A stretch of 64,000 bases of DNA from NCBI GenBank assembly GCA_965113315.1, contig OZ220363.1; one strand, given 5' to 3'. How positions within the stretch are numbered: the first letter of the stretch is position 1; each line of letters opens with the position of its first letter. The position numbers were made by a program, and so were the translations under genes. Source of the DNA: Podarcis vaucheri (Eukaryota). Positions 1 through 64,000 of this stretch are shown one piece after another. The notes beneath the pieces were generated by a model. It searched no databases and was not told where the DNA came from. It saw nothing but the letters and a program-made list of their open reading frames with translations.

Positions 1-1844
1 CCAAAGATATTATAAGGATTTATATAAAAGAGGAGAGGAAACAGAACAAGAAATAGATCAATTTTTGCAAAAACACCATCTGGAACAAATTGTAGAAGAT
101 GAAAGAGCAGCACTAGATGAGATAATAACACAGGAAGAGATAAAAAAGGCTATCAAAAAGATGAAAGCTGAGAAGGCGCCGGGACCGGACGGTCTTCCAG
201 CCAAATATTATAAAATATTAATTAACCAAATATCACCAGTGCTGGGAGAGGTTATGAACAATATATTGAGAGAAGGAAAGATACCTGATACCTGGAAGGA
301 AGCCTATGTTACCTTGATTCCTAAAAAAGAGGTGGACACTATGGAAGTAAAGAACTATAGGCCAATCTCATTATTAAATAATGATTATAAGCTATTTGCA
401 GATATAATGGCGGAAAGATTAAAGAAGGTCTTGATTAATAAAATCCATGGTGACCAAACAGGATTTCTCCCAGGGAGACAATTACGGGATAATGTAAGGA
501 ATTTGATTGACATTATTGAATATTTGGACATGAAAATAGACAGAAAAGCTGCACTGGTTTTCATAGACGCCGAAAAGGCATTTGACAATGTTTCCTGGAA
601 CTTCCTAAAGAAGGTTTTGGAGAGGATGGGAATTGGTGAAAAATTTAGAAGAGGCATAGAAGCAATATACAAAGAACAGAAAGCAAAGCTGGTGATAAAT
701 AATAATACAACAGAATATTTTAACATTTATAAAGGGACCAGACAAGGTTGCCCCTGTCCCCCTTATTATTTATTATAATTTTGGAAGTACTTAATAAGAG
801 ACTGAGGGAGGCAACAGAAGTGAAAGGAATTAGAGTAGGAAAGAAGGAATTTAAAATTAAAGCCTTCGCCGACGATATTGTTCTGACTTTGGAAGATCCA
901 CAAGATAGTGTAAAAGAAGCATTACAAAAAATTGAGGAATTTGGAGAGGTGGCAGGTTTTAAGGTAAATAAGAATAAAACTAAAATGCTGGTTAAAAATC
1001 TAACTAAGGAAGAAACGAAAGATCTAGAACAAAAAGTGGAAATCATGGTGGTGAAAAAAGTGAAATATTTGGGAGTGTGGATCACGGCAAAAAACATAAA
1101 CCTATATAAAGATAATTATGAAGTTACATGGAAAAAAATAAAGAAAGATCTGGAAATATGGGAGAGGATGAAATTTTCCTTTTTAGGAAGGATAGCAGTG
1201 GTTAAAATGAATGTTTTGCCGAGAATGTTGTTCCTATTTCAAACTCTTCCAGTTATTAAAGGTTTAAAACAATGTAAAGAATGGCAGAGAACCCTGATGA
1301 AATTCATCTGGCAGGGGAAAAGACCAAGGATTAAAATGAAAATATTAACTGATAAAAAGGAAAGAGGAGGTTTTGCTCTCCCAGATTTGAGTTTATATTA
1401 TGAAGCAGCGTGCCTACTTTGGCTAAAAGATTGGATAAAACTGGAGAACAGAGACCTGTTGGATTTAGAAGGTTTCAATAATTGGTACGGGTGGCACGCA
1501 TATCTCTGGTATGAGAAGGTGAAAGTCCACAGGGCTTTCTTAAATCATATTTTCAGGGGACCAATATATCAGGTCTGGGAAAGAAATAAGAACCTTCTTG
1601 AAAGAAAAACACCATGGTGGATCTCACCGGTAGAGGTCTTAACAAAAAAAAAAACCAACATGGAAGAGAAGACAGCCACTTACGAAGATTTGGTAAGAAA
1701 ATCAGAACAAGGGCTTAAACTTAAACCTTATGAGGAAATAAAGGATCAATTCACCGGTTGGTTACAGTATCATCAGGTGAATGATATGTTAAAGCAAGAT
1801 AAAAGAAAAATGGGCTTTGAGGACAAGAAATCAAAATTCAATAT

Positions 1845-2601
1845 TGTCAGGGGTTCAGAAGCAGAGACGCAGAGAAGGGTGGAAACAGAGAGCGAGGGGG
1901 AGGAAGCCGAAGGGAGAATGAGTGATGATGACGACCCGAGATCTCCAAGCCTAAGCAGTGAGTCAGAGGACTCCCAAAAGGGAGCCCCAGTGAGCAGAGC
2001 AAGGGGGGGATCCGGGGGGACACCCCAGGAGGAAGGGAACAGAGGAGATTCAGAGAGCAGCAGCTGGAAGTCGGGACCCACGCTCAAGACTGAGAGCAGC
2101 AGGGAGGAAGGCAGCCAGGCATCGGGTTCCGGAGGCCGTCAGCAGGAGGGAGGGCACGAGTCAGGGGTGGTCACGCCCTCCTCAGAGAGCGAGGCAACGG
2201 TCAAGAGGAAAGTAGAGAGTTGGGCGCGCGCGCCAAGTTCAAATGCAGCGGAAGCTGGAGCAGTAAGCAGCCCGGAGAGTGAGCCAGGTCCCAAAGCCCG
2301 CCGAAAGGAAGCGGAAGGATCAGGGGGGTCAGCGTCAGAGGAGAGTAGAAGGGAGGAGTCCCAGGGGGGCAGAAGGACCCAGAGACGTAGGGAGAGGCGA
2401 AGGAGGTGGAGCAAGGCTAGGGTATTAAGCTGGTGTGCAAGAGGCGGGGACTCAGATGGGTCTTCGCCGACCTAGGGCAGAAGGTGTAGAGCTGCACGCT
2501 GCAGTTCGGAAATGAAACCTGTAACTCAATAAAGACTCTTTTAAAGTGGACGCTGTGTGGCGTGGTCCTATGTGAGCTGGGACCTGGTAGCAGCTCTGAC
2601 A
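1845..2601 (+). mobile_element. Solo LTR (probably Ty3/Gypsy-type), 757 bp, inserted in L1 ORF2
   Basis: Termini TGTCAG...CTGACA; 5-bp TSD AATAT (1840-1844 / 2602-2606); TATA-like TATTAA 2423-2428; AATAAA 2528-2533; abrupt shift to G/CpG-rich composition. Confidence 0.92.
1918..2475 (+). CDS. Putative LTR-encoded 185-aa acidic/Ser-rich protein with a C-terminal Arg-rich motif (RRTQRRRERRRRW)
   Basis: Frame is open from the LTR start to TAG 2473-2475; ATG at 1918 has A at -3; low-complexity disordered composition. Coding status unproven. Confidence 0.35.
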   Translation: MSDDDDPRSPSLSSESEDSQKGAPVSRARGGSGGTPQEEGNRGDSESSSWKSGPTLKTESSREEGSQASGSGGRQQEGGHESGVVTPSSESEATVKRKVESWARAPSSNAAEAGAVSSPESEPGPKARRKEAEGSGGSASEESRREESQGGRRTQRRRERRRRWSKARVLSWCARGGDSDGSSPT

Positions 2602-5051
2602 AATATAGAAATAATAGAAGGTAAAAACAAAACATTGTCTAAATTATACAACATATTACTGGAATGGCATACAAAAGACGAGGAAGTCAAAGAGGCAATG
2701 ATTAAATGGGCAATTGACTTCGGCTATAACATCGAGTTTGAAAAGTGGTTGAAATTGTGGAATAGAGATATTAAATTTACGGCCTGTACGAGTTTGAGAG
2801 AAAATGTCTGGAAAATGCTCTATAGATGGTATCTCACGCCGGCAAAATTAGCTAAAATCTATAGATCAGAAAATAAGACATGCTGGAAATGTGGTGAAGT
2901 GGAGGGAGACCTCTACCATATGTGGTGGCAATGCAACAAGGTGAAGGTTTTTTGGGAAGCAATTTATAATGAACTTAAAAAAGTTTTTAAATATACTTTT
3001 CCCAAAAGACCTGAGGCCTTTTTGCTGGGAATTATGGGTAAGGAAATAAAAAATGAAGATAAAAAAATTTTTCTCTATGCCACCACAGCCGCAAGAATTA
3101 TGCTGGCACAAAACTGGAAAACAGAAAATATACCTAACGTAAGTGACTGGCAGGTCAAAATGATTAACTATGCCGAGCTAGATAGATTAACAGGCAGAAT
3201 ACGAGACCAAGACGACCAGAAATTTCAAAAAAATTGGAGTAAATTTTGGAAATATATTGGAACGGATATATAGGAGGAACTGGCGGTATTAGAAAAACTT
3301 TATCAGCTAATAAGTATAAACTTTAATAAACTAATTACGCAATCCGGGATTTATTTGATACTTACCAAAAGGGTGGAGGGAAGTCAAAGGCTAAGTAGAG
3401 CCTAATGCTTATATTATTTTTTTTGTATGATTGTATGCTTACTTTTTGTATAGCATGAAAATAGGATGAATAATTTATGTTAAAATGTCTATTTTTGTAT
3501 TTGTTTGTCCTTTTTTTTTCTTTTACAAATTCTGAATAAAAATTTACTTGCAAAAAAGCTGGGTGGATTGTCACAGAGGTTGGATAAGAGGAACAAAATA
3601 ATCTTGCTGTTCCAGGACATACTTTTTTATATTAAAAGCAATGCTAGCTTGCTTCTGCACACACAGGGGTGATCCGTTACCCACCCAACCCTTTCAGTAG
3701 CATCTCCCTGGACTTCCTACAAAGCTCACCCTGAAGGTTGTGAGGGGTTTTTAGGAGGCACAAGGAGTGGAAGGGAGGCAAGAAATGAAGGAATCCATGG
3801 CCCCTTTGTGTGGAGGTGGATGTGGAGGCAGACCCTTACTTCCAGCGTACTTTCCCCCATGTTTAAATAGGTTCTCAAGACTGATTGACTGCGGCTCACA
3901 AAATGGTGGCACAAAACGGTGGCAAAGCCAGGGGCAGATGGAGGCAGTTTGGCATAATCAGCTGGCAGTTTCTGACATCATTTTCTACTGATATCTAATA
4001 CATCTCTGGAAATGACTACATTCTTTGCCAAAGTGTTTTCCTTGTAGCAACGACGCCTATATTTCAGTTTTTCTTATGATGAATATAGAGGTTTCCTCTG
4101 ACAGGATTGTGACAACATCCCTATTTTAGTCAGAATTTGCCAATCCAGAAGTTCCAAGTGGAGAAGGGTTTTTGTTTATATTTTTTCCTTCCTATCCCCA
4201 CATACCTCTCAGAAATATTTTTTTACCCATATCCTATCATTTCTTCTCACATTTTCCTTTCACACTCAGCTTGTACCTTATCCCTCCTCCCTGAAAAATC
4301 CTGAAAGTTTATTTCACCCCTTGTCCCTGGTTCTTTTACGTTCACTTTTTTCTCTTATAACAGCTTTCCTCATTCCTTTCAGTAATAGTTGTAGTAATAA
4401 TTATTATTACAGCAACTACCATCAACACTCTTTATCTGAGTTTCTAATTTCCTTCAACACCTCCTCTGGGCCACTTCCCACAGAGATGGAAGACCTTCCT
4501 CCCTTCCGGAACTTCTCTCTGAGTCATCTTGTTTTCTTCATACCAGGTTTGTTTCTTGCAATCACTTTTCTCTCTCTCTCTTTTGGTAGGTTAAAAAAGA
4601 AAAGAAAAGCAAAACAGGGGAAAGAGCAAACACTGCTTTGCTGGCTATTCTCTGATGTATTGCAGTCAGCATTGCTCTGTTCAGCTTGGATCCTGCAGCA
4701 AAATTGAATGCCACAGAAAAGTTAAGGGGCCTGCTATATTTGACATGATGTAATCCCAGCTGGCAAGATGTAATGAGTAAGCTGTTAGAAGACTGCTTCT
4801 GCTGCTCAGCTCTTGGACTAGGTAAAATAATTACAGCAGAGCATGCAATCCAGCCCTTGTTTGTAATCAAATTTTGCTAAACCCCCCCCTTTCCCCCCTC
4901 AACACCTGAGGGTGTTTTATGTTGTTTTGGTTGTCATAGACAAGAGATTGCCTTAACTTGATTCAGTGACAGTTTTTGTGGAATTCAAAGATTGCTCTTT
5001 GGCTTTCTTGTGCCCACGGGATGCCAGGACATTTGAGGGAAGCCCTCTAGA

Positions 5052-5106
<55 letters not shown>

Positions 5107-5140
5107 CCCCACCCAACTGGCTGGGTTTCCCCAGCCATGT
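5052..5140 (-). repeat. (ATT)n microsatellite plus 3'-end remnant of an L2-like LINE
   Basis: About 17 ATT units followed by TACCCCACCCAACTGGCTGGGTTTCCCCAGCCA; the same motif occurs near 25592. Confidence 0.7.
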
Positions 5141-5378
5141 AACTGGCCACCCAGAGGTACATGTTAATAGGGGCCAAACTGGACAATTAAAACAGAATGT
5201 TTTCTGAAGTTTTCACTAGAATGTCATATGCACTCGAGTTGATGGCATGAATGGCTCCTAGTTCTTGAAAATCTCAGTGGAGAAGGATCTCATGACAGGT
5301 GAAACCGGCCCCTTGTCTGGCCATGGTGGTGGCCCTACCACCCCATCAGGAAGTTTGCGGCTTCAATTCTCTCACTAG

Positions 5379-5482
5379 TAAAGGTAAAGGGACCCCTGAC
5401 CAAGGTCCAGTCACGGACGACTCTGGGTTTGCAGTGTTCATCTCGCTTTATTGGCTGAGGGAGCCGGCGTACAGCTTCCGGG
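5379..5482 (-). mobile_element. 5'-truncated Sauria SINE
   Basis: (AAAGGT)n tail on + strand; 11-bp TSD TCTCTCACTAG (5368-5378 / 5483-5493). Confidence 0.9.
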
Positions 5483-5577
5483 TCTCTCACTAGCCTGTAA
5501 GTTATTGCTTTGCCAGTCTTGAAAAGATCACAGGAAAATAGCTCTCCTAACCTAGAAGTTTGTTACTGAGCACTAGG

Positions 5578-5977
5578 TAAAAAACGCTAACGCTAAAGGA
5601 AAACGCTAAAGGATCCCTGGATGGTTAAGTCCAGTCAAAGGCTACTACAGGGTTGCGGCGCTCATCTCGCTTCAGGCTGAAGGAGTCGGCGTTTGTCCAC
5701 AGACAACTTTCCGGGTCATGTAGCCAGCATGACTAAACCACTTCTGGTGCAACGGAACACCGTGACGTAAGCCAGAGCACACGGAAACACCTTTTACCTT
5801 CCTGACACAGCGGTACCTATTTATATACTTGTACTGGTGTGCTTTTGAACTGCTAGGTTGGTGGGAGCTGGGACAGAGCAACAGGAGCTCACCCCGTAGC
5901 AGGGATTCAAACCGCTGACCTTCCAATTGGCAAACCCAAGAGGCTCAGTGGTTTAGACCACAGCACTGCCCGCATCC
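5578..5977 (-). mobile_element. Full-length Sauria SINE (older subfamily)
   Basis: Homologous over its length to the 13828-14192 copy; degenerate TSD TTAC(C)TGAG(C/A)ACTAGG. Confidence 0.88.
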
Positions 5978-6049
5978 TTTACCTTTACCTGAGAACTAGG
6001 GCCGCATAGCACAAGCTGTTGGTGTTCAGTGACCTGAAAAGAGGATTAT

Positions 6050-6290
6050 ACAACTTCAGGGAGGATAAGGTACTCTGTGGCTACTAGCAATAATGCCTAT
6101 GTTCTACCTCCAGTGTTGGAGGCCGTATGTCCCTGAAAACCAGTTCTGGAGGTCATAGTTGGGGAGGGTGCTGTTGTGCTCAGGTTCTGCTTGTGAGCTT
6201 CTTGTAGGCATCTGGTTGGCCTCTGTGATGATAGAATGCTGGACTAGATGGTCATTGACTTGATCCAGCTGGGCTCTTATGTCCTTAGCA
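6050..6290 (+). mobile_element. Old CR1-type LINE 3' end
   Basis: GGACTAGATGG...GATCCAGC...TCTTATGTCCTTA terminus; related reversed fragments near 16255-16420 and 28185-28290. Confidence 0.55.
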
Positions 6291-6417
6291 GGCTGCTGGA
6301 CTAGATGGGCCTACATAAGTTCTTACTAGCATAACAGGAATGACACTGGTAGCCTTGGATCATTTGCAATTACGTTTTCCCTGCCTTTGATTGTTAAGCA
6401 TTTGCTGTCTTAGTTCT

Positions 6418-7059
6418 TTTCTCTTTTTTTAATAACTTTTTACTCAAAATTAAAACAAAACATATTATCCAGAAACATATCATCCTTATTTTCCCCCTAT
6501 TTTTCCTCCCTCCCCCCAAAGAACCCACCCACCCCCACCCCCGACTTCCCTCAGTTCCAGTCTTTGATTTCTCTAAAAATGCTGTTTTCTGCATGTTACA
6601 CAGTTGTATAGATCCTCAAACTATTTAGCTGATTATTATCAATAAAAAGTTTGTGAATGTTTATTCAAAACCAGCCAAGGAGTCCAGTTCGCTTTGTTGT
6701 GTCTTCAAATACTTTGTAAAGGGTTCCCATTCATCTTTAAAGTCACAGTTATCCTTGTCCCGTAGCTTGTATGTCAGTTTTGCCAGTTCTGCATTGTCCA
6801 TCAATTTTTCTTGCCATGATTCTTTAGTTGGGGTTTCTTCAGTCTTCCATCCTTGTGCTATGAAAACTCTTGCGGCCATTGACACATACATGAAGATGTT
6901 TTTTCAGCTTTTTTGGCAGATCTTTCCCTACAATCCCTAATAAAAATGCTTCAGGTTTTTAAACAAATGTTAAATGGGACATTTTCTTCAATTTGTTGTA
7001 TATCATTTCCCAAAATTTTTTAATTACCTTACAATCCCACCACATATGATAAAATGTCC
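6418..7059 (-). mobile_element. 5'-truncated L1 (ORF2 C-terminus, 3' UTR, polyA), a different family from 1-3557
   Basis: Perfect 20-bp TSD GCATTTGCTGTCTTAGTTCT (6398-6417 / 7060-7079); T-rich tail on + strand; minus-strand HMWWDC and AARVFIAQGWK motifs. Confidence 0.93.
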
Positions 7060-7814
7060 GCATTTGCTGTCTTAGTTCTAACCCTAAATAAATATTGCAC
7101 AGTGACAATAATTCATCAGAATTTGCCTCCAAGCTTCTACAGAGCTAGCTCTAGCAATTTTCAGAGATGGGATTGACTTTCATAAGCAACTTCTTGGACA
7201 TTGGACACAATTGCTTTTTGACATGGGCATGAACGAAGGCAGACAGAGCTGACTGAAGCAGAAAAAAGGAAGGATGAGTGATTGAAAATATTAAAGACGA
7301 TGAGAACTACATAGTCGCTCTCTACAGTAACTGGGAAAAGAAAATCAATACTTCTTTCTCTCACACATCCTGCCGCCCCCAAATACCCTGAGATATTATA
7401 TTCAGTGAGCTCCAAAGTTCAAATAAACATTTTCCACAGATTTTTGAAGAGGTGTGTTGTCAGACTAGAACAGTAATATTAAAGCAATCTGACAAGATAA
7501 AGGAAGCAAATTTAAGAAAGTGACAATGTGGTTTGGGAAGATGGATATGCTAATAAAATATAATGCTGTTTTGTCACAATTCAGTTGCTTTAAACTGGGG
7601 TATCCACAGAAAAGTTATTATTCTAAAATACAAAGACACTGATAAATAATGCCGAACACTTGTCTCCAAGCCAACTTTGGGGGTTTCCAGTGAGTTGCCT
7701 GGGTAGGTATAGCTGGAGACATCTACAACATGCTTTTCATATTTCATTACTGATCAGACTAGCTTGGGCTATAGCCATAGAAGATAATCATCAGGGAACC
7801 ACTAGTCAGGAGAG

Positions 7815-7990
7815 TGATGGAACACTGTGAATAGACCACTTGCTTTCAATGCTAAAGATCTCAAGTTCAATCACTGGGAAGTGATGGGCAAGGTCCCTGT
7901 CTGAAACCCTTCAGAGTTGCTCCCAGTCAGTGCAAATAATATTGAGCTAGATAGACCAAGTTTCTGGTTCGGAAGAAGACAACTTCAATT
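7815..7990 (+). mobile_element. tRNA-derived squamate SINE (Squam2-like), degenerate; further copies near 9580-9760(-), 10445-11380(-, interrupted), 28920-28975(-), 47990-48060(+), 51395-51560(+)
   Basis: Shared body ...GGTTCAATCCCT...TGAAACCCT...GCCAGTCAGTGT...GAGCTAGATGG; Pol III A/B-box-like head in the better-preserved copies. Confidence 0.65.
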
Positions 7991-10060
7991 TATGCATGCC
8001 AACCCTTGGTAGCTCCCTACCAGTTTGAACATGAGTCTCCAATACAGGTGGTTTTGACCCAGGTTGAATTCTAGATGTGTGAAGATGGAACTTGGTATAT
8101 GAGCATCAAAATGGGTGGCTGCCCAAAATGGGTCATTTTATTTGCATTTATCCTTAGCATTCTCCTCTTTGTCATGAGCTCATTTGTTTAAGCTGTTCGA
8201 CCCTGTAAAACTTCCATTTGCTTTGTTGACATAGGAAATGAAGAAATGTTCTTTCCACTTATTCCTTCTTCCATTCTCAATTTAAAGTGCTGCCTCATTA
8301 ACTTTAACATCAGAGATCCTATTGTGTTCTCTGCTTGACTTCATCTTGAGAATTATATTTTTAAATTATTAAAAGGAAGTCGCAGGAGGATCAGAGAGGT
8401 TAAGGATGAAGTTAAGAGTAGAACACAGTTAGATGCCCAATGTCAATTTTAATGGAGCAACCTTTTTTAAATTGAAAATGAAATAAGAAATAGAATCAAG
8501 TGATTCTGATTTTATAATTTAAAATATAGTTTTTATGTATATTTGAACCATTGACAATTTGCAGTATGTATGTATTATACATGCTATTTATTTAAACATT
8601 TCTAACCAATGTTTGGTCCTTAAAGGGTCCCGAAGATGACTTCCAAATTAAAACACTGAGATATAGTTAAAAACATCAATAGTATAATCAGTAATACAAC
8701 AAAAACATCCAATAACATGAAATTCTATTGGCGTTATTCCATGTTAGCATATCTCAATTATATTATAATTGAGAAAACGTCTACCTTTTTAAAGAAATAA
8801 TAAGATGGCATCCTATCCTAACCAATGTTTTCCAGATGCAAAATCTGTGATGAAATGAAACTTCCAGCTACATGTTTAAATGCACATATTGAGAGAAACA
8901 TATTTTATACCAACATGTATGCTCTCTCTCAAAATGGTATTTAAATGCATATGTTGATAAGATTCAGCTGCCAAGAACTGCATAACAACATTCAAACAGC
9001 AATATCTGATAGATAAGTTCTATCCAACATTATTAGTCCAAGAGAGGGACACATATATCGAATTCTTCAAGGATCTCTCCTCTGAACCACCTAATTGGCC
9101 TATTGCAAGGTTTGTCTCTGGCTACTTGAGTTGGAAATATCTGCAACCAGCTGGTAGTTTTACCTCATTACAGGGTTGCTTGCAGATTCAGCAGATTAAT
9201 ACAGATGTGGAATGAAATTATGGGTATAAATAGGTGCAAGAGACACTGACCAGAAACATATTCACTCACCCCTACTTTGGGGAAGGAGACGTGACAATAG
9301 AGGATATTGTTTAACCCAAGGTAAGCAATGTTAAGTCCCACTGATTTCATTATGAAAGTTAAGCATGTGCAATTCTATGCCCACGTACCTGGAAGGAACC
9401 CCATTGAATTCAATGGTCCTTTACTTCTAACTATACATGTATAGGACTGAAATGTTAATCTCCTCCACTGAAATCAGATTAGATTAGATTAGATTCAAGT
9501 GGCACCTCTGAGGCCAATTTTCACAGAGTAGAAGTTGTAGAAATGGAACTATTGGCAGCAAGCAATAGGAGGCAGTTAGGAATACAGGAAGCTACCTTGT
9601 ATTGAATTAGACCAATGCTCCACCTAGCTCAGTACTGAATGCAGTGACTCTCTGGGTTTTCAGATGAGGATAATCTCTGCCCTGTCTGGGCATGCTAGCA
9701 ATTGAACATCCTGCATAGCAAAGCAGATTGTCTACTGCTGAGCTACAGACCTTCTGCAAACTGCTGAGTGTTTACATTCAGACATACTGCATCCAATTTT
9801 AAAGAAGCAGTTCGCTGTGCTACAAATTACTTGGGGAAATTACAAGGAGTACACGATACGAGAATAGTGCATTGTCCCTATTTTAGCTTTAGTTTATACA
9901 GTCATAATTCTGTATGAATTCTTGCCATGTTTTGTCATGCTCCAGAAGAACGGGATAATTTTCACTCTTTTATGCAATATCCAGGAAAGCTAATTTTGCT
10001 TTCTTTCAGTTTGTTGCTTTTCTTGTATTCATTTTATATCCGGTTTTAATGTCAGATGTA

Positions 10061-10299
10061 CAGTGGTACCTCGGGTTAAGTACTTAATTCATTCTGGAGG
10101 TCTATTCTTAACCTGAAACTGTTCTCAACCTGAAGCACCACTTTAGCTAATGGGGCCTCCTGCTGCTCCACTGCCAGAGCACGATTTCTGTTCTCATCCT
10201 GAAGCAAAGTTCTTAACCTGAAGCACTATTTCTGAGTTAGCAGAGTCTGTAACCTGAAGCGTATGTAACCTGAAGTGTATGTAACCCGAGGTACCACTG
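10061..10299 (+). mobile_element. Tc1/mariner (Tigger/pogo-type) MITE
   Basis: TIR CAGTGGTACCTCGGGTTA...TAACCCGAGGTACCACTG; TA target duplication. Confidence 0.92.
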
Positions 10300-10505
10300 T
10301 ATGCCCATTTTGTACGTTTCTTGCTATATATGCACATAGCTTCCAAAGGATGTCAAGATTCACAGATAGACTGCCCAACAGGGAAAAAAAATATAGTTTT
10401 CTGTTTCCGCCTTAGTCTCATGCAGCAAAAAACGATAAGGACCCTTGATCCCTCTAACTTGGTATTTTCAACACTGACTGACATCAGGGTTCCAGGCAGG
10501 AGACA

Positions 10506-11286
10506 TTGCGTGTCGAGAACCCGAAGACACTGCTTCGTTGAAGAACAACACACACAAGGACACAGATACTAGGTTAATGTTATTGGGCGAATTTTGGCCA
10601 CAACTTTATTGATTACAGAATGTGAGCGGTATTGGCTTAGGCATTGAGCGGACCCAACTATATCTGACTCCTGCCCGTTGCGCAGGGAGTCTGGTAAGGG
10701 TAAGCCACCAGAAGGGGGAGCCCCGTCAATGTAGACCAACTCGAGCTCCCCCTGGTGTTCCCGCCGGGGTCATGGCATGGCCCTAGCCCCTCCCCGGGCT
10801 TCAGACGAGATCCACACCCCCAGATTCCTTTAACAAAATACCCTTAAGCTTGGAAGGGCAGGTGATGGCCACACCTCACCTCCCCCCTCATAAGGTCAAA
10901 CAATGCCTAACCGCCACCCTAACAGAGTTGTGACGATTGCTACAAGGTAGGCGAAAACCAAATGGCCTGTGCCAATTTGCCAAGTGGAAAAATTCTTACC
11001 AGGCCCCTCAACTGCGACCAACCAAGGTCCATAGCAAGGCCAATGACTAAAATCTGCAAAAGGGAGGGAGGGCAGGAGATTGAGGAAGCAAGCCAAGAGG
11101 AAGCCCTCTGGCTCGCGCCTCTGCTTAAACGGTCCCGGCCACGCCCCCCCAACCAGCGGATTGGCTGGCCAGTCACTGACGTGGCCGGGATCCCACAGGC
11201 AATGCGGAACTTTGTCCCCCATCCCTGGAGGAGTGTGGTTGGCCACGCGGTCCACAGCAACTCTTCCCCACGTGGAAGTGGAGCGG
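10506..11286 (-). mobile_element. CpG-rich terminal-repeat segment of a retroelement, probably DIRS/Ngaro (tyrosine-recombinase) type, inserted into a tRNA-SINE
   Basis: Splits a Squam2-like SINE (...GGCAGGAGAC | ATCTCCCACCCC...). Minus strand has CCAAT, GC-box and TTTAAG promoter-like motifs (~11120-11180), AATAAA (~10605) and the end CACGCAA. No TG..CA ends and no 4-6 bp TSD. A homolog starts at 63661. Confidence 0.55.
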
Positions 11287-13827
11287 ATCTCCCACCCCGA
11301 CTTGGAGATGCCCAGGATTGAATCTGGGATTTTTTGCATGTTGCGCAAATGCTCTATTACTCAGCTATGGCTCTTCCCAAATCTGTTATGGAATAAGTTA
11401 TGGAATAGACTACGGTCTATGTTTATCAGACTGCGTAGCCTACAGTCCATTTCTTCAGAGGCATGAGGTATTATTCTGAATTGCAGGTTATAAATACATA
11501 GCTGGGGGTTGGTGGAAGATTGTAAACAGTGAGGTGAAAAGGAAAGGAAATACAGAGAAATACAGATGGTGATAATTACTTTATTAACAGTGACCACTCA
11601 CCCTGGCGCACAGAGTTGTTGATAACACAGACATCCTAGCAGTCTATGTAGATTAATCAGAAACTTTGCAGATTAATTGGATAATATGTGAAATTCCCTC
11701 TTTATGATGTTCATTATTGTCATTTCAGTGTAGGCAGGCATACGCATGCACACACACACACTCACACACATGTTCTACACACACATATAATCTACCTACA
11801 GCATACAGTGCAGCTGAATATAACAAAAGCACAATAAATACTATCAGGAAATGGGTTTGAGATGATTTATGTGGCTCCTTGAATTGCTGAACGACCTTGC
11901 TGATAGCAACCATCACTTTTCGACTGTTAAACAGTGAAAGCTAATTTATTAAATTTTGCTTTCTTGGAATGCGCCACACTCAGAGACCCAAAGCGGAGGG
12001 GAGAGAAAAGGAGCAGAGTATTTATTTTAAAAGGAATAGAATTGTTCATTTCGTAAGCAGAACAGATGTGCCGTGATTGAAAACGTGTAACGTTCAAAAG
12101 AGCCATTGTCACACGAAGCAGATGCTGAATATTTAAAGAAATTCTTTACAATTTCTATCCAATGATGTATTAATTTACATAATCATAATGTGGATCCATT
12201 CTTGTAAGCCCCGAGCAATGAATAAAAGTGACTTTTCCATGAGTTTATCTTGGCAGCCCAAATGCGCTTGAATAACTTTGTTTTCAAATATTTAATAACA
12301 GGGCAAAATCTAAAGGAAAAGCTTGAGAGGGATTGGTCTATTTTATTTGATGGTGTCAAGTGCACAGCATATTTTTGCAACAAGGCAGTTTCCTGGGCAA
12401 TCACTAGCTCAAATAGCATGCATAGGTTTGTAATTATGAATATATATCATATGAAAAATTGAGTTATGATAACTTGAGATGCATTGATTTCAACAGGCTT
12501 GTGCCTATGTACCTGGAAGTAGGATTAAAATCATTGCCTGGGGTCCAGACTTCATGTAGTTCTTTCCCAAGAAGGGTTTTCCCCTCTCTTTCAAAGAAGC
12601 TAGGATATTGAGTGCGGAACCAGCAGAAGGGAGGAGCTGCTTAACCCTTTCACTGCTAGTTATTTGTCTGCTCATCATTCCCTCCAGCTGCTTTTCTTCT
12701 TGCGAGGGAAAACAAAACAGAGATGCCAACCCTTTAAATAGAGGACTGGCCTCCCTAAAGTAGGGCACACAGCCATCTTAACTGCAAGATTTTTATTTTT
12801 CACAGCAAGCAATGGAATCCTCATGGCCTTGTGATTGGGTGGATTATAAGGAATATTTCTTATTTAGTTCTTAGAAGCACTGATCTGTCTATTTATATTG
12901 GAGGTGAGGAGAGCCATTGCCCTATGTCCTTGAAATCTGGCCTCAAGCCAGCCTGCTTAGTAATAATAATCCTTTGATTATCTTCCTCCTAAAAGTGTTT
13001 TGAACTTAATAGATGTATCACTGCTGTTACAAGGAGGCTGCTTTTTGCCTTTGCTGTTCCAGTTCTCCACATTCGGTTCCATTTCTAAGCGTTTAATATA
13101 AACTTCATTTGCAGACAGAGAAAACAACGATTTGTCTCAGATTTCAGAATACAGTAAACTTGTTTGCTTGACTTTGACCTTAGTTAACTTTCTCCTCTCC
13201 CCTCCTTTTTTTAAAGGAAATCATTATGTTCATACAACTGGCAGGATGGACAAACATCTCACAGCTGGAGTCATTATTTAATATAATTATGAAATACAGA
13301 TGTTTTCTTCTCGACTAAAACAATTCTTCCAAATTGTGGGAGTCTCCCTGAGCAGAGAAGAAAGCTGAGTGTCCTAGGGATATTCAGGGTTTTATTATTA
13401 TTACTTTCCTGCACTATAAGTACATTTTAAATTACATATGTATGATCCTGCTTAGAAATTATGGGGAAGAGAACAAGATTTAACATGGGGCGCCAAACCT
13501 TGAATTGGTGCAGCTCACCAAATTTATATTAACCTTCAAAGGCCTCTGTTGATTCATACCAGTAGAAAAAGCCTATGTTGATTCAATCCAGCTGCAGAGG
13601 CTCTGTGTACCCATGGGAGGTCTGGCACACCACCAAGCATCTGTACTTCACAAGGTATTTGGGGGTACTAAGGCACCAAGCTAATATCTTACTAATGTCT
13701 TCAGGATTATCTGTAGAATCACAACGACTGTATTCAATGCGAGTTCTTCTCAGAATAGACCCACTGAAATTAATTCACTTAGGTTAGCCGCATCAACTTA
13801 TTTCCATGGGTCTACTCTTGAGTAAAA

Positions 13828-14192
13828 GGGGCACGGATGGCACTGTGGGTTAAACCACAGAGCCCAGGACCTGCCGATCAGAAGGTCGGCGGTTCGAATC
13901 CCCGTGACGGGGTGAGCTTCCGTTGCTCGGTCCCTTCTCCTGCCAACCTAGCAGTTCGAAAGCACATCAAAGTGCAAGTAGATAAATAGGTACCGCTCCG
14001 GCGGGAAGGTAAACGGCGTTTCCGTGCGCTGCTCTGGTTCGCCAGAAGCGGCTTAGTCATGCTGGCCACATGACCCGGAAGCTGCCTGTGGACAAACGCC
14101 AGCTCCCTCGGCCAGTAAAGCGAGATGAGCGCTGCAGCCCCAGAGTCGGCCACGACTGGACCTAATGGTCAGGGGTCCCTTTACCTTTACCT
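13828..14192 (+). mobile_element. Full-length Sauria SINE
   Basis: tRNA-like head with GGTTCGAATCC B-box; (ACCTTT)n tail; TSD TACTCTTGAGTA(A/G)AA. Confidence 0.95.
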
Positions 14193-14639
14193 TACTCTTG
14201 AGTAGAACTAGCCCCAGACGTTTTGAACCTTGAGTTACCAGCTGATAATGGGACATTAAATTCCAGTGAAAGCCTGAATAAAGACCTCAACAGAATCGGC
14301 GACAAGTTGAATCGCAGAAGGGAGGGTGTTTTAAAGCTGGGGCACCACCACTGGGAAGTTTCTCCCTTGCATCACTGCCAAATGAGCCTCAGTAAGTGGC
14401 AGGACCTTAAAACCAAACCTCTTAAATCTTGTTCTTGCTGCACATCTATGCTCATGCTCTCTGTCAGATACACACACACATTTCTTCTTTTATAGCTACA
14501 GATGTAGAGTTTTCAGAAAGAAAAACAAACAAACAAGCAACATAAGTAAAGAAAGGAGATGGCGACTGAGTGACATCTTTGCATCTAAAATATCACATCA
14601 CATGCATTTGCAATTAAAATACATTTGATTATTTGTGGG

Positions 14640-14786
14640 NNNNNNNNNNNNNNNNNNNNNNNNNNNNNNNNNNNNNNNNNNNNNNNNNNNNNNNNNNNNN
14701 NNNNNNNNNNNNNNNNNNNNNNNNNNNNNNNNNNNNNNNNNNNNNNNNNNNNNNNNNNNNNNNNNNNNNNNNNNNNNNNNNNNNNN
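14640..14786. other. Assembly gap (N run)
   Basis: Run of N characters. Confidence 1.
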
Positions 14787-16439
14787 TGGAGTACAGCTGT
14801 GGACCTGGTTCTGCCCAAGATATCAGATATGCCACTGTTATCTGCAGGTAGAAAGCCAATATATATGTGTAGTTACTTATGTGTTCGTGTGATTGCCCAC
14901 CCATGCAGTTACATTTCTTCCCTCCAGTTATCAGTGGATGAATCTCCAAAGGATGGGGTCAGTGGCATCCCTGATGGCTTGCCAGCAGGACACCCCACTC
15001 TCCAATAGGGCCTCCTTCATGCACAAACATCACAAATGTCCTGATAAACTTTATGTGATGGACATATAAAGGGGGCTCATCTATCAAATGTGTGGAGAGG
15101 CAATGAAGTTGCCATCTGCTGAAATTTCTCTTTTAACGGAAAGCACAAACAGTTGCCTCATCAGCCTTCTGAGAAGGACATATATTTTAGGGGGGGGGAC
15201 TCCGCCCCAAATCTTCATGATGTTTCTAATCTGGACACAGTTCAGAATTTCCTGCAGAACTTCATTCTTAGTCTCTTCTAGCCTTAACACCTCAAAAAGT
15301 TCACATTTCAGATGTGTACAATAGAAAGAATCTAGATAGCAACTACACTCTCAGGATCTGACACAGTTCTGTCACAGAGAGCTTGTGATGAGTGTGAAGT
15401 TGTACATTGGATTGAACAGTCCATGAACTATTCATTTCTCACCTCCCAACTAGATATAAAGAACAGATGAGGAAATTGTTTCCTATGTTTTTTGCTATCT
15501 TGAGACGTCAGTGAGAAGGCCAGCAAAAATTTATGGTTTAGTTACAGATTCCTCCGCCCCTTCACAATTAGACTCTTTTACTTAGGCTGTCATGTTTGAC
15601 ATCATTAACATCACAAGCATTTTCACTTTCTCTTACAGCCCACGCAGCAAGCTAGAGGCTTGCCTCTTTTTTACTTTACATAACCAAATTGCCAGAGGCA
15701 ATGGATAAATAATGGCCTTTGTCCTTATTTAAATAGGGGGAAGGTTCTCCCCGCTAAGCTTTTTAGACACTCTGTTTTTGTATTTAGGATAAATTTCTGA
15801 GCAAAGAAGAAAACTAGAAAGGTCAAGGATTAAAAATACCTTGGAATGAAATGAGGAACAGGCTGAGAGGAATGTGTTTTGTAAGGAACGCCTGAAACTT
15901 CCTGTCTCTCTCTGCCCTGAGCACATTAGCTAGTCTGCCATATATTATTCCCAGTAGATCAAATATTCTTGCCCAGTATTGATTTAAAGTACTGTGGGCT
16001 GACTCTTCACAAAATAAAGAAACCTTTTGCATGTAGATGTTTAACTCTTCATGTCCAAAGAGAATTTGAAATTCAGTAAGGACCCCTTCTGTCTCTACCT
16101 CAGGAACATCATAGTGCAACATGCCTCTTCCTTGCACTGCTCTGGTAATGTTGTTGCTGCTTCCCATGTCAGCCTTCTTCCTGATGCTCCTTGAGTGATG
16201 GTCAGGTGAAGGAACTGGATTGCTTTTATTTAAAAAAAACAAAAAAACCCCCAACCCACACAGGATGTGCTGTGCTAGAACAGGCCAAAGAGCCATCTAG
16301 TCCAGCGGTGTCCAATCACGTGGCTACAGGAAACCCACAGAAATTGGACATGAGTGCAACAGCTATCTCCACATTAGTGTCCCCCAGAGTCTGGTTTTCA
16401 GAGGGATACCCTGACTAGAGTGAGAAAGAGCTGCATTCC

Positions 16440-16600
16440 ATGCTGCTAAAGTGATAGAAGGTGCCCTTGAACAATCAACTCCAAAGTTGTCATCTTCTGA
16501 GATCGCTCTGCAGTAGTAGTGCCAAAGGTAGCATTGCATAAGACTAGGACAACTTTGGAGCTGATTGCTCAGGGGAACTTTCTGATATTACTAAATTGCA
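16440..16600. repeat. Imperfect inverted repeat (old hairpin MITE)
   Basis: GAACAATCAACTCCAAAGTTGTC ... GACAACTTTGGAGCTGATTGCTC. Confidence 0.6.
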
Positions 16601-19600
16601 GAGTGATTTCAAAATTGCCTGGCCATTAACAATGGAATGTCACTGTGCTTGCTTTGTCCCTCAAGGATTGAAGTCACTCTATCATTCCTTAACTGAGAAG
16701 AAATTATAACTTTTACCCTGAACAAAGTAGAGGTGATGTTAAATGCATCTTGGTTTTTATTGCCTATAGTTTGGCCTTCAGTGGCTACTTCTTCTGGAGG
16801 TTCACTGGAATGGGGGAGGAGAGGAAAGAGCCCAGTGCTCCAAGGGACATACTGACAGCCAGTCTTTTTCATCACACCTAGCATCATTTCCCTCCATTTG
16901 TGCTACTTCAAAGGCATGTGGAAGGGAGGGAGAGTTTTAGCATGCCAAGGAGAGAAGGGTCCTCTCAGTGTTGATTTCAGTCTCCTTTTCTGAAGATGGA
17001 AAGATGGGAGGGAAGAGGGAAACCAGGAAACAAGTCAAAAGAGATGCTGGGGAACGACATTACAAAATTCAAAGAAGTCTGAATTTCAAAGGGTGACTGT
17101 GCTCTGGTTTGTATACTGTTTCAGAAAGCGCAGATTAGACAGGCTTCCCTTTCAATGCAATCTGAACCAAATCCTGAACCTCTCCCTTTGCAAATGAGAT
17201 GGTTGCGATTTTAGCTAAAGCACTGCATTCTTGTGATATCAGTGCCTTTCTCCTGTTCCCATCCTTAAGACGTATGGAGCAAAAGGGACCATTTCCTGAT
17301 CAGCTACTAAATGGCCCTCCCTTGGTCTGCTAGGATATTTACTAAAATTAAGAATTTTGGAATTATGGATGGGTAAGCTTTTTGAAGTGAAGTTCTTTGT
17401 AAACATCAAAGCATTCTTATAAGTATAGGGCTACAAGTTGTTTAATTTAAATCCATGTTTATACCATAGGTGGATTAGGTTTGTTTTTGTTATTTACAGG
17501 GAAGAGATGAAAGCTTTCTGTGCTTATTGTGAAGCCCATGTTCTCAACGAATTGCACGATTAAAGTGTCGCTCCAAACTAAACGGGTAAGTCTGAGCATC
17601 AAATGCAGTGCAGCACCACATAACTGAATTGTACGGTAACTCATTCTCTTCTCTAAAGAAAAGAAAATCTTTTGACCTGCTTTTAGTTTTGACGGTCTCT
17701 TTTTCATTATTTAAACAGACAGAAATGAGGCTGCTATAATGCTAAGCAGGCTGGCTCCTGGTAGCAGTGAGAGTCCTATTTAAGAAGCAATTTATCCAGT
17801 TCTAATTTCTCCACTCTTATATACTGATATAGCTGTACCTGTAATCTTTGCTCCAACTGCTCCACCACCTTTCACCTTTGGATCATTCTTCCCTTTCCCC
17901 AAGGGGGGAGCTGCTTTATATGCTTGGAACACCCTTCGGTGGCTTTCAAGGAAACCACTCTGAGCATGCTCAGAAAAGATATTTCGGCTCCTAGGTCTAC
18001 CATAACAGTAGACCTACTATCATTACATTTTGTGCCTGGATTGCCACCATGACAACAAGAAGAAGGGGAGAACTGCACAACCAGGGCTAAGAGTCAGTAG
18101 GTCTCGTAAGGTACCCATTTATCAGCACACTTTTTCCTGTGTGGAGTCAAATGGGTGGGACATCCTGACCAAAGCAATACTTTGGACTAAGTGGTGCAGA
18201 GAACTGATTGGGAAGAGAATGGGAGGTTGTGCAGAAATGTTCTAGGGGCCTCTTTAAATTCAAATCAATTATAGAAGAATATGTGTGTTCTGCACCTGAG
18301 TCATCTATATGAATCCAATTTCAACAAATGAAGTTATGGAAACTCGTGCTTTGTGGGTATAATACGGACTGCACACTCCATCACCAGTGTGATGAGGGAT
18401 AAGTACAAATATGGTATAATAAGATATAATAAAGAACAACTGTGTTTTTCCCAGACTCGGTTTGCATGCTTGACAGAATAGAATTGCGGTCCTTATATTA
18501 TTACATCACTCATCACTGAGCTCTGAACTATATATTGCTTTAATAAAGGCATTAAAAACCTTTCTTTCACCAAGTGGTAAATCGGTTAATATACAATATA
18601 TGCAAAGTTGATATGATATGAAGGAATTATGTGATGATTCACCTCCTTCTATCACTGAATAAGCTGTTTTTCATTTTCATTTAGGACTATCAACTGCAAA
18701 AAACAAACAAACAAAACTAGAACATTTGAGATTTGCTCGAACATTTCATTTTATGAGTAATTCTTCTGCCAGAACCAAAAACTGTTACTACAGCTTCGAA
18801 TGCCCTGCAATCATTTTTTTCTCCCTGTAATTTGCTGCTTATATTCAGCAGCAATTAGCACTGCCGTTTAAACACTAGTAAAACCTCTCAACTTTGCACA
18901 GTTTAATTTAATTTCACCTCCTGATTTACACTGAACTTCTAGAGTTTTCTGACTGAAACATATGTCACCTGTGATGGATGGTTGTGGTATATTTGGTGCT
19001 ACCATTCATGCCTGATGCTCATTAGCAGATTTGAAGCTGCTTCTACCTCCACCCCATTCATTGCTTGGTTTCCGTTTCTTTGTTTATGCGAAATGGTATG
19101 TTGTTGACAAGCCTGTTCCTTCTGCAATGGAAGTCAGCACAAAGATTGATCTGCTGGATTCTAAAGGGGATCAAATTATGAAGGCTTATGAGCTCCTGGG
19201 AGAAAATTCAAGAAGAAAGCGATGCTAAATGAGAAGCTGAGAAAGCAACATCGTTTTGTGAAATGTAGGTCACATTTGTTTAAGAGGCAACTATCAGGAG
19301 AGTCTTTGGTTCCTTTCGAAAATGGGTTCCTTATGTGCAACTAAAACGAAAGCTGCTAAGGATCTCTCATAGCCACTTCAGTTGGAAAATACTTCTGAGT
19401 TTTCTAAGAATATGGCACAGAAAAGGAGGCAGATCTGCAGCAGAACCCTCTGCAAATTCCCCTTCATCAAATTTGAAATGGATGTAAATCAATATTTATT
19501 TCTCAAATAATTCAAAATAAACTGTTTTACTCAGATCTCATTCCACAAGTTCAGCCCCCATTGTGTTTCTGATTATGTTATTTGAGAGCACATTGGAATC

Positions 19601-19949
19601 TAAATAGCACCAGGGAGAGGAGTTCAATACCAAACATGGATCAAGGATTAAAGTCCCTTCCTCCCATGGACATGATTTGGCTCCTCACCACACCAGGCAT
19701 TTGCTTGCTTGCTTGCTTACTTACTTACTTACTTATAAAAAGATTTGCAAGTATTAAGAACATCCAGTTTGAACATCAAACACTTTTAAAGAGTGTATTC
19801 CTAGGGTCTCAAAGTGGGTGGGAACATAATTTCCCATTAAAACTGCGCCCTAACACTCAACCTCATCTCACCTTGCCACCATGTTTACCATGGCAGAAGA
19901 AATGTAGCAAACTGCAGCCTGAAGTGTTGCAACCCATGATTTTCTTGAC

Positions 19950-20198
19950 AATCTCTTTGACATCTGGTGGGACGGCGTTCCACAGGGCGGGTGCCACTAC
20001 CGAGAAGGCCCTCTGCCTGGTTCCCTGTAACTTGGCTTCTCGTACCAAGGGAACCACCAGAAGGCCCTTGGCACTGGACCTCAGTGTCTGGGCAGAACGA
20101 TGGGGGTGGAGATACTCCTTCGGGTATACTGGACCAAGACCATTTACGGTTTTAAAGGTCAGCACCAACACTTTGAATTGTGCCCGGAAACGTACTGC
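19950..20198 (-). mobile_element. L2-clade LINE ORF2 C-terminal fragment
   Basis: Peptide VLTFKTVNGLGPVY...RSAQTLRSS...RAFSVVAPALWNA is typical of the L2 ORF2 C-terminus. Confidence 0.85.
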
Positions 20199-21134
20199 AG
20201 TCGTGTTGTAAGCTCTTCACCATGAGGACTGCCTTTTATTTTATTTTTAAAAGAAATCACTAAAACCAAACTTCAGGATGCCATAGTATGTGTTATACAG
20301 AGCTGACCTAAGACATTTTGGCACTTGAGGCAGACCAAGATGGCGTCTTCCCTCCCCGCCAGGGAAGAAGGAGTGAGGGAAGATCTACATCACTCACAAG
20401 GAGTCAGGTGTGGGGGAAGGAAGAAAAATCAGGTTCTGCTGCCCTGGTAGATTCTGCCGCCTGAGACAGTTGCCTCACCTTGCCTCATTGGTGGACCAGC
20501 CCTGGTAACATAGAAGAACTTGGACCACACACAGCCCTTCTCTGGCAGTGCATTTATGTTGATTCAAAGATTCATTCATTCAATGCAACTTGGAACCTGG
20601 CATTGTTCTGAGTGACACACACAAGTTCATTTGCTGACACTGGCTCCTGTTTAGAGAAAATGGTGTTTATCAAATCACATTGTACAGAAGTGACAAAACA
20701 AGCGCTCCTCTGCCAAATGCTCCCCCCCCCCGTTGCTCTATTTCGAAAACAGGGCTGTCATAGAAAACATTTTCTAATGCTGAGTAATATATGTACATGT
20801 TTTTCAATATCACCTTTTTAATACAGGAAATGTCAAACTAGACAGAAACAATTAGTCAGCTACTTGAGTTCCAGAACAAGGTGAAGTGGTTTTTTTCTCT
20901 CTCTCTCTTTTTCTTTTACTGCTAACATGCTGTTAGTACATGAAGTATTTGCCAGCACCTTTCATACTTACGGTAAGCTCAATGTTAACCATGAATCATC
21001 CGACTCAAGGCAGGGTAACTTTTCTGTCCTGTTGTTGTTGTTTAGCTTTGTTAGCCACTGTTTTTTTATAAATATATATATATATGGCTCAAAGTGACTT
21101 AAGAGGATAAAATACAACAGGTAGAAACAAGTAA

Positions 21135-21137
<3 letters not shown>

Positions 21138-21188
<51 letters not shown>
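21138..21188. repeat. (TA)n microsatellite
   Basis: Directly visible. Confidence 0.98.
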
Positions 21189-21191
<3 letters not shown>

Positions 21192-21237
21192 GGTTTTGGT
21201 GTCTTCGGGTGTCTTCCCGTGTAAGAGTCGGGGTGTC

Positions 21238-21281
21238 TGTGCGACGTTTCGACGAGGTCTCACTCGTCATCTTCAGGCTGG
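21238..21281 (-). ncRNA. Minimal type-I hammerhead ribozyme motif (mirror copy)
   Basis: Reverse complement of 21697-21740. Confidence 0.75.
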
Positions 21282-21696
21282 TGCTTTCGGCTTCTTGTTA
21301 CTGGAACAGAGCAGAGTCTGGTGTTTGAGTTCCTATAAATACTGTTGAGGGGTGTGGTGTATAGCCTCCAACGTTCTGGGCAGAGAGGAAGTTCCTAGAT
21401 TAGTGTGCCTTTTCTTCTTTTGTTCCTTAATTACTTGAGGGATATCTTGGGTGATTTCATGAGTGATATTCTGAATACCACTGGGTGGGTCATTAAGTGG
21501 TATTCAGAATATCACTCATGAAATCACCCAAGATATCCCTCAAGTAATTAAGGAACAAAAGAAGAAAAGGCACACTAATCTAGGAACTTCCTCTCTGCCC
21601 AGAACGTTGGAGGCTATACACCACACCCCTCAACAGTATTTATAGGAACTCAAACACCAGACTCTGCTCTGTTCCAGTAACAAGAAGCCGAAAGCA

Positions 21697-21740
21697 CCAG
21701 CCTGAAGATGACGAGTGAGACCTCGTCGAAACGTCGCACA
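21697..21740 (+). ncRNA. Minimal type-I hammerhead ribozyme motif
   Basis: CUGAAGA-U-GACGAG(ugagac)CUCGUC-GAAA-CG-UC: conserved core, 6-bp helix II, palindromic ACGU in place of helix III, GUC cleavage triplet. Confidence 0.75.
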
Positions 21741-21811
21741 GACACCCCGACTCTTACACGGGAAGACACCCGAAGACACCAAAACCTGCATTCCTGTACC
21801 CGTGAAAATCT

Positions 21812-21843
<32 letters not shown>

Positions 21844-22061
21844 GGTGTGTAAATGCTCATCCAGTAATGCGATGAAGACAGGTGCTACCCACCGCACTGA
21901 AAGATGAGCACCACCCTAGAGGCTAGCTTAGTTAGCAAATTCCCAAGTCAATAAAAAGGTGTTAGCATGGTAATTATAAAAATGGCACCAGGAAAGCATT
22001 CAACAGATGGCACCATGACTGAAAAGGCCCTTTTCTGTTATTGAGTAGATTTATCACATGT

Positions 22062-22350
22062 AAGGATGGAAGACAGATTTGATTCAGTTCACATTAAAGG
22101 CAAGCCTACCTAATTTGCACTTTCTGAAACAATATGAGAACAGAAATGAGAACACTGCTAAATTCAAGAATTCACACTTCTGTGAATTTTTGAGTGCAGT
22201 TCACCAGCCAAATACTGTGAGCAAAAACACATATACTGGGGTAAAGGGTACCTAAGAATGCGTATATTCGTGAAAATAATTTTAAAAATATGTTGTATTG
22301 GGGAAAATTGGGATGCAAAAAAGTGCATCTATGGGGAGATGGCATACAAA
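22062..22350. mobile_element. Degenerate non-autonomous DNA element with TAGGGA-type ends; other pieces near 8815-9020, 17020-17190, 41330-42121, 47490-47990
   Basis: Shared GATTCAGTTCACATT..AAGGC..ACCTACCTAATT..CACTTTC motifs between copies. Confidence 0.55.
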
Positions 22351-22515
22351 CATGAGAGCCAGTGTGGTGTAGCGCTTAGACATGGGAGACCAGGTTTCAA
22401 ATCCCCACTTGGTCATGACAGATTCAGCCATCCCTGAAAGGAGACAAGAAAATGAAAAGGTTTGAAAGTGAAGACTCAGAGCTGGCCCACTGAAATAAAT
22501 GAACCTAAGTTAGTC

Positions 22516-23850
22516 TGCAAACATCTTGTGTTCCATCATGTTTGAAAGCAGCCACCACTGTCCCAGTCTCAAAGAAAACAGCAACTAACTGCCTAAATGA
22601 CTACAGACCTATTGCATTAACATCTGTAGTGATGAAATGCTTCGAGAGATTGGTCCTTCAACACCTTAGGACATGGTTTCCTCCAGATTTTGATAAACAT
22701 CAGTTTGCCTATAGGAGAAATAGGTCAACAGATGATGCCATAGCTACAGCCTTTCACCTTGCAGGGAGTCATCTGGAGAGACAGGAATTATGTTAGAATG
22801 TTGTTTATTGATTATAGCTTGGCATTTAATGGTTTCCTTCTTCTGGACATTCTTATCAAAAAGCTGATGGAACTAGACCTTTCTTCTACCATCTGTGACT
22901 AGTTTAAAGACTTTCTGAGGGATCGGACACAAACAGTGAGGACTGGGCCTGTTATATCTACCTCCCTGAAGCTCAGCACTGGCACCCCACAGGGATGTAC
23001 TTGTTGTATGCATATGACTGTATTTCATCTGATCCATCCACTGTAATTATTAAGTTTGCAGATGATGCTACCATAATGGGTCTAATTACAGGTGGAGATG
23101 AATCAGCGTACAGGGGGGATGTTCATGGTACTTAGAGAATAACATGGCACTTAGAGAATAACTATTAGCAAGACAAAGGAGATTGTGCTGGACTTTCGGA
23201 GGAAGAAAGGGGAACTAGCCCCATTGTATATCCGGGGGGGGTTGTGTGGAGAGAGTCTCTTCCTTTAAATTCCTGGGTGTTTACCTTAGTTGGAAAACAA
23301 TATAACTCAGGTGGTTAGGAGGCCCAACAGAGACTCCATTTTCTCAGGGTCTTGCAAAAGAACAATGTTAAACAACAACTGATGACCTCCTTCTACCGGT
23401 CCACAATAGAAAGTGTCCTCTCATATTGTATCACAGTGTGGTACGTTGGCTTGACAGCCACGGACAGAAAGTCTTTACAGAGGGTAGTGAACACAGCACA
23501 TGATATCATGGGCTGTCCCCTGAGCCCGCTAGATGACATCGCAGGGATCATTGCCTTAGGAGAGCAAGAAAAATTCTCAGGGACGATTCACACCCCGGCC
23601 AGCACCTCTTTAATCTTCTACCCTCGGGCAGGAGATATAGAAGTATAATCAGTCGTACCAACAGGCTAAAAACCAGTTTCTATCTGTGGGCTGCTGAAAG
23701 GAAAATAATATAGTGTTACTGACTTTCAGGGATGGTGTGTTGTGCGACAAGCACACAGAGTGCAATGAGATTGAGTGTTGAGGGAGTGGGAGGGAGCCCC
23801 GGTTAATTTCATTGTACACAGGTTGTACATTGACAATAAAGGTATTATCA
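22516..23850 (+). mobile_element. Rex1/Babar-clade LINE, 5'-truncated, decayed RT
   Basis: CLNDYRPIALTSVVMKCFERLV, QFAYRRNRSTDDAI, VRMLFIDYS, GTPQG, KFADD, FYRSTIES; AATAAA plus short-repeat tail; TSD TTAGTC (22510-22515 / 23851-23856). Confidence 0.88.
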
Positions 23851-25589
23851 TTAGTCACGTCCATTAACTTAAATGGCTCCATTCTGAGTAGGACTAACAG
23901 TGAACAGGACCCAAGAAACCTGAGCCTTTCTTTTTTGGTACAGTGCCTAGTAAATGTGGGGCACTTTTATAAATGTTAAATTAAAATGCTGATACTGTTA
24001 CAAGAGCAGCCAGTTTCTGACAATGGGGCTGGGGGAGTGCAAAATGTCATAATGAGCAACGGACAGGTGAGATCTTCCAAAGGAGAGATGCTCATAAGAA
24101 TATTCACAAAATGAACATGACATTTGTATTTTATACCAGGCGACTTCTTGAGAGCTCTGGTGGGGCATGTTCAAAATGGTGTCTGGTTCTTTCCCCCAAA
24201 CCTCTATCAACTACATGATGGAAACAAAACAAATCCTGCAGTGTAAATTAGTGATTCCCCTCCCTGAAAGCCGCTGCTGAAATCATCAAAAATTGGATTG
24301 CTTTCCTTGGATAAAGAATGTGTCAGCAAAGAACACATTACCTGATAAAATTACTTCAGGGAGGAAGGAATTCATGCATTGGTGTAGCTTGAAAGGTGTT
24401 TATGATGCAGCGAAATAAAACAGGAATATAAAACAGACCTGGTTGTCTAAGTAATGAATGAGTATCAATTGGAGAAAATTGACTTACATGCAATCTAGTT
24501 ATTTCTGCCAAAAGAGGAGGCGGTGGGGTGGGGTGGGGGGGACATGACCTCAATATCTAAAGCAAGCTAAAGACTTATATGGGACACACAGTTTCCCCCT
24601 CTCATTCTCCCTTTTAACCAGATCCTAGCCTTAAACAGACCTAAGATCTCTTGGGAGAAGTTCTATTTAGCTCAGTGGCAGTAATTGCAGCCCTAAGCTA
24701 CTGACTCATCCCCTTAGCTACTCCTAATTATGCAGAAATCTTGTTTTACCCTCCCAAAGTAGAGAAGAAAAATAAGGTTTGCGAATAAGGGTGGGTGGTT
24801 GTTGTTGTTGTTGTTGTTTTAAGAACTGCTTAGTAGAATTACATTGAAATGCAAGCAATAAATATGTTTAGCAGACCAGCTATCAACAACTCCATGGAGG
24901 GAAACATGAAATGCAAAATCTAATTTTCACCCCAGGGTTTTGTTTTGCTTTTTTAATCCCCCTTTGGAGCTAACTTTACTTAATGTATCTGCATTTTTTA
25001 AAAAACAGACAACAAACTAGAGCAAAGGAATGTGCAAGAGAACCCATTCGTCTTTTCATAATGGACCCCGTGACGAGAATTGTATCAGGTGAATGTCACT
25101 GTCTGAGGCCATGGGTGGCAAGTTCTCATTCTGCTGCTGGGGGATTTAAAATAAGTCCCCTTCAGACGTTATATTAGGACTAAATGGGGGGGGGAGGGCA
25201 TCACAGCAGCGAGCTTCTCTTCTGACCTTTATGCATTCATTAGAACAAGAGCACTGGCCATGCGCTATATAGTCCAATGACATATGGGTAGGCAGTCCCT
25301 GCACATACAGCATTTGCATGGCTCTGTGAGAGATTCCTCTGCACCTACCATCTAAAAGCAGAGGGCTTGGTGTCTGCAGAAGTTCTAATAAAACACATAG
25401 GCTGCCACAATGCTGCTCCACCACCCTGAGCTAAACTGCAATCATTATGTTTGAAAGGAGCTATAGAATGTAGCTGTTCTTCACATCCAGCAAAGCCAGT
25501 CTGGTTTCTTTAGAGAAAGAGTAAGATAGATGGATGGTTGGATGGGTGATAGGTAGATAGGAAGACAGACAATGCTGTTGTTTTTAAAT

Positions 25590-25730
25590 CTTGCCCATCT
25601 GGCTGGGTTTCCCCTGCCACTCTGGGCAGCTTACAACAAATATAAAAACACAACAAAACATCAAACATTAAAAACCAAAATATCCTATACAAGCAACAAA
25701 CAAAGCAATAAATCAATAGAAATCGATAGC

Positions 25731-25765
<35 letters not shown>

Positions 25766-25770
25766 ACAGT
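25590..25770 (-). repeat. L2-like 3'-end remnant followed by (AAC)n microsatellite
   Basis: GCCCATCTGGCTGGGTTTCCCCTGCCACTCTGGGC motif as near 5110; (AAC)n 25729-25767. Confidence 0.65.
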
Positions 25771-28302
25771 TTACAGTTATACCCAAATTAAAATAACCAC
25801 CAACTCCAACTAAACATTTACCCAACACCAACCCAACAGAAACAAAACAGAGGAACCAAAATTGGAACCATTTAAAACATTTTTTAAAATTTTAGCCAAT
25901 TGCCACAAACCAAGAGTTGTTCCAGAAATGTCCCAGTGGCCTCCCAAGAGCCTCTTTTAGCTGTTCAGGGTGAGTCTGGGCCCCGCCCCCTGGGCCAGGT
26001 GGAAATGGGCAGCTGCAGCAGATGTAGATAAACAGACACACACACATATGTGAAACCAAGAAACAATAAATGCTCGAAGAGATAAATGGCATAAGGAAGT
26101 GTAAGAGTGAGGCTAAGGGCTCACCCATAATTGTTCTACTACCACTTCCCCCGGGAAACCCATTCTTTACTGCGGAATCTGAACCAACGCCAATCGGGTT
26201 TCCCGCAGATCGACACTTGCTCCGATTCAGCGCTAAAGAGTGGTTTTTCCTGGGGAAAGTTGTGGGGCAAACACAAAACTACTCAGACCTGCGGGACAAG
26301 TGGAAAACTGCTCAGATTCATGCTTTCTAGGCACGGGACAAGCAGAAGTGTGGTTGAGCCCCCAGAGCTAAGTAATGGCAGCAACAGATGCAAGAGAATC
26401 AAACAGACAATTGGTTATGAAGTCTTGCCTCACTTGCTCTGGCCCATACCCTCCTCAAGGGCCTTTGTCTGGCTGGAATGTGTCTTTGCCCCTTGCTTGC
26501 TTGGGTGGAGGTGTTTGTGTGTGTGTGGAAACATCTGGTTTTGAACAGCTGGAGCTTAGTATACTATGAGAAGATAAGAGGTGCATCTGTTGCTTGCCCA
26601 ATTTTACCTTTGACCCGACCCACCATTAACATTGGAGGAAATGTGGCCCCTGAGCTAAAATTCTCTACTCCTGGTTTAGAGGCTATGAAGGGTCCCATAT
26701 AAGACATTTTCATTTGCAATGATATTTTATGTTGTTTCTTTTGCTCATAATTTTACGATATAGCAACCGGTTTTTACTATGTCTATATATTATTTACCCC
26801 ACCCATTTTCTACATATACTAAAACAAATAAGAGGAGGGAAGTAGAAGCATTTCTGCAGAAGCTGAAAACTTCTCATTATCTGATGTTGCAATCAGATTT
26901 TGCACAGAGTTACTAGCAGAGCTTAACCACAAGGATCAGATTGGTTTAAAAATCTTTCCATAATTTGCTTTGGCAGCTGCAAATATGTGATTGCATATAT
27001 CCTGGAACATAAATATATCTTGCTGAAATTTGCATTTTTGTAAGTGTGGTTAAGGGGGGGGAGAGAGAAAATATTATAAAGAACTAGAAACGCCCTTCCT
27101 TCCTGATTAACTTGCTATTTTATTTCCTTCTTATTTTTCTATATCTCGACCTATCGTTTTTTTACTTCTGTTTGTTTCTGTCAGTGTGCCACATTCAACC
27201 TTTTCTATGAAATGTCTATACTTATTTTCTGTTGTTTCAACAAAAAAATTAACTCCTTGCTCCAGATATTAGAATTGATTTGTGTTTATTGAATAATGAT
27301 GAACATCTAAATCAAGCTGAAATCTACACTTCTTTTCTTTCAGAAATGTTATTTCACTTTGAATATATGGATATATATGTATATAGTGCAGGGCTAGGAA
27401 ACCTGTAACCAGCGGAGACTGCTCCATTAGGGCAAACGGGGATTGCCTCACCAACCGCAGTCTGCCCTCAGCCAATCCCCAACTGCCTGCCTTCTTTCTT
27501 ATGATAAGTTATGAGGTGACTCTGCCTGGCTTTGGCTCCACCTACTGTTTGTCCTCCAGCATTATGTCCTGCCAGTCTCAATGGGCAGCAGCCACCAGTA
27601 CTTTTAACCTTCCAGATATTAATTCATTGTTCCATTTATCTCCCATCTTTTCTCCAAAAAGATGGCACACACGGTTCTCTCCTTCCCTTTTTTATCCTCC
27701 CAACAAGCCTCTGAGGCAGTTTAGGCTGAGCAGTACTGACTGGCCCTAGGTAACCAGGTTCACTTCATGGAGAGTGATGGTTGAACTGGAATCTCCCACG
27801 TTCTTCAGTCCTACACCATGCTGGTTCTCATTCCTGCCAGCTAGGTGACAACTCCTATACTACCTGACCCCTGGCCATGTTGGCTGGGGTGGATGGGAGT
27901 TGGAATCCAGTAACATCTTGAGGGCCACAGGTTCCCTCCTTGAACTGGCAGGGGGAAGTCCTTGCTCCACAGAGTTTCTTCAGAAAGATTCAATTAAAAT
28001 ATATATATTCATCATAAATGACCCTTTGAGATGATTGTGGGTTCCTTGTTTAATTGTGGTTCACAGAATCATCTCAGACCCATTCTGAGATGTTGCATCA
28101 CAATGGGCCTGTGGTTTCTTACCCATCTGTTTGCCTTTTACTTAAGAAAATGAGAAGAACCCTGCAGAATCAGACTGAAGATCTATCTGGTCCAGGATCC
28201 TTTTCCCCCACAACAGCCAACCAGATGCCTCTGGAAAGCATTATGTGAGGGCAACAGCCCTCTCCTCATTGTTGCTCTTTGACAACAGGTACACAGATAA
28301 AT

Positions 28303-28652
28303 TGGGTGGCGCTGTGGGTTAAACCACAGAGCCTAGGACTTGCTGATCAGAAGGTCAGCGGTTTGAATCCCCACGACGGGGTGAGCTCCTGTTGTTCAGT
28401 CCCAGCTCCTGCCAACCTAGCAGTTTGAAAGCACGTCAAAGTGCAAGTAGATAAATAGGTACTGCTCCGGCGGGAAGGTAAACGGCGTTTCCGTGTGCTG
28501 CTCTGGTTCACCAGAAGCAGCTTAGTCATGCTGGCCACATGACCCGGAAGCTGTACGCCGGCTCCCTTGGCCAATAAAGCGAGATGAGCGCAGCAACCCC
28601 AGAGTCGGTCACGACTGGACCTAATGGTCAGGGGTCCCTTTACCTTTACCTT
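28303..28652 (+). mobile_element. Sauria SINE nested in an old CR1 3' fragment
   Basis: 13-bp TSD TACACAGATAAAT; (ACCTTT)n tail. Confidence 0.95.
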
Positions 28653-29061
28653 TACACAGATAAATACAGCCTCTGAACTTGGAGGGTGCATTTAACCGTC
28701 ATGGCTGATAGACATTGAAAAACTTGTCCTCCATGAATTTGTCTCATTTCCTTTCAAAGTCATCCATATGAGTGCTCATCATATAAATGTGTAATAATGA
28801 TCTGGAACTTGAGCTACAGAAAACCACCTACTTGTCCATTGAGCTTCTATTGAGTACTCTAACTGGCCATGGCTCTCTAGGATCTCCTACCTCTTCCTTT
28901 TAACTCGGAATGATGGACTGAGCCATAGGGCCTTCTGAATGAAAAGCAAATGCTCTACCACTGAGCTACAGTGACACCATTGTAGAGTAGACTTGGAGAC
29001 ATAGGTCTGGGACCCTGTTGCCCATGAGGGAGTATCAAATGACTCCCAGAGACAGCTAGCT

Positions 29062-29094
<33 letters not shown>

Positions 29095-29099
<5 letters not shown>

Positions 29100-29308
29100 A
29101 CATCGGGTTGCAAACACTTTGGGTTACAAACACTTGGGGTTACAGACTCCGCTAACCCGGAAGTAGTACCTCGGGTTACAAACTTTACCTCAGGATGAGA
29201 ACAGAAATCTCACGGCAACAGCACAGTGGCAGTGGGAGGCCCCATTAGCTAAAGTGGTACCTCAGGATAAGAATGGTTTCAGGTTAAGAACGGACCTCCA
29301 GAACGAAT
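29095..29308 (-). mobile_element. Tigger-type MITE (truncated), adjacent to (CA)n
   Basis: Reverse-complement homology to 10061-10299. Confidence 0.85.
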
Positions 29309-32300
29309 GGTGTGAAAGTGAGAAAAATTGGAGTAATGGCAGCAGCTAGGAGAACGTGACTGAGCAGCCAGGGTAATATGGGGGCCAAAAAGTTTCATGA
29401 TGGCAGCAAAGCTCTAAGCACAGCACAGGCCAGGAGCAGCTAGGGCACCCTCCCTCAGACATGGTCATGTTCCTGCTGCGGCATAGTCCCTGCTCATGTG
29501 GCCTTCATATATCTATTGGTTTGACCAAATTGGCCTGTAAATCCAAGCTGCTAAATTGTTTCTATTCTGTTCTATTCGCAGTGCAAGCCATCTATTTGTT
29601 TAATTGTCGTGTTGCGGAGGAGACAATTGAGATAACATTCTCCATCTATTTGCTTATAAATGAAGAACTGGTACCGGCAGCTTAGCAAATTTAACACTAG
29701 CAGCTTCCTTTAATGGAGCATGAATCTGCTTAAGCCAGCCATAAATATTTGTGGGCAGCATGAATAAAAATAATTTCTAACGAATAATTACAGCTGAGAT
29801 TAAGAGTTGACATATTGCTGCTTGGCAGCCGCACAGCTGGGTTCTTAGCTCAGAGCATTAGACGAGCTCGATTACTTGCAATGGGGGGTTATTTATTCTG
29901 CTGACCTGCTAGCACAATTCTCCTCAGGGCTCTTTTTTTCTATCAGAGCATAATATCTCACAGTGTTAGCATGTCTGTTTACTTCTTCCATTAAATTCAT
30001 TCCCCCCCCCCAACCTCCCCAGGTGTGTGATGGATTATTTTTTTTAAAACACTGTGTCTCTATTATGCTATTGTTTCCAGTTTAAATGGGTTCCCTTGGG
30101 CAGAGATGTTCATATTCAGATTTGCCCCCCCCCCCCGCCGCCCCCCAATGGAAAGACAAATAAACACAAACCTGTGTCAAGAGATGGGGCATTTTATGGC
30201 CAAGGGTTGTGTCAATCAATGACAGTTGCTTATTTCCTGTAAAGAGGGACAGTGTGGTGTAGTGGTTATAGAAGGCTGGACCAGGACCTGCGCTTCCTAG
30301 GTTCCAATTTCCATTCAGTCATGTAACTCTCTGGGTTGCTTTGAGTCTGTTATGTTTGTTCAGCCAGAACCCACCACACAGGGATTTTTTGAGGATAAAG
30401 CGTGGAGCTGGGGAGAATGACGTATGCCACCTTGAATTCCTTGCAGGAAACCTGAGGTATACATGTAATAGACAGAGCTTCACAATTTGCAATTTTTTTT
30501 TCCTGGACCTGCTATTTGATTTCCTTCTCCCTCCCCTCCCTCAAAAGAAATTCTGTTGTTGTTTACTTGGCAAATGGCAAGTGTCCTGTGGTTGAAGGTG
30601 GCTGATGAATTGAGCACAGAGGACAAATGTTTCTGCAACTTGTATGGCTTGTATGGCTAAAGCCATGGGGAAGGAAAATGATGTGTCTGGCAATGTGTTT
30701 TTCACTTTGGGGGCAACCTCTCAAGCTAGGTCTTGCTCCCTCTTGTAACATTTCAGGGCCAAACTAGACATGATGCTAGAGGTGCAAGGACTTCCATCGG
30801 ATGGTTTCATGTTTACATTGCTACCGTTTTTGAAGACTCCTTAAGTTACTGGAGTAGTGGGGTGGAAGGGAAGAAGTGCTTAAACTTTTCACTATGGAAT
30901 GTTTTCGCATTCAAAATTCACCATCACCACCACTGGGTTTTTTCCTGCTTTGCAGGGGAGGGGGGGAAGAAGCAGGGGAAAAGATATCTGATCTATGTAC
31001 CTTTCCCCCTGAAGATATCAAACAGTTGGGATGGCCATTTTGATCAGCAAAACAACCTGAGGTATTAGGCATCCCCATCTATGTTGGTATTACATCATAT
31101 CTGAAGTAATATCTTCATGCCTTCTGTGTTGTTCCCACTTTGTCCCTGAGACAATGTCCTTTTTCAAGAATACTTGTATTTCTGCTCCATGGGATAGTTC
31201 TACACCCTGAATAACTACAAACAGGAATTGTTGGATACCAATTCTACTTCACCTCAGCCACCATGGTAAATTTCAGGGAGTTGTTCTCCAATCACAGGTG
31301 AAGGACCACAGGTTATGATTTAAATCAACCTTAGTCAATGCTTTTAAAATACATTTCTTATCCAAGGTGTGCTTTTCAAACTTCCTGAGGACTTCGTTCT
31401 TCTCCAGTGAAACCTCTTTCCCTTCTCTATTGAAATCTAAAATAGAGGAACCTCTGTCTTATTTATTATGCTTTGAATAAGTGGAATGTCTTGAGAAGAA
31501 GCCATCGGTTCATTATTTCATCTTCTTGCTGTGACGAGATTTTTTTATATACTCATGATGCCTCATTAAGCTTACTTAACATCTTGTGAAATCCACGTGG
31601 CTAGTATCCACTCCTTAGAAGCAGTCACTCCTATTGCTGGAATGCAGAAAAAACAACAGATTCTTTAAGGGCCAAAGGGTGAAAAATGAACTTATATTAA
31701 TAGAGGCAATAAAATGTGCATGTGCCACAACACTAAAAAGACGGCATTTCATTCTTGCATAGGCACACCAAGAGTTGTGTAATCCCATCAGAAATTCTAC
31801 CCTACTGGTTTAACCAAGGTTCTTGGTATGTTCTAGAATATTTGGTGCCATAGATGTTGTTGTTGATGATGGTGATAGTAGTGTACAGAGCTAAAAAATA
31901 TTCTGAGATGGTATTAAAATATTATGTTTTCTGTCATTAATTAGGGAAAGAAGGGCTTAAATTACTGGGGGCGGGGAACACTTCAACAATTCCACTACAA
32001 CTGCTTGATCTAGAATGGGCTTGCCACTTTGGGTTCCTTTGGGAACCCAATCAATCAATCAATCACCCTTGGCTGACTCTCCAAGGACCATGTGCCAGCT
32101 GTATGCTTGGTCACCCCACATTCTTTCATGCACTCATTCACAACGATCAAACAAAGGAGATACACAGAGGCACACAGCACTCCTGACCCAGTTGATACAT
32201 GAAGAACAGCTGAGGAGAGAGTTTATTGCCTCTTCTCCACTCATCAATCTGATGAACCAGTAAGGGGGCAATTTGCATCACTATTAGGGTACTAGGTTTC

Positions 32301-32323
32301 ACTCTCCATGGTACTACCTCTAC

Positions 32324-32480
32324 CAGGTCTTTTTTCCCCCAGCCAGAACGCACCGGAACCCAGTTCCAGTACCTCTCAGGTAGGCTGTGGCACCTGTCAG
32401 GTAGGCACCATTACCATTATAAGAGAACAAGGAAGACATTCATGGTGTTATGGCACCTCTTTTATAGAAAAATAGCACTG
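32324..32480. mobile_element. hAT-like MITE
   Basis: CAGGTCTTTTTT...AAAAATAGCACTG ends; degenerate 8-bp flanks. Confidence 0.5.
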
Positions 32481-34232
32481 GTCTCTTCTTTCTCCCCCTT
32501 CTCTGCTGCCCAAGTTGATAACAGAGGTGGATTTAGGGCAGCGTGATCAGTTCCTCTCCACTGGGTGCTGAACCTAAGGGCTCCACAGGGCATCAAAGCT
32601 ATGATGTAGCTAATTGAGAAGAACTGAAGGCAAGAAGTGGGGGGGGCCTCAAGTGGGGGGCTCACACAGGGGCACTGCTGAAATTTGAAAGTCTGCCTCT
32701 GTTGGTAGGGTCTTGAGAGGTCAGAAAAATTCACTGGGATTGGTGGTTTGCCATGCCTGAGCTAGATCAGTGGCACATTTGTTCTGCATGTTGGGTTGTT
32801 ATGAGCTGGAAACAACCGTGGATCTGACTGGGCTATGCTTTCCAAATGGCATGGGTGCTTCCAAAGGAAGACAGTAAAAATGAGAAGAGCAATATATGGG
32901 CAAATGCACTGTTCTTTGTGATCTTAGCCCTCTACTTGCACTGCAAACTGGAGCCAAGAAGGAAGGAAATTTGACTGTTGCGGCCCATGCCTGTCAGTTT
33001 GGATAGCAAACAAAACAATCATAAGTCTAGGAAGCTGGTGGAATTTATGCCAGCTTCAGTTAAGGTGATGTAAGTTATCGCATCCCAAACTCATTGAGCC
33101 TGGCGGAGTGAAAATCTTTAAAATAGAGTTTGCCTTACACCACCCTTTTTGCTGGCCTCAAGTTCTGACTTATTGCCAGGTCAACTGAAAAAGTTTTGAA
33201 TAGGTGTAAGCTTCTCCCTGAGACCACACCACACCCTTGCTTGGGACTTACACCAATGTAAGTTCCACCAGCTTAAGTTAAGCACCAGCTGAGCCAGCAC
33301 AGGGTTGTTCAAGCCAAGGTGAGGAATTTAACATATCCCAGATGAAATGCCAGCTAAGCCAGGACAGCCCAAGATCTGCCTATTCCAAACTCATATATCT
33401 GGGCATATCTTGGATTTGGACTGCATTGTAAATGTGGCATTTTGTGAGTCCTACATAAGCCCCACTGAGTTTAGTGGTGTTTCCTACCTGGAAACTCGGT
33501 TTAGGATTACAGCCTTAATTAATTCACTTGCATTAGTGGATTAACTAAAAATCGGAAACCATCTTTGCCCTTTCCTGTACAACTTTGTGTCCATGGTTGT
33601 TCTGCTTCTCTTCTAACATATAGGCTTGCAAAGACATGATCAGAAAAGGGGCTCCAGTCATGTGGTAATGGAGGAGCCACACACCTGCAACCCAGGTTGC
33701 AGCAGAAGTGCAGATCCACTTTCCACCCTGGGGAGATTAGCCTAATTGTTAACCCAGCCCTGATAAGATCTCTCATACACTTTTAACTAAGACAGCTATA
33801 AACTAAAACAAAGTCCTGACATGGCAAGTGTTCGGCTTGAGGAAGCTAGTGGGGAAAAATGCATTCGTTATAGTTTTAGATTCTTTCTAAATATAATGTT
33901 ATATAACTTGCCTCAAGTATCTACATCGGCAAGTGCCTTCAACTTCCTTGTTCAGCTGGGTTAAAATGTGCAAACACAATGAAATTTTAGCAGGTTTCAT
34001 TTCCTGGGAAATTGATGCATAGTGCCAGCTGAGAGATAGAAGAGGAAGGATAATGTTCTTGCTCTGCTCTGACCTAATTAAAATGCATTTTATACAACCC
34101 AGGCATCATTTACTTATTGATAACCATTGCCCTAAATGCCGTTCGATATCGGGATAATGTTACCTTAGTGCCTTTATACATAAAAATAAAAGTCCCCATG
34201 CTTCTTTATCTACTAACACCTCAGTTTTGATT

Positions 34233-34315
34233 CAGGCTGCAATCCTTACATGGAAGCAAGTCCCAGTGAATGCAATGTAGCTTACTTCTGAGTAGAGGTG
34301 TATAGGACTGCACAG
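34233..34315. repeat. ~85-bp palindromic interspersed repeat (GCAATCCT...AGTAAGYCCCA...ACTTACT...AGGATTGC type); copies near 9370, 33450, 40985, 45105, 49610
   Basis: Recurrent self-complementary unit. Confidence 0.65.
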
Positions 34316-37231
34316 TTAATCAGAAAGGCAAAGGCAGCCCGGGAGAGGTTGCCAAAATATGAGTCACAAATAGTCAACCCATTACTGTTTCAAATGAATT
34401 TCAGTCGTATCCTGAAAAGTACACAAACACAGAGAGATACAGATTGGCTAAGTATCATGTCTAAACTGGGTAATTGTCTGTGTAAATGAAATAGTCGGCC
34501 ATGCAGTAATACAATTTTTATATCCACATGTTCATTGCCAGGACATTGTCTGCCTGGATATTTGGTTGGATTTAAAACATAGTCACATTGCTGCAGATAC
34601 ATCTGGCACTTTATGAATGAACGAGTAACCGTTTCCAGAGATTAAAATGCTCAAAAACATTCCACAGCACAACAGCAAGCAAGTCAATGGCATGAGAGTT
34701 CATTTCAATGCTACTGCCAATGATGACAACTAAGATTTAAAAGTCTTCAGCTTGCAATTAGCTTTGTTTTTCCTTTTTTTTTTAAATTGGTAGGAGTGTG
34801 TTTACATGACCATGTCTTTTTCAAACCTTCATATTCTGTGCTTGATCTGTAACCATAGTAAGAGCTTTGTCAGATTAAATAAAGCTGGCGTTGACTTTGC
34901 AGATATATAGATATTAGTCAAAGCTGTCATTTATTCGTCTATCTAACCCCTTCTGAAATAAACACATTGAAACATCTGGACACCTTCTGCCAGGAACTTC
35001 ACCTGCAAAAATCCCACTGAAAGAAATTAAGCTATACAAGATGACATTCAACATGATCTCTCATGAAATAGCCATTCCCTTCAATGAAGCAAGAGGTGTT
35101 CCCTGAAAACTATGCATCCTTGGCATTTATTAACAGATACTAACCACTTTCCCAAAATAGTTATAGAAGTATTTCCTGCAAACTCACTGGGTGCGTGTGA
35201 AGTGTTAAACTGCCATACTCTTTTTCTGATGAACAGAATTTTACAGATTATGTCTACAGTGCAAACTTCAGCTACTGCCATCACCTGGTCAATCCAGGTG
35301 GCAGAGGCCTGTGAGTTCATACCTCCTGCACTTCAGTCTAACAGTGGTCTCCAAGGCTCAGTGGTAGGAATTCTGGCATATCCAAGGCATAAACATCCTG
35401 TTTGTGAAACATGGTGACCATTACTGGGCTGGGACACAAGCAGTCCTGGGAGGCTGTGTTAGGTGATATGGGATTGCATAACTGTCTGAGACAGAGGAAG
35501 AAGAAGAACTTAGTGTTAGTTTTTCTTTCATTTTCATGAAGCAGTTATGTGCTTCTTTATCAAACGTAGCCTTACCAAGCTAAATGTTGTCCAATCACAA
35601 AAATAATAGCATATTCCTCACACCCCAAAACATATTTTTAAGACCCCATCACTGAAGAAATTTGCAAAAATTAAGTTTCGCCTAAAATGATACAACTTAA
35701 TCCTCTAGTCCAAACTTCTTCTTTTTAGCATTCTGGTTTTTTCTGTTTACCAGGCATTTGCCAAATAACAATATTGCTGAAGCATATTACTGGACATTTT
35801 AAGTAAACAAATACACACTATAACTGCTTTTATCTGGGCACAAAAGTACATTTATGGTTGAATGACAATCCAGGCACTGGAACTGAATCGGTTCTTTTGG
35901 GTCAGCAGGCCATTTGAGGCATTCCTAAATTTCTGCCGGTTATCAGAAATTTGAACTGGTCATCTTTGGATTTCTGGGTGGCCATGTTTACATCATGTGG
36001 TAAGTCACTGAACTGCACAATGCAGCATCTTCCTGGGCTAACTTCCCTTAATCATGCCCTCCACAATGTTTTTGCACTACAGCTTCTATCAGCTTCAATT
36101 ATAATGGCCAAGGGCCAGAGATGAAGTAGTTCACAATATCTGGAGGACACCTATGTTGAGAAGATTGGCTTAGGCAGTTTAGTAAACTCAGGCCCTGGAC
36201 TAACTCCATCCACCCATGTCATCCACTGGATCTTCCTACACAGGAAGGACTATAAGAGGGCTTCCTGTTACTTAACTGTTAATTATTAATCTGATTGTTA
36301 ATAATAATAATTTTCCAATCTCTCAATTGCTATGTAAATGGAGAAAGAAACATGTGAATTTTGCGATGGGGCTCCTTCCTTTCTCACTTTTCCATGTGAC
36401 TTCATTCATGATCAAGTTCCCATCAGACTGTGATATGAACAAGGTCAAAGAGGATATTGTTACTACAGAACTGAGGAAGGATCTTGGTGTTCAAAGGTCA
36501 AAGCTTCCTTTGACTACTAGGAAGTCTGTGGAGTTTTGTTGTCGTTGTTGTTCCCTGAATGTCACCTGCAGCCAACCATAAATAACAAAAAGTGAATAAG
36601 AAAATTGATGCAAGAGGACATTATGCTGTGTACTACACCATACTGTGAAATTTAAGACCTTTACTTCTGAAAACTAGTTGCAAGGAAAAGTAATTCACTG
36701 GGAAGGAGGGTTGTAAATCTTTTAGCTGGACTCTACATTAAAGCCCACTGAAAGATTTATCCAGTTCGAGTTCTGCAGACATCACAAATGTTCTGACTAC
36801 TCAAAGATAATGTACTCCTTGATTCCTGCAAGGACATGGTGTAAACGTTGCTCTCCTTTAACCCATTCCTGAATGTCTTTCAAGAGAAAACTACTTGTGT
36901 GGGCCTTTCACATACATGAACCACCTTCTTTGCTGTCACGTTGGATAATTCAGAAAAATGAATTGGGTGTTGTGCCACTAGAGCACTATTATAGTGCCTG
37001 CTAAAATAAGACTCTGCTTCTCAAATCCTTGCAAACTTTTGCAAAATATTCTTTCAGTTTTGCAACACATTCAGCAGTTTCTAGAAATAAGGTTGGTCAG
37101 CTCCCAAGGCATCCTTGTTGAGTGTTGAAACTGGTTACCATTTCTCCTTATTTGATACTGTTTTTGGAAGAAAACAAAGGAACTATGTGAAATATTTAAA
37201 AGTGAAAGTTTTAAATATTTCAATTTGGATT

Positions 37232-39983
37232 ATAGAATCATAGAATCATAGAGTTGGAAGACACCACAATGGCCATCAAGTCCAACCCCCTGCCAAGCAG
37301 GAAACACCATCAGAGCACTCCTGACATATGGTTGTCAAGCCTCTGCTTAAAGACCTCCAAAGAAGGAGACTCAACCACACTCCTTGGCAGCAAATTCCAC
37401 TGTCGAACAGCTCTTACTGTCAGGAAGTTCTTCCTAATGTTTAGGTGGAATCTTCTTTCTTGTAGTTTGGATCCATTGCTCCGTGTCCGCTTCACTGGAG
37501 CAGCAGAAAACAACCTTTCTCCCTCCTCTATGTGACATCCTTTTATAATTTTGAACATGGCTATCATATCACCCCTTAACCTCCTCTTCTCCAGGCTAAA
37601 CATGCCCAGCTCCCTTAGCCGTTCCTCATAAGGCATCATTTCCAGGCCTTTGACCATTTTGGTTGCCCTCCTCTGGACACGTTCCAGTTTGTCAGTGTCC
37701 TTCTTGAACTGTGGTGCCCAGAACTGGACACAGTACTCCAGGTGAGGTCTGACCAGAGCAGAATACAGTGGCACTATTACTTCCCTTGATCTAGATGCTA
37801 TACTCCTATTGATGCAGCCCAGAATTGCATTGGCTTTTTTAGCTGCCGCGTCACACTGTTGGCTCATGTCAAGTTTGTGGTCAACCAAGACTCCTAGATC
37901 CTTTTCACATGTACTGCTCTCAAGCCACGTGTCACCCATCTTGTATTTGTGCCTCTCAATTTTTTTTGCCCAAATGCAATACTTTACATTTCTCCCTGTT
38001 AAAGTTCATCTTGTTTGTTTTGGCCCAGTCCTCTAATCTGTCAAGGTTGTTTTGAAGTGTGATCCTGTCCTCTGGGGTGTTAGCCACCCCTCCCAGTTTG
38101 GTGTCATCTGCAAATTTGATCAGGATGCCCTTGAGTCCATCATCCAAGTCGTTGATAAAGATGTTGAATAAGACCGGGCCCAAGACAGAACCCTGTGGCA
38201 CCCCACTAGTCACTCTTCTCCAGGATGAAGAGGAACCATTGATGAGCACCCTTTGGGTTCGGTCAGTCAGCCAGTTACAAATCCACTGAGTGGTAGCATA
38301 GTCAAGACCGCATTTTACCAGCTTCTTTACAAGAATATCATGGGCACCTTGTCAAATGCCTTGCTGAAATCAAGGTAGGCTACATCCACTGCGTTCCCTT
38401 CATCTACCAGGCTTGTAATTCTGTCAAAAAACGAGATCAGGTTAGTCTGACATGACTTATTTTTCAGAAATCCATGCTGACTATTGGTGATCACAGCATT
38501 CCTTTCTAGGTGCTCACAGACTGTTTGCTTAATGATCTGCTCCAGAATCTTCCCTGGTATTGATGTCAGACTGACTGGGCGGTAATTATTTGGGTCCTCT
38601 CTTTTCCCCTTTTTGAAAATAGGGACAACATTTGCCCTCCTCCAGTCTGCCGGGACTTCGCCTGTTCTCCAGGAATTCTCAAAGATGACTGTCAGTGGTT
38701 CTGAGATCACATCTGCCAGTTCTTTTAATACTCTTGGATGCAGTTCATCTGGCCCTAGAGACTTGAATACATCTAAACTAGCCAAGTATTCTTGTACTAT
38801 CTCCTTAGTTATTCTGGGCTGTGTTTCCTCTGCTGAATCATTTGCTCCAAATTCTTCAGGTCGTGCATTGTTTTCTTTATCGGAGAAGACTGAGGCAAAG
38901 AAGGCATTGAGGAGTTCAGTCCTTTCTGTGTCCCCTGTTTGCATTTCACCATCTTCTCCTCTGAGTGAACCCACTGTTTCTTTGTTCTTCCTTTTGCTAC
39001 GGACATACCCATAAAAGCCTTTTTTGTTGCTTTTAACCTCTCTAGCAAGCCTGAGTTCATTCTGTGCTTTAGCTTTTCTGACTTTGTGTCTACATGTGCT
39101 GGCTATTTGTTTGAATTCCTCTTTGGTGGTTTCCCCCCTTTTCCATTTTTTGTACACATCCTTTTTTTAATCTTAACTCAGTTAAAAGTTCTTTAGCTAG
39201 CCACCCTGGCTTCTTTAGGCACCTTATATGTTTCCGTCTCATTGGTATTGCCTGAAGTTGTGCTTTTACTATCTCCCTCTTAACAAACTCCCAGCCATCA
39301 TGAGCTCCCTTTTCTTTTAGTATTACTGTCCATGAGATCTCACCCATCACTTCCCTAAGTTTTATGAAGTCGGCTTTCTTAAAGTCAAGAAATTGAGTCC
39401 TAGTATGCTTGGCTGCTCCTTTTCGCTGTATAGTAAACTTCAGAAGAGCATGAACACTCGCGCCTAATGATCCTTCCACTTCTACCTCACTAACCAGGTC
39501 ATCAACATTGGTTAGGACCAGATCTAAAATGGCTGTTCCTCTTGTTGCTTCTCCCACTTTCTGGACAATGAAGTTGTCTGCAAGGCCAGTGAGGAATCTG
39601 TTTGACCTTATGCTCTTGGCTGAGTTTGACATCCAAGAAATATCCGGGTAATTGAAGTCCCCCATTACTACTATCTCCCTTCCTTTTGCATGCTTGGCCA
39701 TCTGTTCCAGGAAGGCATCATCTATGTCCTCCATTTGGCTTGGGGATCTATAGTAAACTCCCACAATAAGGTCACTGTTATTCTTCTCTCCCTTAATTTT
39801 GACCCAAATGCTCTCACTTTGGCTTTGAGGTTCTAAATCTTGGATCTCTTCACAGGTATAAACATCCCTGACATATAACGCCACTCCTCCTCCTTTCTTG
39901 TCTGGTCTGTTTCTCTGAAATAGATTGTATCCCTCCATTATTACATTCCAATCGTGGGACTTATCCCACCAGGTTTCAGTGAT
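37232..39983 (-). mobile_element. CR1 LINE, 5'-truncated within the endonuclease domain; near-intact ORF2 with three frameshifts
   Basis: APE motifs ITETWWD, VMGDFNYP, ILDLVL; RT motifs [31 protein letters not shown]; 3' tail (ATTCTATG)n. Confidence 0.97.
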
Positions 39984-41723
39984 TAAATTTTTTAAAATAT
40001 GTTTAGGACAATAGCCTATCTGACTGTAATTTGGCAGACTTTCTCCAACACTTCCCATCTCCTGGCTGGGTTCTTTATGTTTTGTTTTGTTTTTTACTTT
40101 CCCATGATGAATTGTGCCAATGTACAGACCTCTTAAATGTGGATCTCTTTATAACTCACAGCCACTGAAAAGTTTGCCCCTCTGTTAAAAAAGAAAAGCC
40201 AAGACTTCATTTGGTTACTGTGTTGCAAATTCTTATCCCATTTCAGCAAAACTTTCCAGAATATTGTCTTTTAATTCACATCTAATAGATTTGTAAAGTA
40301 CAGTTTTCTCCCTTTTTTCTAACAATTTTTCAAATTCAGCTTTACTTTGCCTTAACTCACTTCTTTGCTCTAATCTGTTCAGATAACAACATATTTTTTT
40401 AAAAAAAAACTGATAAGGGGAATTGGTTTATAATTTCATTACCACTTTTTCATAAGCTTTTACTTGTTACCAATCCTGATATAAATGCATGCATTTTTCT
40501 TACTATTTTTGAAAAGTCCCTAGATGTCTGATTGAATTTCTCATCCTTGGACAATATGAGTTCCTGGGGCAAGAGCTTGTTTGCAACTATCCCATGCTGA
40601 CAAGCAAATGTTTATGATGTAACTCAGTCCTTTATAGAGCTTTTTCCTAACAGTTTTAGACATCTGTAGGAGATTTCAGAGGCCTACTCAGACTGATATT
40701 TCTTCCATAAATCTATAATATATGTTCTCTTCTTCATTCCATTGCAGTAACCATGAAATGACTCTTGCCTCCTAATAACTTTCGATATCTGGTATTCCCA
40801 GATTCCCAGCCAGCCATTTTCAAAACTTTTGCTCTCAGAAAGCAGTTCTGCAGTTTCCAGATCCGTCAAGTAGACAGCCATCATCTGTAGTCATCATTTG
40901 GCTAGTGTAGCATCAAATCACAGAGATGGGGAAAACCAAGCTAAGCCCATCTACAGTAAAGCACAGAAATGGAACGCAGCAGGATTAAGGTTGCAATTCC
41001 ATGCACACTTACTTGGAAGTAAGTCTCACTGAACTCCGGGTGCTAAGCTCTGAACTGTGCAATGACGTCTTATAAAGAGGACTCGCTGCACTTAATTTTC
41101 ATCCCAGATTGTGTCCTGTCATTCCTTGCACATATGAATCTGGCCGGCTTCTTTATTTTATGTATACCCCACTTTTCAGTCCCCATGTGGCTCTCAAAGT
41201 GACTTACAGTTAAAATCCTTACAAAGATGCAATATATTCATGAGCCATATAGTTGTATGGAACAGGAAACAAGCTCTTTTGATCCCTGGCATCTGGTGAT
41301 AGAGTTTTGCTTGCCCCTGGTGTGGATGGGGATGGGTGAATCACTTTGGTTCCTCTCGGTTCCTCTTTTTTTTCAGTCTTAAGTTCAGTTATCCATATTT
41401 ACATATCACTTTGCAAAGAAAACCCCACTCCCTCCCCCACAAGACCTCATGAAAATCCAACAGCATTTTAGAGTGAATTTCTCCTAACATGCACATTTAC
41501 GTATGTAGTTTTTCAAAAACACACATATTTGCAGGGCAATCCCCTCTATCATAATTAACTTTTCTTTGCTATTTTTCACTAATATATGCATTCTGATGCA
41601 CACTTTACTTTGGCTGAAGAACTGCATTGCAAAATTGGGAGAAGTGTGAATTTTGAAGAACAGCTGCATTTTGGTTGTTCTCTCATTGCAGCGAATGTGG
41701 ATTAGGTAGGATTTGCAATAGTA

Positions 41724-42073
41724 GTGACGCTGTGGGTTAAATCACAGAGCCTAGGACTTGCCAATCAGAAGGTCGGCGGTTCGAATCCCCGCAACGGGGT
41801 GAGCACCCGTTGCTCGGTCCCTGCTCCTGCCAACCTAGCAGTTCGAAAGCACGTCAAAGTGCAAGTAGATAAATAGGCACCTCTCTGGCGGGAAGGTAAA
41901 TGGCGTTTCTGTGTGCTGCTCTGGTTTCACCAGAAGTGGCTTAGTCATGCTGGCCACATGACCCGGAAGCAGTACGCCAGCTCCCTCGGCCAATAAAGCG
42001 AGATGAGCGCCGCAACCCCAGAGTCGGCCATGACTGGACCTAATGGTCAGGGGTCCCTTTACCCTTTACCTTT
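41724..42073 (+). mobile_element. Sauria SINE nested in the TAGGGA-type element
   Basis: B-box GGTTCGAATCC; (ACCTTT)n tail. Confidence 0.93.
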
Positions 42074-43597
42074 ACTGCACCTTTAAATGCAAATGGAACT
42101 GTGCTTCTCCTCTGTCCCTAGGTGGAGAAGGTGGGAACCAGAAGACCTCATAGACAGAATAAAGGACAAGTTGATGAGAAAGGGTTACCATCCAACAGCA
42201 CCATTCACACACACACCTGTCTGCTTTCAGTCGAGTGAATGAAGAAACCCACCAGTTCAGGAAGCCTGTGCGCCCATCAAGCTGGGACAGTGTGTGAGGG
42301 ACTCGAGTGCCATAGTAATTTCCTGCTTTCAAAATAAGACCATGCTATTTATTCTAAACAATGATACTGTATGTTTAGCATAGGGAGGCCTCTATTAAAG
42401 CAGTTTGCTGATCATCATTAGCAAGTGTCAGGAGCCAGCCAGCTGCAGTCTGAATTAACTGGCATCTGTATAATGAACTATCAGAAAGCCCAGCTGACAT
42501 GGAATTGCTGCCCCCATCAATCCCTGATTAGTGTGAAACAGCAATCTGTATCAGTAGGGGAGGGCACTCTCTGGTAATAAGCTAGCCTAATGGCTAAAGG
42601 TTTATTATGCTCCACGTCCGAGACGTGCTTACTAATGACTCCCAGTGATGATAATATTCTCCTCTCTGAAATAAAATACGTTGGGCCAAGTGCCATGTGG
42701 CACTGTCGAAAGATCAGCCTGCAGACCTAAAACAAAAGAGAGAAAGAGCCAAGATAATTGAAATGGATTAGACTTCCTCTTGACTATTAATCACTAGACC
42801 TTGCCCGTTTCAGGAAATGTTACATGGCGCTCAATAAAATGAAAAGCTATGTCAGTGCACAAATAACTGCCTTGGAAAGTCACCTTTTGCCGGAATCATA
42901 CAAGGGTCATTTAGGCTATGGAAAGCAGGGCTTACTAGTTTTCCTGATTGTGCATCATGGCAAAATCAGTTGTCTGGACAGGAGCGCCAGGGAAGAGGCA
43001 GCAAACACCCAAAACTTTCATTGGCTAAATGACCTTTATTACGAGGCACATTGACACATTACTTGATAACTGAGAGTGGAACACTGCATTTTGAACCTGG
43101 GATTCCCAGTTTCAGTTACCTGGGACCTACTCCCAGGTAAGTGTGTTAGGCAATGTAGCACCCTCCATATGTTGTTGGACTCCAAACACGTCAACCCCAC
43201 ATGGCCAGGATGATAGAAACTGTAGTCCACAACATCTAGAGGGCAAATCTAGAGGGCCCTGGTGTACAGGACAGCACACTAAAGCATTCTATGGATGCTA
43301 TACATTGTGATATGTACATTCTACATATTAAAATAATAATAATAATAGGGGGAATTCAACAATGTGCTCTTCATTCAGTGCAATTACCTCTGCTTGCCGG
43401 AAGGAGAAATTCTCTCTGTCACTGTTCTGGAGATTCTGTTGGCTCCCTCAATATGGATTTTTGGGAGGGATAGGGATGTATGGGGGGGAGGGAAGCCCTG
43501 TTGTGCTAAAGGGAGCCATTATGCTGGCTTTTGCTAGTGCATCAGGTTAGTGCATCTCGACCAAGAGGTGATATTCAACTAAACTTTACTTAGAGTA

Positions 43598-43955
43598 AAG
43601 GTAAAGGTACCCCTGCCCGAACGGGCCAGTCTTGACAGACTCTGGGGTTTGTGCGCCCATCTCACTCAAGAGGCCGGGGGCCAGCGCTGTCCGGAGACAC
43701 TTCCGGGTCACGTGGCCAGCGTGACAAAGCTGCATCTGGCGAGCCAGCGCAGCACACGGAACGCCGTTTACCTTCCCGCTGGTAAGCGGTACCTATTTAT
43801 CTACTTGCACCCGGGGGTGCTTTCGAACTGCTAGGTTGGCAGGCGCTGGGACCGAGCAGCGGGAGCGCACCCCGCCGCGGGGATTCGAAATGCCGACCTT
43901 TCGATCGGCAAGCCCTAGGCGCTGAGGCTTTAACCCACAGCGCCACCCGCGTCCC
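43598..43955 (-). mobile_element. Young Sauria SINE subfamily copy
   Basis: 13-bp TSD TTTACTTAGAGTA; CpG-rich; closely similar to 62801-63163. Confidence 0.95.
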
Positions 43956-45326
43956 TTTACTTAGAGTAGACCCCTCCAAATTTAATGTGCGTGACTAAGT
44001 TAGATGCATTAATTTTGAGAGGTCTACTGAGTAAAGCTTAATTGAACATCACCCAATATATCTACTTTTATTTCAGCTTTCCAGAGAGAGGGAGAGGGAG
44101 TTGCTATAATGGTTTATCATATCAGAGAAGACCCTGCACCAGGGGCTTTACTTCTCAGCTGTCATCACCACATATATTGTGCTGTTGTCCTTCCTTGTAA
44201 CCACCAAAGTGGATCCTGCATGGATCCTGGTTCAGGGAGACATGGCTTCCATAGAGTTAATACTGCCAAAAGCATTCTTCAATTTAAAAAAAAAAAAAAA
44301 CATTCAGCACATTCTGATTTCCAGAAATCACTTATACTCGAGGCAGATTTTATAAGTATGTAAACTTATATTATTTATCTCTTACAGCCTTGAGAACTCC
44401 AGCATTCCATTTGTCCCCATTTAAATTAACCACGGACCATAAAAATCAATCACAGCTTATAGAATAAAAATATTAAAATTGCCCAGGCAGTTCTGCTGCA
44501 AAATGTCAGACTGTGGTCCCTGGACACTCACTCTTCAAGCACCACACTTTCACTGCAAACCTGTAAAATATTTATTGCAATTTTCTGGTGAGAGTTACAA
44601 TTATCCATCTCCTCAAGAGAAAACTTGTCACTAACTGTCAGTTATCACAGATTCTTACATCTCCTTCCTTAAACCTTCTTCTGTTGACAGTTTGGCAGCC
44701 ATTGTGTGGCTCTTTCTGGGTTCAGAAGTGTAACCTAGTGAGCCAGGAATTGCATATATTTTACCGTTCCAGCATTCCACTGGCATTCTCTGTCTCCATT
44801 TCTGGCTTGGGATATTAATGTGATCATTATCAGTGCTGATGAGATCATGAATAAAGCCAGTGCAAGGTTCTGAGGTGGAATGTTTTTGGCACTAATCATC
44901 AAAACTATGGATAGGAATGAAGGAGGGGGAAAGGAAAGGGAGAAGATTTAAGTGAGAGCCATGTCTAGTGGGAGTTATTGGTGTGCACCGAGACAAAGGA
45001 ACACTTCAAACACAGCAATAAGAGCTGGTCTAGACATTGCCTTGGCTGCAGGGATCAGCAACTTTAGGCTGAATTTCCTGCGCCCTGTCATATCAGGACT
45101 TTAGGTTGCAACCCTATATCCGCTAAACTGGGGAGTCAGACAAACTGAATGTGCTTATGAGTAGACATTTATAAGACTGTGCTACCAGTGAGGTCCACTT
45201 TCATACTGGACAGCCTCACATTTCAAGTGCTGTCCGGACTGGTGCTTGCTTTCCTGTGTGTCTGAGCTTATGGCATCCATAAGTGATGTCATTTCTGGTC
45301 ACCACCTATTTTCAGACCAGGTACCA

Positions 45327-45673
45327 TCACTGAAGAATTGATGCTTTTGAATTATGGTACTGGAGGAGACTCTTGAGAGTCCCATGGACTGCAAGCCCTG
45401 AGTGCTCACTGGAAGGACAGATCCTGAAGCTTAGGCTCCAATACTTTGGCCACCTCATGAGAAGAGAAGACTCCCTGGAAAAGACCCTGATGCTGGGAAA
45501 GATTGAGGAAACAAGGAGAAGGTGATGATGAGATGGTTGGACAGTGTTCTCGAAGCTACTAACATGAGTTTGACCAAACTGTGGGAGGCAGTGGAAGACA
45601 GGAGTGCCTGGTGTGCTCTGGTCCATGGGGTCACGAAGAGTCGGACATGACTAAACAAATAAACAACAACAAC
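45327..45673 (+). mobile_element. RTE/BovB-like LINE 3' fragment
   Basis: IDAFELW.WRRLLRVPWTA and LRLQYFGHLMRREDSLEKTLMLGKIE; (CAA)n tail. Confidence 0.92.
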
Positions 45674-45754
45674 CTCAATGGCTTGGGCCCAGAGCAGTGT
45701 GCAGATGAGTTACCAGCTCCTGGCTATAGTCACATTGGAGAACAACACTATTTG

Positions 45755-45886
45755 TTCTCTGTTACAATCTCTGGAGGGTCATCTAATCCTATCCCCTGTA
45801 ATTGCAGGAATCTTTTGCCCAATATGGGGCTCGAACCCACAACCCTGAGATTAAGATTCTCATGCTCTACCGACTGAGCTATTAGG
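45755..45886 (-). mobile_element. tRNA-Lys(CTT)-derived SINE with CR1-like tail
   Basis: Minus strand TAGCTCAGTCGGTAGAGCATGAGAATCTTAATCTCAGGGTTGTGGGTTCGAGCCCCA; acceptor stem broken; continues into ...TAGATGACCCTC. Confidence 0.8.
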
Positions 45887-46789
45887 AAGACTATAGCAGA
45901 GGTTAACCTGTAGCTCGTCAGAGAATATGATCCATCAGCCCCAGAGAATATGACCAACGTTCACAGAGGATAAGAGCTGTAGTCCAACAATATCTGTAGG
46001 ACTTCAGATTAGCCACTCCTGGACTATAGAATTCCTTCCCTACAAATAAATGGATACAATGCAGTTGGCCTCGATCTATTCCAACTGTACTAAGAAGCTG
46101 GTCTCAATATATATTGTGCTAGGATTAGACAGCTCTTTCCTCTCCCTTGTCCCATAACTTCTCAAGTAGAAGATCATTTCAAACACATGTGATTGTTTTA
46201 AATTGCAGCTATGCTGCCTACTCAAGTCACACAGGTCTTCTCTGAAGCAAACTAACAAGCTTCTACTTCAGGAGGAGTATGGTGTGCAAGATAAACTTAC
46301 GTTGTTGCCAGCTAGTCACCTAAGGACAGATTCATATGTTTAGGTAAGTTAAGACTGAGCATGCTTGAAGGCTCGTGCTGTTTTCCAAGATGGATGCCCG
46401 GTGGAGGTCTATGTGAACCACAGCTAGTTTCCATGTTTTATGCAGAATTGCTTGCTAAGAGGGTTTTGAAAATTCACCCACTATGCAAGAAGATTAAAAA
46501 GCATGCAAAACCATTTTATATCACTATCAAATTAAGAAACCCCTATTTGAAATATAGGCATTCTTATGAATATAAGAAGCTGCCTCTAGACCAGTTCTGG
46601 CTAGCAACAGACCATCAATCAGAATTTCTCTGAGATCCTTAATTGGCGATCCCAAAGATTTAATGTGCAATCATGTGCACGCAAAGCACGTGCTGTGCCA
46701 TGGAGATATCTGCCCTCATCTTTATTATATGAAAGTATTCAACAGTGCCTGCAAGATTTTTTAATACTTTATTTGATTGAGGGAGGTGG

Positions 46790-47044
46790 AAAGAAGAAGA
46801 AGAAGAAGAGTTTGGATTTGATATCCCGCCTTTCACTCCCCTTCAGGAGTCTCAAAGCGGCTAACAATCTCCTTTCCCTTCCTCCCCCACAACAAACACT
46901 CTGTGAGGTGAGTGGGGCTGAGAGACTTCACAGAAGTGTGACTGGCCCAAGGTCACCCAGCAGCTGCATGTGGAGGAGCGGAGACCCGAACCCGGTTACC
47001 CAGATTACATGACTACCGCTCTTAACCACTACACCACACTGGCT
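46790..47044 (-). mobile_element. CORE-type tRNA SINE (Squam3-like) with (TTC)n tail; older relatives near 22355, 27640, 30250, 48970, 57630, 59885
   Basis: Minus head AGCCAGTGTGGTGTAGTGGTTAAGAGC; core CTGGGTGACCTTGGGCCAGTCAC. Confidence 0.85.
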
Positions 47045-47594
47045 GCAGCTTGGAGAGTTGCAACCCTATTACTGTAAGAGGAGGGGGAGAGTAAATTGTA
47101 GATTAGCTATTTATTTACAGCTCTGCTCTTGATTATTGCCAGATCCCAATGCTGTTTTCTGAGGGCTTGATCCAGCCAGAGTTCAGCAGTTGTTAAAGTT
47201 CCATTGATTTCAAGGAGGAAAAGTTAAACCTGTGCCTAGCACTCACTCAAGACAATGTCTCTCAGTGCCCATTGGCTGATGGGCTTTGAGAAGAACCATT
47301 CTGAAGTTTGTTTCAATAGAAACCATTTGGAAGCACACTTCAAAGGCATTGCCATCGTAATGACATAAGGAGACGACAGGTGTGAGTCCCCACTCATCTG
47401 TCAAACATGGCCCACAGGGCTTGTGAAGGTAAAGATCTTGGCTAAGTGGAAAAGCTACACACACACACCGTATTAGGTTAAAGTGTGCTTAAACATGCAT
47501 ATACTAATGAAAACAGCACACAGACACCAATTATATTAGGAAAAATGATTTGCAAAAATGTGTTTGTTCAGCAAAAAATTCACACAAATATGCA

Positions 47595-47830
47595 TACCTC
47601 GGGTTAAGTACTTAATTCGTTCTGGAGGTCCGTTCTTAACCTGAAACTGTTCTTAACCTGCAGCACCACTTTAGCTAATGGGGCTTCCTGCTGCCGCCGC
47701 ACTGCTGGAGCACGATTTCTGTTCTCATCCTGAAGCAAAGTTCTTAACCTGAAGCACTATTTCTGGGTTAGAGGAGTCTGTAACCTGAAGCATATGTAAC
47801 CTGAAGCGTATGTAACCTGAGGTACCACTG
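47595..47830 (+). mobile_element. Tigger-type MITE (left TIR tip missing)
   Basis: Homologous to 10061-10299; right TIR followed by TA. Confidence 0.9.
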
Positions 47831-49680
47831 TATATTTAGAAGTTCATACTCAATCCTGATGAATTTTCAGGTGGATATTTAAAAATAAATAAATCACAAA
47901 CTGATGTTAAAATGTGGAGAAGCAAACTTAAGATTGGAAAGATGAGAAACAGGGAGAAGCTGCAATTGGCGAATCTGCCCATCCATCCACAGCCGAGTGG
48001 CAGACCATGTACTTTGGTGCAGAAGATGCCAGGTTCAGTCTCTGAATGCTCCCCAACAGCCTTTCTCCGCCCTCTCATCTACCTTCGTGCCTTCTGATGT
48101 GTTGATTTTTCTGCCTATTTCAAACCAACTTCCTCTTTGCCTGTGTTCATCCTCGCCCCACTTTTCATGTCTAATTTTTGTGTGCCTCCCCCCACCCCCC
48201 GCCAACACACACGCCTTCACGGTTTCTTCCACTGAACACCTGGACAGGCACCTTTGCTGCTTCTGTGTGCTGCACAGCCCTCAACACATCATTGGCACTT
48301 AATAAACATTAAGTATAGTAGCCGTAGTGGTAACCTGATCGAGTGTTTTGATTGCAACAGAATTGGCTAGAACTGTAGGCTGCTTTGCATGTATGTCCCA
48401 CATTACTTCATTCATCTACCATGGAGTAGTCCACTACTGATCAAGAAAGAGCTGGTTGCAATTAGGAAGTCTGTGTTCTCTTTGTATTTCTTATTGAGAT
48501 AAGTGCAGAACTCTGTGCTAGATCACTTGTAGCTGAGACCTGCGGGTATACAGCGGTATACAAATTTAATAAAAAACAATAACATACAAATGAATTCCAC
48601 TGAATTGATGGCAAGCAACATAGTCTCCTTCTGTTGTTATACCTCTGGTGGCTCATTCGCACAAGGCAGTGACCACTCCAATCATCAAGTGAAGAAAGGT
48701 TGTGTGAACTAGCTCTGCTGAAATACAGGAGAACGTTAGCTTTTACTCACTTCTGATTCCTTGATATGCTCACCTAATGAGCCTAAAAAAACAAATATTA
48801 CCACTAGAATCCCAAAACAATTAGCCTGTGCTAAATAAAGAATAACTCCTTTGTGCTGTCCAGATGTTTTGGACCACAACCCCCAACATCCCTGATCACT
48901 GGCCATGCCAGCTGGGGCTGAAGTTGTAGTTCAATTGAGAGTATCAGGCTAGGGAGTGCTCATTTAGTATCTCTACATTCCACCTTTCCTCCAAGGACCT
49001 CAATACAGGATTCACTATTGTGTATCATTGCAACTACCCTGTGATATACGTGATAATGAAAGATAGTGGTTGCCCCAGAGCCACCCAGTGAGCTTCATGT
49101 ATTAGTGGGGATTTGAACCCAGGTCTCTCTTCTGACACTCTAATCACTTTGACTGCACACCAAGCTGAGGTTGCATTCCTGTACCCAATGGGACTTACAT
49201 TCTGTGTAGACGCGGATCGGGTTTCAGCATAAGTCAACTTGCTTATGGGTAGCCCTTCTGAAATGTATACAGAAGGGCTGCAGCCTCATAACTGCAGCCT
49301 CAGAATTACAGGGATTTAAAGTGTTCAGCAGGAGAAGAGAAGAGGAAAAAAGTGGCTCTTGTATGCATGTAGCTTGAGGGTTCAGCCTGATGGATTTCCT
49401 TGCCTGTCAGCAAAAGACACATTTGGGAAGAGGTCCCAGATGTAGAACAAGCTTCAAGATGAAAAGGGAGAGATTTTCTGGCAGCTGTGATACTCCCCCT
49501 TTGACTCTAGAACTGAAGCTTTTCCTTCCACTTCTGCAGATCAGTTGCAGATTGCTTTCGTCCCCCTATGTAAATGCATGATGATCAGTTCAGTGTTCAG
49601 TACACTAAGGCTGTGATCCTATTTCAACTTACCTAGAAGTAGTCCCAGTTGAACTTTGTGGGGTTTACAGTATTCCTGAA

Positions 49681-49768
49681 TGTTGTTGTTTAGTCGTTTA
49701 GTCGTGTCCAACTCTTTGTGACCCCATGGACCAGAGCACGTCAGGCACTCCTGTCTTCCACTGCCTCC
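49681..49768 (-). mobile_element. BovB-like 3' tip
   Basis: (TTG)n plus GTTTAGTCGTGTCC...ACCCCATGGACCAGAGCAC. Confidence 0.85.
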
Positions 49769-51619
49769 TGAATAGGCACACATATTACAGCCACCTTCAC
49801 CTTAGCACTTAGCTGAGTGTTCATGTACACATGCATGCATGTGTGCCTGATGTGTGAGTGTGAGAGTGTGTGCATGACTATGTGACCACATGTATGTGTA
49901 TAAGAGATAGTGCTGTATGCCTGCATGTCTGGCGCTTGAGTGTTTGTGTTGAGGGTGGGGAACATGCCCTTTTTGCTTTGTTGTTTTTAGTGACTGACTT
50001 GGGTACTTTGGCACCCTGTGCAAGGCCAAAAATTGGCACCTCTTCAACCCTCACACTGTCTTCCCAAAGGCATGGAAGGGGGTGCCTGGTTTGGGGCAGT
50101 AGATGCAAGTACTCTGGCACTCCTAGCATCTTCCTTCCCAAGACTCCTAGCACCTTCCTTCCCAAAGCTGGGAAAGCACTAACTAGGCTTTAAGAAGGAG
50201 GAGGGAGGACTCTAGGACCTTACCAGAGCCTCATGTCTCCTTCCCAAAGCCCAGCGCCTCGCTTACTGGGCTCTGAGTTGGTGCCCCCCTCAGCTCAGCG
50301 TCCAGTGTATGTGCGCATGCCTAAATCTACCCCTGTTGTTTTGCCCTAGCCACATTTGTCCAGCCCACCGCTGGAATGTGGAACTTGAAAGTTGATAAAT
50401 TCAAATCCAATCCTTTACCTGGTGTAGGTTCTCCATCCCTGATTGAAAGTGGCTTGACTTTTGTGAATATTTCTATCAGTATTTCAGAGTGCACTCCTCC
50501 TCAGTGATATTTCAAATGCAAATGAAGTGATTCAGGAAGCAGTGATCTCTCTCTCTCTCTCTGTTTCCCTGAACGGGCTTAGTTTGCCTACAATGATGTC
50601 AGCACATAGCTGTAAAGGCAATTGTCAATGTATTGTTGTGATGCCATGACGCCCAATTGCCTAGGACTACTCTAGGCAAGAGGCAGAAGTCCTCACTCAG
50701 AAACATCATTCTGATGCATCATCAGATAGGGAAAACAAAGGCAGCTTTATAAAAAGGTCGGCTGGGGAATATTTCTGTCCTCTTAAAAGCAGAACTTTTG
50801 ACCCAAACATTGAAATAGGGAAACATTCAGCACAGCCTTAATTTCACAAAGTTTTTTCTTCTTTTTATTGCTTGCTTAAGTGAAATGTGTCAAGGACTTT
50901 ACTTCAGTGTCTGTGAGGTTTGTATAAATAAGCAGAGACATTTGTTCTCTCTGTGGGCTGTAAATTCATTTCTTTTCCCCTGAAAATATGGACACAGCTT
51001 GGTGGTTTCAGACAGTCAACGTGACTCACCAGATTAGGCAAGGAATGCTCCAGGGTTGAATGATGAGACAGAAAATTGGCCCGAGCCAAATGGTGAATTC
51101 TGTGCTCATTACATCTGACTGTGTGCCAAGGTAATCGTCTGATTGTTCTGGTGTGCAGCCAGATTGATTTTTTTTCAGCCCATAATGAGGTGATCTTACA
51201 ATTGATCTGGCCATTCACCACACAAGTAGACGGATTTTCATTAAATTAGCCTGTTAACTACAGTGCAATTTACAAAAGACCCCCCAATCTAATTCCTTGT
51301 AGTGTATTTGTATGAGATCATACAAACTAACAAAAACATAAGCAAACACATACACACACATACTACAAGGCTCATAACTGGATATTTCTATGGTAAAGGG
51401 CTGTAGCTTAGTGGTATAACGTCTGCTTTGTATGCAGAAGGCATGAGGTTCAATCCCTAATAGGACCGGGAAAGGCGTCTGCTTAAAACCCTGGATAGCC
51501 ACTGCCAGTCAGTGTGGACAAAACTGGACTAGATGGGCCAGTGGTCTCACTCATTATAAGTGTACAGCGGATTCAGCATATTTATGTATTTAATTTATTG
51601 CATCAATATGTGACTTCTG

Positions 51620-51846
51620 GCACAATGGAACAGTGTGATGGAAACCAGAGCACACAGAAATGCCATTTACCTTCCTGCCACAGTGGTACCTATTTATCTA
51701 CTTGCACTGGTGTGCTTTCGAACTGCTAGGTTGGCAGGAGCTGGGACAGAGCAACAGGAGCTCACTCCGATGTGGGGATTCAAACAGCCAGCCTTCTGAT
51801 CGGCAAACCCAAGAGGCTCAGTGGTTTAGACCACAGCGCCACCTGT
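51620..51846 (-). mobile_element. Sauria SINE 5' half
   Basis: Homologous to 5750-5977. Confidence 0.85.
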
Positions 51847-54553
51847 GTTACATGGCAGCAGCCTACACTGCAGCTCCTTCATACCCCACAGTGCCTTAAT
51901 CTCCAGTAAGGATTGTGCTGGCATGAGGAGCTGTTCCCATGTGTGTGATGTAAAGCGCCGACTGAAGAGTAGGTTCAAATCGCCATCCAGATTGCTGGCT
52001 GAGGTGGACCAGTCCTTGCATCCCCAGACACCTCACTCCATCCAGGCAAGTAAAAATAATTATCATAGACCAAAGACAACATTGCAGCCAGGCAAAAGCA
52101 CTTGAAGAGGATAGAGTGCAGGGCCATTAAGCAGCGTGGCCTGTTGAATAGAGGATGTGGTCTCAAGAGTCTCAAGGGGCAGACAGAGAGTCCTGAGGGC
52201 TCACATTCAGCCTGAAGTTCCTCGCCTCTCTTCTCCACCCAGGTGCAGCCACTGATTCCATTACAGTGTCAGTGACTGTTGAGCCCCTGGGAACTATGCT
52301 GGCAGAGGGTTTTCTTCTGTTCCTCTTTAGGGAGATGAGGAGAGTGCCAATACTGCCACAGGTGCCCTAGATTACTGTGCTGGAGCAAATCTTCATTCTT
52401 AAACAAGTGTAATTGCCTTTTTAAAAGCATTTAAAAGAAACAGCACCCAGCACTAGCACTGGTAGTAAGACAGGCATGAGAGGGCTATAATTTCTTCCCA
52501 GGCACTTCCATTTTAATTTACATCTCGGAGGTGCTGTAAAACGTACTTAACCTTGACATACCTCAGTGCATCCTCGAGGCAGTCTCGTATCTTGGGTTGC
52601 AAGACAGCATAGGAAATCGTATTAATAAGGCAGAAGCACTGATATGATGCTGCATTGTGATTTCTAAGTGCATCTACAGCACGAGGGCGCAAAGAGAATT
52701 AGCCACGCAAGTTAGATGCCAAGATACATGGTTATGGTTCCTTTGGAGCTATTATAGTGAGTCTTTCCATTAATGGCATGTAGTGCCGGCGGTATTAGTG
52801 AGGATGACACTCAGAGGTCCTAATTATCAAACACTGTGACAATAATGGAAGAATCCATGGGGCAATTACTATGGAGTTTGCAGGATCATTGACCAAAAGC
52901 CAAACGTATTTGCCTTGATCCAATTCTTTGTGGATTTGGAGGCTCCCTGTGCACTGGATCAAAATTGCTTCCTCATTAATTTTGTCTCTGTTTCCAAGAG
53001 AGAACAAGAAGGATTGGGAAAACAGCAAGACTAGGAAGACTACGGCACTAAGCAAGGATGGATGGAGTGCAGGATAAACTGGGCCAGCCCTACCATTAGG
53101 CAAGGTGAAATAGCTGCCTCAGGCAGCAGATGCTGGTTTCGGAGAGCAAGAAGTGATGGTGAAGTGCTCGAGGACAGAGCTATGTGTGCCACAGGGCTCC
53201 TTGTACCTCTTAAGTTTACCTTTGCCACACACAACCCTTTTGTTGCTGTTGCTGCTGCTGCCGCTGCCGCCACTTCAACCAACCAGGGCAGTTCACAACT
53301 CTGTTAATAAAACAGAAGAATGTGGTGAAAGACTTGGTTCTATGTCAGTTTGAAGTAAGACTCACCTGCCAGCCCAGTCAGCTTCTGTACATGGAATGAG
53401 GACACTATCTTGTCCTTTACCAAAGTCTTTAGGGCCATTTCTGAGGATAAAAAGTGCATAGAGCAATTTATTTCTCTTGTCCAATGGTGGTTGCTCTGCC
53501 CCTTTCCTCACATCAATGCCAGGATTGAATCCAACACAGGGCTGGTCCAAAGGAACTGTGCTGCTTGGGGCAACGGGCAAGAAGTTGCCTCCATTCTAGC
53601 TCTATGACTACAGTTGAAGTTGAACTTAGTATCAGCAACAGGGTTGTTTTCTGTATTTCATCTGAGGAAGCAGGACAGTTATGGGGACAGTGATGGCCTC
53701 ATGGCACACAGAGCTGTATGCTCCCACAGAAGGGTACAGCCAGAGGGCTCAGGAGAAAAAGCAGGGGCATGGCCACCATGGCCTCCCAGCATCTGCCATC
53801 TGAAGCACTTAACCCCCTCTATCTAATGGAGGGTCATTCCTGATCTACTGCCTGAAACTCATAATGCCTAGATTCTACCACCAAGCTCCAGCTTCTGTCC
53901 CTGATGGTTCTTCAGATTGGCAACATGACCAATATTCCACCTGCACTGGTCTGAAGAGGGTGTGGCCTTTTGAAGCCCAAGCTTCTTGAGAACCAAAGGA
54001 AAAGTGGAAGAGTGAGCTCTCTGCATCTAAAGGGGAAGTTACGCTCTTAAGCCAAATACCTGGGTTCTGCTACCACTGCCTGTGGAATGAATTGCCTTCT
54101 GTTGCCTCTATACTGTTCAAATTTCACACTCTGAAAAATAATGGATCAATGTGAATGAAGGGGGGGGGGAATAAATGCTGTGAAAGAACAAAATATTGAC
54201 AAGGCTTGAGACAAGCCTTTGGATTCATCCTCCCCGCCTTAGGCACAATTCTTTGTTCATGAATATCAAAAGCAATCTGACCACTGATTTCACAGAGAGC
54301 AAAGTCAGGCCTTCTCTTTATCTCTTGCTTTTCCTTTGCTTCCATTGGGTCAACAGTGGGCTGGGGAAAGAGGGGAGAATCAAACTTGGGTGACTCAAAC
54401 ACAACCTCTGAATTACCAGGACAATCGGTCTACTGTTGGACTGTAGGTGCCATTAGGTTAAAAAGTTTGGCCTTAGCCCCCTTCTCATGATTGCATGAAA
54501 GGAGTAGCCATGTCTCATATTCTTCTCAGAATCAATCAAGGATAAAGTATAAT

Positions 54554-54727
54554 CAGTGATTTTTTTCCTGGGGGGATGCAGGGGTACACATACCCCTAAA
54601 CATTTTGTGAGTCTTTGTACTTTTGTCCATTTACTGTATTTATTTTCCCCGATTTGACTATAAAATGGTGATTTTCTTGAGTCAAAATGAGAGTACCCCT
54701 AAACATTTTTTAGGGGGGGGGACACTG
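54554..54727. mobile_element. hAT MITE
   Basis: CAGTG...CACTG termini; perfect 8-bp TSD AGTATAAT; internal direct repeat TACCCCTAAACATTTT. Confidence 0.88.
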
Positions 54728-56092
54728 AGTATAATACATTCAGAGCACTATCCAAGGTTTTAAGCCTCAGTAATTTCTGTGGGAGATAGATAAGCATATT
54801 CGTAACTGTTCCTTTGAAATCAATAGGGCTTTTAAAATATATCTTCTTTACATAGCACGTACACTGGGCTTTGAAGACATTGTACATGACTACATATACA
54901 TGGTTCCTTATTAGTACCAATGGGCTCTTAATTTGCATGGAGTCTAGAGTGGTAGAACGACCAAAGGATAAATAAACATCCCATGGTAGAGCCATTTTGT
55001 CCAGAGTGATAGCACTAATCCTTGAACCTTTCCAAGATTCAAGCTTCCATGCCAAGTTTTAGTGGCTCAAATTAAAGCTTCTAATGGAAACTTTATAACA
55101 AAGACTCACATATTCTTGCATTAGTGTTCAAGACTTCAAGCAAGTAACTCTAGAGTTTGAGTTGTTCAGTCTGATCAAAGATGGGAATTTCCAGTATTGA
55201 GACCCATAGGCATTTCTGAAGGCATGCATACTTTGAAGTGTTTCCTCAAGAATGTTTTGACCTCTCTTTTTGTTTTTGGCAAAAGATTGTGCACAGCAAT
55301 CAGACACGACCCTCTCATATTCAAGATCAAAGCCTATTGACTGAAACTTTTGGTTGCCATGGCTACCTAAGTCAGAACCTGAATTTGCTAGAGTTCTCTC
55401 GTTACCATGACACTCAAAGTCGTCAAGTTGTATTATGGACTAGGTAGTCCACAAATTGGCCAGAGTTCCCCCTGAACCAAAAAAGAAAGAAAATATTTTA
55501 TTTTGTTTTCACATTAAAACTCATTATTTTCTAGGCAAATCATTTGTTATGTTTTTCAACAACTGATTATGAATTAGAATTTCAGCTGAGAGTCCCACTA
55601 GTAATTCTACATGTGAGATTATACATTTGTAAACGTTGTTTTATTTAAGAGCTCACCACTGAAATCAGAAAAAGTGGGTTCTCCCTTGTTTTGGTGCCTA
55701 GCTTTAATTAAAGGAGATCAAGCAGGCATAGCTATTCCCAAATGAGAGTCACATATACGTACAGTATAGTCCATTAGGTTCTTCACACTGAGCAATGGAG
55801 ATAAAGAATGGATAATGCGAATAAAGTTTTGGGAATTAAATATTTGGACTTATCGTGCAAGTGCAGCCTGACAGAATTATATAGGCAGGCAGTTTTACAA
55901 AAAAGCACACTTGTCAATTTTAGCATGGAAATCATCAGCAGGAAGGGATCACATTATACTTAATATCGTACTCACAGGTGTGTCAATAAACCAATTAGAA
56001 GGGTAAAAATGACCCATATAATAAGCTTTAAAAGATTGAATTCCCCCCCAATGGTCATCAGCCTTTTTGTGTTCAGGCTCTTGTACTTTGAA

Positions 56093-56406
56093 TTGTTGTT
56101 GTTTAGTTGTTTAGTTGTTTAGTCGTGTCGGACTCTTCGTGCCCCCATGGACCAGAGCACGCCAGGCATTCCTGTCTTCCACTGCCTCCCGCAGTTTGGT
56201 CAAACTCATGCTGGTAGCTTCGAGAAAACTGTCCAACCATCTCATCCTCTGTCGTCCCCTTCTCCTTGTGCCCTCCATCTTTCCCAACATCAGGGAGTCT
56301 TCTCTTCTCATGAGGTGGCCAAAGTATTGGAGCCTCAGCTTCAGGATCTGTCCTTCCAGTGAGCACTCAGGGCTGATTTCCTTAAGAATGGATAGGTTTG
56401 ATCTTC
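56093..56406 (-). mobile_element. RTE/BovB-like LINE 3' fragment
   Basis: MRREDSLMLGKMEGTRRRGRQRMRWLD; (CAA)n-type tail. Confidence 0.92.
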
Positions 56407-56935
56407 ATAAATGAAAAGCAGTAATTCAGGTATGTGGAGCATGGGAGACAGGCGGGAGTATTGGAGCATTGTAATGTCATAAAGCAGGAGTTTGTGCCTA
56501 TGGCATGAATACTTAGTACACAAGCCCATTTCACTGTTCGTAAGAGTTAGTCTGTGAAACTGGAAGTATTTGTTTTGTTTGTGAAATGTGTCTCTGGCCT
56601 TAAGGGAAGGGTAGAGTGGCAGCAGTGCCTTGACAGTGAAGGTGGCGCTGCATCTGCCGAGATGGGAGGAGGCAAAGCAGAAATCATGTCAAGGGAGCTC
56701 TGGGTGGTGGCAAGCCATAGGTGCTCATGCACCTGCGAGTCACCACCAGCAGCAGCACAGATCTCCCCCAGCTTCATCCCTTGTCTGCCCCATCCCAGTC
56801 ATGCCACCGCTACTACAGAGTGGCCTCTGCCACCCCACCTCCAAGTGCTACCTACCACTGCCCACCTTTCAGTCAAATGTGCTATAGGTATCTAGTAGCG
56901 GCAATGTAATACATTCAATATATTAAAAAATGCCA

Positions 56936-57175
56936 TAAAGGTAAAGGGACCCCTGACCGTTAGGTCCAGTCATGGACGACTCTAGGGTTGTGGCGCTCAT
57001 CTCGCTTTACTGGCCAAGGGAGCCAGCATACAGCTTCCAGGTCACGTGGCCAGCATGACTAAGCCGCTTCTGGTGAACCAGAGCAGCACACGGACACACC
57101 GTTTACCTTCCCGTCGGAGTGGTACCTATTTATCTACTTGCACTTGATGTGCTTTCGAACTGCTAGGTGGGCAGG
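56936..57175 (-). mobile_element. 5'-truncated Sauria SINE
   Basis: (AAAGGT)n tail and body homology. Confidence 0.9.
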
Positions 57176-57516
57176 GGAAATGTCATAAAATTGGGGGAGG
57201 GGATTAATTCAAAGTTGAAAAGAAAAAAAACCCCAAACTATTTACAGGTCAGCTTATGGGCCAAAGGCCAGCAGAAGATTGCTAACCAGACCTCCATTGG
57301 CAAGGATTTCCAGAGCTTGGGAGTGGACACCCACAAGGCCCTGTCTTGCATTTCCACCCAAAATGCTTTAGATTTTGGGAGAGACAGAGGATCCTATCCC
57401 ATCTCTGCCTTCTGAAGAAGCAATACACATAACCATTATATGTGTGTACATCTCCTGCTGTCTATAAAAGGTACTCTTATGAGCTAAGCTAGTATAAAGT
57501 AACCTAATGGTTGGAC

Positions 57517-57630
57517 GGTTTTATCCAACTAGGTCCTACTCAAAGTGGACTAATTAGTGAACCTAAGTTAGTCATATTTCGTAACTTCATTGGGTCCACA
57601 CCAAGTAGGACTAGCATTAGAAAAGCACCC
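57517..57630. repeat. Uninterrupted copy of a ~120-bp palindromic repeat (interrupted copies near 13726-14212, 22472-23912, 43565-44056)
   Basis: CTAGGTCCTACTCAAAGTGGAC...CTAAGTTAGTCA...GTCCACACCAAGTAGGACTAG. Confidence 0.7.
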
Positions 57631-59996
57631 AGAGTGTTGGAGTAGGACTGGAGAAATCCTGGTTCCAATCCTCACTCATGCACAATCCTCACTCATTGAG
57701 TAACCTTGGACTGCTCACTACAATCTGTCAGCCTCACTAGATTGTTATGTAGATAAAATGGGGGACAGGGAGATGAAACAGTCGTGGTGCTCTGACCTCC
57801 TGAAGGGTGGGGAGGGGGAGAGAAAGAAATCTAACAGAATGATCTATGGAGAGTGGAATCTTTATAATGTAGATGTGTGTGTTCCTTTCTAGGAGTGTGT
57901 TGATGATAATACTGATTTTTCTTCCATTCCTGGAGGCTGACTTTTCTTTCCAAGCAATGCTCCAAGTTTGGGAGTGATGCTGCTTTGGAACCAATAAAAA
58001 GAGTCAAGCTCTGGCTTAGGTATGCTCCAGACAGACTTTTATGAGAGTTGTGGGATAGGAAGGCTTTTTTTTCTTTTCGCTTTTGTTCTGAAACCCCAGA
58101 TGTTGTTCTTCAACGATAGTTAGATATTCGTCATTGCAGTAGGCAATTCAGCTTGTAATAATACGATAAGGGGTTAAAGCCATCAAAAGAAATTGCTGCC
58201 CCTGGAAAGGAATGTATATTTGAAACTTGAAGAAGAGCTCCTATCAAGATGAAGTTGTGGAGGACTACATGAATCATGTTGAACAGGATAACTGAATCAG
58301 CAGTGCTACAGAACTAAGGGGCAATAAAATGTATTATCTTAAATGGGTGTAGATAACTTCTCCTTCACTATATATGCTACAGCTGCTGGCTAGCCTTTCC
58401 TGTGTTAGTCCATTTGACATTGTATTAGTGGAAGGTAATGACAGGAGATTTATTTATGAATTGTTTTCATATTCCTCCCTTCCTCCAGCTGGAGCACAGA
58501 GTGGTTCACAACATAAATGGAAGAAGCAAAGCGACACAATCATAAAAACCACAATTAAAACCACAGAGTCACAATTAGATGTTAACTCTCTCCTGATAGG
58601 TAGGAACCTCTCTCTCTCTCTCTCCATCTTTTGGAATGCAAAGCCCACCAGAGCTTAGAGAAGGTTGCATGTCCTCAGATGATGGGAGTAAGCAAAAGAT
58701 AGCAAACTGAGTTGACAGAGACAGATGGGATGTGCAGATGTTACTTTTCTGTCGTCTAAAAGTGCACAGCAGAGAGTGAGAATGTGCCCACTGATGTGCA
58801 TTCAGAATAACATCCACAGCCGCCTCACCTGGTGCCCTCCAAGTGTTTTGGACTCCTTCCCATCCACCCCAGTTAGAATGGCTAATGGTAAGGAATTATA
58901 GAAGTTGTAGTCTCAGAACTCCAGGAGAGCACAAGGTTGGAGAAGGCTGAGGTACACAGAGCCCAGCTCCTGACTATGTTTGCAGAGCATGCATGCTTAC
59001 AGATGCTATGCTGAATGTTTTAGGTGCAAGACTAGTGGGCATGATCCTGCTCCTCCTACACAATGCCTTAGGATGCGATATGGCTCATCAGACTAGGGAT
59101 GTCTCAAAAAGTAAAAACCAGGACACCCCGAAAGGAAGCCAAAATTGTTGACCATTGGCTTTCAAGAACACCAAAAAACCCACGATTTTTCAGTTGAGTT
59201 GCCTAAGATCCAGGACAAAGTGTCACCTTTCAGAAATTGCCCCCAGATGTCAACACTGCCTTTTGATGGCATGGCTAATTGCTCCCAATGTGCTTTATTC
59301 ACATGGTTGTAAATAAAGCAATAACACCATAAGTTTCTGGTGATCTTTCTTTCAAATGAAACAAAATTCTGCAGCATTGCCCTTGGTTTGGATGCCACAA
59401 CAAATGATCATTTATGTGATAAACATGGGCTTACACAAATTTGTGATACACAAATGGGGAACTTGTTGCCCTCCAAATGTTTTTGACTACAGCTCCCATC
59501 ATCTCTAACCATTAGCCATCCTTCCTGGAGCTGATGGGAGCTGTTTGGCATTGAAATGGGGGGGGGGACTTAGCAAGATGTTTGAATGACTCAGAATACA
59601 GTGACTCACAGAGCTGGACACTTGTCAGGGATATCATGCACAAAACTAGGACAGATTCTCACAAAACACAATCAGTGATCAGTTCACAAAGTAGAAACTA
59701 GAAGGCACAGATTGCAGCCAAAACAGTGTGAGAAAGTTTCAAACAAACAAAAATCATGCCACTGGTTTGACTGAATGTGCCAAATGTCAGGGAACAATTG
59801 TCTGCATATATACCTTAGTTCTTTCATATTCATGAATGCGCCCAGTTTTTAATTGCAACTGATAGTTAACCCAGGAATTACCAACTTGGTGAAAGTGCTG
59901 GACTTTAACCTGGGAGACCAGGGTTAGAATTCCCACTCATCCATAAAGATCACTGGGTGACCTTGGGCCAGTCAGTCACTGCCTCTGAGCCTAACC

Positions 59997-60398
59997 TGTT
60001 AGTTTCTGTTTGCCACTGTGCAGCTGCTTAGAGTCACAGGACTCTGTTTACATTCCAGACACATTCCATACTGTTGGAAGTCTCACAGGAGATAGGAGAT
60101 GGATGTGACGTTACTGGTTTTCCTGTTCCTTTGTTCCTTTGTTTCAGTTGCTCTCTGCTTTCATAGAGAGAGGATGTATTTTTCTTTGCTGTCTGTGTAG
60201 AACATAATAAAACTCTTTAGCCATGTAGCTCATACTATCTCACCCTTCCGCATACTGCTGGAATCTCTGCTGAACGAGGGAACGTGCCTTGGAGCCTTAT
60301 CAGAGGCTCAGGTCATTAATTATCATCGGAGGCGATTCTGAAGGACTCGGCAGGAGGAAAATGAGCTTTATCAGCTTGGCCGAGTGCAGATTCCGACG
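59997..60398 (+). mobile_element. Solo LTR (~400 bp) inserted in a CORE-type SINE
   Basis: 5-bp TSD TAACC (59992-59996 / 60399-60403); TGTT... start and ...GACG end (probably decayed from ...ACA); AATAAA near 60206; the SINE resumes after the TSD. Confidence 0.8.
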
Positions 60399-60498
60399 TA
60401 ACCTACTTCACAGGATTGTTGTGAGGATGAAATGGGGAGGTGGAGAACCATGTAGACCACCTTGAGAAGAAAAAGGTTGTATATAAATGTAATAAATA

Positions 60499-60740
60499 CA
60501 ATGGTACCTCGGGTTAAGAACTTAATTTGTTCTGGAGGTCCGTTCTTAACCAGAAACTGTTCTTAACCTGAGGTACCACTTTAGCTAATGGGGTCTCCCA
60601 CTGCCACCGCACTGCTGGCATGCGATTTCTGTTCTCATCCTGAAGCAAAGTTATTAACTCAAGGTACTATTTCTGGGTTAGTGGAGTCTGTAACCTGAAG
60701 CGTCTGTAACCTGAAGCGCCTGTAACCCGAGGTACCACTG
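60499..60740 (+). mobile_element. Tigger-type MITE
   Basis: TIRs and TA TSD as in 10061-10299. Confidence 0.92.
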
Positions 60741-62800
60741 TAAAGTAAATGAACATTTCAGCACTGGGGCTGCTTTTCAAAAAAACAGTGCAGCATCTTG
60801 TGAGTAAACATCACCCGATGAAAATCCCTCTTCAGTGCAACCGGGAAAGGCACAGAGGCCAAAATGTGACAAAGTGGCTCCAGCCACTCTGATCTTTCTG
60901 ATGCTTCCAGCATTGATGTTGTGCCTCTCATTGTATAAGTCCTGGAACTGCAGCACAGCTGCCTATGGAGAAGGTCTTCCATCTGGAAGACCAGTTCTGA
61001 TTAATGAGCAGCTGTGACCTGGTTGGCAGATTATGCTGCGGGCAAATGCATTTTTTATTCTCATCCTATTATCTCATTTGTGAGTATAACATTGGCCCAG
61101 GTGTCCTGCTGATATGGTCTCCACTGACCCTTCTTTGAGAGGAGAGGTGAATCCAAAACATGAGGCTTCGATATCCACAGAGTCCATAAAGCATGGAACG
61201 TCAGGCTCATTGGACAATGCTTTTTCTCCATTCTCACTGTTGTGCTGCTAAATGCGTGTCCTTGGAATCCAGCTTCATTCCACTGCTCTGTTGTAGCCAG
61301 TTTTATATCATCCTCTTGGTCGGCCTTGGTTTCAGACATGTTCAGCACCTGACTAATTAACATCAGAGTTTCGAGCTCAGTGTTCCAAGATGATACAATG
61401 TAAGCATCAGACTCAGGATGAACAATCCGATTAAACCAGCACAGTGTGAAGGATAAAGGTTAGCCAAACCATGCAAATAGCTTACTAGCTAATGCTCGCA
61501 AGAGCAGGCTGCATTTGAATTTCTGGTGAACGGCTCACTGCTGTTCACCAGACTATTTTTACTATTGATTTAGCAATTTGATCTGGCTTAACAGTCCAGT
61601 TTTGCTAATGTTTACCCTTCATGCTCCCCTTGCCTCATCTGGAGGAGGTCAAGAGCATTAATGAGGATTCTTGCTCTGTCAGACTCTAAACTTTTTACTG
61701 GGGGGAGGGTGTATTTCTGGCTGCATTGGAAAGCTTCTATTAACAGTGGTTGTTGACTTCCTGGCCCAGTGCCAAAGCAGGCACACAGACTTTTATTCTG
61801 CTAAAACAATAATGTTATGCTTTTGAAATTAATTTGTGGCGCTTTTTAAAAACCTGCCCATCAAAATGTACAATTGCTAACATGTGTTAATAAAAATTCA
61901 GTGCCCCCACCCATCTCTCACCTTCCTTCCTTTTCTTTTTTTTAAAATAATCTTTATACATTTATTAGATGCTTTTCTTCTTGGTACATTTGGTGTCTTT
62001 GGTTAGGGCAGAGCAGCATAGTACGGTGGTCTCCAAAGATAATTGAAATCATAAAAGTTTGATTGTCTTTCTAAAGGTCTTTTGAGAAATGTTATATACC
62101 CAAAAGGGGGGGACACCTCTGGTCTGGAGTCCAAAAGTAGCTCTTCAGCCTTCCATTCTAAGTCATTGTTGCAGCACCCCCTGCAACACCCTCTCGGCTT
62201 GGCGCTGGGTGTGGGAAAACTAGCCATGCTTTCCTAAATCTGCCTCTGTTGAAGTTCCCCACCCCTACTGCAGGGAGATAAAGTGCAGTTGTTGTTTTCT
62301 TACAACATGGAGGTTAGGCTTTCAGCACTTATCATGCTATGGAAAGTTGCTCATCTGTCTCTCTCTGTTTGATTGAAATATCTCAATCAGGAAAGACAGA
62401 CATTTAGTAGACTACTCATAATACTGTGCATTACTGCCGCTCATGATAAAGGCCAGATAACAAGAATAGGAATGCCTGATTTCAGTTTGAATTATTTGTT
62501 TCATTCTTTAAAAGGAATGAATCCTTTTTCATTTCAAGATCCAGACTTATTTTTTTCATGCAATAAAAAAAAGTAAAGGGGGAGAAATGAACCATACTCC
62601 TGGGTGCTTAATGGAGATTGACTTTTCCTTAGCTATTACCTTTCCAGTAGCTCTGGGTTCCTGAGCCAGAGAGAAGGGAAATTGTATTCCTGCAGCATTT
62701 TTCTTTTCAAGAGAAATAGCCTGTTTACTTAGAGGCAAGTTCCACTGAGCTGGACTGAACTTATGTGAGTGTGATTAGACAAATTGTACATACAATGCCT

Positions 62801-63163
62801 GGGACGCAGGTGGCGCTGTGGGTAAAAGCCTCAGCGCCTAGGGCTTGCCGATCGAAAGGTCGGCGGTTCGAATCCCTGCGGCGGGGTGCGCTCCCGTCGT
62901 TCGGTCCCAGCGCCTGCCAACCTAGCAGTTCGAAAGCACCTCCGGGTGCAAGTAGATAAATAGGGACCGCTTACCAGCGGGAAGGTAAACGGCGTTTACA
63001 TGTGCGGCTCTGGCTCGCCAGAGCAGCGATGTCACGCTGGCCACGTGACCCGGAAGTGTCTTCGGACAGCGCTGGCCCACGGCCTCTTGAGTGAGATGGG
63101 TGCACAACCCTAGAGTCTGGCAAGACTGGCCCGTACGGGCAGGGGTACCTTTACCTTTACCTT
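62801..63163 (+). mobile_element. Young Sauria SINE subfamily copy
   Basis: 14-bp TSD TACATACAATGCCT; (ACCTTT)n tail. Confidence 0.95.
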
Positions 63164-63660
63164 TACATACAATGCCTAACAATTCTCCATAACTTCAGGA
63201 AAGTAAGATTGCTCTTTAATATTGCTTTTGTTAGCATTCGTAGAAATTGTGCAGTATTCAGTATCTTTGGGACACGGTTTAAGAGAGATTTGTGTTAAAT
63301 TCAATGCTATATAATAGTGGTGTTCTCCTCTCTGGGACCATGAAAATAGACCTAGAAAAGAAGGCTTGACCAGATGTTTTATCCCAAGACCTTTAAAGAC
63401 CATCTGGATAAAAATGAGGTCCTCTGTCATCAGGGGCTCTGGTTCTTTGAGGGGAAAAGAATAGCTATTTCTTAAGGACAAAACTAGTTCCCATCTGTAA
63501 CCATCCAGTGTACTCCCAACCAAGAAGCATCTTTCCACTGGCTTGAGTTCTCAGGCTTTTGATGGTCTGCTCCAGGCCTGCCTCTGTGTCAGCAGTGCTA
63601 GGAAGTTAGAGCTTCCTTGGTTCCCTGTAGGATCAAGGAGTCTAGAGCCATTAAGGCACA

Positions 63661-64000
63661 TTGCGTGGCGATTCCCGCCCCCTCCCACAGATGGAGTAAA
63701 TAAAGACACCGGACACCAGAATTTAGGTTAATGGGCGAAAATGGCCACAACTTTATTGATTACAGGTAAGAGCAGTATTGGCTTTAGGCATTGGCCCTAA
63801 CAGACTATCCGGTCTAACCGGGAAGGGTTAAGCACCAGCAGGGGGAGCCCCCGTGATGCACATCCCTAGGAGCTCCCCAAGGGGTTACCGCTTGGGAGAA
63901 CGCTTTAGGCCCTAGCCTCCGTAGGTTTCGGACGCCCCCCCCCCCCGGAGTCCTTTAACGAACTACCCTTCAAGATTTGGGGGAGGTGATGGCGTTCCTC
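63661..64000 (-). mobile_element. Second DIRS/Ngaro-like terminal segment (runs off the window)
   Basis: Shares the TTGCGTG end, TGGCCACAACTTTATTGATTACAG, GGGGGAGCCCC, GGCCCTAGCC and GGTGATGGC blocks with 10506-11286. Confidence 0.55.

Follow-up and report, generated by a model that had tools for sequence, protein, structure and literature searches.

The Open Frame of a Podarcis vaucheri LTR Is Very Probably the End of a Retrotransposon Integrase Tail

Results

A Solo LTR with a 209-Codon Open Frame Lies within a LINE

The window, by which we mean the whole 64,000-nt stretch of Podarcis vaucheri DNA that was analyzed (GCA_965113315.1, contig OZ220363.1), carries near its start an LTR that landed in ORF2 of a LINE. 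The features of this region are as follows (coordinates, strand, description).

1..3557, +, host LINE, with the LTR in its ORF2; identical copies elsewhere have 1,241-codon frames
1840..1844, +, target-site duplication AATAT (5 bp), 5' copy, from the sequence
1845..2601, +, solo LTR (757 bp) of a young, apparently Tf1/sushi-type Ty3/gypsy element, family A; ends TGTCAG...CTGACA
1846..2475, +, very probably the last 209 codons and the stop of Pol (integrase tail, as coded in a 3' LTR), from continuity with Pol and dN/dS of 0.23-0.45 among subfamilies A, B, and C
1918..1920, +, in-frame ATG, codon 25 of the LTR-coded part; lies 5' of the predicted RNA start and is probably a Met within Pol
2203..2211, +, basic patch KRK, putatively NLS-like, kept in A, B, and C and in Podarcis muralis relatives
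2290..2307, +, basic patch PKARRK, putatively NLS-like, kept in A, B, and C
2371..2433, +, patch rich in Arg/Lys and, after it, [LV]L[SC]W, a motif conserved at the end of the tail, from an alignment of 12 tails
2423..2428, +, TATA-like TATTAA, -31 to -26 from the predicted start, sharing bases with the V-L-S codons, from the sequence
2454..2464, +, predicted 5' end of the element RNA, whose 11 nt would pair as a self-primer with bases +3 to +13 past the 5' LTR
2528..2533, +, polyadenylation signal AATAAA at +74, from the sequence
2602..2606, +, target-site duplication AATAT, 3' copy, from the sequence

The window LTR is 100% identical over 757 bp to 39 other LTRs (40 were scored among 1,034 candidates in a DNA search of the own genome), and most of those scored occur as pairs with a spacing of 5,809 bp. 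We infer that the solo LTR at 1845-2601 is a remnant of recombination between LTRs; cut off from the rest of Pol, it would not yield the tail protein. The host LINE, which we take to be L1/Tx1-like from its C-terminal motif, is in phase with the LTR frame, such that 733-2475 is open for 580 codons. Because ORF2 is itself broken upstream, near 735, we dismissed an L1 ORF2-LTR fusion as a chance phase.

Elsewhere in the window, a fragmented endonuclease-RT LINE (37310-40148, minus strand) is 97-98% identical to many young copies, and an inverted repeat (21138-21840) has 345-nt arms that are 93% complementary with 13 nt between them. A GC-rich stretch (10693-11466) holds open frames of 130-155 codons in four frames, and the one frame tested had no Pfam match.

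A sequence-only reading of this DNA had described a frame that was stop-free from the first LTR base through U3 to a TAG and had proposed that it was an accessory gene. The frame is open for 209 codons to TAG 2473-2475, as described, but starts at the second LTR base (1846). Its landmarks are in place: translation from ATG 1918 gives 185 aa with an acidic start, and both PKARRK (2290-2307) and RRTQRRRERRRRWSKARVLSW (2371-2433) are found. A disordered product had also been predicted, and AlphaFold2 pLDDT values of ~34-51 over the LTR-coded part are consistent with disorder. No Pfam family matched this part.

The Pol Frame of Full Elements Runs into the 3' LTR

Ten full elements were examined; they measure 6,566-6,568 bp and have identical LTRs and 5-bp duplications. 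Each full element contains gag (383 codons) and, overlapping it, pol (1,561 codons); the pol frame crosses the polypurine tract and ends inside the 3' LTR at the very stop seen in the window. Hence, the "LTR ORF" is very probably the end of Pol, and the earlier suggestion that the frame might begin upstream, in the internal region, proved right. The 1,561-codon frame was found in 10/10 full elements first examined and, by an eye count, in 134 of 150 scored integrase-end matches, all of which are 99-100% identical; of 50 full elements, 49 have all 209 codons of the LTR part open. Family A is very young.

Pfam assigns protease, RT, RNase H, integrase zinc finger and core, and a Tf2-type SH3 domain to the Pol frame, in the order PR-RT-RH-IN. 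The best relative with a solved structure is Ty3 Gag-Pol (E 2.6e-134), the closest named non-lizard match is a fish "Tf2-6 polyprotein," and no env-like frame is present in the full element. A candidate -1 frameshift site, GGGAAAC, lies near the end of gag in six of nine elements, where the gag and pol frames overlap. Judged by these features, the element appears to belong to the Tf1/sushi type of Ty3/gypsy.

The chromodomain of family A is degenerate. Its Pfam Chromo score of 18.3 bits falls below the cut-off of 25.1, whereas those of families E (49.6 bits) and D (43.1 bits) exceed it. AlphaFold2 returned a chromodomain fold (pLDDT >90 over the first 50 residues), followed by a helix and a disordered remainder, and a search of the ESM Atlas gave weak chromodomain look-alikes only (scores 0.76-0.77). 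The aromatic cage residues of family A are presumably lost, as judged by eye.

The lizard element shares several traits with Tf1/sushi chromoviruses (sushi-ichi, Tf1; GyDB V-clade): PR-RT-RH-IN order, a CCHC Gag, a chromodomain after GPY/SH3, a predicted self-priming PBS, a gag-pol overlap with GGGAAAC for -1 frameshifting, and 5-bp duplications (bioRxiv 10.1101/2022.12.06.519325; PMC6317226). Besides the decayed chromodomain of family A, it differs from them in that the integrase runs 210-360 aa past the chromodomain, with 100-218 codons inside the 3' LTR. The 26 other integrases in our tree mostly end soon past the chromodomain.

The Predicted RNA Start Lies Downstream of the In-Frame ATG

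No tRNA-type primer-binding site follows the 5' LTR. The duplex between 2454-2464 and bases +3 to +13 is present in the minimum-energy fold; this fold is unexceptional overall (z = -1.6), and the evidence comes from covariation. In nine elements of six families, with six different primer sequences, the primer and PBS sides covary: eight of the nine pair at 10-11 of 11 positions at a fixed offset, and the ninth pairs at 11/11, one base off in its 5' LTR. We suggest that the RNA starts at 2454 and self-primes, which is the mechanism of the Tf1/sushi group (bioRxiv 10.1101/2022.12.06.519325; PMC6317226). The equivalent of TATTAA in other families is AT-rich only, or absent. Just after the 11-nt PBS, bases +12 to +18 past the 5' LTR are hypervariable (substitutions and small insertions) in copies that are otherwise near-identical (L001-L040), perhaps a footprint of self-priming.

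A start at 2454 places ATG 1918 536 nt upstream, so that the ATG would be absent from the main RNA in a 5' or solo LTR; in a 3' LTR, it is probably an internal Met of Pol. This arrangement makes a stand-alone accessory gene unlikely, and the frame is better read as the Pol C terminus than as a gene of the Rev, nef, or sag type.

Six Families Share the LTR-Coded Tail

Sister subfamilies B and C were reached via Podarcis muralis and P. lilfordi proteins and then the own genome; the P. muralis proteins share this stop. Among cluster representatives, a search returned two distant unnamed proteins with a similar tail (P0059 and P0060), through which families D, E, and F were located in the own genome. 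In D-F, Pol likewise crosses the polypurine tract, takes up 330-380 nt of an LTR that is 436-483 bp long, and stops 20-25 nt past the start of the self-primer. The LTR-coded length ranges from about 100 to 218 codons across families, with a matching stop in six families and a second species. A profile search with 12 tails recovered six proteins from 7,987 scored candidates of 134-730 aa, none named outside Podarcis.

In a quick tree of 43 integrase cores (those of 160 sequences that covered the core, with no named reference element among them), the 17 tailed integrases form one clade (SH-aLRT 100). This clade splits into A-C versus D-F plus P0059, at ~57-59% integrase identity. Older relatives concentrate on a 41-Mb contig (G000:C41), which holds ~90 of 148 family D matches by an eye count; such a concentration would be expected for a non-recombining W-like chromosome.

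The end of the tail is conserved. Each of the 12 aligned tails is rich in K/R (11-14 among its last 45 aa) and has [LV]L[SC]W; L397 and W399 are invariant in alignment A2, with the L coded by TTA, CTT, or CTC. In each full tail compared, 20 nt separate the end of the W codon from the self-primer. Because this spacing is fixed, the end motif may serve as both promoter and peptide and be partly held by the promoter. The Rev-like RRRRW...W string, whose conservation had been suggested as a check, fared less well: only its basic character is kept, and the W of RRRRW is lost in distant families.

HIV-1 Rev has an arginine-rich motif, and nef and MMTV sag are accessory genes that overlap U3. The lizard frame resembles these systems in having an arginine-rich stretch followed by W and in coding across U3, but it is probably no separate gene, the string is unconserved, and the element is a Ty3/gypsy without env. 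We nevertheless considered whether the LTR part is made as a separate small, Rev-like RNA-binding regulator, either translated from ATG 1918 of an RNA that begins farther upstream or is spliced, or cut from Pol by the protease. Such a protein would account for the conserved basic end, and release by protease is compatible with the sequence. Subfamily A and 19/19 C copies keep the ATG, which has a purine at -3, and in 16/16 B copies a Met lies 11 codons later (codon 36); an unnamed 185-aa predicted protein of this shape also exists (P0058), although it is an ORF call on a 1,137-nt contig. However, Met is scattered or absent in D-F and lacking altogether in L110 and P0059, the codons 5' of the ATG are also conserved in frame, the frame is continuous with Pol in all families, the predicted start lies 3' of the ATG, and the element has no env-like frame. 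Contigs from four sequencing runs gave neither a transcript start or end nor a convincing splice junction and thus favor neither view. We consider a separate regulator distinctly unlikely.

The LTR-Coded Frame Is under Purifying Selection between Subfamilies

We compared 40 loci (20 B and 20 C), of which four B and one C were dropped for want of both LTR ends. The 19 remaining C LTRs are 79% identical to the window LTR and give a dN/dS of 0.26-0.29 in frame, against 1.5-2.0 and 1.0-1.3 in the other frames; the 16 B LTRs (67-69% identical) give 0.33-0.45. A and C LTRs align without a gap over the first 628 nt, and their differences by codon position are 29/33/74 (third-position excess, p = 1e-6).

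Full-element pairs agree, by the same simple counting estimates of dN/dS. The LTR-coded tail gives 0.23 (0.15-0.35) for A-C, 0.34 for A-B, and 0.45 for B-C, and four D-F pairs give 0.42, 0.33, 0.42, and 0.33; one exception among eight pairs, L112 versus L113 (D-F), gives 0.70 (0.44-1.19). The integrase core gives 0.06-0.11, and the tail evolves 3-5x faster. Over the last 40 codons, dN/dS is 0.12-0.22 in four D-F pairs, and the interval spans 1 in the other four of eight. Copies of B-F were retrieved by protein search, which favors open frames but not synonymous over non-synonymous change at this depth. The sequence-only reading had named dN/dS below 1 as a check, and these comparisons show that the LTR-coded part is under purifying selection between subfamilies.

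They also bear on whether a T-poor strand gave rise to the frame by chance, with only the youth of the copies keeping it open. The frame region is 10% T, and family A copies are nearly identical. Dinucleotide shuffling of the whole LTR gave a frame of at least 209 codons 19 times in 3000, that of the T-poor frame region alone 58 times in 3000, and shuffling confined to 60-nt blocks 20 times in 3000. Few shuffles reach 209 codons, so composition alone seldom explains the frame, and between-subfamily selection is the stronger test. The frame-specific excess of third-position change, the A-C dN/dS of 0.23, and the survival of the frame, up to the corresponding stop, across six families and a second species already refute a chance origin, which we regard as extremely improbable.

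A Candidate Host-Binding Motif Lies between the Chromodomain and the LTR

Outside the window, between the chromodomain and the LTR, 12 of 12 aligned tails contain the pattern F-x8-9-[FL]xGF (L031 5560-5660, in the full element 5' of the 3' LTR; also L105-L117). The motif is single in A-C and mostly double in D-F, and one of two family E copies has L for the first F. All 17 tailed integrases and none of the 26 other integrases in the tree carry the FxGF pattern, whose frequency in shuffled tail segments is 0.002-0.019. A helix is predicted at tail residues 54-61 (block pLDDT 76), and F57 and F62 are nearly invariant.

This layout recalls the TND-interacting motif (TIM), in which a linker of 8-16 residues, acidic and rich in S/T, joins a helix to FxGF, with FxGF essential for binding LEDGF/HRP2; these are the factors that lentiviral integrases use, and they bias integration to active gene bodies (PMC9987994). 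LEDGF- and HRP2-like exons are present in the host genome. Lentiviral integrases contact the LEDGF/HRP2 domain by a folded surface, not by such a motif.

The LEDGF/HRP2-binding TIMs of JPO2, PogZ, KMT2A, and IWS1 resemble the lizard motifs in a predicted short helix ending in F, a D/E/S/T linker of 8-9 residues, and FxGF (P0221-P0230; PMC9987994). The human JPO2, PogZ, and KMT2A motifs have the same F-linker-FxGF build as those of D-F, and JPO2 in particular has tandem motif copies, as D-F do. The human linkers contain 3-6 D/E, as do the 8-9-residue linkers of D-F and P0059 (3-6 of 9). The lizard motifs differ from TIMs in that they lie in a retrotransposon integrase, that LEDGF/HRP2 binding is putative, and that the linker is S/T-only in A-C (0 D/E, 5-6 S/T), with acidic residues coming after the S/T-rich linker motif. 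Since the A-C linker lacks D/E, phosphorylation would be needed to fit the host pattern. From this resemblance, we tentatively propose a LEDGF-type protein as a possible, though doubtful, partner of the tail. We found no FxGF motif in a retrotransposon integrase in the open-access literature.

The conserved motifs also help to judge whether the tail has any specific function. Pol might simply have lost its stop and entered a purine-rich U3, with selection only for a soluble, disordered, and open product (for example, to keep a short 3' untranslated region) and with the promoter fixing the end motif. The three- to fivefold higher dN/dS of the tail relative to the core fits this account, as do the variable LTR-coded length (about 100 to 218 codons), the stop just inside R, ~55 nt ahead of AATAAA, and the fixed W-to-start spacing. 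Less easily explained are the persistence of the FxGF aromatics and of the end-motif L and W across 57% integrase identity, with L written by different codons, the low dN/dS of the last 40 codons in four D-F pairs, and the duplication of FxGF in D-F. A tail without specific function therefore seems unlikely to us, and we somewhat favor a role in import or docking.

Family A Copies Cluster near Contig Ends

On large contigs, 52 of 144 family A matches lie at most 1 Mb from an end, where 3.6 are expected; this set derives from the best 150 of 6,210 candidates. Among controls, an RTE-like LINE has 6/149 and the host LINE family 8/147 within the same distance. The youngest host-LINE copies are also end-enriched (7/43, where 1.2 would be expected; p = 0.015 for family A compared with this set), and retention, not targeting, therefore accounts for some of the skew. 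Forty end-located copies were compared; they have distinct flanks (40/40) and target duplications (39/40), which excludes flank duplication as the source of the clustering. Nine of them lie in telomere-like arrays, and others lie in satellites or inside copies of their own family.

Several contig ends (L122, L124, L134-L136, and L138-L140) have degenerate telomere-like hexamer arrays of several kb that hold family A insertions; these arrays sit 0.05-0.7 Mb inside contig ends or on small contigs. Satellites with family A insertions have units of 174 bp (L132 and L133) and 493 bp (L121). Judged by eye from their flanks, L146, L147, L153, L157, L159, and L168 are family A copies nested in copies of the same or a sister family.

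The placement fits insertion that is either targeted or tolerated and may resemble that of plant CRM elements (PMC3059260, PMC3605345). It does not fit plain LEDGF gene-body targeting.

Discussion

Taken together, the LTR frame is likely best explained as the Pol tail of a self-priming element, a disordered arm for nuclear entry and chromatin docking. The RNA would start at 2454 in the 5' LTR and prime its own reverse transcription, and Gag-Pol would be made by -1 frameshifting. In the released integrase, the degenerate chromodomain would be followed by the F-x8-9-FxGF motif (one or two copies), then by a long spacer that is acidic and rich in S/T, and finally by the basic end with its [LV]L[SC]W. 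The basic patches of this tail may act as nuclear localization or nucleic-acid-binding signals, and its FxGF motifs may bind a domain of the TFIIS-N-terminal type, for instance in LEDGF or HRP2. U3 would then do double duty, serving as the promoter in one LTR (5') and coding for protein in the other (3').

The closest analog is group A of the plant CRM elements, in which a targeting domain is also LTR-coded (PMC3059260, PMC3605345). CRM uses a tRNA-Met primer, whereas the lizard element is predicted to self-prime, and a CR motif replaces the CRM chromodomain, whereas the chromodomain fold is kept in the lizard element. The two tails have no sequence likeness by Pfam, the lizard LTR part being without a match. 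We suggest that the likeness is a convergent layout and that the LTR-coded tail of the lizard element may work like the LTR-coded targeting part of CRM.

A more specific scenario, which we put forward as possible but still doubtful, is that the lizard clade swapped histone reading by the chromodomain for mimicry of the LEDGF/HRP2 motif on its integrase tail (one or two FxGF TIMs), with the basic end placed inside the LTR promoter. A non-viral, currently amplifying element would then have converged on a lentiviral host factor by another route.

We did not find a vertebrate LTR-coded integrase tail described in the open-access literature; among the reports consulted, such a layout has so far been described for plant centromeric elements (PMC3059260, PMC3605345). 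Here, a vertebrate Ty3/gypsy lineage keeps 330-660 nt of its LTR as coding sequence under selection, overlapping the core promoter. Because family A is both very young and abundant, its insertion pattern can be read directly from the genome. If LEDGF/HRP2 or a different TND protein does bind the FxGF motif, the element would be a case of a retrotransposon that uses a host short linear motif as an integration tether, and it would inform how integration-site choice evolves as chromodomains decay.

What the first reader, a model, noticed from the sequence alone, without database searches (positions are those of the whole stretch)
21187..21813. Perfect 296-bp fold-back Penelope-like repeat with mirror-image minimal hammerhead ribozymes
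Seen: by eye the arms are exact reverse complements around a 13-nt spacer. Each contains CUGAAGA...helix II (GACGAG/CUCGUC)...GAAACGUC, in which helix III is only the palindrome ACGU and helix I is weak. Established: Penelope-like pseudo-LTRs carry minimal hammerheads thought to cleave as dimers, and often occur with an inverted partial repeat. Inference: transcription in either direction gives a ribozyme plus its perfect antisense, forming a ~300-bp dsRNA hairpin. This would be a self-inhibited ribozyme and a likely endo-siRNA/ADAR substrate that could silence the family in trans. The DNA would be cruciform-prone, and arm identity implies very recent origin or gene conversion.
Basis: partly seen in the sequence, partly recalled or inferred. 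Interest (0 to 1): 0.7.

Follow-up and report, generated by a model that had tools for sequence, protein, structure and literature searches.

The report
Inverted Penelope retrotransposon fragment in lizard
A young, shortened copy of a known kind of jumping gene landed in a lizard genome as a perfect mirror-image pair, a layout typical of this transposon family, and its junction hints at how such mirror copies are made.

Summary
Two 296-bp arms (21187-21482, 21496-21791) are perfect reverse complements around a 13-nt spacer, each with a minimal hammerhead.

It is a 5'-truncated insertion of a lacertid Penelope/Poseidon-type retrotransposon. Its frame matches the C-terminal extension of RT/GIY-YIG proteins, including Podarcis muralis models. 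It has a 20-nt one-sided tail and sits between (TA)n and (AC)n.

Head-to-head inverted ends, tails, opposite-strand hammerhead pairs and siRNAs from Penelope inverted regions are all published. The arms are identical most simply because they were born so; gene conversion is not needed.

The 'self-inhibited ribozyme' idea is weak. Helix I has 2 bp, the two ribozymes never share a strand, and transcripts from the element's own TATA-like motif would leave the ribozyme unpaired. No transcription or host gene was shown.

One useful new detail: the spacer is element sequence continuing the tail-less arm, with a 4-nt overlap at the junction, while the tail is on the other arm. This excludes simple fold-back of one tail-bearing cDNA. 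It favours priming from both target strands at two start sites, a rule testable across copies.

The parts
21138..21188 (.). (TA)25 microsatellite, left target flank; its last AT overlaps the tail-less end of the element
21187..21482 (-). Left arm: tail-less 3'-terminal (pLTR) fragment, element-sense on the - strand, ending at +84 from the hammerhead ATG
21243..21276 (-). Mirror minimal hammerhead core (C3 to C17)
   Evidence: mirror coordinates
21334..21339 (+). TATA-like motif in the left arm (mirror of 21639-21644); promoter function not tested
21483..21495 (-). 13-nt spacer: element sequence continuing the left arm upstream; with 4 nt of the right arm it reads H-L-M-T-H, as in family proteins P0002, P0003 and P0004
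21496..21499 (.). 4-nt junction overlap (AGTG on +, CACT on -): start of the right arm and, on the other strand, the family continuation
21496..21791 (+). Right arm: element-sense pLTR fragment encoding the C-terminal extension of the family RT/GIY-YIG ORF, with 1-nt frameshifts near 21632 and 21658 relative to P0002/P0003
21639..21644 (+). TATA-like motif readable on both strands, about 70 nt upstream of the ATG; not tested
21702..21735 (+). Minimal type I hammerhead core; predicted cut after 21735; helix I only 2 bp
21708..21812 (+). ATG at the 5' side of helix II opening a frame (M-x6-KRR) through the tail; inferred start of the family ORF
   Evidence: same placement in PAc; P0007 begins M-x6-KRR
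21716..21718 (+). TGA in hammerhead loop II, directly after the codons matching the last residues of P0002 and P0003
21792..21811 (+). 20-nt unmirrored tail (22 nt if the next AC belongs to it), ending at +104 from the ATG
21812..21836 (.). (AC)12 microsatellite followed by (AT)4, right flank

Best explanation
This is a dead-on-arrival, 5'-truncated, head-to-head insertion of an endonuclease-bearing Penelope/Poseidon-type retrotransposon in a lizard (probably lacertid) genome, inserted into a (TA)n/(AC)n microsatellite. The mirror is a by-product of integration, not a selected regulatory device. SHOWN: family identity, arm identity, tail on the right arm only, spacer belonging to the left arm, 4-nt junction overlap. 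INFERRED mechanism: the RT/GIY-YIG protein nicked both target strands and primed two antisense cDNAs, one from the (TA)n side at the tail-less start site (+84) and one from the (AC)n side at the tail end (+104 to +106). The tail-less cDNA ran 13-17 nt further. Its 3' end AGTG paired with CACT, either by folding back on itself (the new sense strand then pairing with the tail-bearing cDNA) or directly with the other cDNA's 3' end, and fill-in sealed the pair. The two hammerheads are passengers of the pLTR, and the locus is most likely inert. Confidence 0.85 is for identity and by-product status; the dual-priming route alone is about 0.55.
For: The arm's frame hits P0002 (P. muralis gene model with this sequence as its C-terminus, 93% over 46 aa) and P0003 (unnamed, GIY-YIG-bearing), 2 of 5 candidates. 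The frameshift-aware alignment gives 73 of 80 identical positions to P0002. P0003 hits P0004 (P. muralis LOC144326219, RVT_1 + GIY-YIG, 89%). Spacer polarity: score 71 for the reverse-complemented spacer against 57 as written and 53 for the arm alone; 12 of 3000 shuffled and 1 of 3000 random spacers reach 71. Both arms carry the same 2 frameshifts and 4 residue changes relative to P0002, so both derive from one source. PAc protein nicks and extends both strands, prefers AT-rich DNA, starts RT at two sites whose interval is the tail, and is a predicted dimer. An inverted pLTR with optional tail and a palindrome at the junction is the typical Penelope structure. CpG o/e is 0.68 against 0.27 for the window; 7 of 202 tiles, the element's own included, reach it. 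Zero differences bound the age to <1.7-5 My at assumed rates of 3e-9 to 1e-9 per site per year.
Against: The mechanism rests on one locus. No family DNA was available, so the natural junction sequence is inferred from protein, and the spacer alignment needs a 1-nt frameshift. The Leu before Ser-Gly also matches on the + strand. The natural 21-23-nt junction hairpin is weak and not above shuffles (antisense RNA -3.1 to -6.4 kcal/mol, 41 and 26 of 200 shuffles as good; DNA -0.1 to -1.9). The tail is 20 nt, shorter than the 30-40 nt reported. No target-site duplication can be read inside the microsatellites. The N-terminal peptide found no true homologue. The region of the tail shows no notable stem-loop (z +0.72), whereas PAc starts RT in an AC-rich stem-loop.
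Confidence: 0.85

Rival explanations
1. Same element, different route: a single antisense strand (RNA or cDNA) that included the tail self-primed by fold-back, as proposed for rotifer Penelopes, and the tail was then trimmed from its 5' end during integration.
For: Predicts the observed spacer polarity, a short loop and identical arms. The junction folds better as antisense RNA than as sense RNA (-3.1 vs 0 kcal/mol for 21 nt; -6.4 vs -3.0 for 23 nt). Proposed in PMC3846280.
Against: Needs an exact trimming step at the tail boundary, whereas PAc data explain the tail by two RT start sites on sense RNA. The hairpin is not better than shuffles.
Confidence: 0.25
2. One reading: the locus is transcribed into a ~300-bp hairpin that masks the ribozyme and feeds endo-siRNA/ADAR pathways, silencing the family in trans.
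For: Read-through RNA on either strand folds into a 296-300-bp duplex with the ribozyme fully paired. In transformed D. melanogaster, siRNAs mapped to inverted regions of Penelope.
Against: No transcription evidence. Only 2 of 299 ORFs of >=58 aa had Pfam hits, both in one decayed LINE-like stretch, so no host gene was found; short exons would be missed. Internal-promoter transcripts leave the ribozyme free. The Drosophila siRNAs did not silence efficiently. That dsRNA is made at some level is plausible; that this locus silences the family is not shown.
Confidence: 0.1
3. Post-insertion DNA event: one ordinary truncated copy was later duplicated by repair fold-back, or the arms were homogenised by gene conversion.
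For: Perfect arm identity. In yeast, Alu inverted pairs with a 12-bp spacer induce breaks.
Against: Neither arm holds all the information: the tail is only on the right and the spacer continues only the left, so neither arm can be a simple copy of the other.
Confidence: 0.05
4. Assembly artefact: a fold-back read chimera, or polishing that homogenised two arms.
For: The window is from a gapped assembly (147 N at 14640-14786). Complex PLE structures trouble assemblies. The three 1-nt deletions could be sequencing indels. Reads were not available.
Against: The mirror stops at the element boundary and does not extend into unique flanks. The flanks differ, the spacer is element-derived rather than foreign, and the one-sided tail matches published PLE structure. 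Perfect identity through polishing cannot be excluded.
Confidence: 0.05

Closest known systems
Poseidon_Ac (PAc), Penelope/Poseidon PLE of Anolis carolinensis (PMC11167929)
   Same: ORF start at the start of hammerhead stem II; cut 25 nt after the start codon here and 26 there; element ends inside the first codons of the ORF with an optional tail; AT-rich target.
   Different: Tail 20 nt, ends at +84 and +104, against a 30-40-nt tail and a start site at +111-118. No sequence comparison with PAc was possible (its GenBank supplement is unreadable). The paper does not discuss inverted insertions: 'inverted' occurs once, for a dT block.
Adineta vaga Pen2/Pen2a Penelope elements (PMC3846280)
   Same: Head-to-head inverted pLTRs, optional tail on one arm, pLTR including the first codons of the ORF, TATA readable both ways, palindromes at the inverted junction.
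   Different: Here there is no ORF body, only a 0.3-kb pair, and no readable target-site duplication.
Minimal hammerheads of metazoan PLEs (PMC4209133)
   Same: Conserved core, extra nucleotide between 9 and 10.1, G10.1-C11.1 pair, palindromic helix III. Dual min-HHRs 100-700 bp apart on opposite strands were already reported in Schistosoma; here the cut sites are 492 nt apart.
   Different: Helix I is 2 bp instead of the 4-5 bp consensus; a 2-bp helix I was described for D. virilis Penelope.
Drosophila Penelope copies with long inverted repeats (PMC3681739)
   Same: Rearranged copies with inverted regions that can give dsRNA and siRNA.
   Different: There siRNAs were observed; here no RNA data exist.
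L1 twin priming (recalled, not read here)
   Same: Two target-primed cDNAs joined by a short overlap give a 5' inversion.
   Different: L1 inversions use different parts of one RNA and do not duplicate them; here both arms cover the same 296 nt.

Membership tests
EN+ Penelope-like element | Single ORF with RT and C-terminal GIY-YIG endonuclease | tested here: met
   Met through relatives only; the window copy is truncated. Arm -> P0002/P0003; P0003 GIY-YIG E 6e-4, below the curated cut-off; P0004 RVT_1 E 4e-16 plus GIY-YIG E 1e-3, 89% to P0003.
EN+ Penelope-like element | 5' truncation with an adjacent inverted copy (head-to-head) | tested here: met
   described as typical
EN+ Penelope-like element | Optional tail on one end only (30-40 nt reported) | tested here: met
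   One-sided tail present but 20-22 nt long
EN+ Penelope-like element | Terminal repeat includes the ORF start and a hammerhead | tested here: met
   ATG 21708 at helix II with an open frame through the tail. 1 of 9 fetched proteins (P0007) begins with the same M-x6-KRR pattern; the others start elsewhere. A direct homologue of the peptide was not found.
EN+ Penelope-like element | Target-site duplication or AT-rich/microsatellite target | tested here: inconclusive
   Flanks are (TA)25 and (AC)12(AT)4; no duplication can be read and no empty allele was available
Penelope/Poseidon clade (vs Neptune/Nematis) | No CX2-5CxxC zinc-finger-like motif in the RT-EN linker; Cys and His residues of the GIY-YIG motif present | tested here: met
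   Motif absent in 9 of 9 fetched proteins, 7 of which contain this region; C505, C508, H543 and H549 invariant in alignment A1; criterion
Penelope/Poseidon clade (vs Neptune/Nematis) | RT phylogeny with reference elements | not tested
   No named reference PLE proteins were among the fetched sequences; no tree was built
Minimal type I hammerhead | Core CUGANGA...GAAA...UH, nucleotide between 9 and 10.1, G10.1-C11.1, palindromic helix III | tested here: met
   criteria
Minimal type I hammerhead | Helix I of 4-5 bp | tested here: not met
   2 bp, pair probability <=0.009 in all six modelled transcripts
Minimal type I hammerhead | Self-cleavage as a dimer or with protein help | not testable with these tools
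   A fold with two helices II plus the ACGU duplex scores -20.3 kcal/mol, against -23.2 for two monomers and -29.4 for the best cofold; no cleavage assay
Minimal type I hammerhead | Core conserved across the family | tested here: inconclusive
   P0002 and P0003 both end in QPEDDE, compatible with the 5' half of the core; the 3' half and the DNA were not seen
Non-LTR retrozyme | At least two consecutive tandem units each with a hammerhead | tested here: not met
   Inverted, not tandem; definition
Known miRNA / Rfam RNA family | Match at or above the family gathering score | tested here: not met
   0 of 30 matches in 21000-22000 reach gathering

The most novel reading that the evidence does not exclude
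Head-to-head Penelope insertions record simultaneous priming from both target strands by a dimeric RT/endonuclease using the two start sites that define the tail. The family would then obey a fixed rule: the spacer always continues the tail-less arm, junctions carry short overlaps, and in short insertions the two cDNAs are about equal in length (313 vs 316-318 nt here), so spacer plus overlap roughly equals tail length (17 vs 20). That would link the in vitro PAc chemistry to the unexplained inverted pLTRs, and would make dsRNA-forming hairpins a routine product of Penelope integration.
Probability: 0.3. Interest if true: 0.6.

Novelty: new member of a known kind. Interest (0 to 1): 0.3.

Why it matters
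As a single locus it matters little: it is a typical truncated Penelope insertion. Its value is as a clean fossil of integration. How PLEs make tandem and inverted structures is named as an open question in PMC8557442. Tail side, spacer side and junction overlap can be scored across many recent lizard copies to separate dual priming from antisense self-priming. A perfect 296-bp pair with a 13-nt spacer is also in the range that breaks chromosomes in yeast (12-bp-spacer Alu pairs induce breaks, though about 80% fewer at 9 bp than perfect palindromes and with no detected fork pausing at 9-12 bp), so such insertions may be short-lived or rearrangement-prone.

Tried and rejected
Rfam: no hammerhead model matched; the miRNA-model matches reflect the hairpin and are all below gathering.

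N-terminal peptide searches: none in the word-based search of longer proteins. The single HMMER hit P0001 (E 4e-13) is rejected as a sum over 15 tandem-repeat stretches of about 20 bits each.

DNA searches: no match in plasmids or phages and no exact hammerhead match in prokaryotic genome contigs, as expected.

Host gene: 299 of 328 N-free stop-to-stop ORFs of >=58 aa were scanned; 29 in the two LINE blocks (below 3400, and 37200-40300) were left out. Two had Pfam hits, both in a decayed LINE-like stretch at 22.5-23.6 kb. The flanks showed no interrupted repeat spanning the insertion.

Supplements of PMC11167929: Fig. S2 is an image, the table lists only read accessions, and the consensus file is unreadable; file 1 was not opened. 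These may bear on tail and junction comparisons.

Rejected: simple fold-back of the tail-bearing target-primed cDNA (predicts the opposite spacer orientation); one arm copied from the other after insertion; retrozyme; Neptune assignment (no linker motif).

Literature: a search for Penelope + twin priming + inverted + retrotransposon gave 2 papers whose listings are not about PLE mechanism. A search on Penelope-like, inverted, self-priming, fold-back, hairpin and cDNA gave 141 papers; of the 20 listed, only PMC3846280 addresses PLE junctions. Subscription papers, including the original PLE structure papers, are not in the library, so the polarity rule may already be in print.

Full report
OBSERVATION. 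Arms 21187-21482 and 21496-21791 are perfect reverse complements over 296 nt around a 13-nt spacer. The next-longest exact inverted match in the window is 45 nt. The left end abuts (TA)25 and shares its last AT. The right arm runs on for 20 unmirrored bases (21792-21811) into (AC)12(AT)4. Each arm holds one minimal hammerhead: core 21702-21708, an extra U, a 6-bp helix II, GAA, the palindrome ACGU and C17 at 21735; helix I is only 2 bp. Rfam does not recognise it. No other copy lies in the window.

IDENTITY. The frame at 21496-21642 found 2 proteins among 5 candidates: P0002, a Podarcis muralis TRAX gene model whose C-terminus is this sequence (93% over 46 aa), and the unnamed P0003, which carries a GIY-YIG domain. 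P0003 found 6 longer proteins among 1782 candidates. The best is P. muralis LOC144326219 (P0004, 89%). All 6 have RVT_1 and 5 of 6 have a weak GIY-YIG match below the curated cut-off. None has the linker CX2-5CxxC motif that marks Neptune/Nematis, so the family is assigned to Penelope/Poseidon by motif; no tree was built. The host is therefore a lizard, probably a lacertid (inference). The ATG at 21708 lies at the start of helix II, as in the Anolis element PAc, and P0007 starts with the same M-x6-KRR pattern (1 of 9 proteins). Direct searches with this N-terminal peptide found no true homologue. P0002 and P0003 end on the codons just before the TGA in loop II (21716-18), so in those two copies the reading frame runs through the whole terminal repeat and ends 11 nt into the next unit's start. 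The window copy differs by three 1-nt shifts. CpG is retained (o/e 0.68 vs 0.27; 7 of 202 tiles reach it), and zero arm differences bound the age to under about 1.7-5 My at assumed rates.

JUNCTION. Read on the - strand, the spacer plus 4 nt of the right arm encodes H-L-M-T-H, which P0002, P0003 and P0004 all have at this place. The reverse-complemented spacer scores 71, against 57 as written and 53 for the arm alone; 12 of 3000 shuffled and 1 of 3000 random spacers reach 71. So the spacer is element sequence continuing the LEFT, tail-less arm, and CACT/AGTG is a 4-nt overlap. The tail is on the RIGHT arm. Neither arm contains all the information. This excludes one arm being a later copy of the other, and it excludes simple fold-back of a tail-bearing target-primed cDNA, which would leave the spacer in the opposite orientation. 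Both arms share 2 frameshifts and 4 residue changes relative to P0002, so they come from one source. Caveats: the natural DNA is inferred from protein, the spacer alignment needs a 1-nt shift, and the natural junction hairpin is weak and not above shuffles.

MECHANISM (inferred). PAc protein nicks and extends both strands of AT-rich DNA, starts reverse transcription at two sites whose interval is the tail, and is a predicted dimer. Applied here: one cDNA was primed from the (TA)n side at +84 and one from the (AC)n side at +104 to +106, each end showing a 2-nt match to its flank. The tail-less cDNA ran 13-17 nt further and its 3' end paired with CACT, on itself or on the partner; fill-in completed the pair. 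The two strands would be 313 and 316-318 nt long. I give this route about 0.55. [quoted passage not shown] It also fits the polarity and the better antisense-RNA fold; I give it about 0.25.

RIBOZYME AND dsRNA. But each strand carries only one ribozyme, so the locus offers no cis dimer. Helix I forms with p<=0.009, and a two-copy fold with the ACGU duplex (-20.3 kcal/mol) is less stable than two monomers (-23.2). A single minimal HHR did not cleave, and dimers cleaved weakly. The PAc HHR needed protein and was dispensable for insertion in vitro. Transcripts modelled from the element's TATA-like motif leave helix II free (p 0.80-0.98) with at most a ~117-bp hairpin; these start sites are assumed. 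No host gene was found (2 of 299 ORFs with Pfam hits, both LINE-like), though short exons and non-coding transcription would be missed. siRNAs from Penelope inverted regions are known in Drosophila and were judged unable to silence efficiently.

ARTEFACT CHECK. Reads were not available and the assembly has a gap elsewhere. The mirror stops at the element boundary, the flanks differ, and spacer and tail are element-type sequence, which a fold-back read chimera would not give. Homogenisation by polishing cannot be excluded.

COMPARISON AND NOVELTY. Inverted 5'-truncated copies with a one-sided tail are described as typical PLE structure, and opposite-strand pairs of minimal hammerheads 100-700 bp apart were reported in 2014. 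The locus is a new member of a known kind. The spacer/tail polarity reading was not seen in the papers read or the listings, but the original structural papers are outside the library.

PAPERS SEEN. PMC11167929: parts 1-2 of 4 of the text (abstract, main text, start of methods), passages, supplements 2 and 3. PMC4209133: parts 1-2 of 4. PMC8557442: passages. PMC3846280: passages and the Discussion. bioRxiv 10.64898/2026.07.22.740005: part 1 of 5 and passages. PMC3681739, PMC3136932, PMC8053094: passages. Others: search listings only. Recalled and from no call: L1 twin priming, the label 'Sauria SINE', LINE clade names, and the substitution rates used.

VERDICT. Real, young and ordinary in kind. 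The regulatory interpretation is unshown and weakened. Interest 0.3, with one testable mechanistic lead.

Noticed in passing
window 21708-21718; P0002, P0003: In two family copies the ORF reads through the whole terminal repeat and stops at the TGA in hammerhead loop II, so the end of one ORF overlaps the inferred start of the next unit by 11 nt in another frame. The unit would be wholly coding, and stop-start coupling in tandem RNA is conceivable. The window copy has three 1-nt shifts relative to that frame.
   Followed up: partly
P0007 (unnamed record): This 994-aa PLE protein begins M-x6-KRR and near its C-terminus has AETSS, like the window's other-frame translation of the hammerhead 3' core (VETSH). 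Its ORF may start in one hammerhead and read through a second, different one.
   Followed up: no
P0002 (P. muralis TRAX model A0A670HLY4) and P0004: A host gene model ends in about 110 residues of this PLE's C-terminal extension (exonisation or mis-annotation). P0004 leaves the family sequence right after HLS, the same point as the fold-back junction here; a splice site or a recurrent junction are both possible.
   Followed up: no
P0005-P0009: Apart from P0004 (89%), the longer relatives of P0003 are only 46-57% identical and unnamed, so the lizard family looks isolated in this database; horizontal origin was not tested.
   Followed up: no
window 2-3273 (+): Large LINE-type RT ORF fragments, interrupted in frame (about 2110-2475) by an unrelated Ser/Glu/Gly-rich insert.
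   Followed up: no
window 37310-40148 (-): Near-complete LINE ORF2 (endonuclease plus RT; CR1-like, label recalled) broken by a few frameshifts.
   Followed up: no
window 5403-5964, 13835-14197, 28304-28656, 41722-42075, 43596-43955, 51600-51837, 56936-57175, 62801-63167: About eight copies of a ~350-bp SINE family in both orientations, 74-96% alike in matched segments (Sauria SINE, label recalled), much more diverged than the Penelope arms.
   Followed up: no
window 45816-45887 (-) and 51399-51468 (+): Two degenerate tRNA-like Rfam matches (45.6 and 32.2 bits), probably heads of tRNA-derived SINEs.
   Followed up: no
window 22509-23645 (+): Decayed LINE-like RT fragment 0.7 kb right of the element (RVT_1 and ALKBH8_N Pfam hits).
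   Followed up: partly
window 14640-14786: Assembly gap of 147 N.
   Followed up: no
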